Below, piece by piece: positions 1-64,000 of a stretch of 64,000 bases of DNA. This DNA is from Macrostomum lignano (lineage: Eukaryota). The notes under the pieces are model-generated. The model saw only the letters and a list, made by a program, of their open reading frames with translations, ran no database searches and was not told where the DNA came from. The translations under genes and the position numbers were made by a program. Where the stretch lies: contig NIVC01002011.1 of assembly GCA_002269645.1 (NCBI GenBank), positions 62,001 to 126,000 on the forward strand, given 5' to 3'. Each line of letters opens with the position of its first letter. Position 1 is the stretch's first letter.

Positions 1-263
1 ATTTTCGAGTTTTGAGTTATTGCTCGCATATAGTGTGACCTGTGGCTATTTTTTAGCATCTTTAATATACACCAATACAAGCTGTTGAAACCCACGGATT
101 TTAAAGCCGCTGAATTCCAATCCCGGAACTGCTGCATAATTCTTAAATCTAAACTCGTACTGAAACAAAAACTAGTTATACGTCAATAGTTACGATAGAT
201 AGAGGTACTGTCCATGCCAGTCAATGCTGAACTAAGTACAGCTGTACTAACTTTCATAGATGT

Positions 264-615
264 TTATTGTAGAGCCTGTGGATATACCAAATTCCTAGTT
301 CTCCCCTAAGAGCAAAAATGAAGAGGCCAGCTGCATTTCCAACACGTGAGTATGCGACATAAACTTGGCCATGTGAGAAGCAGTGTTGATTCCGGCCACC
401 TTTAGCGATTTTCCTTGGGCTTTATTTTTAGTCATGGCAAAGCAAACCTTCACAGGGAAGTGCACTCGCTTGAACTGAAAAGGCAAGTCCGATGGAATAA
501 TCGAAATTCTCGGAATAAACACAGATTGCCTTATGATGTATTCCGTCAAGTTTTTGCCCCAATCACATTCTAAGAGAGTTGCTTGACGATTAGCCTGGTG
601 CTGTTACATACTCGA
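264..615 (-). pseudogene. Helitron RepHel PIF1-like helicase, C-terminal fragment (frameshifted)
   Basis: Across frames reads CN(S)TRLIVKQL..VIGAK / FIPRISIIPSDLPFQFKRVHFPVKVCFAMTKNKAQGKSL / CFSHGQVYVAYSRVG / TRNLVYPQALQ* (stop 264-266). These are the typical Helitron helicase motifs IV-VI and C-terminus. Confidence 0.85.
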
Positions 616-989
616 AGCTTTGGGATATTTTAATTGCGCAAAAATCAGCTAAAGAGGGAGCTAGATTAACTAACTGAGCAAGACAGCGTCCTAGACTCAA
701 CCGAACAAGAGAGGAACACTAAAAATACCTTATCAACCATTAATAATCCTATCCTATCCTATGCGGCGGCAGAGGACTCAGCTCAGCAGCAGCGACGTCA
801 GCGACGCCAGCAGCAGCGTCAGCGGCCTGACGCCCGGAAACAGGTTGTCCTGTTAATAAGTTTCCCTGGGGACCCCCTAAAACCGAATGTCCCTGGCCGC
901 GCGTCAGCCGTTATATGTAATCGGCTCTTACAGTTGTGTATTATTCATTCATTATACCGCAGAATTATAAAATTAAAAAACAGTGCAGA

Positions 990-1787
990 ACTTTACACTT
1001 ACTACTTACTACTGACGGAGAGCGTAGGCGCCGCGAATAGGCCGCGAGGCCCCTATCGCAACCCCAAGGTAAAAGAGCACAAGGATTAACCCTGGGGGTG
1101 CACCCAGTCCCCGCCAGTAGTCGGCAGGTTCGCAGTGGAGGCATCGGCGACCCTCATCCGGCCGGAGTCCCGGACGAAGGCGCGAAGGTCACGGATATTA
1201 TCCAGGGTGGTCAGCTCGTTCATCCGCTGGGGGTGGCCGAGATATGAATGCCGCGCCTTGTAAGGGCAGGTGACGTGATGCTCCGCGGTCTCCTCTCCTA
1301 TGCCACAGAAAGGACAGGTAGGAGGGCAACCGGTTTGCAACGAGATATATCTCTGGAAGAAACCATGGCCGGTTAGGACCATGCACATCTCCCTGAGGTC
1401 GGTTCTGTTAAGCGAAATAAGATAATCAGAGACTTTCCTGTTCAGGTTAGGCATGGCAGAGCGGGTTTGCCTGTACTCGGTGCAGCTGTTCCAGTGGAGC
1501 TGGTGCTGCTGATGGAGCCACCTGTTGATATGGCGGGTGACTTGCGACCTGGGGGTGGGTAGCCTCATCAGACGGTGGTTGCCGTCTGGGTTGCTGCCCT
1601 CCTTGGCGAGAGAGTCCGCGAGCTCGTTGCCCAGGATGTTTCTGTGACCGGGTGTCCAGATAATTCTAATCCTGTTAAGTACTGAGAGGGATTGCACACT
1701 GCGGTGGCATTGATATACTCTAGCAGCGGAGATATTCTCAGTGGTTAAGGCCTTAATAGCAGCTTGGCTATCAGTGTAAAAGTTCAC
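990..1787 (-). mobile_element. 5'-truncated non-LTR retrotransposon (R1/LOA/I-like): RNase H + C-terminal Cys motif + 3' tail
   Basis: ORF 1086-1787: [31 protein letters not shown] (RNase HI), [14 protein letters not shown]. Short (AGTA)n-like repeats near 995-1012 are the probable tail. Confidence 0.8.
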
Positions 1788-2099
1788 GGTTCCGGTTCGT
1801 GACGGAGAGATTCAGGATTTGGTGCTAGAATATGACCCCGTCATAAAGGCATTAGAGATCCCAAAATTCAACCACTATTGGAAATGCTCCGCCGGAGGCG
1901 TTAAGAAATTTTCTGATGTAAATTTTAAACTCGTCCACAAATGTGCCAAGCGCCAATGACTTGTAAACTATAATAATATAAAGAAAATCCATAAGTCCAG
2001 GCCAACAGTCGCAAGGCAAAGGAAGGCGCGCGTGCCTACGGGGATTAGAACCAGCAAGCCATAAACCCGCCCGGAAGTTCCTGATCCCCTGTGCCGCCA

Positions 2100-2271
2100 C
2101 CTGACTCTGATCAGGAAGTCGACAGAAGTCGACCAGGAGCCTGTGTGGGCTCAGCGAGTCATTGTTCTTGATCCACTAGTGCAAGGCCAGCCAGCTGTGC
2201 CCCGGCACAGGCCAGTGCGAGCCAACCGTGGAGTCCCACCCCTGCGCTTTGGCAACCCGGTATATCATTGA
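2100..2271 (+). pseudogene. Gypsy pol C-terminal tail fragment
   Basis: Reads ...PRHRPVRANRGVPPLRFGNPVYH*, resembling the RxxRxxRGxPPxR(Y/F)G tail of many Gypsy Pol proteins. Short match only. Confidence 0.4.
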
Positions 2272-2335
2272 GCAAACTTTCCGTCCATCAAAGTCTTCAC
2301 TTGTCTCTTCCTTTGTTTGCTTCTCACATAGTTTT

Positions 2336-3390
2336 TGTGCGGCGGGTTAGCTTATGCGGTATGAGAAATATATGAATGACGTATAGTAGTAGTACAATGT
2401 GATGTGTTCCTTATTACCAGACTTTCTCTGTAATCAAGGAAAATCACTTCTAGCTCTTTAGCTAGGCAACCCAGTATTCAAATGAAGGTATTGATTATCT
2501 TGAGTCCGGATTAGTTTCTTTTTGAGTAGTTTTCAGCGTAGATCTCGTTTCAGATCTTGTCGACTTCTAGTCGCAGTATGTGTGTAGACCAGGTCCGACT
2601 TTCTGTTCTTCGTCTGAAGTATCTCCGGCCGGTATCTGTCGTTCGGACCAATGGGAAGCTTCCAATTAACAATGGGATCCCTGCGCAAAACTGCGGTATC
2701 GTATAAGCCTACTCCTTCTAGCAGTGCCTTAAACGCACTTTAGGTATAGCTCCGGAAACCACTGATAGTCTTCTAAGATCTATCAGGGGCAGTCCTTCTG
2801 GAGACTGCAACCAATGGAGTCTCAATAGACTCAAGAGTCTCAACAGACTCAAACTAAACTCAAGGTGAGACGTCTCAAACAACGGGCGCAAATGAGTAAG
2901 GCTTACCGCAAGAACTCAGCCGATTCTCGACTTGGTCCAGGAAGTCCCTCTGATGGCTTCCTCTTCGGAGCTTCTCCTGCTGGAGAGTTTCTTGGCTCCG
3001 GGTCCGCTTCGGACCACTTGTATTTATAGGCAAATGAAACTCCTTCGAAGTCGTCCATCACTTTGTCGTAAATGTCAACAGGTCACATTTTGGTGGCTGT
3101 CAAGCATGGCAGGGCAGAAAATTGCGCAACTAGTCTACTGTAAAAGCGCATGATTGGTTACCGTAGCTGGTAGCCTTTGATTGGTTCATCCGGGTGCAAG
3201 CCAAATGATGAATCGTAGGTGGGGTTTGAACTGACAAATGTAGGTCAGGCATGATTAGTCGGTTGCAAAAATAGCATGACCCACTTTTCTCTCTTTTGAT
3301 TGGTTGATTAAAATATATATATGGTTTGACGCTTATTTTTATACGAGTACATGCTACTTGTCTTAATACTATGTAAGTAGTACGTTAACA
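2336..3390 (-). mobile_element. Probable solo LTR
   Basis: TGT...ACA termini; flanks GTTTT/ATTTT (4 of 5 match); CTATAAATA TATA box on the minus strand near 3023-3031; CCAAT-like motifs near the right end. Confidence 0.4.
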
Positions 3391-3488
3391 ATTTTTATGG
3401 TCTTTTTGCGGGAGACTGAATACTCTACAAATGGTATCTGTGGACGCTCCACCGTGCAGTGCAAAGACCACTGTATTAGTCTACTATA

Positions 3489-3920
3489 GTGGTCCATGCG
3501 TGCAGCGTCGGATCTCTAAGTGTCAAGACTTATCAACGAATAGTGTTTGACAAATCTGTGCTGACGGACCCGTTCTTCAGGGTGCTTTGTGATAAATTCG
3601 GCGAGAAGGCCTTTTCCAACACGCTAGCGTATGCGCGAATCTTCAACCCGCCTCCAGGGGTGAAGTTTCCGGACGATAACAAGGAAGGTCTGCTGCAGAT
3701 GGGCGTAGTGGTGGTGAGTGAGGATTAGGAAGAGTCAGGCCCAAATCCTGGCGTCGCTGCGAACCGCTATGCACCGACAGCGAGAGAGCTGTCTGTTTCT
3801 ACATCTATCTCGCTCCGCGTTCCTCAGGCAATAGAAGATCGCTATTGCATTGTGCGGAACCACCTTGTGCAGCACATTCGTAGTTTTGTCGACCAGGAGG
3901 CTCACGAATGCATCGATTAA
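3489..3920 (+). pseudogene. Decayed ORF of unknown function
   Basis: ORF 3489-3728 continues in frame past one TAG to TAA at 3918-3920. Protein-like composition; no recognised motif. Confidence 0.3.
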
Positions 3921-4960
3921 TTGTCAGCATTATTTCAATCGGTTGGATTACAGCTGTGAAGGTGCAGAGTGTCTGAAACGCTCCAAGTTTCCCTCAGTTT
4001 TGTTGCCGCGGACGTTGGCTCCCGCAAGTTGGCGTAGCGGATCCACTAGACGTGACCGCCTTTACCTGTCGAACGAAACCTTTGCAGCGACAATCAGCTA
4101 CATATTTTCGGTCATTAGTAGGTTTGAATTTTTTCAGTAGGTTAGAAGCCACCGGCCAATCCAAACGTAATCCCTAGAGCCGTGCCAATGGCTAACAAAG
4201 CAGAGATTATTGCGGCAAGAAACGGCAAGAAACAACCACGCTGTACCAAAAACTTCCTTCCTAGCTTTATTTTATTTTTCCTCCTGTAACAATTCTTGTA
4301 TCAGTTTTCGGTAGCGTTTTAACCGTTTCTTGTCACACGAACTCAACGGCACACGCCCTTTGACGATATTCAAAGAAACTCAACCGCAATGCACCTCGCC
4401 CGGACTTAAACTTCGCTGAAACTGCTTGCGTTGGTCCAATCCCCGAAGCCTCGCGACAACATGCAATAGAAAGGCACACTGGGATAAGGATCGCGCACTT
4501 TGTACACTCATTTCTATATCAGCCCGGTAATTGTCTATCATGCTTTTTACTAATCCCGATTGTACTTGCTTATAATCAATCATCTCGTATCCTGAAGTGC
4601 AGCACAGCGATCACGTGGCTCCAATCGGGGGAATTCAACCCCCCCCTTTGGTCGGCTAGTCGAATGGATATCTCATTAATGTTGTTGTGCCGGCGTGCAC
4701 TTGCACTGCTGAGCGAGCTATTCAGCCCTCAGTGCGGGTGCACCCGTCATTGCACCTTTCCCTCACGTGCGCGCCACCCACCGAACTGTTTGTCTGAGAC
4801 AGCCAGTTTTGGCTAGCTGCGGCCCCCAGCGCGTCCCCTCGCTCGCCCTGCGATTGGATGGCGCCCCAGCCAATCTTTTAGATACTATTCTCCTCCAATC
4901 GCGACCCCGTCGAGCTCTCTAATTTGCGAGTCTTGTAATTTTGGGTAGCTGGGCTTGGGG

Positions 4961-5098
4961 CATGGATGAATGAATAGAATGGATTGTCTATGGCAATCAT
5001 CAACCAATGAAAAGGCACGGGGGGAACCGGATGCAAAAGAGTCAAAAACGAAAATAGCCAGAGCCAGAATAGCAATCCATTCTATTCATTCATCCATG
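4961..5098. mobile_element. 138-bp MITE, hAT-like
   Basis: Perfect 26-bp TIRs (CATGGATGAATGAATAGAATGGATTG) and 8-bp TSD GCTTGGGG (4953-4960, 5099-5106). The empty site is visible in the sister LTR near 28143-28154. Confidence 0.9.
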
Positions 5099-5347
5099 GC
5101 TTGGGGTAGCAATATATAAATCCTTTCTGCCCTAGACAACCTGCTGGATTTGTATTCCTTCTTGATTTCAAGAGCGGGCTGAGCATGGATGAAGGAATAC
5201 ATTCAAATCACGAGAAACAACATTCTTCGGCCCGCGAGTCAAACTGCATTCGCTTCAGTCTAAGTTCAGTGCAAGTCCTGATTCTCGGCCCGCAAGAAAA
5301 TGGAATGTGCCTGAAATTGGATTCAGCAAGGCGCTCACAACGGCCTG

Positions 5348-5975
5348 TTGGATGGTCTAGTAAACGATCTTTCTGCTGAAGCGAGCAGCGACAATCAACT
5401 CCGGGAGCTAACAAGTGATGAAGTGAGCGCCATTTTGGATGTGGAGAATGCCTCACGCGTCGTCTCTACCGATACAAAAACAAGACAGTGTGGAGAAATT
5501 CAAGAAGTTGTTGCGCACCGAGAATCTTCCAGAATCAATCGACACCATGCCGCCAAAGTATCTCGTTGAGTACATGCGTCTCTGGTTTGCAACCCTGAAA
5601 AGGGCAGATGGGGAAGTTTACAGCGTCAGCACGCTTGCTGGCTTCCGTGCTAGCCTTCATCGTCACTTCAAAGAGGTTAGGGATTTAGAAGTGATTGGAA
5701 ATGTCGCCTTTCAGAAGTTTGAAAAAACCTACAAAGCTGCTCTGGCTGCATCCTTGAAGCGGGACAGACGTATGGGTGAGCAGAGTGGTTACCAAGCCAT
5801 CACGGATGAAGATATGGTGAAGCTCCGAGTGTATTTCGATTGAACTACACCGGTAAAACTACAGGACGAGGTTTTCTACAAGCTGTGTACGCATTTTGGC
5901 TTCAGAGGGCGTGAGTGGCTTCGCCAACTGACGAAGGACGTTATTGTCTTCTCCGACGAGACTGGGACTGAGTTG
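5348..5975 (+). pseudogene. Crypton-type tyrosine recombinase (DUF3504/KCTD1-ZMYM-like) N-terminal part
   Basis: YSVSTLAGFRASLHRHF...F...AITDEDMVKLRVYFD*TTPVKLQDEVFYKLCTHFGFRGRE. Catalytic Arg motif (GxRGxE) present; one frameshift and one stop; truncated before HxxR and the catalytic Tyr. Confidence 0.8.
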
Positions 5976-6150
5976 CATTTCTTTCTAATTTGCGGGACTG
6001 GCTAGGTTGATTTGCGTCATAAGGACGGACTGACCAAGTCTCCTGACGCGATCCCACGCTCAGAGTCCGATGTCAGTCCGGCAAGTTGACTGACGCCATC
6101 TCTGGGCTCGTCCGCAGAGATGGCTAGAGTTGCGATCCGGCTCACACAAA

Positions 6151-6169
6151 TGGGTGCCGTGACCAGGAT
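6151..6169 (+). promoter_or_regulatory. Primer-binding site, tRNA-His type
   Basis: TGGGTGCCGTGACCAGGAT, 2 nt after the LTR CA. Matches the tRNA-His PBS TGGTGCCGTGAC(C/T)(A/C)GGAT with one extra G. Confidence 0.7.
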
Positions 6170-6326
6170 TAGCATAGCTTATGGGTTTAGTTTACTGTTA
6201 GAGAAGCTGGGTTGTATTTTTATGATCTAGCAGTTTCGAGTGCACTTGGTTTTTAGTCTGATTTTTCTGCTTAGTCCAAGTTCAAGTTGAATTTTCCCAT
6301 CTTGCTTTCTTCTCGTCGCCGCCATT

Positions 6327-7815
6327 ATGGCCAACATCGATGCCCTAATTGACGCACTCGCCACCAGCGTGCAGAACCAAATGAATATCGGACAGAGTCC
6401 CCAGGCCGTCAAAGTTTTCCCTTGGACTGTGAAGAGTTTATTGGGTGGTAATCAGTTACTCAATAACTCCCACTTCTAGACACTGGGGAACAAGTGTTTA
6501 GGTATAAACAAAATCGAATAACTCTTACTGTAGCGGATCCTCTTGAGGTTGGTAGTCGGCGGAGTCTTGTTGCTTGTAGGGCTAGCTAGCTTGATGAGCG
6601 GTGGCGGCCGGTTCCGGTGAACAGCTGTTGTCTCCTGGAGTCCTCAACTTTATCTGTGGGTCGACCAAAACGAGAGCGAATCAGAATTCTTGACGGTCCT
6701 CGAGCTCGGAATTAAAAATAGAACGTGCGCCCTTATGAACAATTGAATTCTGTAAATCTGTAACAGGTCCTCCTGAAGGGCGTCTTCTTCGTTACGTCCG
6801 AAACGTAACGGATAACTCAAATCAACGCAGTAAAACCTCTAGGAATGTATCCTAGGAAACAGGGAGGCCTTTCTCAAATGTGTCGACAATAAGTGGCTAT
6901 CGTAAACTCAATTAATAAACTTATTAGTGCTATAGCAGAGAAATAAATCGGGTAACGCTTACAAATCTATCCGGATTTCTTCTCTTGAGTCTTCCTTGAG
7001 ACCGCTCCGAGTCTGAATTTTTGACTCGGATTTTCGCTTAATACTTATAGTAAAATTTTGGTAAAAAACTGGTTTAAAATCGGTTGTTTACTTAGGTCAC
7101 GTATGTTTGATTAAGGGGCCACGAATGTTTGACCATTACCATATATTGAATTAAGCAAATAAAACTCCCGAGAACCGGTTTCTTGATCAAATAAACGTCG
7201 GTCTTACGTAGGGCTCTCAGTCACTTTTGTTTGCACATGACTCATTCTAAAAATAGAATTTCGAAAAAAAGATATGACTTATCGTGACTCATTCTAAAAA
7301 TAGAATGCAAGTTTAAATTGATTTTATTAGAATATTACTTTAAGTAGTGCGTTCTGATATAATTTACAGTTCTCTACAACAGGCCTTCCAACTTTGGTTC
7401 CAACAATTCACACCATACTGTGAGGCTGCCAATATTCTGGAAGAGAGTGTAAGCAGCATATGATCAGCCTCTCGGATTTCAATTCAGCTTTTCGCGCTGT
7501 CGCTAATCTTGAGCTTCCGGATGACCTAGAATATGAGGAGTTTGTTGAGCGCTTGACTGGACGGTTTGATAATCACCACACGGCCCAAGATAGTCAGTTA
7601 GAGCTGAGGAACCGCGACCAGAAGGTAGACGAGTCGTTCGAGGATTATGCTGATGGGCTGCAGGAAACCACTCGTCGTGCCTACCCGAACTTGCCGGCGG
7701 AGCAGAGAGACGAATTGGCTAAGGATAGATTCCTGCTTAGTGTGAGGGTCACCGATAGAATTAGGGAGCATCTTCTGTTGCAGGAGCTCGAGACTCTCGA
7801 CGCAGCCTGTAGGCG
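6327..7815 (+). pseudogene. gag: Gypsy gag, split by a solo-LTR insertion and truncated
   Basis: MANIDALIDALATSVQNQ... (6327-6427) resumes at 7379 as AFQLWFQQF...AFRAVANLELPDDLEYEEFVERLTGRF...RAYP. Clearly homologous to the gag at 53726 (AFAAVQRLNLPEDLGYEEFKEHLIERF). Confidence 0.75.
6428..7378 (-). mobile_element. Solo LTR inserted in gag
   Basis: TGT...ACA termini exactly interrupt gag. TSD only partly preserved (AC). AP-1+MEF2-like motifs at 7238-7303 suggest U3 is at the right end; orientation is inferred. Confidence 0.6.
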
Positions 7816-7818
7816 GGT

Positions 7819-10770
7819 TGTTATTTCCTTTCTGTGGTCTTTTGAGACAAAATATTGACACCTCTAGTGTTTTAAATTAGTAGTTGCCACCCTTGCCGCA
7901 AGCAGCCCTCGCATAGACTTTTTGCTATATATTTAAGTTAGAGCTGTGCTCTTCAAGCAGAAGAGTGTACTAACAAAATAACATAGACTAATTCATAGAG
8001 CCGCAGCTTCGGCTTAATAAAGAACGATCAGCATCAAGCTTATAAATAAATCTGTAACACTCCTTCCCTTTAGTCAGTTGTGCACCATGTACACAGATTA
8101 CCAAGTTGTCATTAGCCAACGTCCGGCACGCCCAGCTTTGAGTAGTGAAACCTATCAGGTTCCTTGCACTGACGTTTGCTGCGACGTGAGTCACCAGACG
8201 ACTCCGAGGTGTCAGGCATCTGGTACATGGTCCGTTCGACTTCCTCCGTGTCCTCTGTACTTCTTGGCTTCGTCTGTTCCAGGTGGACGTAGGTTCCGTC
8301 CTCTAGCTCGACGCCCACAATGGTCTTCCCTTTCCTGGAAACTACTTCGCCTGCTTTCCATTTTTCGGCCTATGATTGTAAGTCCTCACCCATAAAGGAT
8401 CCTTTGTCAGTGCAAGTGTTGCGGTACGAAGCAGGTGACCCCTAATTAACTCAGCTGGAGCCCTTCTGGTCGTTGAGTGTCGTGAATTTCTGTACTGCAG
8501 CAGAAACCGATCCACACTAGTCTGCAGATCGTCCTTTCCGGAGGCTCTCCTGTGGTTCTTCAGGTCACGTACAAAACGTTCGGCCAGGCTGTTAGAGCGA
8601 GGGTGATAAGGGGGCGTGAGGACATGTCTACATCCAATTCCGCTCAGCCAACCCCCGATCTCCTTGGACGTGAACTGTGGTCCGCTGTCTGTGACCAGAG
8701 TCGCGGGGACTCCCTCTTGTGAGAACGTTCCCCGCAATCGCTTGACGGTCTCGGCTGATGTGGTACTTCTCATAACGTGGACCTCAGCCCATTTGCTGAA
8801 GGCATCCACCAACACCAGGAGGTAATATTCTCCCTTTAAGGGACCGCATAGTCGGCATGCACTCTGCACCACTTCTCAGTCTCCTCAGGCCAACTGCTCC
8901 ATTGTTTCCGAGACCCATGGTCCTTGTTTCCTTGGCAGGCGGAACAGTTCTTAGCATATTGCTCCACATCCGAGTCAATCCCAGGCCACCAAACGCACTG
9001 TCGGGCAATCGACTTCATTTTGTCTGCGCCAACGTGGCCCTCGTGAAGAAGTTGAAGTATTGACGGTCTCTTAACTTTTGGGATCAGCAGGCGAATTCCG
9101 CGATATAGTAAGCCATTTTCTATTACTAGAATTTCGAGTATACTCCTGTAAATCCTTGGATCCTTGAGCCGTCCAGCCGCGTTTCACGAAACTGAACAAC
9201 GCCCGTAGAGTCTTATCGGACTTCGATAATTGTCTCAGGTTCTTTTTGTTGATCGGGAGTTCCAGTAAGCAGTCCTGGACAGAGTTCACGTCGAATTGTT
9301 CCCTATCTGAAGTGTCGGAGTTCAATCGTAAAAGAGCATCCGCTACAGGGATCTCCTCTGAGCGCAGCCATTCGATGACGAAGTCATATTCCATTAGTGT
9401 AATGGCGCATCGTTGTAGCCGGGCTGCTGCGACTGTGGACACGGCTCTTCCAGGATCAAAGAGAAACTTTAGAGGATGATGATCGGTGCGAATAAAAAAT
9501 TTCCGACCTAGGAGGTACTTGTGTAGAGGCTTGATTTCCCAAACAATAGCCAAACCTTCTCGTTTAATTTGTGCGTAATTGCGCTCTGCGTTGGTCCGTG
9601 TTTTTGATATGAACAATACTGGCCCAAACGATTGCTCCAGCACAGCACCCAGTCCGAATGGTGACGCATCGGTCGTGAGGAACACCTTCTCAGTAGGATA
9701 GAATGGCTTGAGAGGCAGCGCATTGTAGAGTCTAGTTTTGATCGCGTTAAAGGCGTCGCTTTCGTGCTTTCCCCATGCCCAGCGTACTCCGGAGCGAGTT
9801 AGATTTGTAAGCGGCTCTTTGATAGTCGCTAGGTTCGGTATACACCTGCCGTACAACTCCACCATTCCAATGAATGATTGCAGCGTCTTAACGTCCTTGG
9901 GTTCCTCCATCCCAGCAATTGCCCTTGCCTTCTCTGGTATGGGTCTTACTCCTTTCTCACTTATTTCGTAAGCCAGGAATTTGACTGCTGGTTGATTGAA
10001 AATGCTTTTCTCCTTGTTGATGTGAAGTCCATTCTCCTTCAAAATGTTCTGAACGTTAGTGAGTCTTGTGTCGTGCGTGATCTTGTCTTCGCCCCATACC
10101 AAAATGTCGTCTCGATATGACACGATGCCGTCCAAATTCAGAAGCAGCTTGTCCATGTACGATTGAAATATGGCTGGGGCCTGTTTAACTCCATACGCTA
10201 ACGCTGTAGGACGGTACAGACCAAAAGGTGTGCTCCAGTTGAGCATCGCGCTTGAATCAGCGTCTACCGGCACTTGCAGATAAGCATTGGTGAGGTCGAA
10301 CTTTGAAAACCTCCGAGCTCGTCCGAGTTTTGACATCACTTCATCGATCGATGGCGTTGTGGACACCATGTCTTTGAGTGCTGGGTTAAGAGTAACCTTA
10401 TAGTCACCGCAGATTCTGATCTTTCCCGATTGCTTTCTGACGCATACGATTTGTGTAGCCCAGTCACTTGCATCCACTCGTTCCAATTGCCCTTCAGACT
10501 CCATTCTCATCAGCTCGACCTTAACGTCTTCTAAGATTCCATAGGGAATCTGTCTTGGCTTACAGAATACTGTTTTAGCGTCCGGTTTGATTGTCAGTGA
10601 AGCTTTGACACCATTCAACGTGCAGATTTGCAGAGGTCTTGGCTCGCTGCTCATAGAGTCTCCGTGAACTATCAAAGCGTGAAGTTCCGGTTCCAGCACA
10701 GCTAGCCAGGACATCCACGTCTGGCTGGCCGCGTTCGAGCAACGCTGCGAGATGGAGCGTATTCGCACCG
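7819..10770 (-). mobile_element. pol: 5'-truncated Gypsy retrotransposon: pol (RT-RNase H-integrase, frameshifted), PPT and 3' LTR
   Basis: ORF 9071-10768 has RT (FSKFDLTNAYLQ, YRDD) and RNase H (LTTDASPFGLGAVL). Integrase in 8342-9060 (VHADY, VTDSGPQF, LAERFVR). PPT AAAGGGAAGGAG at 8060-8071; LTR TGTTA...TAACA at 7819-8059. Confidence 0.9.
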
Positions 10771-10932
10771 ATCATCATCCTCTAAATCATCCTCCTCATC
10801 ATCCTCCGCTGAATCTTCAGCAGCAGCTGGCGCTGCATTCAGCAGCGTGCAGCAGCATGTAGAAGAAGCACCGGAGGCCGAAATGGTTCCGCTCATGCCG
10901 GAGCACCCGTTCAAGGTAGCAAAAATAGATTC

Positions 10933-11304
10933 GTGGATGCAATTGCAAAGTCCAATATCGCTCTGCAGCTCAAAATTCTACCCCTTCTACTACAGGTCAA
11001 GGCTCGCAGCTACTCGACGCTTATGTCCGAGGTGGAGACACACGGGGAGCGGAAAAGCGAGCATACCGAGATGCTCGTGCTCAGAGCGCTTCTCCGTGCT
11101 GTTTTCAGCGAGGAGGACTTGCGTACAAAGTCGTTGACAGGCCGGTAAAGGGATTGTGTAGCGGAGAGGACCCTGGACGCAGTAAAATCATTTCTTTTAC
11201 GAATTGTGAAGGCCCACGTCCCTCCTTCGCGACTGCAGTTGGCGTTTCGGCGGTTGCGCAGTGAGCTGATGAAAGCCAAGCCATCCAACGACCAACGTGC
11301 CTAA
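10933..11304 (+). pseudogene. BEN-domain-like ORF fragment
   Basis: LVLRALLRAVFSEEDLRTKSLTGR*RDCVAERTLDAVKSFLLRIVK matches the BEN pattern (RxLLxxxFSxExL...SLxG...LD). One in-frame stop; Ser-rich region upstream. Confidence 0.6.
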
Positions 11305-11462
11305 AAGGAGCCAGACGACCCGGAAGCTGATCAGGGGAACTGACTTAAGACAAATATTAAACTAATCAATAATTAAACAGGCATTGCAATTCGCGGGAAC
11401 ATAAGCTTGTAGGGAATTTTTCACATTTGTCACTAGTTTATTCAATGTAAAAGTTTTCCGTA

Positions 11463-11831
11463 CGAGGGCTGAGCAATAAGTTTCCGGATGTGCCCAGACA
11501 AAAAGAGTTAGAAAAAACAGTTACATCTAGAAGGTGCTTCATCCCCAAAAGCTCCTCGCAATCGCTCAAGACTTTCTTTCTGTCGCAAACCACTTTTAAA
11601 ATCGTAATAAATAATTGCTTTACAATGACTCCTATTGAGCTCCATTGCAAATTTGATAGATAGGGTGGGTGTGCTAGCTTGGTTTGGGTGCTGCACTGCC
11701 TATACATGGCCAGTGTGTCTGAAACTTTTTACAAAAATTGTACTTATATAATGTACTTGACTCCTATGATGTTAGATTTTGTCAGCCGCCTCTCAACTAT
11801 GCACATCCGGAAACTTATTGCTCAGCCCTCG
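11463..11831 (-). mobile_element. Internally deleted mariner element (369 bp)
   Basis: Perfect 31-bp TIRs CGAGGGCTGAGCAATAAGTTTCCGGATGTGC; TA on the left and A (T lost) on the right. Retains the transposase N-terminal HTH (AIIYYDFKSGL...LERLRGAFGDEAPS). Confidence 0.9.
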
Positions 11832-11849
11832 ACGGGGTTATCAATTTAC

Positions 11850-11985
11850 ATTGACATGGTTATAGAACTCCGGGCACTGGCCCTCGAAGAAGTTTGTCAG
11901 GTGGGTCTTCAGGTCGTCCTCATTATTAAACTTTTTGCCGGCCATAGAACGGTCGAGGGCGGCAAACAGGTGATAATCGGTGGGT
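11850..11985 (-). pseudogene. Older mariner transposase C-terminal fragment
   Basis: PTDYHLFAALDRSMAGKKFNNEDDLKTHLTNFFEGQCPEFY, the region at and after the YSPDLAP(x)D motif. Confidence 0.7.
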
Positions 11986-12086
11986 CTCGACGTCTAAGGG
12001 TGTGAAAGTTAAAGTCAAATGCATTCCATAGAGTTCTAGCATAGAGTTTCCAAGATCCTTTCAAACTAATCGTTTATCAACAAACC

Positions 12087-13862
12087 ATGGATTCTGGTGC
12101 GAGTTCGGATTCAGCTGATTCGTCTAGCTACTACTCAACTGCTGACGAGGCCGTTGATGAGTTTGAAAACCCAGGAGTCGAACACGTTGGTGAGTGGCAC
12201 ATGGTTCAAGCTGACACTGATAATCGACCATCAGCTTTGCCTGAATTCCTCGGTACCCCCAGTGCACGACCTGATTGGCATTCTCCACATGCTGCGGATG
12301 GAAACGAAGTAGCTTTCCTGAAGCTACAATATTTCTGACGGATCAACTGTTTGAAGATATTAGTCGATGGACCAACGCAAAAGCTTGGAAGATCTTTCAG
12401 GAGGCAGAGACTCAGGATGCTGTACTGAAGCTGGTGTTAAACTGGCGTGATTGCTCCACAAATGAAGCTCGAAAGTTGGTGGGCATTGTGCTGCTCATGG
12501 GAGTCGACAAGAAGCCAGAAATATCCAGCTACTGGTCAACCGACCTGATCTTTCACTGCCCGTTTCTTTTCAAGCCTTTCTCTCTATCAAGAGACCGATT
12601 TAAGCAGCTCCTGTCGTGTCTCCGTTTCTACGACTGCTCCGAGGCTTTAGGTGCTGGTCCATTGGCAAAGATGAAGCCCTTTCTCGATCGTGTGAGGCAC
12701 CTCTGCAGCAATAACTACATGCTCCGACAGCGAATTTCAACTGATGAGACGCTGGTGCTTTACAAAGGGAGAGTTGCTTTCAAGCAATATATCCCGTCGA
12801 AGCGAAGCAAGTATGGCATAAAGCTGTACTGCCTTTGCGAGACTGAGAGTTCATATTTATGGAACTTCGTCATACACACGTCTCTTGAGGTTAATCAACA
12901 GTTTGGTGAAGGACTCGGATGTCAAGGCTTGAGTATGAGCGAGAGAGTTGTGGCAGAGCTTCGCCGCGGTCTCCTCCATCTCGGACATCATGTGTTCACT
13001 GATAGTTGGTTTACATCACGCCGGCTGGCCGATTGGTTGCTGCAACACGATACGCTGCTGAAGCACGTGCGGAAGGATCGCGGCATTCCCGCTGATTTGC
13101 AGGCTGTCAACATCCACCCAGCTTCATCTGCATTCGCACGTTCAGGTGACCTCAGCGTGTAAATTTGTCGACAGGAAGCAAAGCGACACCAAGACCCTGT
13201 ATTTGCTGGACACGGCGGGCAAGGCAGAATGCATTCAGGTTCAACGCTACCGTCGCGGTGGTGCAAAAGCCTTCTAGCCTTCTAGCCTTCTAGCCTATTC
13301 TTCCAGTATGGGCGGGATTGACCATTTGGACGCCTCAATGCACCCGTATCTCGCGAACCGAAAGAGCATGAGCTGGTTCCACAAGCTGGGATTTCATCTT
13401 CTTGCGATGCTTGTGCGGAACTCGTGGGTGATCTACCGACAGTCAGGTGGCACAAAGACCTTTCTGCAGTTTCTGAGGCTGGCAATAAAGAGTCTTGTGG
13501 AGGACACTCGGGTTGCCAGGAGACGTGGACCTACACCAGTTGGTGCTGGCGCTCTTGCTATTGGCGGAGGAGATGGTGCTGACGCCCATTCACCAAGCAA
13601 GGCTCAAAGAATCGGAGACCAGGTCCGACCACGCAAAAGATGTCGTGTGTGCTGTGCAGCTGGCCAGGTCAAGAAGACTATATTCGTTTGCGAAGCCTGC
13701 CCGGGAGTTCCAGCCCTTTGCCTAGGTGCCTGTTTTTCACACTGGCACTCGCACTGGCTATTAGCTATTAGCTTTATTACCTTTAAACCATTAGATGAAT
13801 CAAAAACGTTATTACGTAATGGAATTTTTGTTGATGTTAATGTTCGTTATTCACTGAATTGA
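12087..13862 (+). pseudogene. piggyBac (PGBD-like) transposase, frameshifted
   Basis: SRDRFKQLLSCLRF, ISTDETLVLYKGRVAFKQYIPSKRSKYGIKLY, VFTDSWFTS, MGGIDHLD, C-terminal RKRCRVC...CEACPGVPALC...CFSHWH. An 8-bp GCCTTCTA x3 slippage lies at about 13268-13295. TTAA termini not found. Confidence 0.9.
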
Positions 13863-14776
13863 TATGCGTTGCATTATTCTTGTATGAATTTTCGGGTCTA
13901 TTGCAGTCTCGTGCAAGTGCATGTACCACAGTTCTGAGTCTCTTATTCAGGCAAAATCCCTTATCTGGCCGTTCCCTTTCATCACCTACCCACATGTACC
14001 TAACCACCTACCTAACTACCTACCTATCTTACAGATGCTCCAGTGTTTACATCTTTTCCTACTTGGAAATTGTCCCTTATAAGTCATGTAATTAGACTAC
14101 TCCGGCTTCATTGGAAACAAGCTTACTTCGTACAAGCAATTTTTTCAGTTTTGTTGAAAACTTCCGCAGTAGTTTTATTATAAAGGAATTATTAAAATTA
14201 CAGGTATGACATATCTAAGCTAATAATTCTCATTTTTGCGTCATATACTATTTGCAACATTCTTAGACACTGACCCGAAATTGGGCCATTCCCGTCGGGA
14301 ACGGGTGTGCTGAGATGATGATTGATTTGCCATAGACTTTTACAAACGCGCAGCCGTTCGCTTCGGTGCTGGCGGGATGACCCGAAATCAGGCCATCCGC
14401 CCGCTCATGATTAATCACTATTTTTGATAATAATAATAAATGTAATAATAATAATAAACTTATCATCACTCAACTGTAATATTCGTGATCATTCTGTACT
14501 TCTACTTAGTAGTTATTACTACACTGTTACTAACACTGCCACTAATAATACTAATACTTTTTTGTCACTTTTTTTTGTTGTATTAATATAACAATAAACT
14601 GGCGGCTAATATTCATCAATAAATGGCAGACTTGCGACGCCTGTCAAAACGCATGAAAATTTTCCATACGTTCTTTTCCGAATTTTACATCATTTCGCTA
14701 AGTTTACAGCGTACTGGGTTTTTAACTGAAGAGCATGCAATTTCTATGCACCAGAAATGAGGATCCAGCAGTCTGT

Positions 14777-15260
14777 TTAAGGCCGGTAGTAGTAATTACT
14801 CTGTAACGCGTCCAGAGCGCCTCAGATGCGACGCACAAACGAGTCTACAGTGACGCTAAAGCGCTTCTTTTGCGACTTTTTAGCGACTGCAAAACGCCGC
14901 TGAAACGCCGGAAATGCGATTCTAATTCATCAAGCGACGCAAATGCGCTTCAAACACAACTCAGTGACTTTAATGCGACTCTAGAACGCGTCAAATACGA
15001 CTCTACGGCCCCAGAATCGCTATACCGTCGCCCCAGAATCACTAGAGTCGCGCCAAAATCACTTACGTCGCCCCAGAATCATTTTAGAGTCGCAGACAAT
15101 GAAACGCTTCAAAGTGATTCTGGGGCGACTCTTTGGCGACTTTTACCGTGACATTTCGTCGCTTTAGAAGCGTTTAGAATCACTTCTGTCCCATTTAACC
15201 TATGTCATCTGCAACGCGTCTAGAACGATTCTGGGGCGACGCAAGTGACTCTGGGACGCT
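14777..15260. mobile_element. Non-autonomous DNA transposon fragment with subterminal repeats
   Basis: CCCCAGAATC-containing repeat at 15009, 15027-15041 and 15067-15081, inverted at 15115-15129 and 15227-15240. Partner terminus not found. Confidence 0.4.
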
Positions 15261-15961
15261 TCTTGGCCTGGGTACCGTTTTCATCGGGTAGGCTAGGTCC
15301 AGTACCCGGAGGCCCTCCGCACGGTGGCTGAATTGATGGCCAGCCAGGTCGGCGGAGCGCCGCCAGTCCTGCCTGACCTTCTCCGGCAAGCAATTAGCAG
15401 GCGCGAATGAGAGCCTGCTGAACAAAACTCAGGATGAGTCCCCATTTGCTCACCCCTTTTTATTTTCAGTGACCACAGGTAGACTCAAAGAGCAGTGTGA
15501 GCTGTCAGCTCTTATCATTATGCCCGAGGGGCTCGAGTTTATTCAGGTTGGCGCCTACATGTGCGCCGTTGGTTTTTCTTTCGGGAAAGAAGCGATCGCC
15601 CATTAATTTTCTTTAATTTTTTTGTCCGATTCTGGTGCATTTTTTGGACAAATTTGGGGCCGTTTCTGAACTTATTTAGGCGCCAGTTTACCGTGGGCCA
15701 GCGCCCCTACGCCAATGTCTAGGCGCAATTTCGCAAGTGGGCCGGCGCCCCCGCATCCTACTTAGGCGCCACTAGTAGCAGGCCGGCGCCCTGTGGTAGC
15801 GGGCAATGATCTTTGTGGCCTGCCCAGCCAAAGCAGTTGCTCATTAGCATTTCCGTTTGACTTGACTAAGTTTGTTTTCTCTTCATTAAAAGTTTGCATT
15901 TGTTTTATTTTAAATAAAGTGCGCGCCGCTTCACTCCGCCTCTTTATTTGAACGGGGAGAG

Positions 15962-16997
15962 TGTAGTGAGTCGCTATTTAGTTAGGCGCCGCACTAGTCA
16001 GCTGTTTCCCTCGCCCTCGCCCCAGGCTTCTGTCTGCCGCTGGGCAGTTGCCTGTCCCTTCTCGCCTGTCCTCTGGGCTGTCCCTTGCCCATTTGCCTGT
16101 CTGTCTGTTTGTCCTCGTTTGCCCCCTTGTGTCTCGTGTTCTCGTTTTGCAGTGCCCAGACAGCTTCGTCTCTGTTAGGCACCTCCAAATTTGGAGTGCC
16201 GTTCTGTTTTCCGGTCCCAAGGTCGCAAGTACCTTCACTTGTGGGCCTTTTTCCCCCTTGTCATGTCATGTGAGCCAGTCACATGACAGGGCCTTCTTCC
16301 TTCTTTAGTCCAAAGTGCAATGATTTCATCATTGTACGCTGGGCTCGCGTTTATGGGGACATCACGTGCGCTAGGACCCCTGCCTCCTCTGAGGCAGAAC
16401 CCGCTCGCTTGTTGCTAAAAATAGCAACAGAGTCACTCCTGACTGTCAGCGGGGGTCTTTCGTGCTATGGTGCAATCGATTCTCCCTATAAATGCAGCCC
16501 CTCTCATGGCTTGGTTCAGACAACCCCGTTTTCCGCCTGCGAGCCCGCTTTCCGAGCCCGTTCGTCAGCCCTTCCTCCGAGATTCTCTCTCAGTCAGAGT
16601 CTCTAAGTTTGTGTGCCAAGTTTGCGCCTAAGTCTCCCGACTTTGCGCGTGCCTGCCTCGAATTGCTCCTGCTATCTATTAGCAGGGCAGCTTAGATCGC
16701 CCGAAGCTAGCACCATCGCTCTAACCCCGCACTAACCCGGCAGGGACTGCTGACTGTGGACGCTTCTGTTCGAGAACTGCTAAATCTGCACGAAGTGCTA
16801 GACTTTCTCTCTCGTCTTAGTTATTTGCTTTTACGAGATCAGCACCTCACTGAAGGCTGCGACTCTGCGAAGCTGGTGGCAGCACTACCTACGCTACAAG
16901 TGTTGTTTCTAAGAAACCACCAGCTAGAGGTCCCCGCCCAGCGCTAGGGGATCTGCCTGGCCGCCCGAGACAGCCCGAGAACGCCAGGAGTACTTCA
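15962..16997 (+). mobile_element. LTR (family shared with 29789-30796) with PPT upstream and PBS downstream
   Basis: PPT GAACGGGGAGAG at 15950-15961; TGTAGT...CTTCA; TGGTGGCAGCG at 16999-17009 (tRNA-Leu-type PBS). Clearly similar to 29789-30796. Confidence 0.8.
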
Positions 16998-18381
16998 TTG
17001 GTGGCAGCGATTCTATTGAAGGCCTCTAGACGACAACCACAGCGGTGGGATTCAAAGACCTACCAGGCCATCTCCAGACTAACTAAAGGGCAATTACTTC
17101 ACATTCAGCTACCAGAGTTAGCCTAAAAAGGTTTTAATGAACACTTGTTCTAATAATATATTTTGACTCAGTGTTCCTCCTTTGAAGGCGCCAGCCTCTC
17201 CTTTTCCCCAAGGTCTTGTTCAGCTATAAGTGTACAGCCTTTCCCCTTCTCCAGCCCCACGAGAACGTACAGCTCCACTCCCAAGTGATTACCTCACTCC
17301 CTCTCGGTTGAACAGGCGTGCTGCCTTTACCCTAACCCCAGACCCCAAATTTAACCTGCCGTTCTGCCGACTCCCTCATCCAGACTTACTGTTTGCCCAG
17401 GCTTTTGCCTATCTCTAACTTTTCTCTTAATATTAGGCATTCCGCCTTCCTACCCCATAGACCTTATCTCCCCCCCCCCAATTATTAGCAGCCCTGCCCT
17501 CCTTCTCAATTCCCTATTAGACGCGCCGCCCTCTATGCAATCATTCCACATTAGTTACGAGTACTAGAAATCCCCATTGTGCGCTCAGTTTCCCAGGCAA
17601 CTCTGGTCTACCGCGAAGCCCTGCCTCGGACCAACCTTAACTTTAATTATTACAGACAGTGTCTTGCCGCTCGGACACTACGCCGCCAGGAGTTTCCCCA
17701 GGCTTACTCCTTTTAGTAGTAGAATTTGAACATTTCTCCCTGAATCCCAAGAAGTTCCCAAACCCCCCTTTGTAACAACTTAGTGTCTGAAGTAGGATTG
17801 GCAAAAAGGACAGAACTTTCCCCTAGAACAATTTGTTGGCATCTGTAGAATCCTCCACTTAGGAACAATAAAAACCTATCACAGATACGTCTTTTATAGC
17901 AACGCAGAGAGATTTCATTGAAATTTCGCTTGGAGTCATTCAAGCGCCATCACCATCCACTAGCTCGCACCACTCAATCAGATAATCATATTTGCAATTA
18001 TAGTAACGAACCAACGGTATTTCTTGTCCTAAATTATTATTATACAGTGTATTAACATTTTTTAATAAACGATTGTGCTATCTCTACCATTTTCCCAATT
18101 GGCGCCTTCATCATTTTTTCGTCACACAGATATCCTTATAGTCCCGAACGTTAATGCTAAAACAACATTGGTATGCAATACGAATACAGAGTTAGATTGC
18201 TTGGTGATATTTTATCTTAATCTTAATATACTTTAATATACTGAGTATGCAAGTATCTAGACCTGTTCATTTAAATTGGTGTAGGTATTTTTTGGCCATT
18301 ACTACATGTATATCAATAGACAGAATATGGTCATTATTTTGGTTAATTATTTGCTGAAGTAAAAATGATGTATAGGTTAGC

Positions 18382-20685
18382 TGGCGGGTTGGCGAAGCAA
18401 AGGGTGAAACAGTCCCGGCGATTAGCCCTCCTGCCGCTTCAAAGATAAGAGACTGTCTGTTGGCAAGAGTACCCGGGGTTTAGTTGGGGGGAGGCTCCTT
18501 CGGGTTGCCACGGCCGTGGGGGCGGTCTTATGACCGGTGTTTTGGCCTTTCTAACCCAGGAGAAGGCACGGGCTCCCCTGAATGGTTCACTCTTCTCACT
18601 CTAGCCTCGGGGAGGTTTATGATTTGTACCCGGGGGTGGTGGGCGGTCGGCCCCAGCATGGTAGCCACGGCTCTAGGCCTTCGGGCCATCCCTAATAGGC
18701 TTGGGTCTATCTAACCTGGTTTTTGGGCACGGGCTTCCTGACTGGTATGTCGTTCCGCTGTCACTGTCCCCCGGGGAGGTTTGGTTTTTTTGATACAGCC
18801 CTGTACAGTCCTCTATAGTCTAACTTGGCTTTTAGTGTACATTAGTACACTCCCTAGTAGGAAACTTTTTATATCTAGTGGCGTAAGAGCCTATTTCAAT
18901 GGCTGAGGTGCCGGAGCACTTATTTAGTTAGTTAGTTATGGGAGAAGATTCCTGGTTTTGTCTCGCATAGAGACGCCTAACCGCAGTCACTTCTGTGAAA
19001 CTTGTCTCTGCCTGGCTGAAAGCTTGTAATGAGTGAGTAGGCTGGGTTGGAGGGTAATAGTGGATCGGGAGGGGCTGTGGGTAGCTGTATAGGAAGGCAG
19101 GCCTATACCTGTACCAAGGTGCTCTGACGGTATCCCTCAGGCGCCCTCTGAGCGTACAGCCAGCGACCCTATTAAAGCTGGAGTGTGCCAGAACCAGGAC
19201 TGAGTCTGAGCAGGACGAGACCGTTAGCACGGTCACTATAAAAATGGCGGGTTGGCGAAGCAAAGGGTGAAATAGTCCCGGCGATTAGCCCTCCTGCCGC
19301 TTCAAAGATAAGAGACTGTCTGTTGGCAAGAGTACCCGGGGTTTAGTTGGGGGGGGGAGGCTCCTTCGGGTTGCCACGGCCGTGGGGGCGGTCTTATGAC
19401 CGGTGTTTTGGCCTTTCTAACCCAGGAGAAGGCACGGGCTCCCCTGAATGGTTCACTCTTCTCACTCTAGCCTCGGGGAGGTTTATGATTTGTACCCGGG
19501 GGTGGTGGGCGGTCGGCCCCAGCATGGTAGCCACGGCTCTAGGCCTTCGGGCCATCCCTAATAGGCTTGGGTCTATCTAACCTGGTTTTTGGGCACGGGC
19601 TTCCTGACTGGTATGTCGTTCCGCTGTCACTGTCCCCCGGGGAGGTTTGGTTTTTTTGATACAGCCCTGTACAGTCCTCTATAGTCTAACTTGGCTTTTA
19701 GTGTACATTAGTACACTCCCTAGTAGGAAACTTATTTATGTCTAGTGGCGTAAGAGCCTATTTCAATGGCTGAGGCGCCGGAGCACTTATTTAGTTAGTT
19801 AGTCATGGGAGAAGATTCCTGGTTTTGTCTCGCATAGAGACGCCTAACCGCAGTCACTTCTGTGAAACTTGTCTCTGCCTGGCTGAAAGCTTGTAATGAG
19901 TGAGTAGGCTGGGTTGGAGGGTAATAGTGGATCGGGAGGGGCTGTGGGTAGCTGTATAGGAAGGCAGGCCTATACCTGTACCAAGGTGCTCTGACGGTAT
20001 CCCTCAGGCGCCCTCTGAGCGTACAGCCAGCGACCCTATTAAAGCTGGAGTGTGCCAGAACCAGGACTGAGTCTGAGCAGGACGAGACCGTTAGCACGGT
20101 CACTATAAAAATGGCGGGTTGGCGAAGCAAAGGGTGAAATAGTCCCGGCGATTAGCCCTCCTGCCGCTTCAAAGATAAGAGACTGTCTGTTGGCAAGAGT
20201 ACCCGGGGTTTAGTTGGGGGGAGGCTCCTTCGGGTTGCCACGGCCGTGGGGGGCGGTCAAATGACCGGCATTGGCTTTTCTAACCCAGGAGAAGGCACGG
20301 GCTTCCCTGAATGGTTCACTCAACCCCCTCTGGCCCCGGGGAGGTTTTTGATATGTACCCGGGGGTGGTGGGCAGTCGGCCCCAGCATGGTTGCCACGGC
20401 TCTAGGCCTTCGGGCCATCCCTAATAGGCTAAGGGGCCTTCTAACCTGGTTTTTGGGCACGGGCTCCTGACTGGTTCGTCGAACCGCTGTCACTGTCCCC
20501 CGGGGAGGTTTGGATTTTATGATATTGCCCTGTACAGTCCTCTACAGTCTAATTGGCTTTTAGTGTACATGAGTACACTCCCAATATGGAACCTTAATTT
20601 TCTCTAGTGGCGTAAGAGCCTTTTTACTTAGGCTGAGGCGCCGGAAGTACTTATCATAGTCATAGTCATATGGGAGAAGATTCCT
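18382..20685. repeat. Tandem repeat of a ~865-bp unit (2.65 copies)
   Basis: Unit starts at 18382, 19245 and 20112 (periods 863 and 867). Copies 1 and 2 are near-identical; copy 3 is diverged and ends after TGGGAGAAGATTCCT. Confidence 0.95.
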
Positions 20686-21354
20686 CCGTAGCTTCTCTGT
20701 TGTTAAACGAGTGGTGCTGAAGGCACCTCGGGTCAGCCCGGGTAGGGCTCTGCCGATATATTTAAATTAAAAAATTATGCTAATTATTGGTTGTACGAAA
20801 GTTAAAAAATTCGATTTAAAATAATTATTTAGATTTAGAAATAAAAGTAAAGAAGTGTTCGCAACTGATAAAGGGGGAACTCTACAGAAAATGGGACGGG
20901 TCCTCACAAAGATAATTTGGACCGAAAGGGGGATCAGCGCGAAGGTTTTAAAATCAGTAATTAAATATTTGTATTTGATTAGAGTATAATATAGTAGCTA
21001 AGCGGCAGGAACTACTACTAGTAGCAGCCCCTACGCGAAGTATATTGGGTTGGCCTGGTTGGCACATGTAACTAAAAGTTTATGTATAAAAGCATTGTTT
21101 GTATTTTTGGGTTAGGATAAAAATAAGAGTAAAATATAAACAAGGCAAAAGCCAGGTGTAAAAGGAGCATTTGCAGTTTAAAATAATTGGATTGTAAAAA
21201 GGTAAAGAGAGGCGGAATCAGGAAGAGGTCTACAGCGGATCACAGTATCTTCAGCAGTACTAACAGGTAGGCACAGCTATTCTTACTGTATAGTTACTGG
21301 GTCGTAGGCCCACCCGCCTGGTCCAGCACTTGCCACTACCATCAACGCCTATTT

Positions 21355-22120
21355 TTTATATTAGTCCTTTTGTTTGTGCACTGACAGACGGCTAGGTCCA
21401 GAGTAAAAGAGAGGGGAAGCCACTGTCTTGGGGGCACTCTAAGTTTTTGGGGCAGCTAACCTAGTAGATCTAGGGCGGGTTTTGGGCCGCACGGGCCGCC
21501 GCATTTGCAGCTGCTTGTCTATTAGCTTGCCTCCTCTTCAGGCTGTCCCATATCAGGTTCAGCACTGGGGGGCGGTTGCGGGCAGCTCTAGGGAGTTCCG
21601 GCTCAATGTGGAAATCGTGGTGCCCAGCAGCCTTCACCTCGGAGAGCCAGCCTACGCCCAGGGCACGAATCCTGTCTGCCACCATAGGCATGGCTGCCAG
21701 CTCATGCAGGTAGGCTACCTGGGTGTAACTAGGGGCAACATAGCAGATCCTAGGAGCTAAGTTTTGGATTTTCTGGAGCTTATTGAGATTACTGGGTGCT
21801 ATGATGTTCAGCACCGGGGCACCGTAAGTCAGCGCAGCGTTTTCAAATTTCTCTGCGCACACCCAAAAGACTTGCTGGCTGGGGGGATGGTCTGGGTGGA
21901 TTCGGTCCTAGCACCGTCCCTGATTCCACTGTTGGTTTGGCGGTGTCTTGTACCATAGGCTTGAAGTCCCTCGCCCTTTCCCTAGCTTTAAGCTGGGGCC
22001 CAACTAAATTGGTGTTTCGGGTATCTCGGGTACACAGTCTTATCTGTGCCCTTGGCAGTGCCCTCTGCGGCAGAGCCCCTCCCAGGGCTGATCCGCGGGT
22101 AGCAAAGCTTCCCACCCCCG
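21355..22120 (-). mobile_element. LINE 3' fragment (RT C-terminal extension, jockey/I-like)
   Basis: ORF 21470-21862: LTYGAPV...LQKIQNLAPRICY...LHELAAMPMVADRI, typical of the post-RT region. A-rich end near 21355. Confidence 0.55.
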
Positions 22121-22625
22121 TTTAACAACAACAAGTCAGCGCACTCTCAACATAAGCCCTATATTCAGTATATCAGCATTCAGTACTTATCTCTAGACGT
22201 TATCCACAGTGTGGGGCGATATAGAGATACTTACTGATTGTGACCTACAACCACTGGGGTCGTTGCAATCTCCTGGCGTCTCGGCTCTCGGCGGCTCTCG
22301 GCGGCTCGGCTCGACGGCTCGGCCAGGCAGCTCGGCAGCTCGGCGGCTCGGCTCGGCGGCTCAGCTGCGGCTTCAGGCGGCGCCAGGCTTCGCCCAGCGG
22401 TCTGCAACCGGCCGGCCGGCTGCGCGCGACTTCTGCAACGAGGCGCCAGACATCTGCTCTTTAGGTTTTATAGGAACAGAGTAGAATAAGGACTTTCTAT
22501 TGCATTTAGCCGAGATAGGCCTACTTCCAGTAGTATTATTTGAGTTTTAATTTTAATTTTATAGTTTTAAGTTTTAATTGTTTTAAGGATTTATTTTGTA
22601 ACTAGGCCACTGTTTTAATGGCCTT

Positions 22626-23204
22626 ATGGAAGTAGAAAATAGCAGCAAACGGTGCTCACGTGACACTGACTCGCCGCCGTCTGTGTCGACCAAGAAAGTC
22701 AATAATCGAGACTCTGCCGGCCCGGGCCGCAGATCCGAGCAGCGAACAATGCTCTCACTTTCAAACGCGCCACTGCCGGAGACTCCGCCTCAAACTGGTA
22801 CCTCAAAAGGTGAGCGGCCTCCTTCTAAAAGGGATAGCATAGAAACCATGAAAGTTGAAGGTACAACTACCATCATTAAGCTACCGAAACCAGATAAATC
22901 TGAAAGCAAAACTTACAACCTACCAAACAACTGCAACATCAGCTATCATCCATCAGCTTTAAAAAATTGTAATAGTCAAATCTTGAAGATCCTCACTGAT
23001 GAGATCCAGGCGAAAGCCTTCCACCACCTCACCAACGGTCGACCGGAAGCCCGAAAGATTGTTTGGTTCGGGCCTGATTACTCGTATGGTGGTACCAAAA
23101 TTAGTGCCAACGACAACTGGCATCCACTCGCCATCAGTCTTGCAACCTGGCTCAGCGTTGAGTTCCATCTTCCCGTCTTTAACTCCTGTTTGATCAACTT
23201 CTAA
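22626..23204 (+). CDS. ORF with LINE-ORF1-like N-terminus and truncated AlkB/2OG-Fe(II) oxygenase (ALKBH2/3-like) domain
   Basis: ARKIVWFGPDYSYGG...NWHPLAISLATWL...FNSCLINF* matches the ALKBH2/3 pattern R..AW(F/Y)G..Y.YSG...W.P.L...FNS.L.N.Y. It stops exactly where YRDG..HxD should begin. Confidence 0.75.
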   Translation: MEVENSSKRCSRDTDSPPSVSTKKVNNRDSAGPGRRSEQRTMLSLSNAPLPETPPQTGTSKGERPPSKRDSIETMKVEGTTTIIKLPKPDKSESKTYNLPNNCNISYHPSALKNCNSQILKILTDEIQAKAFHHLTNGRPEARKIVWFGPDYSYGGTKISANDNWHPLAISLATWLSVEFHLPVFNSCLINF

Positions 23205-23289
23205 AGGACTATATATGGACTATAATTTTTCAGACTACTATTTTTAACATCAGACTACTATTTTTAACACAAATAGAAATTCATCTTTC

Positions 23290-24735
23290 TGCATGGAGCC
23301 AAATGGTGCACTAGCTCCGTATGCTGATGCCGTACCTGTTCAATTTACAATGACACAACGTGGTCGACAGAAAGTTGCATGGCAAGGATTCTAAGATACG
23401 TTAGAGAGACGTAGCGAAATGGATGCTACAGTCAGTCACCTTCTGGGTCTTGCGAGTACAACAGACATGTCTTGCCCTGTGCGAATACATATTCTCAATG
23501 GCTTTAAGATTGGCCAACGTAACAGCCACACGTACAACCCAAATGGTTCGCGATTTCTGGCACTGGAAGCTGTCGCAAACATGAGAAGGGATGCAGCCAC
23601 AACCCAAAACTCAACAAAAAATATTACTGCAAATGTCGCTGGGCTTCCTGAGGCTGCAGGTGTTTCGCTTCCAAGCGAGACGTCTCTTGAAAGAATGATT
23701 CAGGGCGTCCGTCACAGCACGCAGAACTTACCTATTCAGCCCCCGAATCTGCAGCAACTCGTGATTCCACCTGAGTTTTAGATGCATGCTGGCCATCAAT
23801 TTCTTTTATGTGATACAGGCCATATCCTTGTTTTCAGCACTCAGGAAAGCCTCCAATCTTTGCAAGAAGCGACACATTTTTTTTGATGGCACGTTTGATG
23901 CTGCGCCTGCTTTGTTCACCCAACTAGTCAGGTGCACGTAGAGCGCCATGACTTCGTACGCGCCCTCTTGTTTACGCACTTCTGTCTTATAAGCGGCAGG
24001 ACACATATTCTCGTTTTTTGCCATCCTGCGGGATTTAGCGCCAAATTTACATCCTACCCATTGGATGTGCGACTATGAGCGAGTTCAAATGGCTGCTATT
24101 CAAGAAGTTTTCGCTATTGAGCCGTCCGGTTGCTTTTTCATTTTGAGTCAGTGTGTTGTTCGCAAAGCAGTTTCGGAAGGCCCGAAGCAGCAACTTGAAG
24201 AAGCTGATGGCGAATTATCTTTGTCGATGCGTTGTTTGCCTGCACTGGTCTTCTTCCCGATGTATTCCGTAGCTGAGGCTTTTGAACAGCTTGACTCACT
24301 CCCAGACTTTCCAGAGGAGCTTGAGGCCGTCAGGGACTATTTTGAAGATTAATGGATCGGTCGACCGCTTGGAAACAACCAGAGGCGACCACCCAGATTC
24401 CCACTGGCGTCTTGGAACGTCCGGCAACGGACGCTGAATGGGCAGCACCGGACCAATAATTCGGTGGGAGCGTGGCATCGCCGCTTTCAAACTGCCCTTC
24501 AGTGCAGCAGGCCGCAGATATTTAAACTGATAACTCTTTGAAGAAGGATCACGTCCATCAGCTGTGATTAGTGCAGCGCGCCGCCGCTGGTGAAGCTCCC
24601 GTCTATCGACAAAAGTACGCCCGTAGCAACGAGATGCTTCTGCGCATTACCCAGCGCTGGAACGAAGATAGCCTACCTGTGGACTATCGTCTTCGCACTT
24701 TCCTTCGTGCCATTGCGCACCACCTAAAGAATTAG
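23290..24735 (+). pseudogene. MULE (Mutator) transposase with FLYWCH-like N-terminus, decayed
   Basis: TQRGRQKV...CPVRIH...HTYNP; FLLCDTG..ILVFST; FFDGTFDAAPALFTQL; CDYERVQMAAIQEVF..GCFF; RTNNSVGAWHRRF. Many stops and frameshifts. Confidence 0.85.
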
Positions 24736-25726
24736 TGCATGGTTAAATTTGCATCCGACATTCCTGTAAATTTTATCTGACGGCTTTATGCACTTATTTT
24801 TTTAATTCTTTTTTGTTACGATGGCGGTTTCAAACTTGTCATTCCAGTACTTGGAGCAGCAATTTTGGGGCTGTCTGCCTGAGACAAAGGTGTGCCCTAG
24901 AAATTTTATTTACATTATTGACGAACGTGGTTTTATTATGCATAAAAATAAATTCGAATTCAATATCATGTGATCTGGTCAAATGACAAAACGTTTAAAC
25001 CCCTTCATATGTCTTTTTGACTAGGTAAAAATACTTATATATTATAAATAATATAATACGCTCGTAATAATACAATATAATACAATATTAATATGATATA
25101 ATATAAAACTACAACACTAATTGACATAAAGGTTTCGATAATTAGAATAAATTATTAAATGAAAGATCAGCACTTTTCTGTTGTATAGGATCTATGCTCT
25201 CTCGACGGGTACCAATCTTGAGTTACTGCCTCTCTGAAATCTTGAAATAGTGACGATCGTCCGATCTCAGTCGTTGATACTTTTTCTGCCAAGTTTTACG
25301 GTGCGCTGCGCAACTATGCTACAAAAGAAGCATATATTAACTATTCGATTATCAAATTTGCGTTAATTTGCTAACACAATTAGCAAACCGCATTTTCAAT
25401 AATAATATTCTTTCGCTGTTACACTTGGGGTTCACCGGTGTTTTAGTTAGAGAGTGGTTTAAAAACTTTTTAGACCGATAATTTTCTTTTATGTACATAG
25501 CAAGAACCGAATTCAACATTATACTTACTTTCAACGCTTAACTGCTATATATGAATTCCTGGCGAATTATTAATATTTTTATAAATTTTCTGCATTGGCA
25601 TTTGAACCAAAAAATCCAAAGCAGTGAGTGCTTTTTTATTAGCTCAACAGTTTTTTTGAGGGCTTTAAAAGTAACCATGTGAGCCTTTATTGTTTTATCC
25701 TTTTAAAGAAAAGATATTTTAGCTAT

Positions 25727-26682
25727 TGTGGTGATCCAGCACTGCTAGCATAGGCTGCTCCTGGGATCCCCGCTTAGTCATAGTTAGTTAGTGTTCGAGC
25801 TGTAGCTGTGGGAGCTGGGCATAGGGTCTGTGCGCTTGCAGCGCTCCCGTCCCTTCCTCTTCTTCCCTTGTGCAGGCTCGGGTGTGCAGCTGTCGCGGGA
25901 CAGGGAGACTCTCTCCTCCTCTCCCCCTGGCGCAGGCTGCAATGGGCTAAAAATAGAATATTAGTCAGCGGGATATTTCTCTCTTAGTACAGTCTTAGTT
26001 AGTCAGCGGGAACGAGAGCATAGCTCTCCGCCCGGGGTAGGCTCTCGTGGGGGTCTTGGTTGCACTCCTTGCATGCTGCAACATGCAAGCAGTGTACCAG
26101 TAGGCCATGCGGAGGCCTCGTGATGAGGCAGATGTTTTATGGACATCTCCGAGATCGTTCCTGGCTCCGGGTAGTCCACAGAACTGCCACGGGATCTGCC
26201 ACGGAACTGCCTCTGAGCTTCCTATTGGCCCGGAGACCCCCAGATTTTAGTATAAATACGGAGTAGGTGAAGGTCCAAAAGAGACATTCCGGTCTTCGTT
26301 TCGGAGACCGCCTGCTTGGCTTCGAGCAAGAGCTAGTATTCCTAGATGCTTTTCCTAGATGACCTGCTTGGGCAGGTTCGCTAGACGCTTTTCCTAGGAA
26401 TATCTGCAAGCAAACATTCGTTGCAGCTGCCATTGCTCATTAAGACTGCCACAGGCTTTGTTTCAACAGCTCGCCAGGCCTTCAACACCGTCTGGACCTG
26501 GTCTCGTGGCCTACAACCTACGCTGTTGGGCAACACATAATTGACACCTAAAAAGGCTTAGGGATTGTTACTGCGACACCAGTTGAGCAATTAAACGATA
26601 GTTTAGGATCGGCCCGTGACCGTAATTTACATTAATAAACATTTAACTGACTTTGTCTTGTCTTATTTATTTTTACTTAACA
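25727..26682 (+). mobile_element. Probable LTR
   Basis: Starts TGTGGTGATCC (compare TGTAGTGATCC at 29789); CTAAAAATAG at 25947; TATAAATA near 26250; AATAAA near 26634; ends TTAACA. No TSD found. Confidence 0.5.
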
Positions 26683-27808
26683 GTAGGCCTACCTTGGGAT
26701 AGCCTGTCAAGGATATTACCTGTAGACCTACACTAGCAATCTAGTGCCCCCCTTCGGGGTGGCCAATAAGACAGGGACGAATCCTTTAAAATGAAAATAA
26801 TTCTTAGGGGGGGGGGGCTAGGAATCGAATTCTCATTTTAATTTTGGGGCTTATGTACCAATAAAACGTGCTTGTGTAGAATTTTTAAACTGACAAATTC
26901 AACCAAACTTGCCTTCTTTCAGAGCAAACGTACTACTTCTGTAGCGGGGCTCCAGGGGCCGATTTCATAAAATACAGCTATACAGCTAACGGCTTTTTAG
27001 CTGCGGCTCTGACTGCTTTTCCATGACTGGGTTTCATAAACGCATAGCTATCAAGCCACAGCTTGATGTCTATGGTAAAAGCCGTTGAGGCAGCAGGGAC
27101 ATGATAGTAAAGTGTTTTAGCACGGCTTTTTAGCAATCGTTTATAAAACGCTTTTTTTAACAACTGCTGAAAGTTGCAGCTTAACGAGCAGCAGCTTACG
27201 GCTTATGGCTAGCTTTTTTATGAGGTGTCGCGGTGCAAGCAGTACGCTCTGCAACGACTGGAAAAGCAGCTACAGCAAAAAAAATGTTACCTAAAGGCAA
27301 CACAGTTGCCTATCATACAGAGGCGTCACTGGCGTTGCACTGGAATTGGAATTGGAATGTTATTATTATTGGAACCAGTGTGGTTATTTGATAGTGGATA
27401 TTGCCTGGTACAAATGACTTACATTAATTTGTTCGACTTGCTTAAAGTTATTGTTTCCGTAATTTAGATTTTGTACTTTTGTACTTTTTTGCGACTCAAA
27501 TAGCCAATATTTTCGCATAGCCTAATTTCCTTTTAGCTACAGTTCTTTCTTGCAGTTCGCACGTGCCCCAACCCTTTTAGTCTTTATTCACTCAAAGGGT
27601 AATTAAAATTTTTTTTATTTCACTAACTCAACTCTAGGAACTTTTAGTTTTCTAGCAGTTTTTCATTTAAGTTATTTTACGACTTTGCTTGACCCATTTT
27701 GCATATCATGCAACTTTGAAATACATGGATTTCAAAAATGGATTTCCAAAAATTAGAATGGCTGATAATAAATATTCAGTAAAATTTTCTAAATTTTTAA
27801 TGCAGAAG

Positions 27809-28551
27809 TGTTGTGCCCGGTTGCACTTGCACCGATGATCAATCTCTGGCTCTCGGTCAAAGTGTGCCCGGCTCTGCACTCCCAACCCCCCCCCCCCGGC
27901 CGCGTGCCTGCGCCAACCCCCCCCCTCATTCTGTCTGCGTCAGACCCCCTCCAGTTGCACCCACCTCACTGCCTGTTAGGCCAGCTGGCTTTGGCTGGCT
28001 GTGGCCCCAGTGCGCCCCCTCGCTCACCCTGCGATTGGCTGGTGGTCCAGCCAATCGGTTTGTTTCCTCTTCCCTCCAATCAAGACCCCGACTTGTAACT
28101 TTTTCCTTGTTGGATAAGACGATCGTAATTTTGGCTAGCTGGGCCTGGGGTAGCGATACCCCAGGGCTTAACCAGCTAGCACAAATATATATGTAGGAGC
28201 GGCAGTAGGGGAGGCATCGCGCTCTCTCTTTCCTTGGAATTGTGCAAGTCTCAGCCAAAAGTCTAATACTGCAATCTAGATACCTGTCTATTGTATAGAC
28301 TGAAGAGAGAACATTGAGAGAAGCCACCCCTGCTGCCGCCACCGCTGTTACCCGAAGAAACCGAGTGAGTCGCGTGTCTTTCTTATTTGAGGGAATGGCG
28401 GGAATTAATCTGTGCAATAGGGACGGGCTGATTAAGTCTCCTGACGCGATCCCCCACTCAGAGTCCGAAGTCAGTCCGGCCAGTTGACTGACGCCATCTT
28501 CGGCTCGTTCACTGTGATAGTCAGGGTAGTGATCCGGCCTATAGCACAACA
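27809..28551 (+). mobile_element. Solo LTR (743 bp)
   Basis: 8-bp terminal inverted repeat TGTTGTGC/GCACAACA and exact 4-bp TSD GAAG. Inserted in a dispersed repeat whose halves (27765-27808, 28556-28720) match 35275-35450. Confidence 0.9.
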
Positions 28552-28799
28552 GAAGCAGCTTTTTTAAAATGCTTAAGCTACAGTCACAAATAAGGGCGCA
28601 GTCTCCCATTAATTAGTAACAAATAATCCTTTTCTCTGCGTTCTCGGACAAAGAACAAGAACAACTCTGCACTGTAATTACAAAAGCAAATTTATAAACC
28701 CAATCAACTGCAAGTAGTCCTTGTATTTATTCTGTATATTCACAATTGCAAAGTCATAAAAGGATAAGAATTAAGATGTTTTTGCAGAAGGCTTCGCCA

Positions 28800-29680
28800 A
28801 CAAGATGGCACCATTGCACAAATTCTGTTACGAATTTTTCATTGGTGTCAATCTTACCACTTGTTGGCTTGCTTTAGTCTGCACAGCTGGACAGAGGCAT
28901 TCACTTGGGGGCATGTAAATTTCAGGCATTACTAATGAGCATGTAAGAACAGTTTGCAACCCTCCTCTTTTTGCAACCAGGCTTGGGACTGGCTTCGGCA
29001 GAGTTAAAGCCATCACAACAGACTATCTGGGGTTTGCAAAGACTGCTTCAAACCCCCTCTGGCTGCATTTGCATGTACGAGGGCCATTCCAAAAGTTCAT
29101 GCAATCAGACATTTTCTCCCACCACAAAAGGCTGCTAGTTTGAGCTTTTATTACCGCACTACCAGACTCTCTGGCGAAAACCCTCAACAGAATGTGGACA
29201 GGACTCTTACTGAACTATCAAGACTGTCTCTGGCTCAACCCCTCAAACAGAATATTAATCAGAATTTTCCTATCGCTTGGGACATGACTCTTATTGAGCT
29301 TTTACCATCGAATTATTACGTCTATCTCCTGCTCAACCCCTCAATCAAAACATTAATTGATTGAATTTCCATATCGCCTGGAAAATGAGTCCAATAATTT
29401 CACAAATTAGTAGAATTCAAACCCTAATCAACGGGGATACTGATACAAAATCTGTTCCTTAATCTGCACAAATGCACCGGTAATTACCATGAACTTCTGG
29501 ATTGGCCCACGTATTAGAGTGGAAGAAATCTACCAGGGACATACAAAAGCAGCGAAATGTCCATTTCAACCAACTCTCTGTCAGGCCCAGCACGTCTGCA
29601 GCCAGCCTGCTATCAACATTGGCAATGGCAAAAATACACCCTGCGATAATTTAACACTTCATCCTTAATGTTCTAATGAA
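28800..29680 (-). pseudogene. Heavily decayed Gypsy integrase-like sequence
   Basis: Remnants such as WANPE...CAD*GTDFVS (GxP..SDxGxxF) and QPFVVGENV*L (FxVGxxVxL), with many stops. Confidence 0.35.
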
Positions 29681-29681
29681 A

Positions 29682-31116
29682 ATAGCTAAAATTCTCAGAA
29701 ATCCCATTAGCTGAAAGTCTCAGAACTCCCATTAGCTGAAATTCTCAGAACTCCCATTAGCTGAAATTCTCAGAACTCCCATTAGCTGTGTAGTGATCCG
29801 CTAGTTAAAGTTAGGCGTCCCACTTTGTTAGCAGTTGCCCTTGCCCTCGCCCTTGCCCTGGGTTGCTGTCTGCCGCTGGGCAGCTTCCCGCTTCCCTCCT
29901 CTTGGCTGTCTGTTGCTGCCCCCTCCCTTTCTTCTGCCCGTGTTGCCCTGCGTTTCTCAGCCCGCAACTTCTTTGTTGCGGGCTGTCCTTGTTTCGTCAG
30001 TCTCTGTCTCCCTGTCTTGTGAGCTGGTCACATGACAGTTTCTGCGTTCTCTGAGTCTCAAAGTGCAGTAAACATGTTTACTGCACTTGCTGGCCCTGTT
30101 TACCGGATGAGTCACATGCTTTCGGACCCCTCCCTTTTCTAAAAAGAGGAGTGACTCATGTTGCTAAAAATAGCAACTGAGTCACAGCCATGTGCACTCT
30201 GCCGGGGGACCCTCAAGTGACGTCAGTTCTAAAAATAGAACAAGCACGAGGTCTCCCGCGCGCTTGTACCCTGCCCGAGATTCTCGAGTGACGTCAGTTC
30301 TAAAAATAGAACAAGTCACGAGGTCTTGTGCGCGGGTGTTTTCCGGCTATAAATAGGACCCCTCTCCCCCTTGTTTCCGTCAAGGAGTTTCTGCTTAGTG
30401 TCTGTTCTGTCCAACCTCGAGGTCCACGTCCGCGTGTGACTAAGTCCTGAGTGTTCGAGTCTTTGCGTACATTGATTCTGTTCCTATTGGTCCGACTGAG
30501 ACCCGACCAAGCCAACCCAAGCCTACGAGAGGCTAACTCAGCCCTCCCTCTACCATCCTAGCCCGGCAGGTACTGCTGACGAGACGCCTTGTACGTTGCG
30601 CTCTAAAATCTGCACGCTGTGCTGTGTTCGTTGACTTCGTTATTTCGTTCCGACGGGACGCTCACCTCATCGAAGGCCGAGACCCGACGGGACTGGTGGC
30701 AGCACTACCTACGCTACTAAAGTTAAGAAGGCTTCTAAGTGAGAGGACGGAGCCCAAGTCACTGCGCTGTACAGCAGGACAACCACAGGTACAACAGCTG
30801 AAAGTCTCAGAACTCCCATTAGCTGAAAGTCTCAGAACTCCCATTAGCTGAAACTCTCAGAACTCCCATTAGCTGGAAGTCTCAGAACTCCCATTAGCTG
30901 ACATTCTCAGACATCCCAATAGCTGAAATTCTCAGAAATCTCATTGGCTGAAATTTTCATAAACCATATTAGCTGACATTCTCAGAACTCCCATTAGCTG
31001 AAATTCTCAGAACTCCCATTAGCTGAAATTCTCAGAAATCCCATTAGCTGAAAGTCTCAGAACTCCCATTAGCTGAAATTCTCAGAACTCCCATTAGCTG
31101 AAAGTCTCAGAACTCC
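29682..31116 (+). repeat. 25-bp minisatellite (GCTGAAATTCTCAGAACTCCCATTA)n, interrupted by a solo LTR
   Basis: Direct reading: units at 29682-29788 and 30797-31116. Confidence 0.9.
29789..30796 (+). mobile_element. Solo LTR (1008 bp) inserted in the minisatellite
   Basis: TGTAGT...ACAACA with exact 4-bp TSD GCTG (29785-29788, 30797-30800); TATAAATA near 30348. Confidence 0.9.
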
Positions 31117-32136
31117 TGTACTTTTGCTCGTCGTATTGACAAAATGTCGCCGACACTCCAATTGACAGCTTGATCGGAGGACGACCCCCAAAACGTGCAG
31201 GAAACAGAACGACAGGACTGGTCAACTATAACCACTTTGGCTACGTTTATCACTTTGGCTACGTTAAGTTCTGATGAACTGGATAAATGACTAAGAAAGT
31301 TTATGCTGCTCTTCATGAGCTCTTCACGTCATGACTTCTTCGGGCGGCTGCAGTGTGTCGATTGCTCCAAGGATATCAACATTTGTAATAAAAGGCAATG
31401 AAGAGGGGACAGTTTTAAGTCTTTTAAAACCTCAAAACGCTTTTTGAAGTTCATTTGAATCCTACCTACATCAATAGACGAATGAATATTATGGACTGCT
31501 AGTCTAGCCAACATCAAGGGATGAAGGCATAGAATGGATTGCTAATCTAGTCAAAATAATTTATAAAAGCCGAACATACACTACAGTGCTACATAATTGC
31601 CTATACAATTCACATTTTCTATACTACTATGTCTATTGTACATTTAATAATATTGTATACTGTCTGTCCATACAGTACATACAAGTAGATAGATACAATG
31701 CAACTCACTCTTGCAGGCGTACGTTTTGAAGGTTGCTTATTCCCGTATAGATACACGCCCGTTCACTAACAGTCGGAACTTTATTGCTTCGATATATTGA
31801 TCCCTTGGAGTCAACTGAAAGAGACACCTCCATAGGATTATTCGTGCTGTTGTATCTCGGATCCGGAGTCTTTACCATACCGCCGGCTATGCGAACAGCA
31901 TCGGAAGTATTGCAAACTTCCCAAATACACCGCAGGTCCTTGCCGAAAACGCTGACTCTCATCTCAGCCGAGTCGTCCACCAAGACGAATGAAAAAACTT
32001 CGCCTCGAACATCGTTCTTCATGTAGGACCTGATCTCCTTCAACTCGGTTACAAGGCCAGTAACCGCTGTATTCATGTAGCCCAGTTTCAGGCCAGAGAT
32101 TTTAGCCTTAATCTTCTTGGTGATTGTAGACGCCAT
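31107..32136 (-). pseudogene. RPA70-like tandem OB-fold gene (spliced, disrupted)
   Basis: ATG at 32136 (MASTITKK). GEVFSFVLVDDSAEMRVSVFG...IAGGMVKTPDPRY (DBD-A-like); GT donor at 31708; then VDILGAID...VVIVDQSCRSVSCTFWG...IRRAKVQEF (DBD-B-like). Ends at the minisatellite. Confidence 0.72.
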
Positions 32137-33178
32137 TGTTGCTAAGTTGTTCAGTTTAACAGTTTTAACAAAGTAGAAACAAAACTTAGAAAATAGAAAG
32201 AGCATCTAGAAATGTTGCAGTGCAAAATACTTCAGTAGAAATAGCAGGTTAAAATCACAATTTGCAATACATTTTGATTTAAATATTCAAGCCCACACCC
32301 CAATCACTAGCAGTCAACCCCACACGACTAAACAGCCAATCAGAATACAGATACCCCTCCCTCCCTGTGCAATCTCTTCGTTTTCAGACTAAATCGGCTG
32401 GGGTGGGTGGGCTCTGGACCTTGTGGCGTGATCTCACGACGCTAATTGAACTACCACGGCCAACCCCTCTCAAAGTTGTCTGCGACTTATCGTTTTTCAC
32501 ACTCATGAAGAGCAGCATAAATTTTCTTAGACATTTATCCAGTTCATCTGAACTTGTCTGTGTTTACTCCATTATCTCACCCTCTCTATCTAATTAAGTC
32601 TTATTCCTTTCTCTGTTTGTACCCGCCGTCTCATTAGCTCTATAATCTCGCGCCTATCTCCACCACCCCTCCTAATTCTTACTTGCAATCAACCCTAACC
32701 TTGGAGTTTACACCTAAGTCATTGCAATGACTAAGAAAGTAGCAACAATTAAAAAGTTCAGGGTATTCTGTGTTGTTTACCGCTTCAAACTGGTTTTGAT
32801 TCAATCTCCCCAGGCCCAGCTTGGCTTAAGTCACCCAACCAAAACTGTGCTCTCACCTCTTCTCTCTGTCAGTGTGAGCTTCACCCCTCAGCCGTGCATG
32901 GCTTAGCCCCAACTCGTCTAGCCACTGCCGTCACTCTTGCTTAGCTTCATTTGTCCACCTCAGCCCTGAGTGGCTAATCCCCACACGACAGAGCCAATCG
33001 GGTTGGGCCAGCACCAACCCACCCAGAAATTTTTGCTATAAATACATCTATAGCAATATAGCAATATTATAGCAATATATATATTGTAGATTCTTACTCT
33101 ACGACAACTTAAGATATCCAAAAAATATAGTAAATTAAGATTTAGAATATTCGGATAAAACAATCTTCATATATTAAC

Positions 33179-34893
33179 ATGAAAGTAACCATAATCGAAA
33201 AAGGGCAGCAGCGCCGCCCGCGCCATCCCCGAAAACGTAAGTATTGCATACACTGTTGGTTACTACTTCCATATATTGTCATCTAATCACCAACCTCCTA
33301 GAACTTGCTTTCTTTCTTCCTCTTGACCAATCTTATGAATTGTTTCAAGGAACCGATTCTGAGTTTAATTACGTACTTACGTACAAAACATACATGAAAA
33401 CATGTACATTTATAAAAAACTGTCAGTATCACCATACCTTTCTTCTTTCACAGCCATAAAATGCTACTTCTGCGGTGGCCCGCATCGGGTGGCCCGCTGC
33501 GACGCAATTAAAGAGTACTACCAACACCAGCAAGAACAGCAGCAGCAACAGCAACAGCAGCAAAACAACCGGTCTCCCTGCCAGCCGTGCCGAAGGCACG
33601 CGAGGGCAGATGGGTTGAAGACCACGACCTGACGGCCTGACGGTTATATGCCTGACGGCCTTCGAAAGAGCTCAGCGCCTCCCGGATTCTCACCCGTGCC
33701 GCATTGCCGCCACTGGAAACACAGCGCACAGGCTACGCAGGAACAGTTGGCGGAACCACGTCACCGACCTGCTGCCACTCATTGCTAGCTCGGTCACGCC
33801 GCGCGCCATGATCTGCACTGCTCGTCCGCCGCCTTGGGACCCTTTCTCTACCGACGTGCGTGTCGACATGGCGTTGCCGGAACCCGGTCCCGCGCGCACA
33901 GCCACGGCCATCGACACTATCCGCCACCTCCCAGGCCTGATCACCATCTACTGCGACGGCTCGGCATCAGGCGGCACGACCAATGGCGGCGCCTCAGCCA
34001 TCGTCACGACCGGTGACCCAGCCCACCCTATCATCCTGGCGACTCTTCAACAGCGCGGCGCGCCCTCCACATCCTCGTTCGAAGAGGAGCTTCGCGCCGC
34101 CTCTCTCGCCATCGGCTGGATCAACCAAGCTGCTCTCACCGCGGCTACCAACATCTGCTCAGACAGCCAATCTATGCTCCGCGCTCTGGCCAGCGGCAAC
34201 CCCAGAATCAGATCTGCACTACCTACTGCATCTGCCGAAATCACCTGGCAGTGGGTTCCGGGCCACCAGAATATTCCTGGCAACGAGCTGGCCGACCAAG
34301 CAGCCAAAGAGGCCACCACGCTCGTGTCCCCCGCTAGTCAGATCAGCATCCACAGCGCCAAAAACGTCATCAGAAGATCCGTCCTCGATCCCCCGATACG
34401 CCACGAGCGCACCCGGCACGCGTACCGGCTTCTCAACCGTCAATTGGAAGAGGACTCCATCACCAACCGTGCCGATGCGGTGCTTCTTGCGCGCTTACGC
34501 TCAGGTCACTGCACTCTTTTCAACGCGTATCGCAGCATTGTCGACCCGGCCGTCGACCCAGCATGTCACCGCTGCGGCCATCCCTGCGATGACCTGGAAC
34601 ACTGGCTTGACTGCCCAGCTCTCGCCGGCACCAGGCTCCGCCTTCTTGGAGGACCCACGACAGACATCAGCAGCATTTCCGCCGACCCCCTCGGGTTGAT
34701 AGCGCTGGCCAGACACTGCCCTTAGCTCTGCCTGGGCGCGTACCACCAAAACAACAACAACAACAAGCAACAGCAACAGAACCAGCAGGAGCAACCACGG
34801 GAAACGGAGGAGCAACCACCGCAGCAAGAAAGTCAGCAACAGCAGCAAAAAAGCAGCTCTAAGACTCTAAGACTCCCGTCTATCTATCACTAA
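33179..34893 (+). pseudogene. Small two-exon zinc-knuckle/polyQ gene disrupted by a LINE
   Basis: CCAAT near 32995, TATAAATA 33037, ATG 33179, GTAAGT intron 33237-33453 ending TTTCACAG. Spliced frame MKVTIIEKGQQRRPRHPRKPIKCYFCGGPHRVARC + polyQ; continues after the LINE to TAA 34891-34893; AATAAA at 34921. Confidence 0.6.
33570..34772 (+). mobile_element. 5'-truncated LINE (I/Ingi/Nimb-like) with RNase H, zinc finger and (CAA)n tail
   Basis: ORF 33808-34725: ITIYCDGSA, FEEELRAA, CSDSQS, QWVPGHQNIPGNELADQAAK, LARLRSGH, CHRCGHPCDDLEHWLDCP. CAA repeats follow about 25 nt after the stop. Confidence 0.85.
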
Positions 34894-35427
34894 CGAATTC
34901 GCACTATTGCACTACTACTAAATAAATTTAACAACTACTACTACTTTGGTTTAATTAATTTTGTTCGTTTAACTAATTTTGGTTTTGGTTTTGCACTACG
35001 AGTATAGAACTATAATCTTCATTTAATCAATTAATCATTTGCTATTATTTAACAATTAATCAACATTTTCATAAATTAATTTAACAACAACAAATACTAC
35101 TACTACTACCAGTACCAACTTTCTCTACAACTAATCTCTGAAACCATAGAACTAAAATAGAACAAAGTAAACTTACTGCATGTACTTAAAACAAAACACT
35201 GCAACATGCAAGTACTATATTGATCACTCGCACTAACATGTACACTTAAAGTAATCTAACTAACCAAAATATCCGAATGGCTGACAATAAATTTACAGTA
35301 AACTTTCCTGCTTGAACTTCACACACGTAACTTTTCCTAAATTAGGGGTGTATTAAGATATTAGTCCTTTTCTCTGCGTACTCAGACAAAGAACAAGGAA
35401 ACTCTGCACTGTAATTTTAATAGCGAA

Positions 35428-37247
35428 TTATCAAGTGCAGTAATCCTTGGTTTGCCAAGTGCAATAATCCTTAGCTTATTAAGAGCAATAATCCTTGGTT
35501 TATCAAGTGCAATAATCCTTATTAGTTTGCCAAGTGCAATAATCCTTAGCTTATTTAGAGCGATAATCCTTGGTTTATCAAGCGCAGTAATCCTTGGTTT
35601 ATCAAGTGCAGTAATCCTTGGTTTATCAAGTGCAGTAATCCTTGGTTTATCAAGTGCAGTAATCCTTGGTTTATCAAGTGCAGTAATCCTTGGTTTATCA
35701 AGTGCAGTAATCCTTGGCTTATCAAGCGCAGTAATCCTTGGTTTATCAAGTGCAGTAATCCTTGGTTTATCAAGTGCAGTAATCCTTGGCTTATCAAGCG
35801 CAGTAATCTAAGTGATTTTAATTAGTCTTTCAATAAGAGCTTTCAATAAAAAAGCTTTGGTTTGCCAAGTGCAATAGTCCTTAGCTTATTAAGAGCAATA
35901 ATCCTTGGTTTATCAAGTGCAATAATCCATATTGGTTTGCCAAGTGCAATAATCCTTAGCTTATTTAGAGAGATAATTCTTGGTTTATCAAGTGCAGTAA
36001 TCCTTGGTTTATCAAGCGCAGTAATCCTTAGCTTATCAAGCGCAGTAATCCTTGGTTTATCAAGTGCAGTAATCCTTGGCTTATCAAGCGCAGTAATCCT
36101 TGGTTTATCAAGTGCAGTAATCCTTGGTTTATCAAGTGCAGTAATCCTTGGCTTATCAAGCGCAGTAATCTAAGTGATTTTAATTAGTCTTTCAATAAGA
36201 GCTTTCAATAAAAAAGCTTTGGTTTGCCAAGTGCAATAGTCCTTAGCTTATTAAGAGCAATAATCCTTGGTTTATCAAGTGCAATAATCCATATTGGTTT
36301 GCCAAGTGCAATAATCCTTAGCTTATTTAGAGAGATAATTCTTGGTTTATCAAGTGCAGTAATCCTTGGTTTATCAAGCGCAGTAATCCTTAGCTTATCA
36401 AGCGCAGTAATCCTTGGTTTATCAAGTGCAGTAATCCTTGGCTTATCAAGCGCAGTAATCCTTGGTTTATTAAGAGCAATAATCCTTGTTTTATCAAGTG
36501 CAGTAATCTTTGGTTTATCAAGTGCAGTAATCCTTGGCTTATCAAGTGCAGTAATCCTTGGTTTATCAAGTGCAGTAATCCTTGGCTTATCAAGCGCAGT
36601 AATCCTTGGTTTATCAAGTGCAGTAATCCTTGGTTTATCAAGTGCAGTAATCCTTGGCTTATCAAGCGCAGTAATCTAAGTGATTTTAATTAGTCTTTCA
36701 ATAAGAGCTTTCAATAAAAAAGCTTTGGTTTGCCAAGTGCAATAGTCCTTAGCTTATTAAGAGCAATAATCCTTGGTTTATCAAGTGCAATAATCCATAT
36801 TGGTTTGCCAAGTGCAATAATCCTTAGCTTATTTAGAGAGATAATTCTTGGTTTATCAAGTGCAGTAATCCTTGGTTTATCAAGCGCAGTAATCCTTAGC
36901 TTATCAAGCGCAGTAATCCTTGGTTTATCAAGTGCAGTAATCCTTGGCTTATCAAGCGCAGTAATCCTTGGTTTATTAAGAGCAATAATCCTTGTTTTAT
37001 CAAGTGCAGTAATCTTTGGTTTATCAAGTGCAGTAATCCTTGGCTTATCAAGCGCAGTAATCTAAGTGATTTTAATTAGTCTTTCAATAAAAGCTTTCAA
37101 TAAAAAAGCTTTGGTTTGCCAAGTGCAATAATCCTTAGCTTATTTAGAGCGATAATTCTTGGTTTATCAAGTGCAGTAATCCTTGGTTTATCAAGTGCAG
37201 TAATCCTTGGCTTATCAAGTGCAGTAATCCTTGGCTTATCAAGTGCA
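35428..37247 (+). repeat. 24-bp minisatellite (AGTGCAGTAATCCTTGGTTTATCA)n in five higher-order blocks
   Basis: Direct reading. A constant ~55-bp AT-rich spacer recurs near 35806, 36168, 36674 and 37060. Confidence 0.95.
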
Positions 37248-37249
37248 TA

Positions 37250-37922
37250 AATCGCTGTATGTATTAAATTAAGTGTTTTTAATTAGTATTTTATTTAATA
37301 AAAGCTTTCAATAAAAATGTTACACTACTACTTTTAAACTACTTAGATTCGAACTCAGGTCGCTGCATTAGCAGTCCGGTATGTTTAGCTCTAGGCTAGC
37401 TCTCATTGAATTTATAAGTGAATTTGTAGCACTTATAAATTTAACACACACTTATGTCAGGTAGAGCAGTTATGACATAATCAATTTCTTAGGCAAGTCA
37501 GTACCAGTGTCTTTAAAGTTAACAATATGGTTACGTAATATAAATCGAGTACCGTGCTATGCTTCCACACTCAACGCTGTGACGCAATTCAATTGAGTTT
37601 CAAATTCAGCCAGTACACAGACAATAAATAAAAAGCCTATTGTGATGCAATCTGTTTCAGAATCAGAATTCAACCAGTCAGTTTTTTTGCTAGCATTCTT
37701 ACAATGCATTTTAAGTCGAAAGAGCTGCTTGACCTTTGCAAAAAAGCATGTTTTTCGAATATTTAATCCCTTTAGCATTGAGCAATTTCTTAGCCACGAT
37801 GCATGTACCGTCACGGAAAAATTTCTGATCGAACAGCGCAAGTTCGAACAAAATCGGTTGAGTCGTTTTTGCTAAAATCGATCATACACACATATACCGA
37901 CAGACCATTTTAGTATATTGGA
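37250..37922 (-). mobile_element. Non-autonomous Helitron-like element, 5' portion (copy leading into the 24-bp array)
   Basis: 5' end TCCAATATACTAAAATGGTCTGTC at 37922; homologous to 61096-61730; tRNA-like module at about 37340-37400. Confidence 0.7.
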
Positions 37923-40523
37923 CTAGCAATTTAAGCCCCCCGCTGGGGGGCGCAAGAATGACGCCAGGTGGTTTTTATTTTGGCCAATGAGTAAAAACCT
38001 TACTTATTATTCAAAATCCATTAATCAAAACTTACTTTTTCTCATTTTTGGCAAAAATAAATTGCCATGCATCAAAACCTTCACTTAAAGTTATAAGTTA
38101 TAAGTTTATAGCTGCAAACTGCCGATGGGATAACTATCTACAGAGTTTTAGTGGATAATAAGTGTGAATGATTAATTGCAAGTTTATTGAGGGGATAACT
38201 GCAGACTGCTGAATGAATTATTGTAGTTTGCTGATGTTAATGAAAGTTGTAGACGGCAAAGTGGATATCTGCAGGCTGTTAATAGTATGACTGCATTCTG
38301 TTTTGCGGGATTAGAAGAGAAGCTACAAGCTACAAGAATTACTGAATTACTGTACACAAGCAATAACAGGCATAGGCTAAGCAGATGGTCGGCAATTGGA
38401 GTCTGCATTGAAGCAGCAAATTTATCTGGCTTACTGGGGGAATTGTTGAGATGTCAAGGCTTACTGGGGTAATTGCTGCAATCTCGAGGCTTACTGGACT
38501 GGGAGAATTGCGTAGATGCCATGGCTCGAGTTTAATTGCTGCGATGTCAAGGTTTAGTGGGGGGATTTCTGAGATGTCAAGGCTTAATGGGGTAATTGCT
38601 GCGATGTCGAGGCTTACTGGGGAAATTTCTGAGATGTCAAGGCTTACTGGGCTGGGAGAATTGCGTAGATGCCAAGGCTCGACTTCGCGTTGCTGCGATG
38701 TCAAGGCTTACTGGGGAAATTGCTGAGATGTCATCAAGGCTTATGGCATATTGAGCTCCTGCTGCGGACCAGAATATGCCCAGGCCAATGACGATATGCC
38801 CTAAGAGTTTGTGCTTGAAAGGATAAGTACTATTTGCTGAATGAGAAAGGCTTTTGGGCTGATGAAGGAAACTTTGGCTGGTGAAGGTTTTGATTCATGG
38901 CAACTGGGGGAATTGTTGAGTTGTCAAGGCTTACTGGGGGAATTGCTGCGACTTCAAGGCTTACTGGGGGAATTTCTGAGATTTCAAGGCTTACTCGGGG
39001 AATTACTGAGATTTCAAGGCTTACTGGGGGAAATCGCTGAGATGTCAAGGCTTACTGGGAGGAATTGCTGAGATGTCAAGGCTTACTGGGGGAATTACTG
39101 AGATGTCAAGGCTTGCTTGGGGGAATTGCTGAGTTGTCAAGGCCTACTGGGGTAATTGTGAGAAGTCAAGACTTACTGGAGGAATTACTGAGATGTCAAG
39201 GCTTACTGGGGAATTGCTGAGATGTCAAGGCTTACTGGGAGAATTGCTCAAATGTCAAGGCTTACTGGGAGGAATTGCTGAGATGTCAAGGTTTACTGGG
39301 AGGAATTGCTGAGATGTCAAGGCTAACTGGGGGAATTACTGAGATGTCAAGGCTTACTGAGGGAATTACTGAGATGTCAAGGCTTACTGAGGGAATTACT
39401 GAGATGTCAAGGCTTACTTGGGGGAATTGCTGAGTTGTCAAGGCCTACTGGGGGAATTGTGAGAAGTCGAGACTTACTGGGGAATTACTGAGATTTCAAG
39501 GCGTACTGGGGGGAATTGCTGAGTTGTCAAGGCTTACTGGGGGAATTGCTGAGACTTCAAGGCTTACTGGGGGAATTTCTGAGATTTCAAGGCTTACTCA
39601 GGAAATTGCTGAGATTTCAAGGCTTTCTTGGATGAATTGCTGAGATGTCAAGGTTTACTGTGGGAATTGCTGAGATGTCAAGGCTTACTGGGGAAATTGC
39701 TGAGATGTCATCAAGGCTTATGGCATATTGAGCTCCTGCTGCGGACCAGAATATGCCCAGGCCAATGACGATATGCCCTAAGAGTTTGTGCTTGAAAGGA
39801 TAAGTACTATTTCCTGAATGAGAAAGGGTTTTGGGCTGATGAAGGAAACTTTGGCTGGAATAAGTTTCAAGTTATAAGTTATAAGTCTGGAGGAACTACC
39901 TCAGCAGTTTTTCGTTTTTCAACTTTGCAATCTTTTGCACAACACAGCTTTTAGCAATACTTTCAGCAGTTTAGCAACATCGTCTGCATTTTAGCGATTT
40001 CTTAGATCTAGGCAATAACAATTGATGGGATAACTGATAGTCGAAGCTAATTATTACTAATTAATAAAAAATAGTTGCTTTTAATCAAAAAATGTTCGAT
40101 TAGTCCAGGCACAAGCTACAAATAAAAGAAAATTAATTTAATATATTTTTATCTCCCTCGTGCATACTCTGAAGCTTGCGAATACTTAATTATTTATAGC
40201 TCGTAGCATCAGGTCAAGAAGTTAAAGTTTAGTCTATGGCCATAAACGTATTATTATTTTTCGAGCTCTCACTGCGAGAAAAATACACTAATTAGATAGG
40301 GAAAATACAGTTTTTTGAATATTTAAGACCTTTAGAATTGAAGCAGATAAAAGAAATGTTAACCATACAATCCTTGGTTGAGTTGCAACTTTTTGGTGAA
40401 AACGCGATCAAAATTGGTCAAGAATTGCAATGTGTAGAGCGTTTTACACGGACAGACAGACAGACATAGATTAGAGATTTAGTATATTTAGAAGAAGATA
40501 GAAGATATAAGAAAATGGATGGA
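37923..40523 (-). mobile_element. Non-autonomous Helitron-like element (rearranged) carrying the 30-bp array
   Basis: 5' TCCATCC...TATACTAA...(GTCT)n at 40523. 3' end is hairpin GCCCCCC-GCT-GGGGGGC (37935-37951) 8 nt from CTAG (37923-37926). Confidence 0.65.
38415..39720 (-). repeat. 30-bp minisatellite (CCCCAGTAAGCCTTGACATCTCAGCAATTC)n
   Basis: Direct reading. Includes a duplicated ~160-bp unique block (38700-38880 and 39700-39860). Confidence 0.9.
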
Positions 40524-40924
40524 CTAGCCATTTAGCCCCCCCCCCCGGGTTGCTTTTTAGCAGTTTAGCACTTGTCTTTCCCTTTCTAAATTAGCAAATA
40601 GTGCTTATCTTCTCAAGCAAAACTCTTAGTGCGCATCGTCATTGGCCTAGTTATATTCTGGTCTGCAGGAGCTCAATATGCCAATCCCTGACGGCCTTAG
40701 ACCCCTCTTTATTAGCCTAACTCAGAGAATCAAACCTTTAATAAATACGCTGGTATTTCCTTTTAGCAGAAATTAGCATCTGCACTTACGTGTACGTTTT
40801 AATTATCTGAATTAAATGAGCTACTTAAGCCGTACTACTTGACTATCTGACAATCGCCCAGAAACCTCCCCCCTCCCCCCAACAATTCAGCCATCCCCCA
40901 TGAGTCTTAATATCTCATCAGTTT

Positions 40925-41400
40925 CCACAGTAGGCCTTGACATCTCAGAAATTCCCTTATTAAGCATCGACATCGCAGCAATTCCACCAATAAGCCTTGA
41001 AATCTCAGCAATTACCCCAGTAAGCCTTGAAATCTCAGCATTTTCCTCAGTAAGCCTTGAAATCTCAGCAATTCTCTCAGTAAGCCTTGAAATCTCAACA
41101 ATTTCCTCAGTAAGCCTTCAAATCTCAGCAAATCCCTTAGTAAGCCTTGATATCTCAGAAATTCCCCCAGTAAGCCTTGACATCTCAGCAATTCCCCCAG
41201 TAAGCCTTGACATTTCGGCAATTCCTCCAGTAAGCCTTGACATCTCAGCAACAGCAATTTTCCCAGTAAGCCTTGATATCTCAGCAATTTCCCCAGTAAA
41301 CCTTGACATCTAAGAAATTTCCTCAGTAAGCCTCGACATCGCAGCAATTGTATTTGAGCCTTGACATCTACGCAATTCTCCCAGCCCAGTAAGCCTTGAC
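40925..41400 (+). repeat. 30-bp minisatellite, opposite orientation to 38415-39720
   Basis: Direct reading of CCCAGTAAGCCTTGA(A/C)ATCTCAGCAATT units. Confidence 0.9.
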
Positions 41401-43744
41401 ATCCTAGCAACCCAACTCCCAGTTTAGCAGTTTAGCAACCCAGTTTAGCAATAGTTTACCAGCAGTTTAGCAATGGTTCACCAGTACTGTTTCACACAAT
41501 CAGTGAGTAGATGCCACTAATCTACATGTTTCTCAATAATCGAAACTATTTGAAATTGATTTGCATCCTCTTACATATTTATTACTTTATTGCACGTCAG
41601 CTTAGCATTGCTCTCCCCGATTAGCGCTGCTCACCGGATTAGTAATACCTCCTGTAAATAAGCAGTTACATCAGAGTAGCACTGTTCTAGAAGATTAACG
41701 CAGACATAGCAAAACTACCTTTAAAATTAAATGTTAAAAATCTGCAGGAAATCTGCATAGGAGACAGTAAATATTGTCACAGGTCACAGAAATAAATTCA
41801 CTGCTTCACTTCAGGCTCGAACTGCCGACCTTCAGTCTATGTCTGTTAATGCCTGCCTACTGCGGCTATTGTGCCTATTGACAGATGGTAGAAATGTACC
41901 TTCTACTGTTCAAGAAGTTTAACTTCAGCAGTTTGAAGTTAATCCCCCAGAAATCGGCAGTTATCCCCAGAACAACCTGAAACTATCCCTTCATCTAATG
42001 CCGCAAAACAGACTGCAGTCAATCCCCCCAGTCATCTCTTAGCAGTCTGCATTTATCCACTTTGCAGTCTACAACTTTCATGAAAATTAAACACTTATAC
42101 CCCTAGAATTGCTAGAATTGTCCCCTCAGCAAACTCTGTTGATAGTTATCCCTTCAGCAGTTTGCAACTATACGCTTATAAGTCTGGAGGAACTACCCCT
42201 CCAATCGAAAAAATTCGATTCTCATTTATCCACACAGCAGTCTGCAGTTCTGCTCTCAGCCGGCTCCGCAGTATCCTCAGAAGACTACAATTTGTACGGC
42301 TCACTAATCCATTTTCGATACATATCGGCAGTCTTGCAAAGCTCAGCATTTAGCAATACGTTCGGCAGTTTTGCAGAATCGTCTGCAGTTTAGCAATTTC
42401 ATACTTTTATGGAGCTAGGCGATATACAAATTCATGGGATCAGTAATACATGTACTCAAAGCAGTTTTCTACAAATCAAATTTGATTAGCAAATCGCGCC
42501 GAATAGCAAAAATAATTCATTAAGTGTGCCTTGCTAATTAAGCAGAAATGTTGCAATTAGTACCCAGTGGAAAAGACAACGTTGATCCAACGGTGTTTCA
42601 ACGGAGGTATGTCACAAAAGCGTTGGGAACAAAAAAGTTTGTCTTTGTACCCAAAATGGCTCGTAAGCAATTAAAAAAGCTTTTATTTTGCTTACTGAGC
42701 CAATATTTCATTTTTTGAAGTGCGTTGTGAAACCGTTGTAAAACCGTTGTGATTGCTCTTCGTTGAATTGCCGTTGTTTCTCAACGGTAAACCAAATTTC
42801 CCAAAAAGACTGTGAGTAAAACTGAGGTCAGGGAATTTTGTAATAACTCTAGAACTAAGTTGGATTTGCTCTACACAGTACGTATTATGTAAAGTGTTTT
42901 CTTTTTGGCAACTACTGTGCAGTTTTTTGTTAATAATTAGTAGACAAAATTGGTTTGATAAACTTATATGTTGCAAAGCATCACGACGCACGTCTATTTT
43001 ACATAGTACCAATATTGTTTTGCAATTTCTGTTTGGAGCAGGAGAATGTGGATTTTTGTCATACTTGTTATTTTGATGGTCTGTTTAGCATATAGTTTCC
43101 TCCGATTTTCATGCTCACGTGTTTTATTTTGTGGATGGCTTGTATTGCAGATCCTTTGCAAACTTCACTTTTGAATTAGCTGGCTAGCTATCTTTTTATG
43201 ATTAACTCACATGCTATGCATGTTTCAAAATTGTTTTTTCTTTTTTTTAGTTGCATAAATGTACACAACACACATGGCTTGGCAACAGTGGAAGTGCAAT
43301 GCCTAATTGTTCTTTGCAATTTAACCCAGCAAGCATGACAGTATATAGCTTTACCTTTAACCCACTATATCTTTACTTTATTTAGGGCTTTTATGGGCTA
43401 TAGCCTAGGAACATATCAATTATTAGCTACTATGTGTGTGCAGATCAATTCCTCAAATGCCAGGTAGATGCTGTGTTTTCCTTGTTATATATTTGCTATA
43501 TTTGTATAACTATTTTGTATTGTAGGCCATATTACTATAGCTATGTCATAGCTATATATATTAGCTATAAATATTTATATGCTTTAGCTAGTGCCTGTGC
43601 AGTGCCAGGTATATATAGAAATAAAAGAATGTAATTGTTTATAATTATTCATGGTAAATATAGTATGAGTATAGTATAGTATTATTTGCCAATTACTATA
43701 AGATATTGTGATATAAATGATTTTACTTGTGAATTATTTTTCAG

Positions 43745-45373
43745 ATGTCCAAACGTAACTTTGCTAGAAAAGTGCTTCAGGGTTGTTTAGAGGAAATTGA
43801 AGTAGAGCAGCTTCAAAAAGCATCTGAACCCATTAACCAAGATCAAGCCCAAGGCAATAATCATCAACAAGATGAAGAATTCATTCAAGCTGAAGAATAC
43901 GACACTGACTTTCTTGGCAACAGTCATGGCAATCCAATGGATAATAGTGAATCAGATGAAGACCTTGTAGAAGAGGATCAAGATATACCTGAAGTTGAAG
44001 ATGCTACGCCAGAGCTAACAATTGAGCAAGAACTGCTTCTATTTTATATACTTTTTAATGTGTCACGCTCTGCTATGGCTTGGATCCTTGCCTTTTTAAA
44101 TCGCAAGGGTATTTCAGTTCCAAAGTCTGTATATGGCTTGAAAAAGCATTCTGCTAATTCTTCTTATTATTCTATTATTGCTACTGAAGGAGACTTTTTC
44201 TATGTATCAATGGCCAAAAATTTGGAATTTTGTGTTAGCAATAATTATTTTGACTTTTCAAAATGCATTACTGATTCTGAAACTGGGCACATAAAAGTAA
44301 ATTCCATTTTCAATATAGATGGAATGCCCTTGTATAATAGTTCTTCCATGTCAGCTTGGCCAATTTTAATGAAAGTATCAGGCTATTTGCGTCCATTGCC
44401 CATTGCTATTTTTGTTGGTAAAAGTAAACCATCATTGAATATTTTGTTATCACGCTTCTGTGAAGAGCTAAACATTTTTTTTAGTAATGGTATTCAAGTT
44501 CTTGGCCACCATTTTAAGTTAGTCCGTGCTCTTTTTGTTTGTGATGCCCCTGCTCATGCTCATATCTGCTCTATTATGAACCATAACTCTCGCATGGGAT
44601 GTAGTTATTGTCAAGCTGAAGGTAGACATTTTGCTAATCGTATTGTTTTTTCATCTTCTATTGGTACTTTGCGAACTGATCAGTGCTATGCTGATTCTAA
44701 AGAAAATAACCAGAAGGTAGGGCATTCAACACCTTTGCTGAGTATTAAAAATATTGGTTTTTATTCTCATTTTCCACCTGACTATCAACATGCTGTATGT
44801 TTAGGTGTTTGTAGAAAAGTTTTTAATTTTCTTTTTTCATCTAAGTTTGGTTCATCTTGTAAGATTTCAGCACTAAAGTTAAAAGAGCTGTCTGATTTTA
44901 TTGATAGCTATGCCAAGTTCACTCCTGCTGAGTTTCAGCGGAGGCCTCGCCGTATTGATACAAATTTAGCTCACTTTAAAGCAACTGAGTTTCGACTCTT
45001 TTTGCTATATTTGGGGCCTTTTTTCTTCAGAAAGTTTTTACCACAAAAATACTATGACCACTTTCTTCACTTGCACTTTTCTATCTATGTTTTTTGCTCT
45101 GATGTCCACCAGACTCTCTTACCAAATGCTCATCGTTGTATTGAGATTTTTGTTAAGGAAATGGAGTCATTGTATGGTGAAGCATCAATTTCTTATAACC
45201 CTCACACTTTGCTCCATCTTTATGAATTTGTTTGTCTATATGGAAAACTTGACAATTTTTCTGCATTTGACTTCGAAAACTATTTGGGGCATGTTAAAAG
45301 ACGAATTTCAGTTACCCGCTTTGCTTCTAAGCATATTTTGCACCAGTTTTTTAATGTGAATTTCTTTATTTGA
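43745..45373 (+). CDS. EnSpm-type DDE transposase (542 aa)
   Basis: NIDGMPLY..S..WPIL, VCDAPA, HNSRMGCSYC, PPDYQHAVCLGV, PAEFQRRPR, FKATEFRLFLLY, SYNPHTLLHL, SAFDFENYLG. No internal stops. ATG directly follows a TTTTTCAG acceptor. Confidence 0.9.
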   Translation: MSKRNFARKVLQGCLEEIEVEQLQKASEPINQDQAQGNNHQQDEEFIQAEEYDTDFLGNSHGNPMDNSESDEDLVEEDQDIPEVEDATPELTIEQELLLFYILFNVSRSAMAWILAFLNRKGISVPKSVYGLKKHSANSSYYSIIATEGDFFYVSMAKNLEFCVSNNYFDFSKCITDSETGHIKVNSIFNIDGMPLYNSSSMSAWPILMKVSGYLRPLPIAIFVGKSKPSLNILLSRFCEELNIFFSNGIQVLGHHFKLVRALFVCDAPAHAHICSIMNHNSRMGCSYCQAEGRHFANRIVFSSSIGTLRTDQCYADSKENNQKVGHSTPLLSIKNIGFYSHFPPDYQHAVCLGVCRKVFNFLFSSKFGSSCKISALKLKELSDFIDSYAKFTPAEFQRRPRRIDTNLAHFKATEFRLFLLYLGPFFFRKFLPQKYYDHFLHLHFSIYVFCSDVHQTLLPNAHRCIEIFVKEMESLYGEASISYNPHTLLHLYEFVCLYGKLDNFSAFDFENYLGHVKRRISVTRFASKHILHQFFNVNFFI

Positions 45374-45447
45374 TGTCACAAACATGTCATGTATATATTT
45401 CCAACATATTCCCATTATTAAGAGTATTTCTATTTCTCATTTCAGCC

Positions 45448-47436
45448 ATGAAGTTTATCGTGATCTTTCACGTTGACAAAGAAATAGTCGAATTGAGCGA
45501 GACTGAAGTCCTCTTAGAAAACTTCCAAAAATTCACTCTGGACAACTGGCGAAACTTTGTTGGCGAGCCTATTGCAAGGGCATACTACAATGAGCAAGTA
45601 TGGGACTGCACAATTCTTCAGGTAACTGCACGCTTTATTCCCTGAATGTTCCCATAATCATACTTGTATATGGGGGTCGTTTGGTATTTTTGATTTTCAC
45701 TAAGTAATTTTGCATTTGCGCTAGGTTCTCCCTGACGACGATTATGACGCCACTGGGACGGTAAATTGGCTTCGGGCGTTCAGGCGCGAGAAGCACTGCA
45801 AAATCCAAACTCTTTTGGGACTGGTCAAACGAGTACCCGATGGCAGGAGGCAAAGATTCCTTCCTTTGGAGGTTAGCTACAAACCGTTTTTGTTGCTATA
45901 AGTGTGTATTAAAACTTCGAAAGATGTTAACCATTTGTAACCATTAGTCATTATTATTCAATCGATCTCACGAACTACGTTACTATAAGTAGCGCGCAAT
46001 CATTCTCAGAATCTGCAGACCGAGTCCGAGTCTGACTGCCAACGATCGCCCTCAAGCTTCTCACGGTCGGTTAGACTACCCCAAGCTGAGGATTCCGCCA
46101 GGGCAGTTCAACAAAGCCCAAGCTCGCTGCCGCTGTTGCCTTTGCCGGAGACAAGAAACCCATCGGCTCAGCTAGCGGTTGAAACAGCTCCACCGGAAAC
46201 GCCCAAATCACTGCCCCACCATGGACAGAACGACAGGTGCAGGTCACAGCAGAGTGCGGCTGAGTTGCTCAGCCCTTCGGATCAGCCAGGAGCCTTGCGT
46301 TTCAATGCAGCTGCAGCTGACGTCGCATCATTGAACTTCGGTACCGGGGGCTTGACTTGCTGAAGGCTAGAATGGAGGCTAAGCTTGGAGTCTCTCTGAC
46401 ATCGCCTCTCGGACTGTGCTACCTGGGGCTCCATACCCTTCGTCGGACATCAGCTTGCATGACAACAATCTCAGAATTGAAGCAGTGCATGTCGCGTGCC
46501 GCTGCTGCTGCTGCTACTACATTTGGTCCAGTTGATGCAGATGCAGAATGGAAGCCGATTGCGACCTGGCCTGACTACATTGACTTCATCAAAAATCCAC
46601 CGGCTCTCGAATGGGTATGTACATCCAATAGTTTAGTGTTTGTTTTTGCAAAGTCTATTATTTCAAAAAGCCTCCGACAGCATGCTTTCACGATAGTTGG
46701 AAAATATAATTGTCTCTGACATATTCCACATTTTATTTCATATTAATATTCCATATTTCTTCGTGACTGTCCATCTACATGTATGATAAAATTATTGGCA
46801 CCCTTGCAGATGACACGGCTGCTGCTGCCCTGCAAGGCTGACGACCTTGGCAGCACCATTCGCCGAATGGTGAGGCGAATTCTGTCACCAGAGATGCTGG
46901 CCGCTGTCAATTATAACGGAAAGGGTCTTGGTGCTCTCTCTGGCTCTGAGCTTGGTGACACCGAACTTGCCTTTCGATCGGTGTTCTTGCCCAGTATTCT
47001 ACGTAAGTTCAATGCGCGCGCGTGTGTGTGTGTGTGTGCATATCACATTAAATTCAATGATCGAAATTAATTACTGAGTATACTGATTCTTAATTCATTT
47101 GATTTACGTATTGATAGGTTTTAAAATCAGACGGCCTATTAGTTTTAGATCAGTTATGTTTAATAATTGTATTTTTGTGACATACTTTTAGGGACGATGA
47201 AGGCAATGTACCGCGATGCTGCTGAGCGTCCAAAAGACCGCGATGTAGAGCTTGCAGTCATTGCTGCGCTGAAGCTGGGCAAGGACGGGCGAAGTCGTGG
47301 ACGTCAAGGTCCGACGGAGTCAGGCAGCCAGGCGTCGGCAGCCAGAGTTGGCACATCGCAAGACCCTCCGCCTGCCAAGGTTCGACGTTCCGTTCAGAAG
47401 GTCCCTATCATTTACGACGCTGACAGTGATGAGTGA
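45448..47436 (+). CDS. Multi-exon accessory gene, DUF4806-like (second CACTA ORF)
   Basis: In-phase GT-AG exons 45448-45621, 45725-45871 and 46010 onward; later exons from 46810 and about 47191. GSTIRRMVRRILSPEMLAAVNYNGKG resembles DUF4806. Probable frameshift near 46330-46360. Confidence 0.65.
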
Positions 47437-48661
47437 CTGGTTTGGAGTCATAACCTGTGAGCAGTACAATTTGAGATAATCAGCAGGCTAGAATGGGATA
47501 TTGATCGTATGTTGTGTCAATTTAGCTACTTAGCTTATGTGCAGTACAATCATTGGACACAGTCAGTTAGTTATTATTCAAAAATAAAGAAATGATTTAT
47601 AAAAAACGTTGTTGAAGCCATCATATCATCCTATAAACAAGTAATTTAGTTTGCAATAATTGCCAATGATTACACTTATACCTAACCCTGAGACTTTAAA
47701 CGCGTATGCATGCGAGAAATTTTTTTGCTTTGCTGTAATTTCATTTGACAAATATATAGATCTTTGCCAAATGTCTCAACTTTAAAATGTAACGTTTTTG
47801 GACACATGAGTGACATGACACATTTGATTGCGAAAATTGGCTTTTTTCATACTTTATTTCACGTGGATCAGCACCTCTAACAATATTTTGACCGTTGGAA
47901 TAGCGTTGATTCGCAGTTGGACTGCCGTTGGTAAACCGCCGTTGTATCAACGGATTTTCCTCCAGACACGCCCAACGGAGGGCCAACGGAGGGCAACAAC
48001 GTTGAATCAACGTTGGTTTTTCCGCTGGGTAGAGGCTTGAGATGAATAAATTCAATTTTATTTGTCCACCGCGGCTGGGACTCGAACCTGAGACCTTACG
48101 CCTACATTACATTAAGCATTTATACCCTCAGCGGCCTAGAATTGTCCTCTCAGCAAACTACAGTAATTCACTTAGCAGTCCGCAGTAATCCCCACAACAA
48201 CTTGCACCAAATCCTTCACAGTTATTATCCACACAAAACTCTGTAGATAGTTATTCCCTCAGCAGTTTGCAGCTATACGCTCATAAGTCTGGAAGGTCTG
48301 CATGAATGATCCTTTCAACAATATAGAAATTTGCTCAGCATTGTATGGCTCACTTATCCATTTTCGATACATATCGGCAGTCTTTTGCACAACCCAGCAT
48401 TTAGCAATACCTTCAACAGTCTCTTATCATCGTCTGCAGTTTAGCAATTTCATACTTTCATTGAGATAGGCAATACCCATTGATGGGATCATTAATACTC
48501 GAAGCAGTTTTTGAAATCAAATTTGCTTACTGGCTTGTGCCGAGTAGCAAAAATAATTAATTGCTAATTAATAAAAATAGTTTAATCGCTATTAATGAAA
48601 AAAATTAGCAATAAGTCGATGCACAGGCTACCAATAAATTAATTAACTCAATGTAAATTGT

Positions 48662-48742
48662 CAGCCGGGGCCGGGACTCGAACCTGGGACCTTACGCCTA
48701 GCCTAAACCTAGTCCTAGTGCCTACAGCGCGGCTACTCCGCC
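48662..48742 (-). ncRNA. tRNA-derived (SINE-head-like) sequence, not a functional tRNA
   Basis: A-box-like GTAGCCGCGCTG and B box GGTTCGAGTCC, but the acceptor stem does not pair. Related copies near 48070-48140, 49330-49380, 37340-37400 and 61607-61660. Confidence 0.6.
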
Positions 48743-49904
48743 TATTGATCGGAGGGAGACAAAATCAGCCATATATGCTACGGCACTTCGGCAGAGCCAA
48801 TGCACAGTTGAGTGAAATCTATAAATAGCAATTGTCTATGCAGTCCGCCAGTCAGCCAGGGTCAGAATGTACACACGCAGCCACTGAGCATTTTCCTCTC
48901 CCCTGCACACTGCAGCCAGTATTGGGGCCTACACAGTGAAGAGAGAAAAGTTGTGGCGCAATCATTTTTGAAATTGGAATTCAGTCAGTCAAGAATTCAA
49001 CCTGGTTTGGAGTCCCATTAAAGCATTAGGAAAACTCCTTTAGCATCGAAGCAGATTAAAGAAATTTTAACTGTCTTCTTTCCAGATAATTAAAATTCTT
49101 TTGGTGAAAACGCAATCCCCCAGTACCGTCACGGAAAAATTTCTGATCGAATGGTGCAAGTTTGAAGAAAATTGGTCAAGAATTGCAGTCTGTAGAGCGT
49201 TATATCCGGTCAGACAGACAAATCTTAGACACTTAGTATAGGTGGATATAGGTGGATGGATGAAAAAAAGGTGGCAGCAACCCAACTACCAACTCGGTTT
49301 AATATTTGATCGTAACTTAATAGAGACTAAGCGAGGGTTCTCGGACCATAGTGCTAGACCACTCAGGCCAGCTACCCGCCGTGCTAGTTGTTGAGGACAG
49401 ACAGAGTGTGCTTGTAGGCAGCAGCAGTAGTCATCAAAGAGTAGGAAGCGCAGGCATTACACTATCAAGAAGTAATTCTTATGTTTTTAAGTTCTAATAT
49501 ATGGTGAAATGTTGTCTAAAGTTTTGTTACAATTCTTTGATTAAAAACTTAAACCTTGAATCCACGCGCAGCAAATCAGTGAAGTAAATCTGGTACTACG
49601 CTCGCAATTACAGAATATTCTGTGGCTCGTAATAGTACTCAGGAATATGATTACGACTGTTGTAATTTCGCACAGCCATATTTATCAGTGAATAATAATG
49701 AAAGAACTTCGTCAGCCAATTTTGTCAAGCAAAGTAGCTCAGAAAAGTACATGTACGGCCAGCAAACTTCTACAAGCATCCGTGGGTTAGCAAACCTCCT
49801 ACAATTTTTTAATTCTTCTTAAACTTTGGAAAGCTAATTTCGGCTAGCACAGTACCACAAGCAAATTTCGGCAAGCAAATTTCTGCAAGCGTACAACAAC
49901 CAAG

Positions 49905-52051
49905 GCTTCCGAGACCGTTCGTCTGAAACTGTCTCAGGACACATGTCGACAACCTAGTATCTGGCGCAGACTCCGAAGAGGAAGCTATGGTATTGTATCA
50001 CATGACGCGGAGCACGTTCCTGAAAGCATCGATGAATATACGCGGCTGGCTCGCAAACTGCTCATCTCTGAACACCACTGCTCATGAAGATGGTTGTGGC
50101 GTGTCACATTCAACCAAATCACCAGTCAAGGTCCTTGGCATGCAATGGATTCCGGATAGCGACACATTCAATTTGTCGATTCGCGATCATCCGGCAATCG
50201 GCTTGTCCGGCGAACGTCTGACCAAGCGTTCGACATTGTCAGCGTTCTCCAAGACGTTCGACCCTCTTGGCCTTTCATTGGCCTTCTTGAAAAAGCCAAA
50301 CTGCTTTTTCAGCAGAGCTGCAAACTAAAGGTGCCGTGGGACGCTATGCTTCCGAAGCCCCTTCACTCGCAGTGGGTTGAATGCTTAGCTGAGTTACGAT
50401 GTTGGACGATGCCACTCGACAGTAGAGTCTTCAGACAGACGCCCATCGCATGCGAAATTCATGGGTTCTGTGAAGCATCTCAATCGGCCTACGCAGCGTG
50501 CGTCTATTTACGGTCTATATTCGATTCAGGTGACGTCCAAGTTGCGCTACTGATGGGCAAAACACGCGTCGCGCCCATAGCTCCGACGACTATTCCACGG
50601 CTAGAGTTGATGGCTGCGAACGAGCTTGCTCAAGCCCTCGACAAAGTCCGCGCTGAACATCCGCATGACGTCATCACCTGCTGGAGCGACAGCATGGACG
50701 CTCTGTGGTGGCTCAAGTCCACACAAATTGTAGAAGCCATTCATTCAAAACATTCCAGCAGCTGTGGCACCGGAGAAGTGACTGTTCTGCCCTGGGAGGG
50801 ACAACCCCGCCGACATTGCTACCCGACCAGTCGTGCCCGGCGCATTCGATTAATCGTCCCTTTAGTTTTGGGGTCCTAAGTGGCTGTCTCTGGATTCCTC
50901 GCTCTGGCTGGAACAAACTGTGATAGGCGACCAAAGCTCATATCATCGAGAAGATGAACACAGCTGCGTAGTCACACAGACGTCGACGTCAGAGGTAAAA
51001 TCGGCACGCATCCATTCCATCATCGAGGTGCAGGCTATAATTCCTTGACTAGATTGCTGCGGGTCTCAGCGTGGGTTCTTCGTTTCATCAGCATTTTAAA
51101 ACGGACGCGGCAGGCTACGACTGTCGAGCTGACGTCGGCAGAGCTGTTAAAAGCGGAGGAGTTGTGGATTAAATCGCTGCAGTCGCGTGACTTCGTTGCC
51201 GACATTCGCAGTCTTCGCGACAGCACAGCACTAGCACACCAAAAGTGCATCTCGAACTCGTCACTGACTTGACAACGCAGTCATTCCTTCTGAGCCTGAG
51301 ACGCTTCTGTGCCCGCCGAGGTGTACCATCGATTATCTCTGACAACTTCAAAACCTTCCATGCGGCGGCCAGGCTACTGGATGCAGAAAAAGCTCTATTA
51401 CGGACTCAAGCAGGCCAGGATTTTCTGAGCAGCCGCCGAGTCACCTGGACATTCATTCCCGAGCGAGCTCCATGGATGGGAGGCTTCTACGAGAGACTGG
51501 TCGGCGTAGTGAAATCAGTGCTCAAGAAGACAATCGGAAGGGCTTTCCTGCCCGTCGAGGAGCTGTCGACAGTAATCTGTGAGGCGGAAGCGGTTGTAAA
51601 CTCAAGACCGCTTGGCTTCGTGTCTTCCGGCGAGCAATCAGAAGTCATCACACCTGGTCATTTCCTCGTTCTGCGCCGCCTGACAAAAGAACCAGAGGAC
51701 GAAGCGGAAGCTTCAATGGTCCTGCCGCTTCCCAAAAGGCTCCGAAAGTCCAGACATTTGCTGAACAAGTTCTGGAAGGAGTGGCAAGCACAGTACATTC
51801 TGGCCCTCCATGAGCGATCATCCAAAGACGGTCAAACATCGAATCGGGAAATACGAGTTGGTGACGTAGTGTTAGTGATGGATACCGGATTGCCAAGACT
51901 TCAGTGCAAGCTTGCGGTTGTCGAAGCTGTGCACCAGGGTTACGATGGAGTCGCCCGTTCATGCCTACTGCGGGTGGCCAGTTCTCAAAGTGGTCGAGCT
52001 GCTACGCATCTTCGACGGCCAGTGAAGTTGCTGGTACCTCTGGAAGTCTGA
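49905..52051 (+). pseudogene. pol: BEL/Pao pol fragment (RT end, RNase H/A17, integrase, DUF5641), frameshifted and internally deleted
   Basis: VDNLVSGADSEEEA, KVLGMQW, TKRSTLS..FDPLG, IHGFCEASQSAYAACVYLR, TIPRLELMAA, HLELVTDLTTQSFL..RRFCARRG, SDNFKTF, APWMGGFYERLVG, RPVKLLVPLEV*. Confidence 0.9.
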
Positions 52052-52414
52052 CGTGTCGTTAGTGGTTTTTAACTCGGCTGCTGGCTGCGTCTAGTCGTTT
52101 TTCCTATGTTCTTTTGGTCATTTTGCTGGTGGCGTTCGGTCGGTGGTCGTTTGATGTCGGTGGCTGTGTGGCGGTCGGTGGTCGGTCAGTCGGTTGGTTG
52201 GTGGTTCTCAGTCGTTTTTCGGTGGTCGGGATTTGCGTTTTTTCTGGTAATTTTGCAGTTTATACACAGTTGGTTGATTTTCGTGCTTTATCGGTTTCTG
52301 CTTTTTTTCCGCAGTCCGATGTTTTAGCGGCGGCAATATTTGTTTTTTCTACCTTGTGTTACTTTTCCTTTTGTGAAATGACCTTGACCTCAATCGATCA
52401 GGTCATTGGGGGAG

Positions 52415-52881
52415 TGTGGAGTAAAAGTTCATGTTTATTCAGCCCAAATGGTTTTCTTTACTTTAAGAGAAAGCCGACTCACCTTTCACCCCGCTCTGCC
52501 CTGTCGTGCAATGTACATCCGCTCGTACACTGGGCGCCCCCACCCCACGCGTCATTTTCTTTTCGCTTTATCTAAATAAATAAGTCAAAACAGCCAGCGA
52601 ACCAGAGGGCCTTTTTTCGCTTTCTCTCAACAAACTCTAAAGAGAAAATCAATTGAGTCGTGTCAATTCAGTTACACGGCATAAGCTGCGCTCGTGTGTA
52701 GTACTGGATACGGTAAATTGTATACCTTATCTGGAGCTGACTGGAATACAGTCAAGACTAGCAGCGGTGGGAGTGAAAATGTATGAAACTGAGGGAGTTG
52801 TACACATGCTGGCTAAAGTATTACGCCAACAGGCTGCCATGACTGAGCGTTAACGTTGATCGAGCGCCGACTAAGTCTTCA
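52415..52881 (+). mobile_element. BEL/Pao 3' LTR (right boundary uncertain)
   Basis: PPT GGGGGAG at 52408-52414 directly before TGTGGAG. The end was chosen at ...GTCTTCA and is not confirmed. Confidence 0.45.
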
Positions 52882-53499
52882 GGGCTAAGGGGATACGGTT
52901 CAGGAAGAAAGTAACCTCGAATTTCTTCCTATGACTGGCATCGACAATTACGAGCACCTCGTAGAAGCTTGTCGCCAGAATGCAAAGAGCAATGTAGTAA
53001 GCAGTGCAATCCTTTTAGTCTACTATAAGCTCATCTTTAGTAAAGCGACTGCTGATGCGATACAAATACTTTAGTGCATTAATATTCAGGAAACTGTAGC
53101 GCATAAAAAATAACTTTTGGTGAATTTCAAATTAAACATATGTAATAGGGTCGATCTTTTATTCTTACTAATAGTAGTTTTAAGCGGGTTTAATGAGCTA
53201 TTTTTACTCAGCCAATCAGTAAATTTCCTTGTTTAAATCCCTTAATTATTTTGTTTTAACTAACTTCAGCCAATGGAGTTTAATAATTTGTTATAATTTC
53301 GTAAGCTATTTTTGTTATAATTAATTTCATCCAATCAAATTAAGTTTTATCCTCTATATAAACGGAACGATTGACCAAGAATAAAATTAACTTGCTCTTC
53401 CGCGAATTTTCGCGAGCTCGCTCTCAACCGGAGAAGAAGCGTTTTTGCCATCCAAACCAAAACGTGAGTTGAAACTTGCGAGTCTTAGTTCTTTGTAGG

Positions 53500-53712
53500 A
53501 ATAGGGAGAAACCAGAGGTCGTGGAGACCCAGAACTAGGGATCTGAATAGGGAGAAATCAGAGGTCGTGGAGACCCAGAACTAGGGATCTGAATAGGGAG
53601 AAACCAGAGGTCGTGGAGACCCAGAACTAGGATCTAAATAGGGAGAAATCAGAGGTCGTGGAGACCCAGAACTAGGATCTAAATAGGGAGAAATCAGAGG
53701 TCGTGGAGACCC
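53500..53712 (+). repeat. Five tandem 45-46-bp repeats in the Gypsy 5' leader
   Basis: AATAGGGAGAAA(C/T)CAGAGGTCGTGGAGACCCAGAACTAGG(G)ATCT at 53500, 53546, 53592, 53637 and 53682. Stops in all three frames. Confidence 0.95.
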
Positions 53713-53723
53713 AAGACAGAGGC

Positions 53724-54591
53724 ATGTGAGAATTCAGAAGTACACGCCAAGCCAAGACATTAGGATCTGGTTGACAGCTTTTGATCAGAGGTGTGAATCA
53801 GAAGGAATCGAGGAGAATCATAGGAAAACTGAGCTATTAGCTAATCTAGACTTAGCAACAGCGTTCGCCGCTGTACAACGACTTAATCTGCCAGAAGATC
53901 TAGGGTATGAAGAATTCAAGGAGCACTTGATCGAGAGATTTGGTAGGATAGGAAACGCGTCAGAGTTTAGGGAAGAGTTTAGAGGCAGAATGCAAGGAAG
54001 GAATGAGACGAAGGACGCTTATGCTGATCGCTGATTGAGCTATCAGATAGAGCCTTCCCGAACATGAATGCAGAGCAGCGAGAGGAAGAGATAGTTGAGC
54101 AATTTATCAAAGGAGTTAGGATTCCGCCAGACACTAGGGAGAAGTTAATCTTCGCCCAACCTGCGAATCTGCAAGAAGCTAGGCGAATGCTAAGGCGAAT
54201 TGAGGCCGCATGGCAACTATCGCACAAAGGAGGTGTTAGGATGATGAAAGAGGGAGAAGGAGGGCAAGAGAAGAAGCTCCAAGACTTAGTTCAGCAGCAG
54301 AAGAATGAGTTAGAGCAACAGAAAAAGCTGATTCAGGAGCTGATGGCGCACAAGCCACCACCTATGGCTAGACCGCAGCCATGCCCAGCTCAGATGCCGC
54401 GACAGAGTTATCAGCAGCAACCAGCATTTCAGCCGAGAGTTCCGGCATATTATCAGCCTAGACCTAGGAGAGAGTTTCCGATTCGCTCTTATTCGCCGCA
54501 GCCAGGAAGGTGTGCAATTTGCCAGCAACCCGGTTCAATAAGGCCTGGTATAGGTCACCAGTGCCGCGTGAATCGCAAACAGGGAAACTAG
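53724..54591 (+). pseudogene. gag: Gypsy gag with two apparent single-base deletions
   Basis: RIQKY...IRIWLTAFDQRC...FRGRMQGRNETKDAYADR-(shift near 54030)-LIELSDRAFPNMNAEQREEEIVEQFIKGV...CAICQQPG...QGN*. The ATG at 53724 is one base out of frame. Confidence 0.85.
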
Positions 54592-57500
54592 AGTACAGAG
54601 GGTGGCATGAGAGGCCACGACCCTCTAGGAGAAATGAGTACAAAATGAAAGCCTCTAATTGTAAATATAGTGTAGATAGTGAAGGTTGGCGAACTGTCCC
54701 AATGCGAAAAAGACACATAGGTGGTGTGCATGTAAATAATGCGTTTGCACCAGCACCAATTTCCACTTATTCTGCGTCAGCACCTCATGCGTATGCACCA
54801 GCCGCATCATCATGTGTCAATCCTGCTTATGCTACTGAAAACTTGGCACCAGTAGTAGAAGAAGAGTCTGAATCCGATTTTTGCCAGCCACAGCCTAAGA
54901 AAATAGTTAAGCAAAAGGTTTTTCCGAAACCAAAAGTTGAATTAGTAAACCAGACAGGCTATGAAGCAATAGTAGTAGGCAGTATCGATAATCAAGAAGT
55001 AGACTTTCTAATAGACACAGGCGCTCAAAATAATTTTCTAAGTAGATCAGTTTGGTCAAAAGTATTCGAGCCGAGTCAGATTAGAGAAACAAGTAGGAGA
55101 GTTTCCACATTTGATGGAACTACAGTGAAATTAGAAGGAGAAGCGAGTACTTTAGTGCAGTTCGGAGATTTAGAATTAGAAATAGAATTCCTACTCTGCA
55201 GCCACGATTGTGACAACATACTAGGCATGGAATTCTTTAAAAATCGCTGTGAAAGCATTCAATTAGCAAAAGGCATGTTAATTTTAAAAGAGGGGACTTG
55301 TATTCCCATGCAGTATACTCATTTGCCAGTAAAAGTTTGCCGAGTATATACTCAGGAGAGGGCAGTAGTTCCGCCTAATAGCGCACTGCGAATCCCAGTG
55401 AGATTAGCCAAAAATTCAGAAGCCAATTATGGCACGCCAATGACTATTGAGACTATTGGAAGTAGTATTAGGACTAAGACAGAGACAGTAGAAATGAATC
55501 CGACTTTAGTTACTATGCGCGATGGCGTAGCCATAGTAGAAGTAATGAATCAAAGCACGGTAGAAGTGAAATTGCCGAAATCAACCTTAGTAGGTTTAGC
55601 TAAGCCAATCAGGGCTAGAGAGCTCACTTACATGAATAATGAAGTAGATCAAACCGTGCCGTCAGATCAGCCAATCACCGGACGTGTCAATCAAACGCAA
55701 TCTACAAGTGAAACTTGGATTAGCGAAATAGATATTAGTGAAGATTTGACAGCAGAACAGAGAGATAGGGTGATTCAGCTCGTAAAAGAGCATAGAGAGG
55801 CCTTTTCTCAACATGATCTAGATATGGGCTTAACATCACTAGTCACGCATGAGATCTCACTAAGGGATGAGACACCTGTTAGGATTCCGACTAGAAGGAT
55901 TCCCCCTCATCTGCAGAAACAGGTAGATGCTCAGCTAGATGACATGTTAGCTAAGAACTTAATTAGGCCATGCTATTCGACTTATTCAACACCTCTAGTG
56001 ATCGTACCAAAGAAAGATGGTACTATTCGAATAGTCAGTGATTTTAGAGTGCTGAATTCACGAGTGAACTACTTTCCGTATCCGCTGCCAAATATTCAGG
56101 AGACATTTTCAAACTTAACAGGCAGTCAGTATTTTAGTAGCCTTGACCTGAATTCTGGTTATTGGCAAGTTCCGATAAAAGAGGAACACAAGTTTATGAC
56201 TGCATTTTCAACATTAACAAGAGGTCAGTTTGAGTATCAAGTTATGGCTCAGGGCTTATCTAATGCCCCAGGTACTTTTCAAAGGCTTATGAATCTAGTG
56301 TTAGCAGGCATTCAGCATAAATATGCCATGTCATACATAGATGATATAGTGACCTATTCTAAGCAGTTTGAAGATCATTTAGAACACCTTAGAGAGGTAT
56401 TTGAAAGACTAATTAGTGCAGGACTAAAACTAAGAGCTAAAAAGTGCAACCTATTTCATAGCGAACTAAAATATTTAGGCCATGTAATTGGAAGAGAAGG
56501 AATTAGGACTGATGAAGCTAAAATAGAAGCCATTAGGAGCTGGCCAAAGCCAAAGGATGTAAAAGAGCTAAGAAGTTTCTTAGGATTATGCAATTATTAT
56601 AGTCGCTTTGTTAAGAATTATGCTGAGGCTGCACATCCGTTATTTCAACTAACTAGGAAAGGAGTGCAGAACTTTCAGGCAAAGTGGACTAGAGCTCATG
56701 ATGAAGCATTTGAAGAGCTTAAGAAAAGAATGATGTCAACAGAAGTGTTAGCCTATCCAGAGTTTGTAGACGATGAGAATGTTAGAATGGTCTTAGACAC
56801 TGATGCTAGTGATGGACGCATAGGGGCCTGCCTAGGCCAAATCCAGTCAGATGGCATCGAGAGGCCTATAGCATATTTCAGTCGGGCTATGAAAGAAACA
56901 GAGAAGCGCTATCCAATAACTAGGAAAGAGTTATTAGCATTAGTAGATGCGATGAAGCATTTTAGATTTTATCTGATAGGAAAGCGATTTTTAGCGCGCA
57001 CAGATCATAAGGCGATTTTATGGTTGTTAAGGCAAACAGAGGCCCAAGGGATTCTAGGACGTTGGGTGGAACGCTTAAATGAATTTCAATTCGATATTGA
57101 GCATAGAAGCGGTGCAAAACACTCCAATGCGGACAGTTTGTCCAGAAGACCGGCGGAAGTAGCTGAGGCAACCAAAATTGAGCAAGGCGTGAAAGCCTGT
57201 GAAAGTGAAAAGGGCGTGAAGCCGATAGACAGCGTGAATGCTGCAGTAGGCGAGACAGTAGAAGAAGGAGAAAGAGAGATGCAGACTTCGCATCCCGAGG
57301 ACTCAGAGTCTAGGATCAAGTCATTAGTCATTTCAGGAGTAGAAGGTGCGAAGGTAGAAGATGTGTCAGCACCGAGTTCAAGCTTAACGCAACAGAACAG
57401 AGACACTGAACCTGATCACAGAGAGAGTGAGATACCTAAAGTTACAAAATTACTAACTGACTACTTGCAAGTACCATTGAAGAAGGAGCAAATTGTTAAA

Positions 57501-59327
57501 GCTCAGAGGGAAGACACAGCAATCTGCACACTAATAGAGTGGAAGCAAGAAAATCTGTCAGTCCCGCCAATTCAGAAAAATGAGTCAGTCGAACTGAAGC
57601 AGTTGAGACGAAAATATGAGAAAATGAAGCTAGAAAGGAATCTGTTGACTATAGAAGAAGAAAGAATCTGGAAAATAGTTTTGCCTAAATCTTTAGATAA
57701 GCTAGTGTTTAGCGATCTGCATGATAGCCCGCTAGCAGGACATTTAGGTAGAGACAAAACAGTTCAGCGAGTTAGAGAGAGATTTTGGAGACCAGGCTTA
57801 GTAGCCGCAGTAGAAAAGCATGTGGCAGAATGCATCCCATGCTTAGAGAGCAAAAGAGGCCATAAAGTGCAAGCTCCGATTCAGTCATTTCCAATTAGTG
57901 AGCCATTTCACCGATTACACATAGATGTGATAGGGCCAATTTCAAAAATTAGCAAAAGAGGCCATCAGTATGTGTTGACAATAGTAGACAGCAATACTCG
58001 CTATCCGTTTGCATTTCCAATGCGCAATCAAAAAGCTGACACAATTATTAAGCTATTGCAAGAAAGAGTATTTAGTGAATATGGCCAATGCCAATGGATT
58101 CACACAGATAATGGCAAGGCATTCACTAGCAAACAATTTAGTGCATTCTGTGAGTTGTACAATGTGAAGCATACTTTCACAACTCCATATCACGCACAGA
58201 GCAATGGTTTAGTTGAGAGATTTAACAAGCAGGTCAAATCAATAGTCACATGCCTGATTGAGAAAGATCATAGCAATTGGGATCTATTAATTCCAGCAGC
58301 TTTAGTCGCAGTTAGAACTAGCGTTAATCAGACTACAGGCTATTCGCCGCATTTCTTATTGTTTGGCAGAGAGGCAGTTTTGCCCATAGACCGCGAACTT
58401 AGAGAGCCAAACCAATACGCTAATTATCCGACCTATGTAGCCGAACATGCCGAAAGATTAGAGAGTGCTAGAAAAATAGTTAAGGAAAAGTTTGAGAAAG
58501 TGCATGACAAAAGGCAGACAGACGCCGAGAATCAGAAAAAGCCAAAGGCTATCGAAGTAGGAAGTTTAGTACTAATTAATAATCCACAACTTAACATTGA
58601 CGAATCTAATAAGTTTCATAGGAAAAAGCGAGCCGCCTTTCGAGTGCTTAAGCAAATCTCAGAAGTAGTTTTTAAGATTCAGAAAGAAGAAGAAGGCGAG
58701 TTAGTAGGCAACAAGTTATTAGTACATAGGGATAACATGGCCCCAGTGCCAAACTCTGTGAAAGAGCCAATAGATAAGGGAAGCCAGGAGAGTGCTGAGA
58801 CAGTAGAAATTATTAATAAGGAGAGCCAGACGAAAGCTAAGCATTTAGATAAAAGAAATCAGCAGGAGGTAGGACAATCAAGCAAGGGAAGCCACGCCAG
58901 AAAGAATAGACTAGAGGAACCAGTTATCGAATTAGAAGAAGAAAGCTCTGATGAGGAACAGCCGAAGTGGTTTTGCAAGATTCGTGAAAATGAACAATCG
59001 GTACATGAGAATGAACCAGAGTTGGAAGTGGAGTCAAGAGCTGAGATAGAAAATAATATGCAACATGAGAGCCTAGTGGAAGAGGAGATGGAGAGGTCAG
59101 AGCGAGAGGGAGGAGAAGTAACGATCGATAACAGACGCGAAACAGAACAGGGGGAAGGAAAAGGCGCGCATGCGGGCCACACTGAGAATGGGGGTACGCC
59201 AGACAAAGAGGGTAATAAAACTAAACCATATAACACACGCAGCCGTACTAGGCCACCAGTCAAATGCCAGTGTTATCTAAAAAAGCTTGCTACTGTATGG
59301 AGACTATTAGAAAAATTAAACTTTTAG
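54510..59327 (+). CDS. pol: Gypsy Pol polyprotein (PR-RT-RH-IN), open over 1605 codons
   Basis: FLIDTGA (protease), FSSLDLNSGYWQ and YIDD (RT), LDTDAS (RNase H), HDSPLAGHLG..C..C, HIDVIGP, HTDNG, VERFN (integrase). Long acidic C-terminal tail. Confidence 0.97.
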   Translation: MCNLPATRFNKAWYRSPVPRESQTGKLEYRGWHERPRPSRRNEYKMKASNCKYSVDSEGWRTVPMRKRHIGGVHVNNAFAPAPISTYSASAPHAYAPAASSCVNPAYATENLAPVVEEESESDFCQPQPKKIVKQKVFPKPKVELVNQTGYEAIVVGSIDNQEVDFLIDTGAQNNFLSRSVWSKVFEPSQIRETSRRVSTFDGTTVKLEGEASTLVQFGDLELEIEFLLCSHDCDNILGMEFFKNRCESIQLAKGMLILKEGTCIPMQYTHLPVKVCRVYTQERAVVPPNSALRIPVRLAKNSEANYGTPMTIETIGSSIRTKTETVEMNPTLVTMRDGVAIVEVMNQSTVEVKLPKSTLVGLAKPIRARELTYMNNEVDQTVPSDQPITGRVNQTQSTSETWISEIDISEDLTAEQRDRVIQLVKEHREAFSQHDLDMGLTSLVTHEISLRDETPVRIPTRRIPPHLQKQVDAQLDDMLAKNLIRPCYSTYSTPLVIVPKKDGTIRIVSDFRVLNSRVNYFPYPLPNIQETFSNLTGSQYFSSLDLNSGYWQVPIKEEHKFMTAFSTLTRGQFEYQVMAQGLSNAPGTFQRLMNLVLAGIQHKYAMSYIDDIVTYSKQFEDHLEHLREVFERLISAGLKLRAKKCNLFHSELKYLGHVIGREGIRTDEAKIEAIRSWPKPKDVKELRSFLGLCNYYSRFVKNYAEAAHPLFQLTRKGVQNFQAKWTRAHDEAFEELKKRMMSTEVLAYPEFVDDENVRMVLDTDASDGRIGACLGQIQSDGIERPIAYFSRAMKETEKRYPITRKELLALVDAMKHFRFYLIGKRFLARTDHKAILWLLRQTEAQGILGRWVERLNEFQFDIEHRSGAKHSNADSLSRRPAEVAEATKIEQGVKACESEKGVKPIDSVNAAVGETVEEGEREMQTSHPEDSESRIKSLVISGVEGAKVEDVSAPSSSLTQQNRDTEPDHRESEIPKVTKLLTDYLQVPLKKEQIVKAQREDTAICTLIEWKQENLSVPPIQKNESVELKQLRRKYEKMKLERNLLTIEEERIWKIVLPKSLDKLVFSDLHDSPLAGHLGRDKTVQRVRERFWRPGLVAAVEKHVAECIPCLESKRGHKVQAPIQSFPISEPFHRLHIDVIGPISKISKRGHQYVLTIVDSNTRYPFAFPMRNQKADTIIKLLQERVFSEYGQCQWIHTDNGKAFTSKQFSAFCELYNVKHTFTTPYHAQSNGLVERFNKQVKSIVTCLIEKDHSNWDLLIPAALVAVRTSVNQTTGYSPHFLLFGREAVLPIDRELREPNQYANYPTYVAEHAERLESARKIVKEKFEKVHDKRQTDAENQKKPKAIEVGSLVLINNPQLNIDESNKFHRKKRAAFRVLKQISEVVFKIQKEEEGELVGNKLLVHRDNMAPVPNSVKEPIDKGSQESAETVEIINKESQTKAKHLDKRNQQEVGQSSKGSHARKNRLEEPVIELEEESSDEEQPKWFCKIRENEQSVHENEPELEVESRAEIENNMQHESLVEEEMERSEREGGEVTIDNRRETEQGEGKGAHAGHTENGGTPDKEGNKTKPYNTRSRTRPPVKCQCYLKKLATVWRLLEKLNF
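54582..54626 (+). promoter_or_regulatory. -1 programmed ribosomal frameshift signal (gag-pol)
   Basis: G GGA AAC (54582-54588) in the gag frame directly before TAG; pol is in the -1 frame. After an 8-nt spacer, stem AGAGGGT/ACCCTCT plus GGC/GCC (54597-54626). Confidence 0.85.
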
Positions 59328-59330
59328 CCA

Positions 59331-59490
59331 GCCAATAGGAATTCAGTTGCGGTTTAAATCAAGTGTTTATTGCGCAAGAGCCAATAAGACAATTTACAAA
59401 GATTAAAACAAGTTAGTTTGTTTAAATTAACTCAGCGGGGGGGAAGTCAATTTATATAAAAGGAGACACTTAATCAGGAAGGAGTCAGGA
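59331..59490 (+). promoter_or_regulatory. Putative internal Pol II promoter for ORF3
   Basis: CCAAT at 59332 and 59381, G-tract GCGGGGGGGAAG at 59435-59446, TATATAAAAG at 59453-59462, TCAG about 30 nt downstream; ATG at 59531. Confidence 0.65.
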
Positions 59491-59530
59491 TGGACTCTAA
59501 ATCTAACAGTCAAAATTAAACTAGCTAGCT

Positions 59531-60550
59531 ATGGACGAAATAGATCTGTTCGCAGACTTTGAAGATTTACTAGGAGATTTTACTATCCCAGTAGGGCAAG
59601 AGGCGGTAGTCGCCCAGCAGCCGCAGCAGCAAGAGGCGGTAGTCGCCCAGCAGCCGCAGCAGCAAGAGGCGGTAGTCGCCCAGCAGCCGCAGCAGCAAGA
59701 GGCGGTGGTCGCCCAGCAGCCGCAGCAGCAAGAGGCGGTAGTCGCCCAGCAGCCGCAGCAGCAGCAGGCAGTAGTCACCCAACAGTCAGAAACGATAGTT
59801 ATTGAGGATCAAGAAGCAGAGGCAGCCATCGACCAAGGAAGAAGCACCCGACTAAAGTCTGTGGTAATACGGCCGGCAGCACAGAAGGTGCCTGTGCCGC
59901 ATAATCCGCAGGCTCGAGCGTCATTGCTACGTGATCAAGCCAACAGACCAGTTGAAATAAGCGATAGCATTCGCAAGCGACAGCCGCCAGGAGCGAACGC
60001 GACTCAGTTTATTACCATCAAACAGCCTAGACTCATTCTGCCACGACAGCAGTCGAGACCGCAGCCAACAGTCATGTCATCGCAAAGTACGCCTCAGGCC
60101 CCGGCCATTGGAAGGCAGGCAGCCTCAGCAGTGACACTAAGAAGCCACCGATCGCAGAACCCGATGGCCTTGGGGGCTAATTTCGCGGCCGTGCTGCAGG
60201 GAGTTCCGACTCATCTTCAAGAACCATACAAACAGGCCATCATGAAGATCAAGTCTTACCTGCTCAGCGTGGCTTTGCTAAGAATAGATGGGAGAGGCTT
60301 CTTGCCTCAAACCAAAGAGCCAGAAACGGCAATCGAGGAACTTCAGGCCAACTTTTCGCATGAGCAGTGTATAGCGGCCTGGCGAAAGGCTGTTACGTAC
60401 GCTCTACATGATCTCACCCAATCGGCTTGGTTTTACCAGCAGGCACAGCTGCGGTTCGAGGTCTGCTGGATGGCCGACAAGTTGGGATGGCCAGTCAAGA
60501 ACAGCTTGCCATCAGAATTCGGTATGAATATAGGTAATAGGCGTAATTAA
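59531..60550 (+). CDS. ORF3, 339-aa protein of unknown function (acidic N-terminus, 11-aa Q-rich repeats, helical C-terminal domain)
   Basis: Intact ATG-to-TAA frame between pol and the 3' LTR. 33-bp repeat x5 plus one degenerate copy (59597-59785, QEAVVAQQPQQ). No signal peptide or TM segment evident. Confidence 0.8.
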   Translation: MDEIDLFADFEDLLGDFTIPVGQEAVVAQQPQQQEAVVAQQPQQQEAVVAQQPQQQEAVVAQQPQQQEAVVAQQPQQQQAVVTQQSETIVIEDQEAEAAIDQGRSTRLKSVVIRPAAQKVPVPHNPQARASLLRDQANRPVEISDSIRKRQPPGANATQFITIKQPRLILPRQQSRPQPTVMSSQSTPQAPAIGRQAASAVTLRSHRSQNPMALGANFAAVLQGVPTHLQEPYKQAIMKIKSYLLSVALLRIDGRGFLPQTKEPETAIEELQANFSHEQCIAAWRKAVTYALHDLTQSAWFYQQAQLRFEVCWMADKLGWPVKNSLPSEFGMNIGNRRN

Positions 60551-60589
60551 CATTTTGCTGACACTCACGAATTGCCTGATCTGTACTTT

Positions 60590-60830
60590 GCCTAACCTGT
60601 ACTTATTCATTTGCTTAACCTGTACTTATTCATATTGCTTAAATCTGTGCCACGATGCTATTTTACTTATTCATTTGCTTAGCCTGTACTTATTCATTTG
60701 CTTAACCTGTACTTATTCATATTGCTTAAATCTGTGCCACGATGCTATTTTACTTATTCATTTGCTTAGCCTGTGCTTATTCATTTGCTTAACCTGTACT
60801 TATCCATATTGTTTAATCGGTGCTATGATG
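60590..60830 (+). repeat. 87-bp tandem repeat (with 23-24-bp subrepeats) in the Gypsy 3' UTR
   Basis: CACGATGCTA at 60651 and 60738; internal CTGTACTTATTCATTTGCTTAAC subunits. Confidence 0.85.
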
Positions 60831-61095
60831 CGATTCTCTTTTACTATTTAGCTCACTAATACTATTCACTTGCATAATTTGTGAGTATCTGTATTGTTTT
60901 CGTATGCTACTTATAGTATTGTTCATGTAATTTGTATTTTTTCACACATATAATTAATTCAAAAATCCAATTAAGGGAAGCCAGTTGTAATAGGGTCGAT
61001 CTTTTATTCTTACTAATAGTAGTTTTAAGCGGGTTTAATGAGCTATTTTTACTCAGCCAATCAGTAAATTTCCTTGTTTAAATCCCTTAATTATT

Positions 61096-61730
61096 TCCTA
61101 TATACTAAAAATGGTCTGTCTGTGTCTATCTATCTATCTATCTATCTATGTGATCGATTAGAGAAAAAATGGCCGGACCGATTTTGTTCGAACTTGCACT
61201 GTTCGATCAGAAATTTTCCCGTGACTGTACATGCATCGTGGCTAAGAAATTGCTCGATGCTAAAGGCATTAAATATTCGAAAAACATGCTTTTTTGCAAA
61301 GGTCAAGCAAACTTTTCGACTTGAAATGCATTGTAAGAATGCTAGAGAAAAAACTGACTGGTTGAATTCTGATTCTGAAATAGATTGCATCATAACTGAA
61401 TTGTAACTCCGACTTGAATTGAAAATGCAGTGTGGAAGCGGACACCAGACTTGATTTAAATTGCGTAACCATATTGTTAACTGATACTGACTGACTGAGA
61501 AACTGATTATGTCATAACTGCTTCGTGTAATTTACTCTATGCTTGGATTTTAAACTGTTGAATTATATATATATAAGTGCAAAATTTGATGTTATCAAAA
61601 CGATAAGAGCTAGCCTAGAGGTGAACAAACTGAACTGCTAAATGCAGCGACGATGGTTCATATTTTCATAGAGTGGAATTTTTTTAATTAAAGCTTTTCA
61701 ACGTCAGGAAAACTAAAAGACTTTAAAAAA
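61096..61730 (+). mobile_element. Helitron-like element 5' portion inserted in the Gypsy 3' LTR
   Basis: TCCTATATACTAAAAATGGTCTGTC...(TATC)n; homologous to the reverse complement of 37250-37922; tRNA-like GAGCTAGCCTAGAG at 61607. Confidence 0.75.
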
Positions 61731-64000
61731 AAGCGTCATATAAAAATCATAGATGCGTCATTTAAAAAATCATAGAAGCGTCATGTAAACAATCATAGAA
61801 GCGTCATGTAAAAAATCGTAGAAGCGTCATATAAAAATCGTAGAAGCGTCATGTAAACAATCATAGAAGCGTCATGTAAAAAATCATAGAAGCGTCATGT
61901 AAACAATCATAAAAGCGTCATGTAAACAATCATAGAAGCGTCATGTAAAAAATCGTAGAAGCGTCATGTAAACAATCATAGAAGCGTCATGTAAAAAATC
62001 GTAGAAGCGTCATGTAAACAATCATAGAAGCGTCATGTAAACAATCATAGAAGCGTCATGTAAAAAATCGTAGAAGCGTCATATAAAAATCGTAGAAGCG
62101 TCATTTAAAAAATCATAGAAGCGTCATGTAAAAAATCATAGAAGCGTCATGTAAACAATCATAGAAGCGTCATGTAAACAATCATAGAAGCGTCATGTAA
62201 AAAATCGTAGAAGCGTCATGTAAACAATCATAGAAGCGTCATGTAAAAAATCGTAGAAGCGTCATGTAAACAATCATAGAAGCGTCATGTAAACAATCAT
62301 AGAAGCGTCATGTAAAAAATCGTAGAAGCGTCATATAAAAATCATAGAAGCGTCATGTAAAAAATCGTAGAAGCGTCATGTAAAAAATCGTAGAAGCGTC
62401 ATATAAAAATCGTAGAAGCGTCATGTAAACAATGATAGAAGCGTCATGTAAAAAATCATAGAAGCGTCATTGAAAAATCATAGAAGCGTCTTTTAAAAAA
62501 TCATAGAAGCGTCATATAAAATCGTAGAAGCGTCATGTAAACAATCATAGAAGCGTCATGTAAACAATCATAGAAGCGTCATGTAAAAAATCATAAAAGC
62601 GTCATGTAAAAATCATAGTAGCGTCATGTAAACAATCATAGAAGCGTCATGTAAAAAATCGTAGAAGCGTCATGTAAAAAATCGTAGAAGCGTCATATAA
62701 AAATCATAGAAGCGTCATATAAAAATCATAGAAGCGTCATGTAAACAATCATAGAAGCGTCATGTAAAAAATCGTAGAAGCGTCATGTAAACAATCATAG
62801 AAGCGTCATGTAAACAATCATAGAAGTGTCATGTGAACAATCATAGAAGCGCCATGTAAAAAATCATAGAAGCGTCATGTAAACAATCATAGAAGCGTCA
62901 TGTAAACAATCATAGAAGTGTCATGTGAACAATCATAGAAGCGTCATGTAAACAATCATAGAAGCGTCATGTAAAAAATCTTAGAAGCGTCATGTAAACA
63001 ATCATAGAAGCGTCATGTAAACAATCATAGAATCGTCATGTAAAAAATCGTAGAAGCGCCATGTAAACAATCATAGAAGCGTCATGTAAACAATCATAGA
63101 AGCGTCATGTAAACAATCATAGAAGCGTCATGTAAACAATCATAGAAGCGTCATGTAAACAATCATAGAAGCGTCATGTAAACAATCATAGAAGCGTCAT
63201 GTAAACAATCATAGAAGCGTCGTGTAAACAATGATAGAAGCGTCATGTAAAAAATCATAGAAGCGTCATTGAAAAATCATAGAAGCGTCTTTTAAAAAAT
63301 CATAGAAGCGTCATATAAAATCGTAGAAGCGTCATGTAAACAATCATAGAAGCGTCATGTAAACAATCATAGAAGCGTCATGTAAAAAATCATAAAAGCG
63401 TCATGTAAAAATCATAGTAGCGTCATGTAAAAATCATAGAAGCGTCATGTAAACAATCATAGAAGCGTCATGTAAACAATCATAGAAGCGTCATGTAAAC
63501 AATCATAGAAGCGTCATGTAGAGAATCATAGAAGCGTCATGTAAACAATCATAGAAGCGTCATGTAAAAAATCGTAGAAGCGTCATATAAAAATCGTAGA
63601 AGCGTCATTTAAAAAATCATAGAAGCGTCATGTAAAAAATCATAGAAGCGTCCTGTAAACAATCATAGAAGCGTCATGTAAACAATCATAGAAGCGTCAT
63701 GTAAAAAATCGTAGAAGCGTCATGTAAACAATCATAGAAGCGTCATGTAAAAAATCGTAGAAGCGTCATGTAAACAATCATAGAAGCGTCATGTAAACAA
63801 TCATAGAAGCGTCATGTAAAAAATCGTAGAAGCGTCATATAAAAATCATAGAAGCGTCATGTAAAAAATCGTAGAAGCGTCATGTAAAAAATCGTAGAAG
63901 CGTCATATAAAAATCGTAGAAGCGTCATGTAAACAATGATAGAAGCGTCATGTAAAAAATCATAGAAGCGTCATTGAAAAATCATAGAAGCGTCTTTTAA
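61731..64000 (+). repeat. 23-bp minisatellite (GAAGCGTCATGTAAA(C/A)AATC(A/G)TA)n, about 98 units, running off the window
   Basis: Direct reading. Confidence 0.98.

What the first reader, a model, noticed from the sequence alone, without database searches (positions are those of the whole stretch)
59331..60550. Gypsy element with a self-promoted, non-Env accessory ORF3 that looks like a transactivator
Seen: an intact 339-aa ORF between pol and the PPT, preceded by an ordered CCAAT-CCAAT-G-box-TATA cassette in the 200-bp gap after the pol stop. The protein has an acidic/hydrophobic N-terminus (MDEIDLFADFEDLLGDF), five exact 11-aa Q-rich repeats, a P/Q/S-rich linker and a ~110-aa complex helical C-terminal domain. 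No signal peptide or TM segment is evident, so it does not look like Env. Established: foamy retroviruses express their Tas transactivator from an internal promoter between env and the 3' LTR, and acidic and Q-rich segments are classic activation domains. Inference: this young element (111 bp of LTR identical, pol intact) may encode a regulator or host-defence antagonist from its own subgenomic transcript.
Basis: partly seen in the sequence, partly recalled or inferred. Interest (0 to 1): 0.75.

Follow-up and report, generated by a model that had tools for sequence, protein, structure and literature searches.

The report
Flatworm retrotransposon with second-promoter accessory gene
A Gypsy retrotransposon, likely from the flatworm Macrostomum lignano, carries after pol an extra gene with no envelope features and no known family, behind a promoter-like stretch that resembles the element's own LTR, so it likely makes a separately expressed accessory protein, possibly an activator of its own transcription as in complex retroviruses.

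Summary
The 339-codon ORF3, its five 11-residue repeats and a CCAAT-CCAAT-TATA cassette are real and beyond chance. The 'G-box' is only a G-run, and an upstream 9-codon ORF was missed. The element is a Ty3/Gypsy (PR-RT-RH-IN), likely of Macrostomum lignano. This copy is defective: gag is broken and the 3' LTR is interrupted.

New here: the internal cassette is the window's best non-self match to the element's own LTR promoter (0 of 2000 shuffles reach the score), so it is likely a diverged LTR duplicate. ORF3's C-terminal helical domain has one credible relative among 1.84 billion representatives, a M. lignano gene model of a distant sister Gypsy family. It is 50% identical there, like Gag (53%), and lies before gag. 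ORF3 is not Env, FAST-like or a Tas homologue.

No DNA-binding fold was found; the best fold match is weak (Gle1/MIF4G-like). ORF3's body is thinner in DNA contigs than gag-pol, so many copies may lack it or carry a diverged form. No start site or activity is shown. Accessory gene: about 0.75. Transactivator specifically: about 0.3.

The parts
53141..53460 (+). 5' LTR, start and promoter part (begins TG; CCAAT at 53212, 53270, 53331; TATA 53355; AATAAA 53380). Its 3' end was not determined and no primer-binding site was identified
   Evidence: a contig of the flanking repeat stops matching at 53140 and runs on unlike (table 8)
53493..53721 (+). five 45/46-bp tandem repeats in the leader, variable among copies
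53687..54591 (+). gag, broken in this copy: no in-frame start, frameshift near 54030; other copies do not share these breaks
54582..54588 (+). slippery heptamer before the gag stop, likely -1 frameshift into pol (pattern recalled)
54468..59327 (+). pol, open for 1619 codons stop to stop: protease, RT, RNase H, integrase
59321..59485 (+). internal promoter-like cassette (CCAAT 59332, CCAAT 59381, G-run 59437, TATA 59453), colinear with and similar to the LTR promoter; likely a diverged LTR duplicate
59490..59519 (+). 9-codon upstream ORF in front of ORF3
59531..60550 (+). ORF3, 339 aa: acidic/hydrophobic motif (1-22), five 11-aa repeats (23-77), basic low-complexity linker (89-212), five-helix domain (about 213-330)
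60161..60370 (+). part of the ORF3 C-terminal domain that matches M. lignano gene model P0003 (34 of 68 identical)
60587..60847 (+). 87-bp tandem repeats in the untranslated stretch after ORF3
60973..60980 (+). short purine run, candidate PPT
60986..61096 (+). first 111 bp of the 3' LTR, identical to the 5' LTR, then interrupted by unrelated sequence

Best explanation
ORF3 is an open, non-envelope 339-codon frame after pol of a Ty3/Gypsy element; it is likely a selected accessory gene, likely transcribed from a second promoter that likely arose by duplication of the element's own LTR promoter, and its product is predicted to be a nuclear adaptor that would raise the element's transcription. 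Mechanism, step by step. (1) Shown: an LTR-like CCAAT-CCAAT-TATA cassette sits 70-200 bp before the ATG. (2) Inferred: it starts a capped RNA near 59483-59485 that runs to the 3' LTR poly(A) signal, so ORF3 is made without splicing or frameshifting and independently of the genomic RNA; the 9-codon uORF would damp it. (3) Inferred: the basic linker (RKRQ motif at 148) takes the protein to the nucleus. The conserved five-helix domain docks on a host factor or on the promoter complex rather than reading DNA by a known fold, and the N-terminal acidic motif (a PhixxPhiPhi pattern at res. 10) recruits coactivators. (4) Inferred: because both promoters share one architecture, the same protein could act on both, giving a foamy-virus-like feed-forward switch. 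Odds by step: selected gene 0.75, own promoter 0.65, LTR-derived promoter 0.65, role in transcriptional activation 0.3.
For: Frame length is beyond chance (0 of 3000 shuffles), and its composition differs from pol (GC3 0.57 vs 0.36). The C-terminal domain matches M. lignano model P0003 as one 57.5-bit stretch, E 1.6e-10 for 1.84 billion proteins. Identity is 34 of 68, against 55 of 104 for Gag and 64 of 180 for the protease region of the same model, while the linker upstream barely aligns. A codon-versus-residue likelihood favours low omega (lnL -145.1 at 0.05 vs -149.1 at 1). Two length variants in sibling contigs keep the frame: a 33-nt insertion at 59798 (X4) and a net 12-nt longer contig over 59835-60106 (X11). 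Internal cassette vs LTR: score 70, shuffles 34.8 +/- 5.9, 0 of 2000 reach it. It is the best non-self tile of the window; 174 other AT-rich tiles reach at most 55. CCAAT boxes, a GTTTAAATC word and the TATA context are colinear. AlphaFold2 gives the same five-helix domain twice (pLDDT 70.8 and 73.3). Contigs of runs X11 and X17 (RNA by guess only) cover parts of ORF3. Precedents: Tor env from an internal promoter after pol (PMC4402516, passages); nuclear accessory proteins gene23 of Grande (PMC7264820, parts 1-2) and sORF1 of 412 (bioRxiv 2025.03.14.642691, passages).
Against: No start site, subgenomic RNA, protein or activity is shown; contigs cannot show these, and ORF3 lies within the genomic RNA anyway. 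Conservation rests on one gene model, without its DNA, covering only about 70 of 125 domain residues; the omega test had no neutral control and uses a locally aligned stretch. In that model the relative lies before gag, so its position after pol is not shown to be conserved. In DNA run X4 the summed contig depth over the ORF3 body is 90-112, against 215-342 for single gag/pol contigs (median bin 597). Depth is not a copy number, but many copies may lack ORF3 or carry it below 85% identity. One X4 contig skips 60499-60957, removing the ORF3 end, and contigs of three runs skip 59374-59409, removing the second CCAAT. No DNA-binding fold was recognised; the best match is a HEAT-like stack. The stringent 9aaTAD pattern (recalled) has no match. 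The Q-rich repeats are a recent DNA expansion. AT-rich sequence aligns easily: the 435-nt stretch after ORF3 scored 72 against a longer (590-nt) LTR-leader piece, so shared motifs rather than descent could explain part of the promoter similarity.
Confidence: 0.3

Rival explanations
1. ORF3 is a selected accessory gene from the internal promoter, but it works against host defence: an adaptor whose helical domain binds a silencing factor (for example of the Piwi/piRNA pathway) and whose acidic motif recruits a degradation or autophagy machine.
For: All evidence for a real, separately promoted gene applies. The N-terminal motif also fits a LIR-type pattern (res. 9-13; pattern recalled). The low depth of the ORF3 body among copies would fit fast divergence under conflict. 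M. lignano silences transposons through Macpiwi1 (PMC4604429, search listing only).
Against: No similarity to a known suppressor in Pfam, PHROGs, NCBIfam or PDB sequences. Short motifs of this kind are common. Positive selection could not be tested.
Confidence: 0.2
2. ORF3 acts on the element's RNA (Rev/Rex-like): an MIF4G/Gle1-like helical domain engages a DEAD-box helicase to export or translate the unspliced genomic RNA, with the basic linker binding RNA.
For: The second model's best match among 48,161 chains is Gle1 CTD (Z 9.4, rmsd 3.4, 119 of 125 aligned, next row 7.2); two other Gle1 chains (Z 6.6, 5.9) and Paip1, Pdcd4-MA3 and eIF4G HEAT domains are also listed. The linker has 18 K/R. 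NES-like patterns are present (pattern recalled).
Against: Z 9.4 is below the tool's own guide (about 13) for helical domains; identity is 9%.
Confidence: 0.15
3. The cassette plus ORF3 is a passenger: the LTR and first ORF of a related element, picked up by template switching or from a tandem array, carried by one subfamily and decaying.
For: The cassette looks like a diverged LTR, and the only relative of ORF3 lies before gag in its gene model. Tandem elements exist in this clade (P0006 strings two sets of Pol domains). ORF3 is thinner than gag-pol in DNA contigs and truncated in one. GC3 differs from pol.
Against: The frame is open over 339 codons although its promoter has drifted far from the present LTR. 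Both sibling length variants seen inside the ORF are multiples of three. No second PBS, gag remnant or terminus lies between pol and the 3' LTR. This origin is also compatible with present function.
Confidence: 0.2
4. ORF3 is a divergent Env or small fusogen that lets the element move between cells.
For: Its position after pol, and Tor elements express env from an internal promoter at this place (PMC4402516). Schistosome Boudicca and Saci-3 have an env-like third ORF (PMC2582038, passage).
Against: No signal or transmembrane segment (highest hydropathy 1.02), no R-x-K/R-R site and only two cysteines. It is far longer than the 60-130 aa used to define sORF1/sORF2.
Confidence: 0.03

Closest known systems
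Foamy-virus Tas/Bel1 with its internal promoter (PMC12282171, passages)
   Same: An accessory ORF near the 3' end behind a second promoter; about 300 aa; a possible two-promoter feedback design.
   Different: No sequence family match. Tas has its DNA-binding domain at 80-210 and its activation domain C-terminal (250-290); here the acidic motif is N-terminal. The host element is a Ty3/Gypsy without env. Transactivation is untested.
Tor3b/Tor4b elements of Oikopleura, env from an internal promoter (PMC4402516, passages)
   Same: An animal LTR element whose third ORF, sense and after pol, has its own promoter; in Tor4b the start lies in the intergenic space after pol.
   Different: Tor's ORF is a transmembrane, furin-cleaved glycoprotein; ORF3 has none of these marks. 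Here the promoter resembles the element's own LTR.
Grande gene23 and other plant aORF-3R genes such as Retand TRP28 (PMC7264820 parts 1-2; PMC11963269 passages)
   Same: A conserved non-Env ORF between pol and the 3' LTR, with its own promoter, tandem repeats nearby and a proposed regulatory role; gene23 is nuclear.
   Different: Those are antisense and in plants; ORF3 is sense, in an animal element, and has no Pfam match.
sORF1/sORF2 of the Drosophila MDG1/412 group (bioRxiv 10.1101/2025.03.14.642691, passages)
   Same: Non-Env accessory ORFs of an animal Gypsy; sORF1 is nuclear and comes from a short transcript; sORF2 occurs before gag or after pol in different elements, as ORF3 and its relative may.
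   Different: They are 60-130 aa and use the LTR promoter; sORF2 is a membrane fusogen. Sequence similarity to them was not tested directly.
M. lignano Ty3/Mdg4 families, Gmr1/Osvaldo cluster (PMC12801592, parts 1-2 of 6, term search and Table S1)
   Same: Same likely host; nearest Pol relatives are M. lignano models (65-69% and about 52%), then about 33% in other animals, many of them integrase-first elements.
   Different: That paper's main text never uses the word ORF. This element has RT before IN, so it is not Gmr1 in the strict sense; it has no heat-shock element. Placement in the cluster was not tested with named references.

Membership tests
Ty3/Gypsy (Metaviridae) LTR retrotransposon | pol order PR-RT-RH-IN with a Ty3-type RT | tested here: met
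   Pfam order; best solved relatives are Ty3 RT, E 2e-80
Ty3/Gypsy (Metaviridae) LTR retrotransposon | direct terminal repeats beginning TG | tested here: met
   111 bp identical at 53141 and 60986; the 3' copy is interrupted
Ty3/Gypsy (Metaviridae) LTR retrotransposon | gag before pol | tested here: met
   52-53% identical to Gag in sister models that carry Retrotrans_gag/CCHC hits; broken in this copy
Ty3/Gypsy (Metaviridae) LTR retrotransposon | PBS, PPT and target-site duplication | tested here: inconclusive
   8-purine run before the 3' LTR; no PBS recognised by eye; the 3' terminus is not in view
Gmr1 clade (strict sense) | integrase before RT | tested here: not met
   RT precedes IN; in an RT tree of 114 sequences the element sits in a 44-member group without IN-first members, apart from most of the 47 IN-first sequences; feature as in PMC2774666
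Gmr1/Osvaldo cluster of M. lignano | RT groups with GyDB Osvaldo/Gmr1 references | not tested
   no named reference sequences were available; only unnamed neighbours
Env (errantivirus, Tor, retroviral) | signal peptide and C-terminal transmembrane anchor | tested here: not met
   highest 19-residue hydropathy 1.02; acidic N-terminus
Env (errantivirus, Tor, retroviral) | furin site and cysteine-rich ectodomain | tested here: not met
   no R-x-K/R-R; 2 Cys
sORF2/FAST-like fusogen | short protein (60-130 aa) with a central hydrophobic helix | tested here: not met
   339 aa, no hydrophobic helix
Foamy-virus Tas/Bel1 | sequence homology to Tas | tested here: not met
   no Pfam family above cutoff (that Pfam holds a Tas/Bel model is recalled); the 1.84-billion search gave 2 hits, neither viral by record
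Foamy-virus Tas/Bel1 | central DNA-binding domain, C-terminal activation domain | tested here: not met
   acidic motif is N-terminal and the folded domain C-terminal (Tas layout)
Foamy-virus Tas/Bel1 | expressed from an internal promoter | tested here: inconclusive
   promoter-like cassette beyond chance; no start site obtainable from contigs
Foamy-virus Tas/Bel1 | binds and activates both the LTR and the internal promoter | not testable with these tools
   needs reporter and ChIP assays
Plant aORF-3R (Grande gene23, Retand TRP28) | antisense to gag-pol | tested here: not met
   ORF3 is sense
MIF4G/Gle1-CTD HEAT-like domain | MIF4G-type helical repeat fold | tested here: inconclusive
   Z 9.4, rmsd 3.4, 119 aligned for model 2; not in the 50 rows for model 1; no Foldseek or sequence support

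The most novel reading that the evidence does not exclude
A flatworm Ty3/Gypsy lineage built a foamy-virus-style two-promoter switch on its own: it duplicated its LTR promoter, placed a new protein family behind it, and uses that protein as a transactivator of both promoters, making it a 'complex' retrotransposon with a self-encoded transcriptional regulator.
Probability: 0.2. Interest if true: 0.8.

Novelty: new variant of a known kind. Interest (0 to 1): 0.5.

Why it matters
Self-encoded regulators are the mark of complex retroviruses. In LTR retrotransposons, extra non-Env ORFs are known, but in the papers read here their function is only proposed (PMC7264820, PMC11963269). This case adds an unclassified protein domain and a simple route to a second transcription unit, duplication of the element's own LTR promoter. 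It is directly testable: M. lignano has transgenesis, LTR reporter assays and RAMPAGE data (PMC12801592 part 2; PMC5730564 passages). If ORF3 activates both promoters it would be a convergent Tas-like circuit outside the Retroviridae; if it blocks silencing or exports RNA it would still be a new accessory function in an animal whose stem cells can pass insertions to the germline.

Tried and rejected
No whole genome is held for this window, so copy counts and true dN/dS could not be done.

Family scans of ORF3: Pfam, PHROGs and NCBIfam gave only sub-cutoff hits, mostly on the repeats. A PDB sequence search with the 2-row alignment gave 0 hits at E <= 10.

Word-index protein searches: 0 of 141 candidates for residues 200-339 (lengths 186-594). 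With the 3-row profile, 1 of 2372 longer candidates, P0002 itself. Proteins shorter than 186 aa were not searched in that database.

P0002 (E 3e-16) was dropped: its score is the sum of seven repeats, the best 17 bits. It was a row of alignment A1 before this was known.

A segment found both before gag and after IN in models P0006/P0009 looked by eye like ORF3 but failed shuffle tests (317 of 2000 and 447 of 2000 shuffles scored as high).

ESM Atlas: unnamed, mostly fungal clusters at 0.93 or less for the domain and 0.84 or less for the whole protein; leads only, not followed.

Foldseek against PDB and BFVD: nothing at E <= 0.001. No HTH, zinc-finger, bZIP or bHLH fold stood out in the VIA lists, which does not exclude one.

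Contig scans: no ORF3 relative in metagenome (0 of 73 pattern matches) or viral contigs (0 of 4), and no integrase relative in metagenome contigs (0 of 199).

Sequencing runs: no RNA holder listed on record. 4 of 24 runs were laid, all contigs. X19 does not cover ORF3, which shows nothing. X11/X4 depth ratios over ORF3 (0.04, 0.06, 0.13, 0.33, against 0.02-0.15 over gag-pol) were not used, as depth cannot rank genes. Tables were cut (671 letter differences, 65 indels, 169 loose ends, 856 pieces not shown), so no variant-based dN/dS was possible.

No tRNA gene in the window and no PBS found. No canonical HSE in either promoter. No complex prediction was run.

Literature: nine searches listed no description of this ORF. 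Three short words of the element had 0 hits in the five supplements of PMC12801592, but long cells are cut and family sequences may not be held. The authors' earlier classification paper and Repbase/GyDB entries were not seen.

Full report
1. Observation. ORF3 is open from 59531 to 60550 (339 aa). Leaving out the repeats, 0 of 3000 dinucleotide shuffles give a frame as long, and the other five frames hold 9-14 stops. Five exact 11-residue repeats come from a 33-bp tandem array. The protein has an acidic/hydrophobic N-terminus (7 D/E and 6 F/L in 22 residues), a basic linker (18 K/R in residues 89-212) and a C-terminal domain; it has no hydrophobic segment, no furin site and two cysteines. The gap after the pol stop holds CCAAT (59332), CCAAT (59381), a G7 run (59437; there is no CACGTG G-box) and TATA (59453). 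Two RCCAAT plus TATA in this order arose in 0 of 20000 shuffles of the gap and in 2 of 1276 tiles of the window, this gap and the LTR. A 9-codon uORF starts at 59490.

2. The element. pol (54468-59327) is open with PR-RT-RH-IN, and its RT is closest to Ty3 among solved structures. A slippery heptamer precedes the gag stop. The nearest integrase-region relatives are Macrostomum lignano gene models at 69, 52, 49 and 49% identity, followed by other animals and unnamed records at 27-38%. The host is therefore likely M. lignano; the 20 runs that hold the stretch all carry one coded species label. In an RT tree of 114 sequences the element groups with 11 M. lignano sequences (support 0.999) inside a group without integrase-first members, so it is not Gmr1 in the strict sense. 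Membership of the Gmr1/Osvaldo cluster of PMC12801592 was not tested. This copy is defective: gag has no in-frame start and a frameshift near 54030, and contigs of other copies share neither break. The LTR identity stops at 111 bp because unrelated sequence interrupts the 3' LTR, and the copy differs from the main gag contig at 8 of 486 letters.

3. The internal cassette resembles the LTR promoter. Local alignment of 59300-59530 with 53141-53460 scores 70, against 34.8 +/- 5.9 for shuffles (0 of 2000). The LTR is the best non-self tile in the window, and 174 other AT-rich tiles reach at most 55. A second alignment runs colinearly through CCAAT, a shared GTTTAAATC word, a second CCAAT and the TATA box with its downstream letters. 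Against this, an AT-rich control (the 435-nt stretch after ORF3 versus 590 nt of LTR and leader) scored 72 in a gappy alignment of longer sequences, so part of the signal may be composition and shared factor sites. I put descent from an LTR duplicate at about 0.65 (inference).

4. Is ORF3 a selected gene? A full HMMER search of 1.84 billion representatives with the last 139 residues gave 2 hits. P0002 is a repeat-inflated artefact (best stretch 17 bits) and was dropped. P0003 is UniRef A0A1I8G3L1 of M. lignano, a chimeric gene model that strings together a tyrosine-recombinase-like part, the ORF3 relative, then Gag and protease-region sequence of a sister Gypsy, then a LINE. The match is one 57.5-bit stretch, 34 of 68 identical, against 55 of 104 for Gag and 64 of 180 for the protease region; the linker before it barely aligns. 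P0003's Gag and protease region align well with those of P0009, whose integrase region is only 49% identical to ours. If the exon belongs to that element, the domain is old within this flatworm clade. A codon-to-residue likelihood prefers low omega (lnL -145.1 vs -149.1 for neutrality; Gag and PR show the same trend more strongly), but it had no neutral control and only one side has DNA. In laid contigs, two length variants inside ORF3 keep the frame (33 nt in X4; net 12 nt in X11), while one X4 contig deletes the ORF3 end and contigs of three runs delete the second CCAAT. Summed depth in DNA run X4 is 90-112 over the ORF3 body, against 215-342 for single gag/pol contigs. Depth is not a copy number, but the pattern suggests that only part of the family carries an ORF3 at least 85% like this one; loss and fast divergence cannot be told apart. 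Contigs of X11 and X17 (RNA by guess) cover parts of ORF3, which cannot separate a subgenomic from the genomic RNA. Overall: selected accessory gene, about 0.75.

5. What the protein is. AlphaFold2 gave a five-helix domain twice (pLDDT 70.8 and 73.3, pTM 0.65 and 0.71). Foldseek found nothing significant. For the second it gave Gle1 CTD at Z 9.4 (rmsd 3.4, 119 of 125 aligned, 9% identity), with other MIF4G/MA3-type domains at Z 5.5-6.8. That is below the tool's guide for helical domains and is a lead only. No family library names the protein. The N-terminal motif fits a PhixxPhiPhi activation-type pattern and equally a LIR pattern, and it does not fit the stringent 9aaTAD pattern; an NLS-like RKRQ lies at 148 (all patterns recalled).

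6. Mechanism. I commit to: a second, LTR-derived promoter makes a short RNA for a soluble adaptor that works in the nucleus as a tethered coactivator on the element's two similar promoters (0.3). Shown: the anatomy, the promoter similarity, the conserved domain and the lack of Env marks. Inferred: transcription from the cassette, nuclear location, partners and activation. Rivals: defence antagonist (0.2), passenger LTR-plus-first-ORF from a related element (0.2), Rev-like RNA adaptor (0.15), Env (0.03); the remainder is other functions. The relative's position before gag suggests an origin, relocation of an 'LTR plus first ORF' unit to behind pol, which is compatible with either function or decay.

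7. Comparison. It works like, at most, foamy-virus Tas with its internal promoter, but it is not a Tas member: no homology, reversed domain order, and a Gypsy host. Tor elements express a third ORF from an internal promoter after pol, but that ORF is a true Env. Plant Grande and Retand carry non-Env ORFs with their own promoter, but antisense. The 412 sORF1 is a nuclear accessory protein from the LTR promoter. An earlier scan note (e1-7557816, another genome, unchecked) reports a non-Env accessory gene next to or within Gypsy LTRs; sequence look-ups found no shared words with ours. It suggests the kind recurs and is not support.

8. Verdict. New variant of a known kind: a sense, non-Env accessory ORF of an unclassified family in an animal Gypsy, behind a probable duplicate of its own LTR promoter. 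Nine paper searches listed no description of it; repeat databases, the earlier M. lignano classification paper and possibly cut supplements were not seen. Interest 0.5. The bold reading, a self-encoded transactivator with a two-promoter switch, has probability about 0.2 and would deserve 0.8.

Noticed in passing
window 61097-64000: Unrelated sequence interrupts the 3' LTR; it starts with an AT-rich word and a GTCT/ATCT microsatellite (Helitron/Helentron-like look, recalled and untested) and runs into a 23-bp satellite to the window's end.
   Followed up: no
window 49927-52900: Decayed LTR element of BEL/Pao type (DUF5641 hit; type assignment recalled) just upstream of the Gypsy 5' LTR.
   Followed up: no
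window 53464-53499: A donor-like GTGAGT and an acceptor-like pyrimidine-AG about 35 nt apart in the leader; no splice joint was listed.
   Followed up: partly
window 53493-53721: 45/46-bp leader repeats have about ten times the depth of gag in X4 and X11 and vary in number among copies.
   Followed up: partly
window 53172-53443: Run X11 barely covers the LTR promoter part (0.37) where DNA run X4 has 833, although it covers the rest of the element; odd, since this part should end a full-length RNA.
   Followed up: no
proteins P0006 (res. 827, 2231) and P0009 (res. 132, 1616): M. lignano gene models of a sister Gypsy family carry the same coding-like segment both before gag and after integrase, unrelated to ORF3 by shuffle test; possibly a different LTR-borne accessory ORF.
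   Followed up: partly
protein P0002: Unnamed 442-aa ORF made of seven 56-residue repeats on a 26-kb ENA contig; gives repeat-inflated false hits.
   Followed up: partly
window 31705-32205 (-): ORF that looks like an OB-fold/RPA-type fragment by eye (recalled, untested).
   Followed up: no
window 12275-13862 and 43733-45373: Transposase-like ORFs (piggyBac-like and a second DNA-transposon type by eye, untested), among LINE and Gypsy remnants and several tandem arrays at 18-20, 29-31 and 35-41 kb.
   Followed up: no
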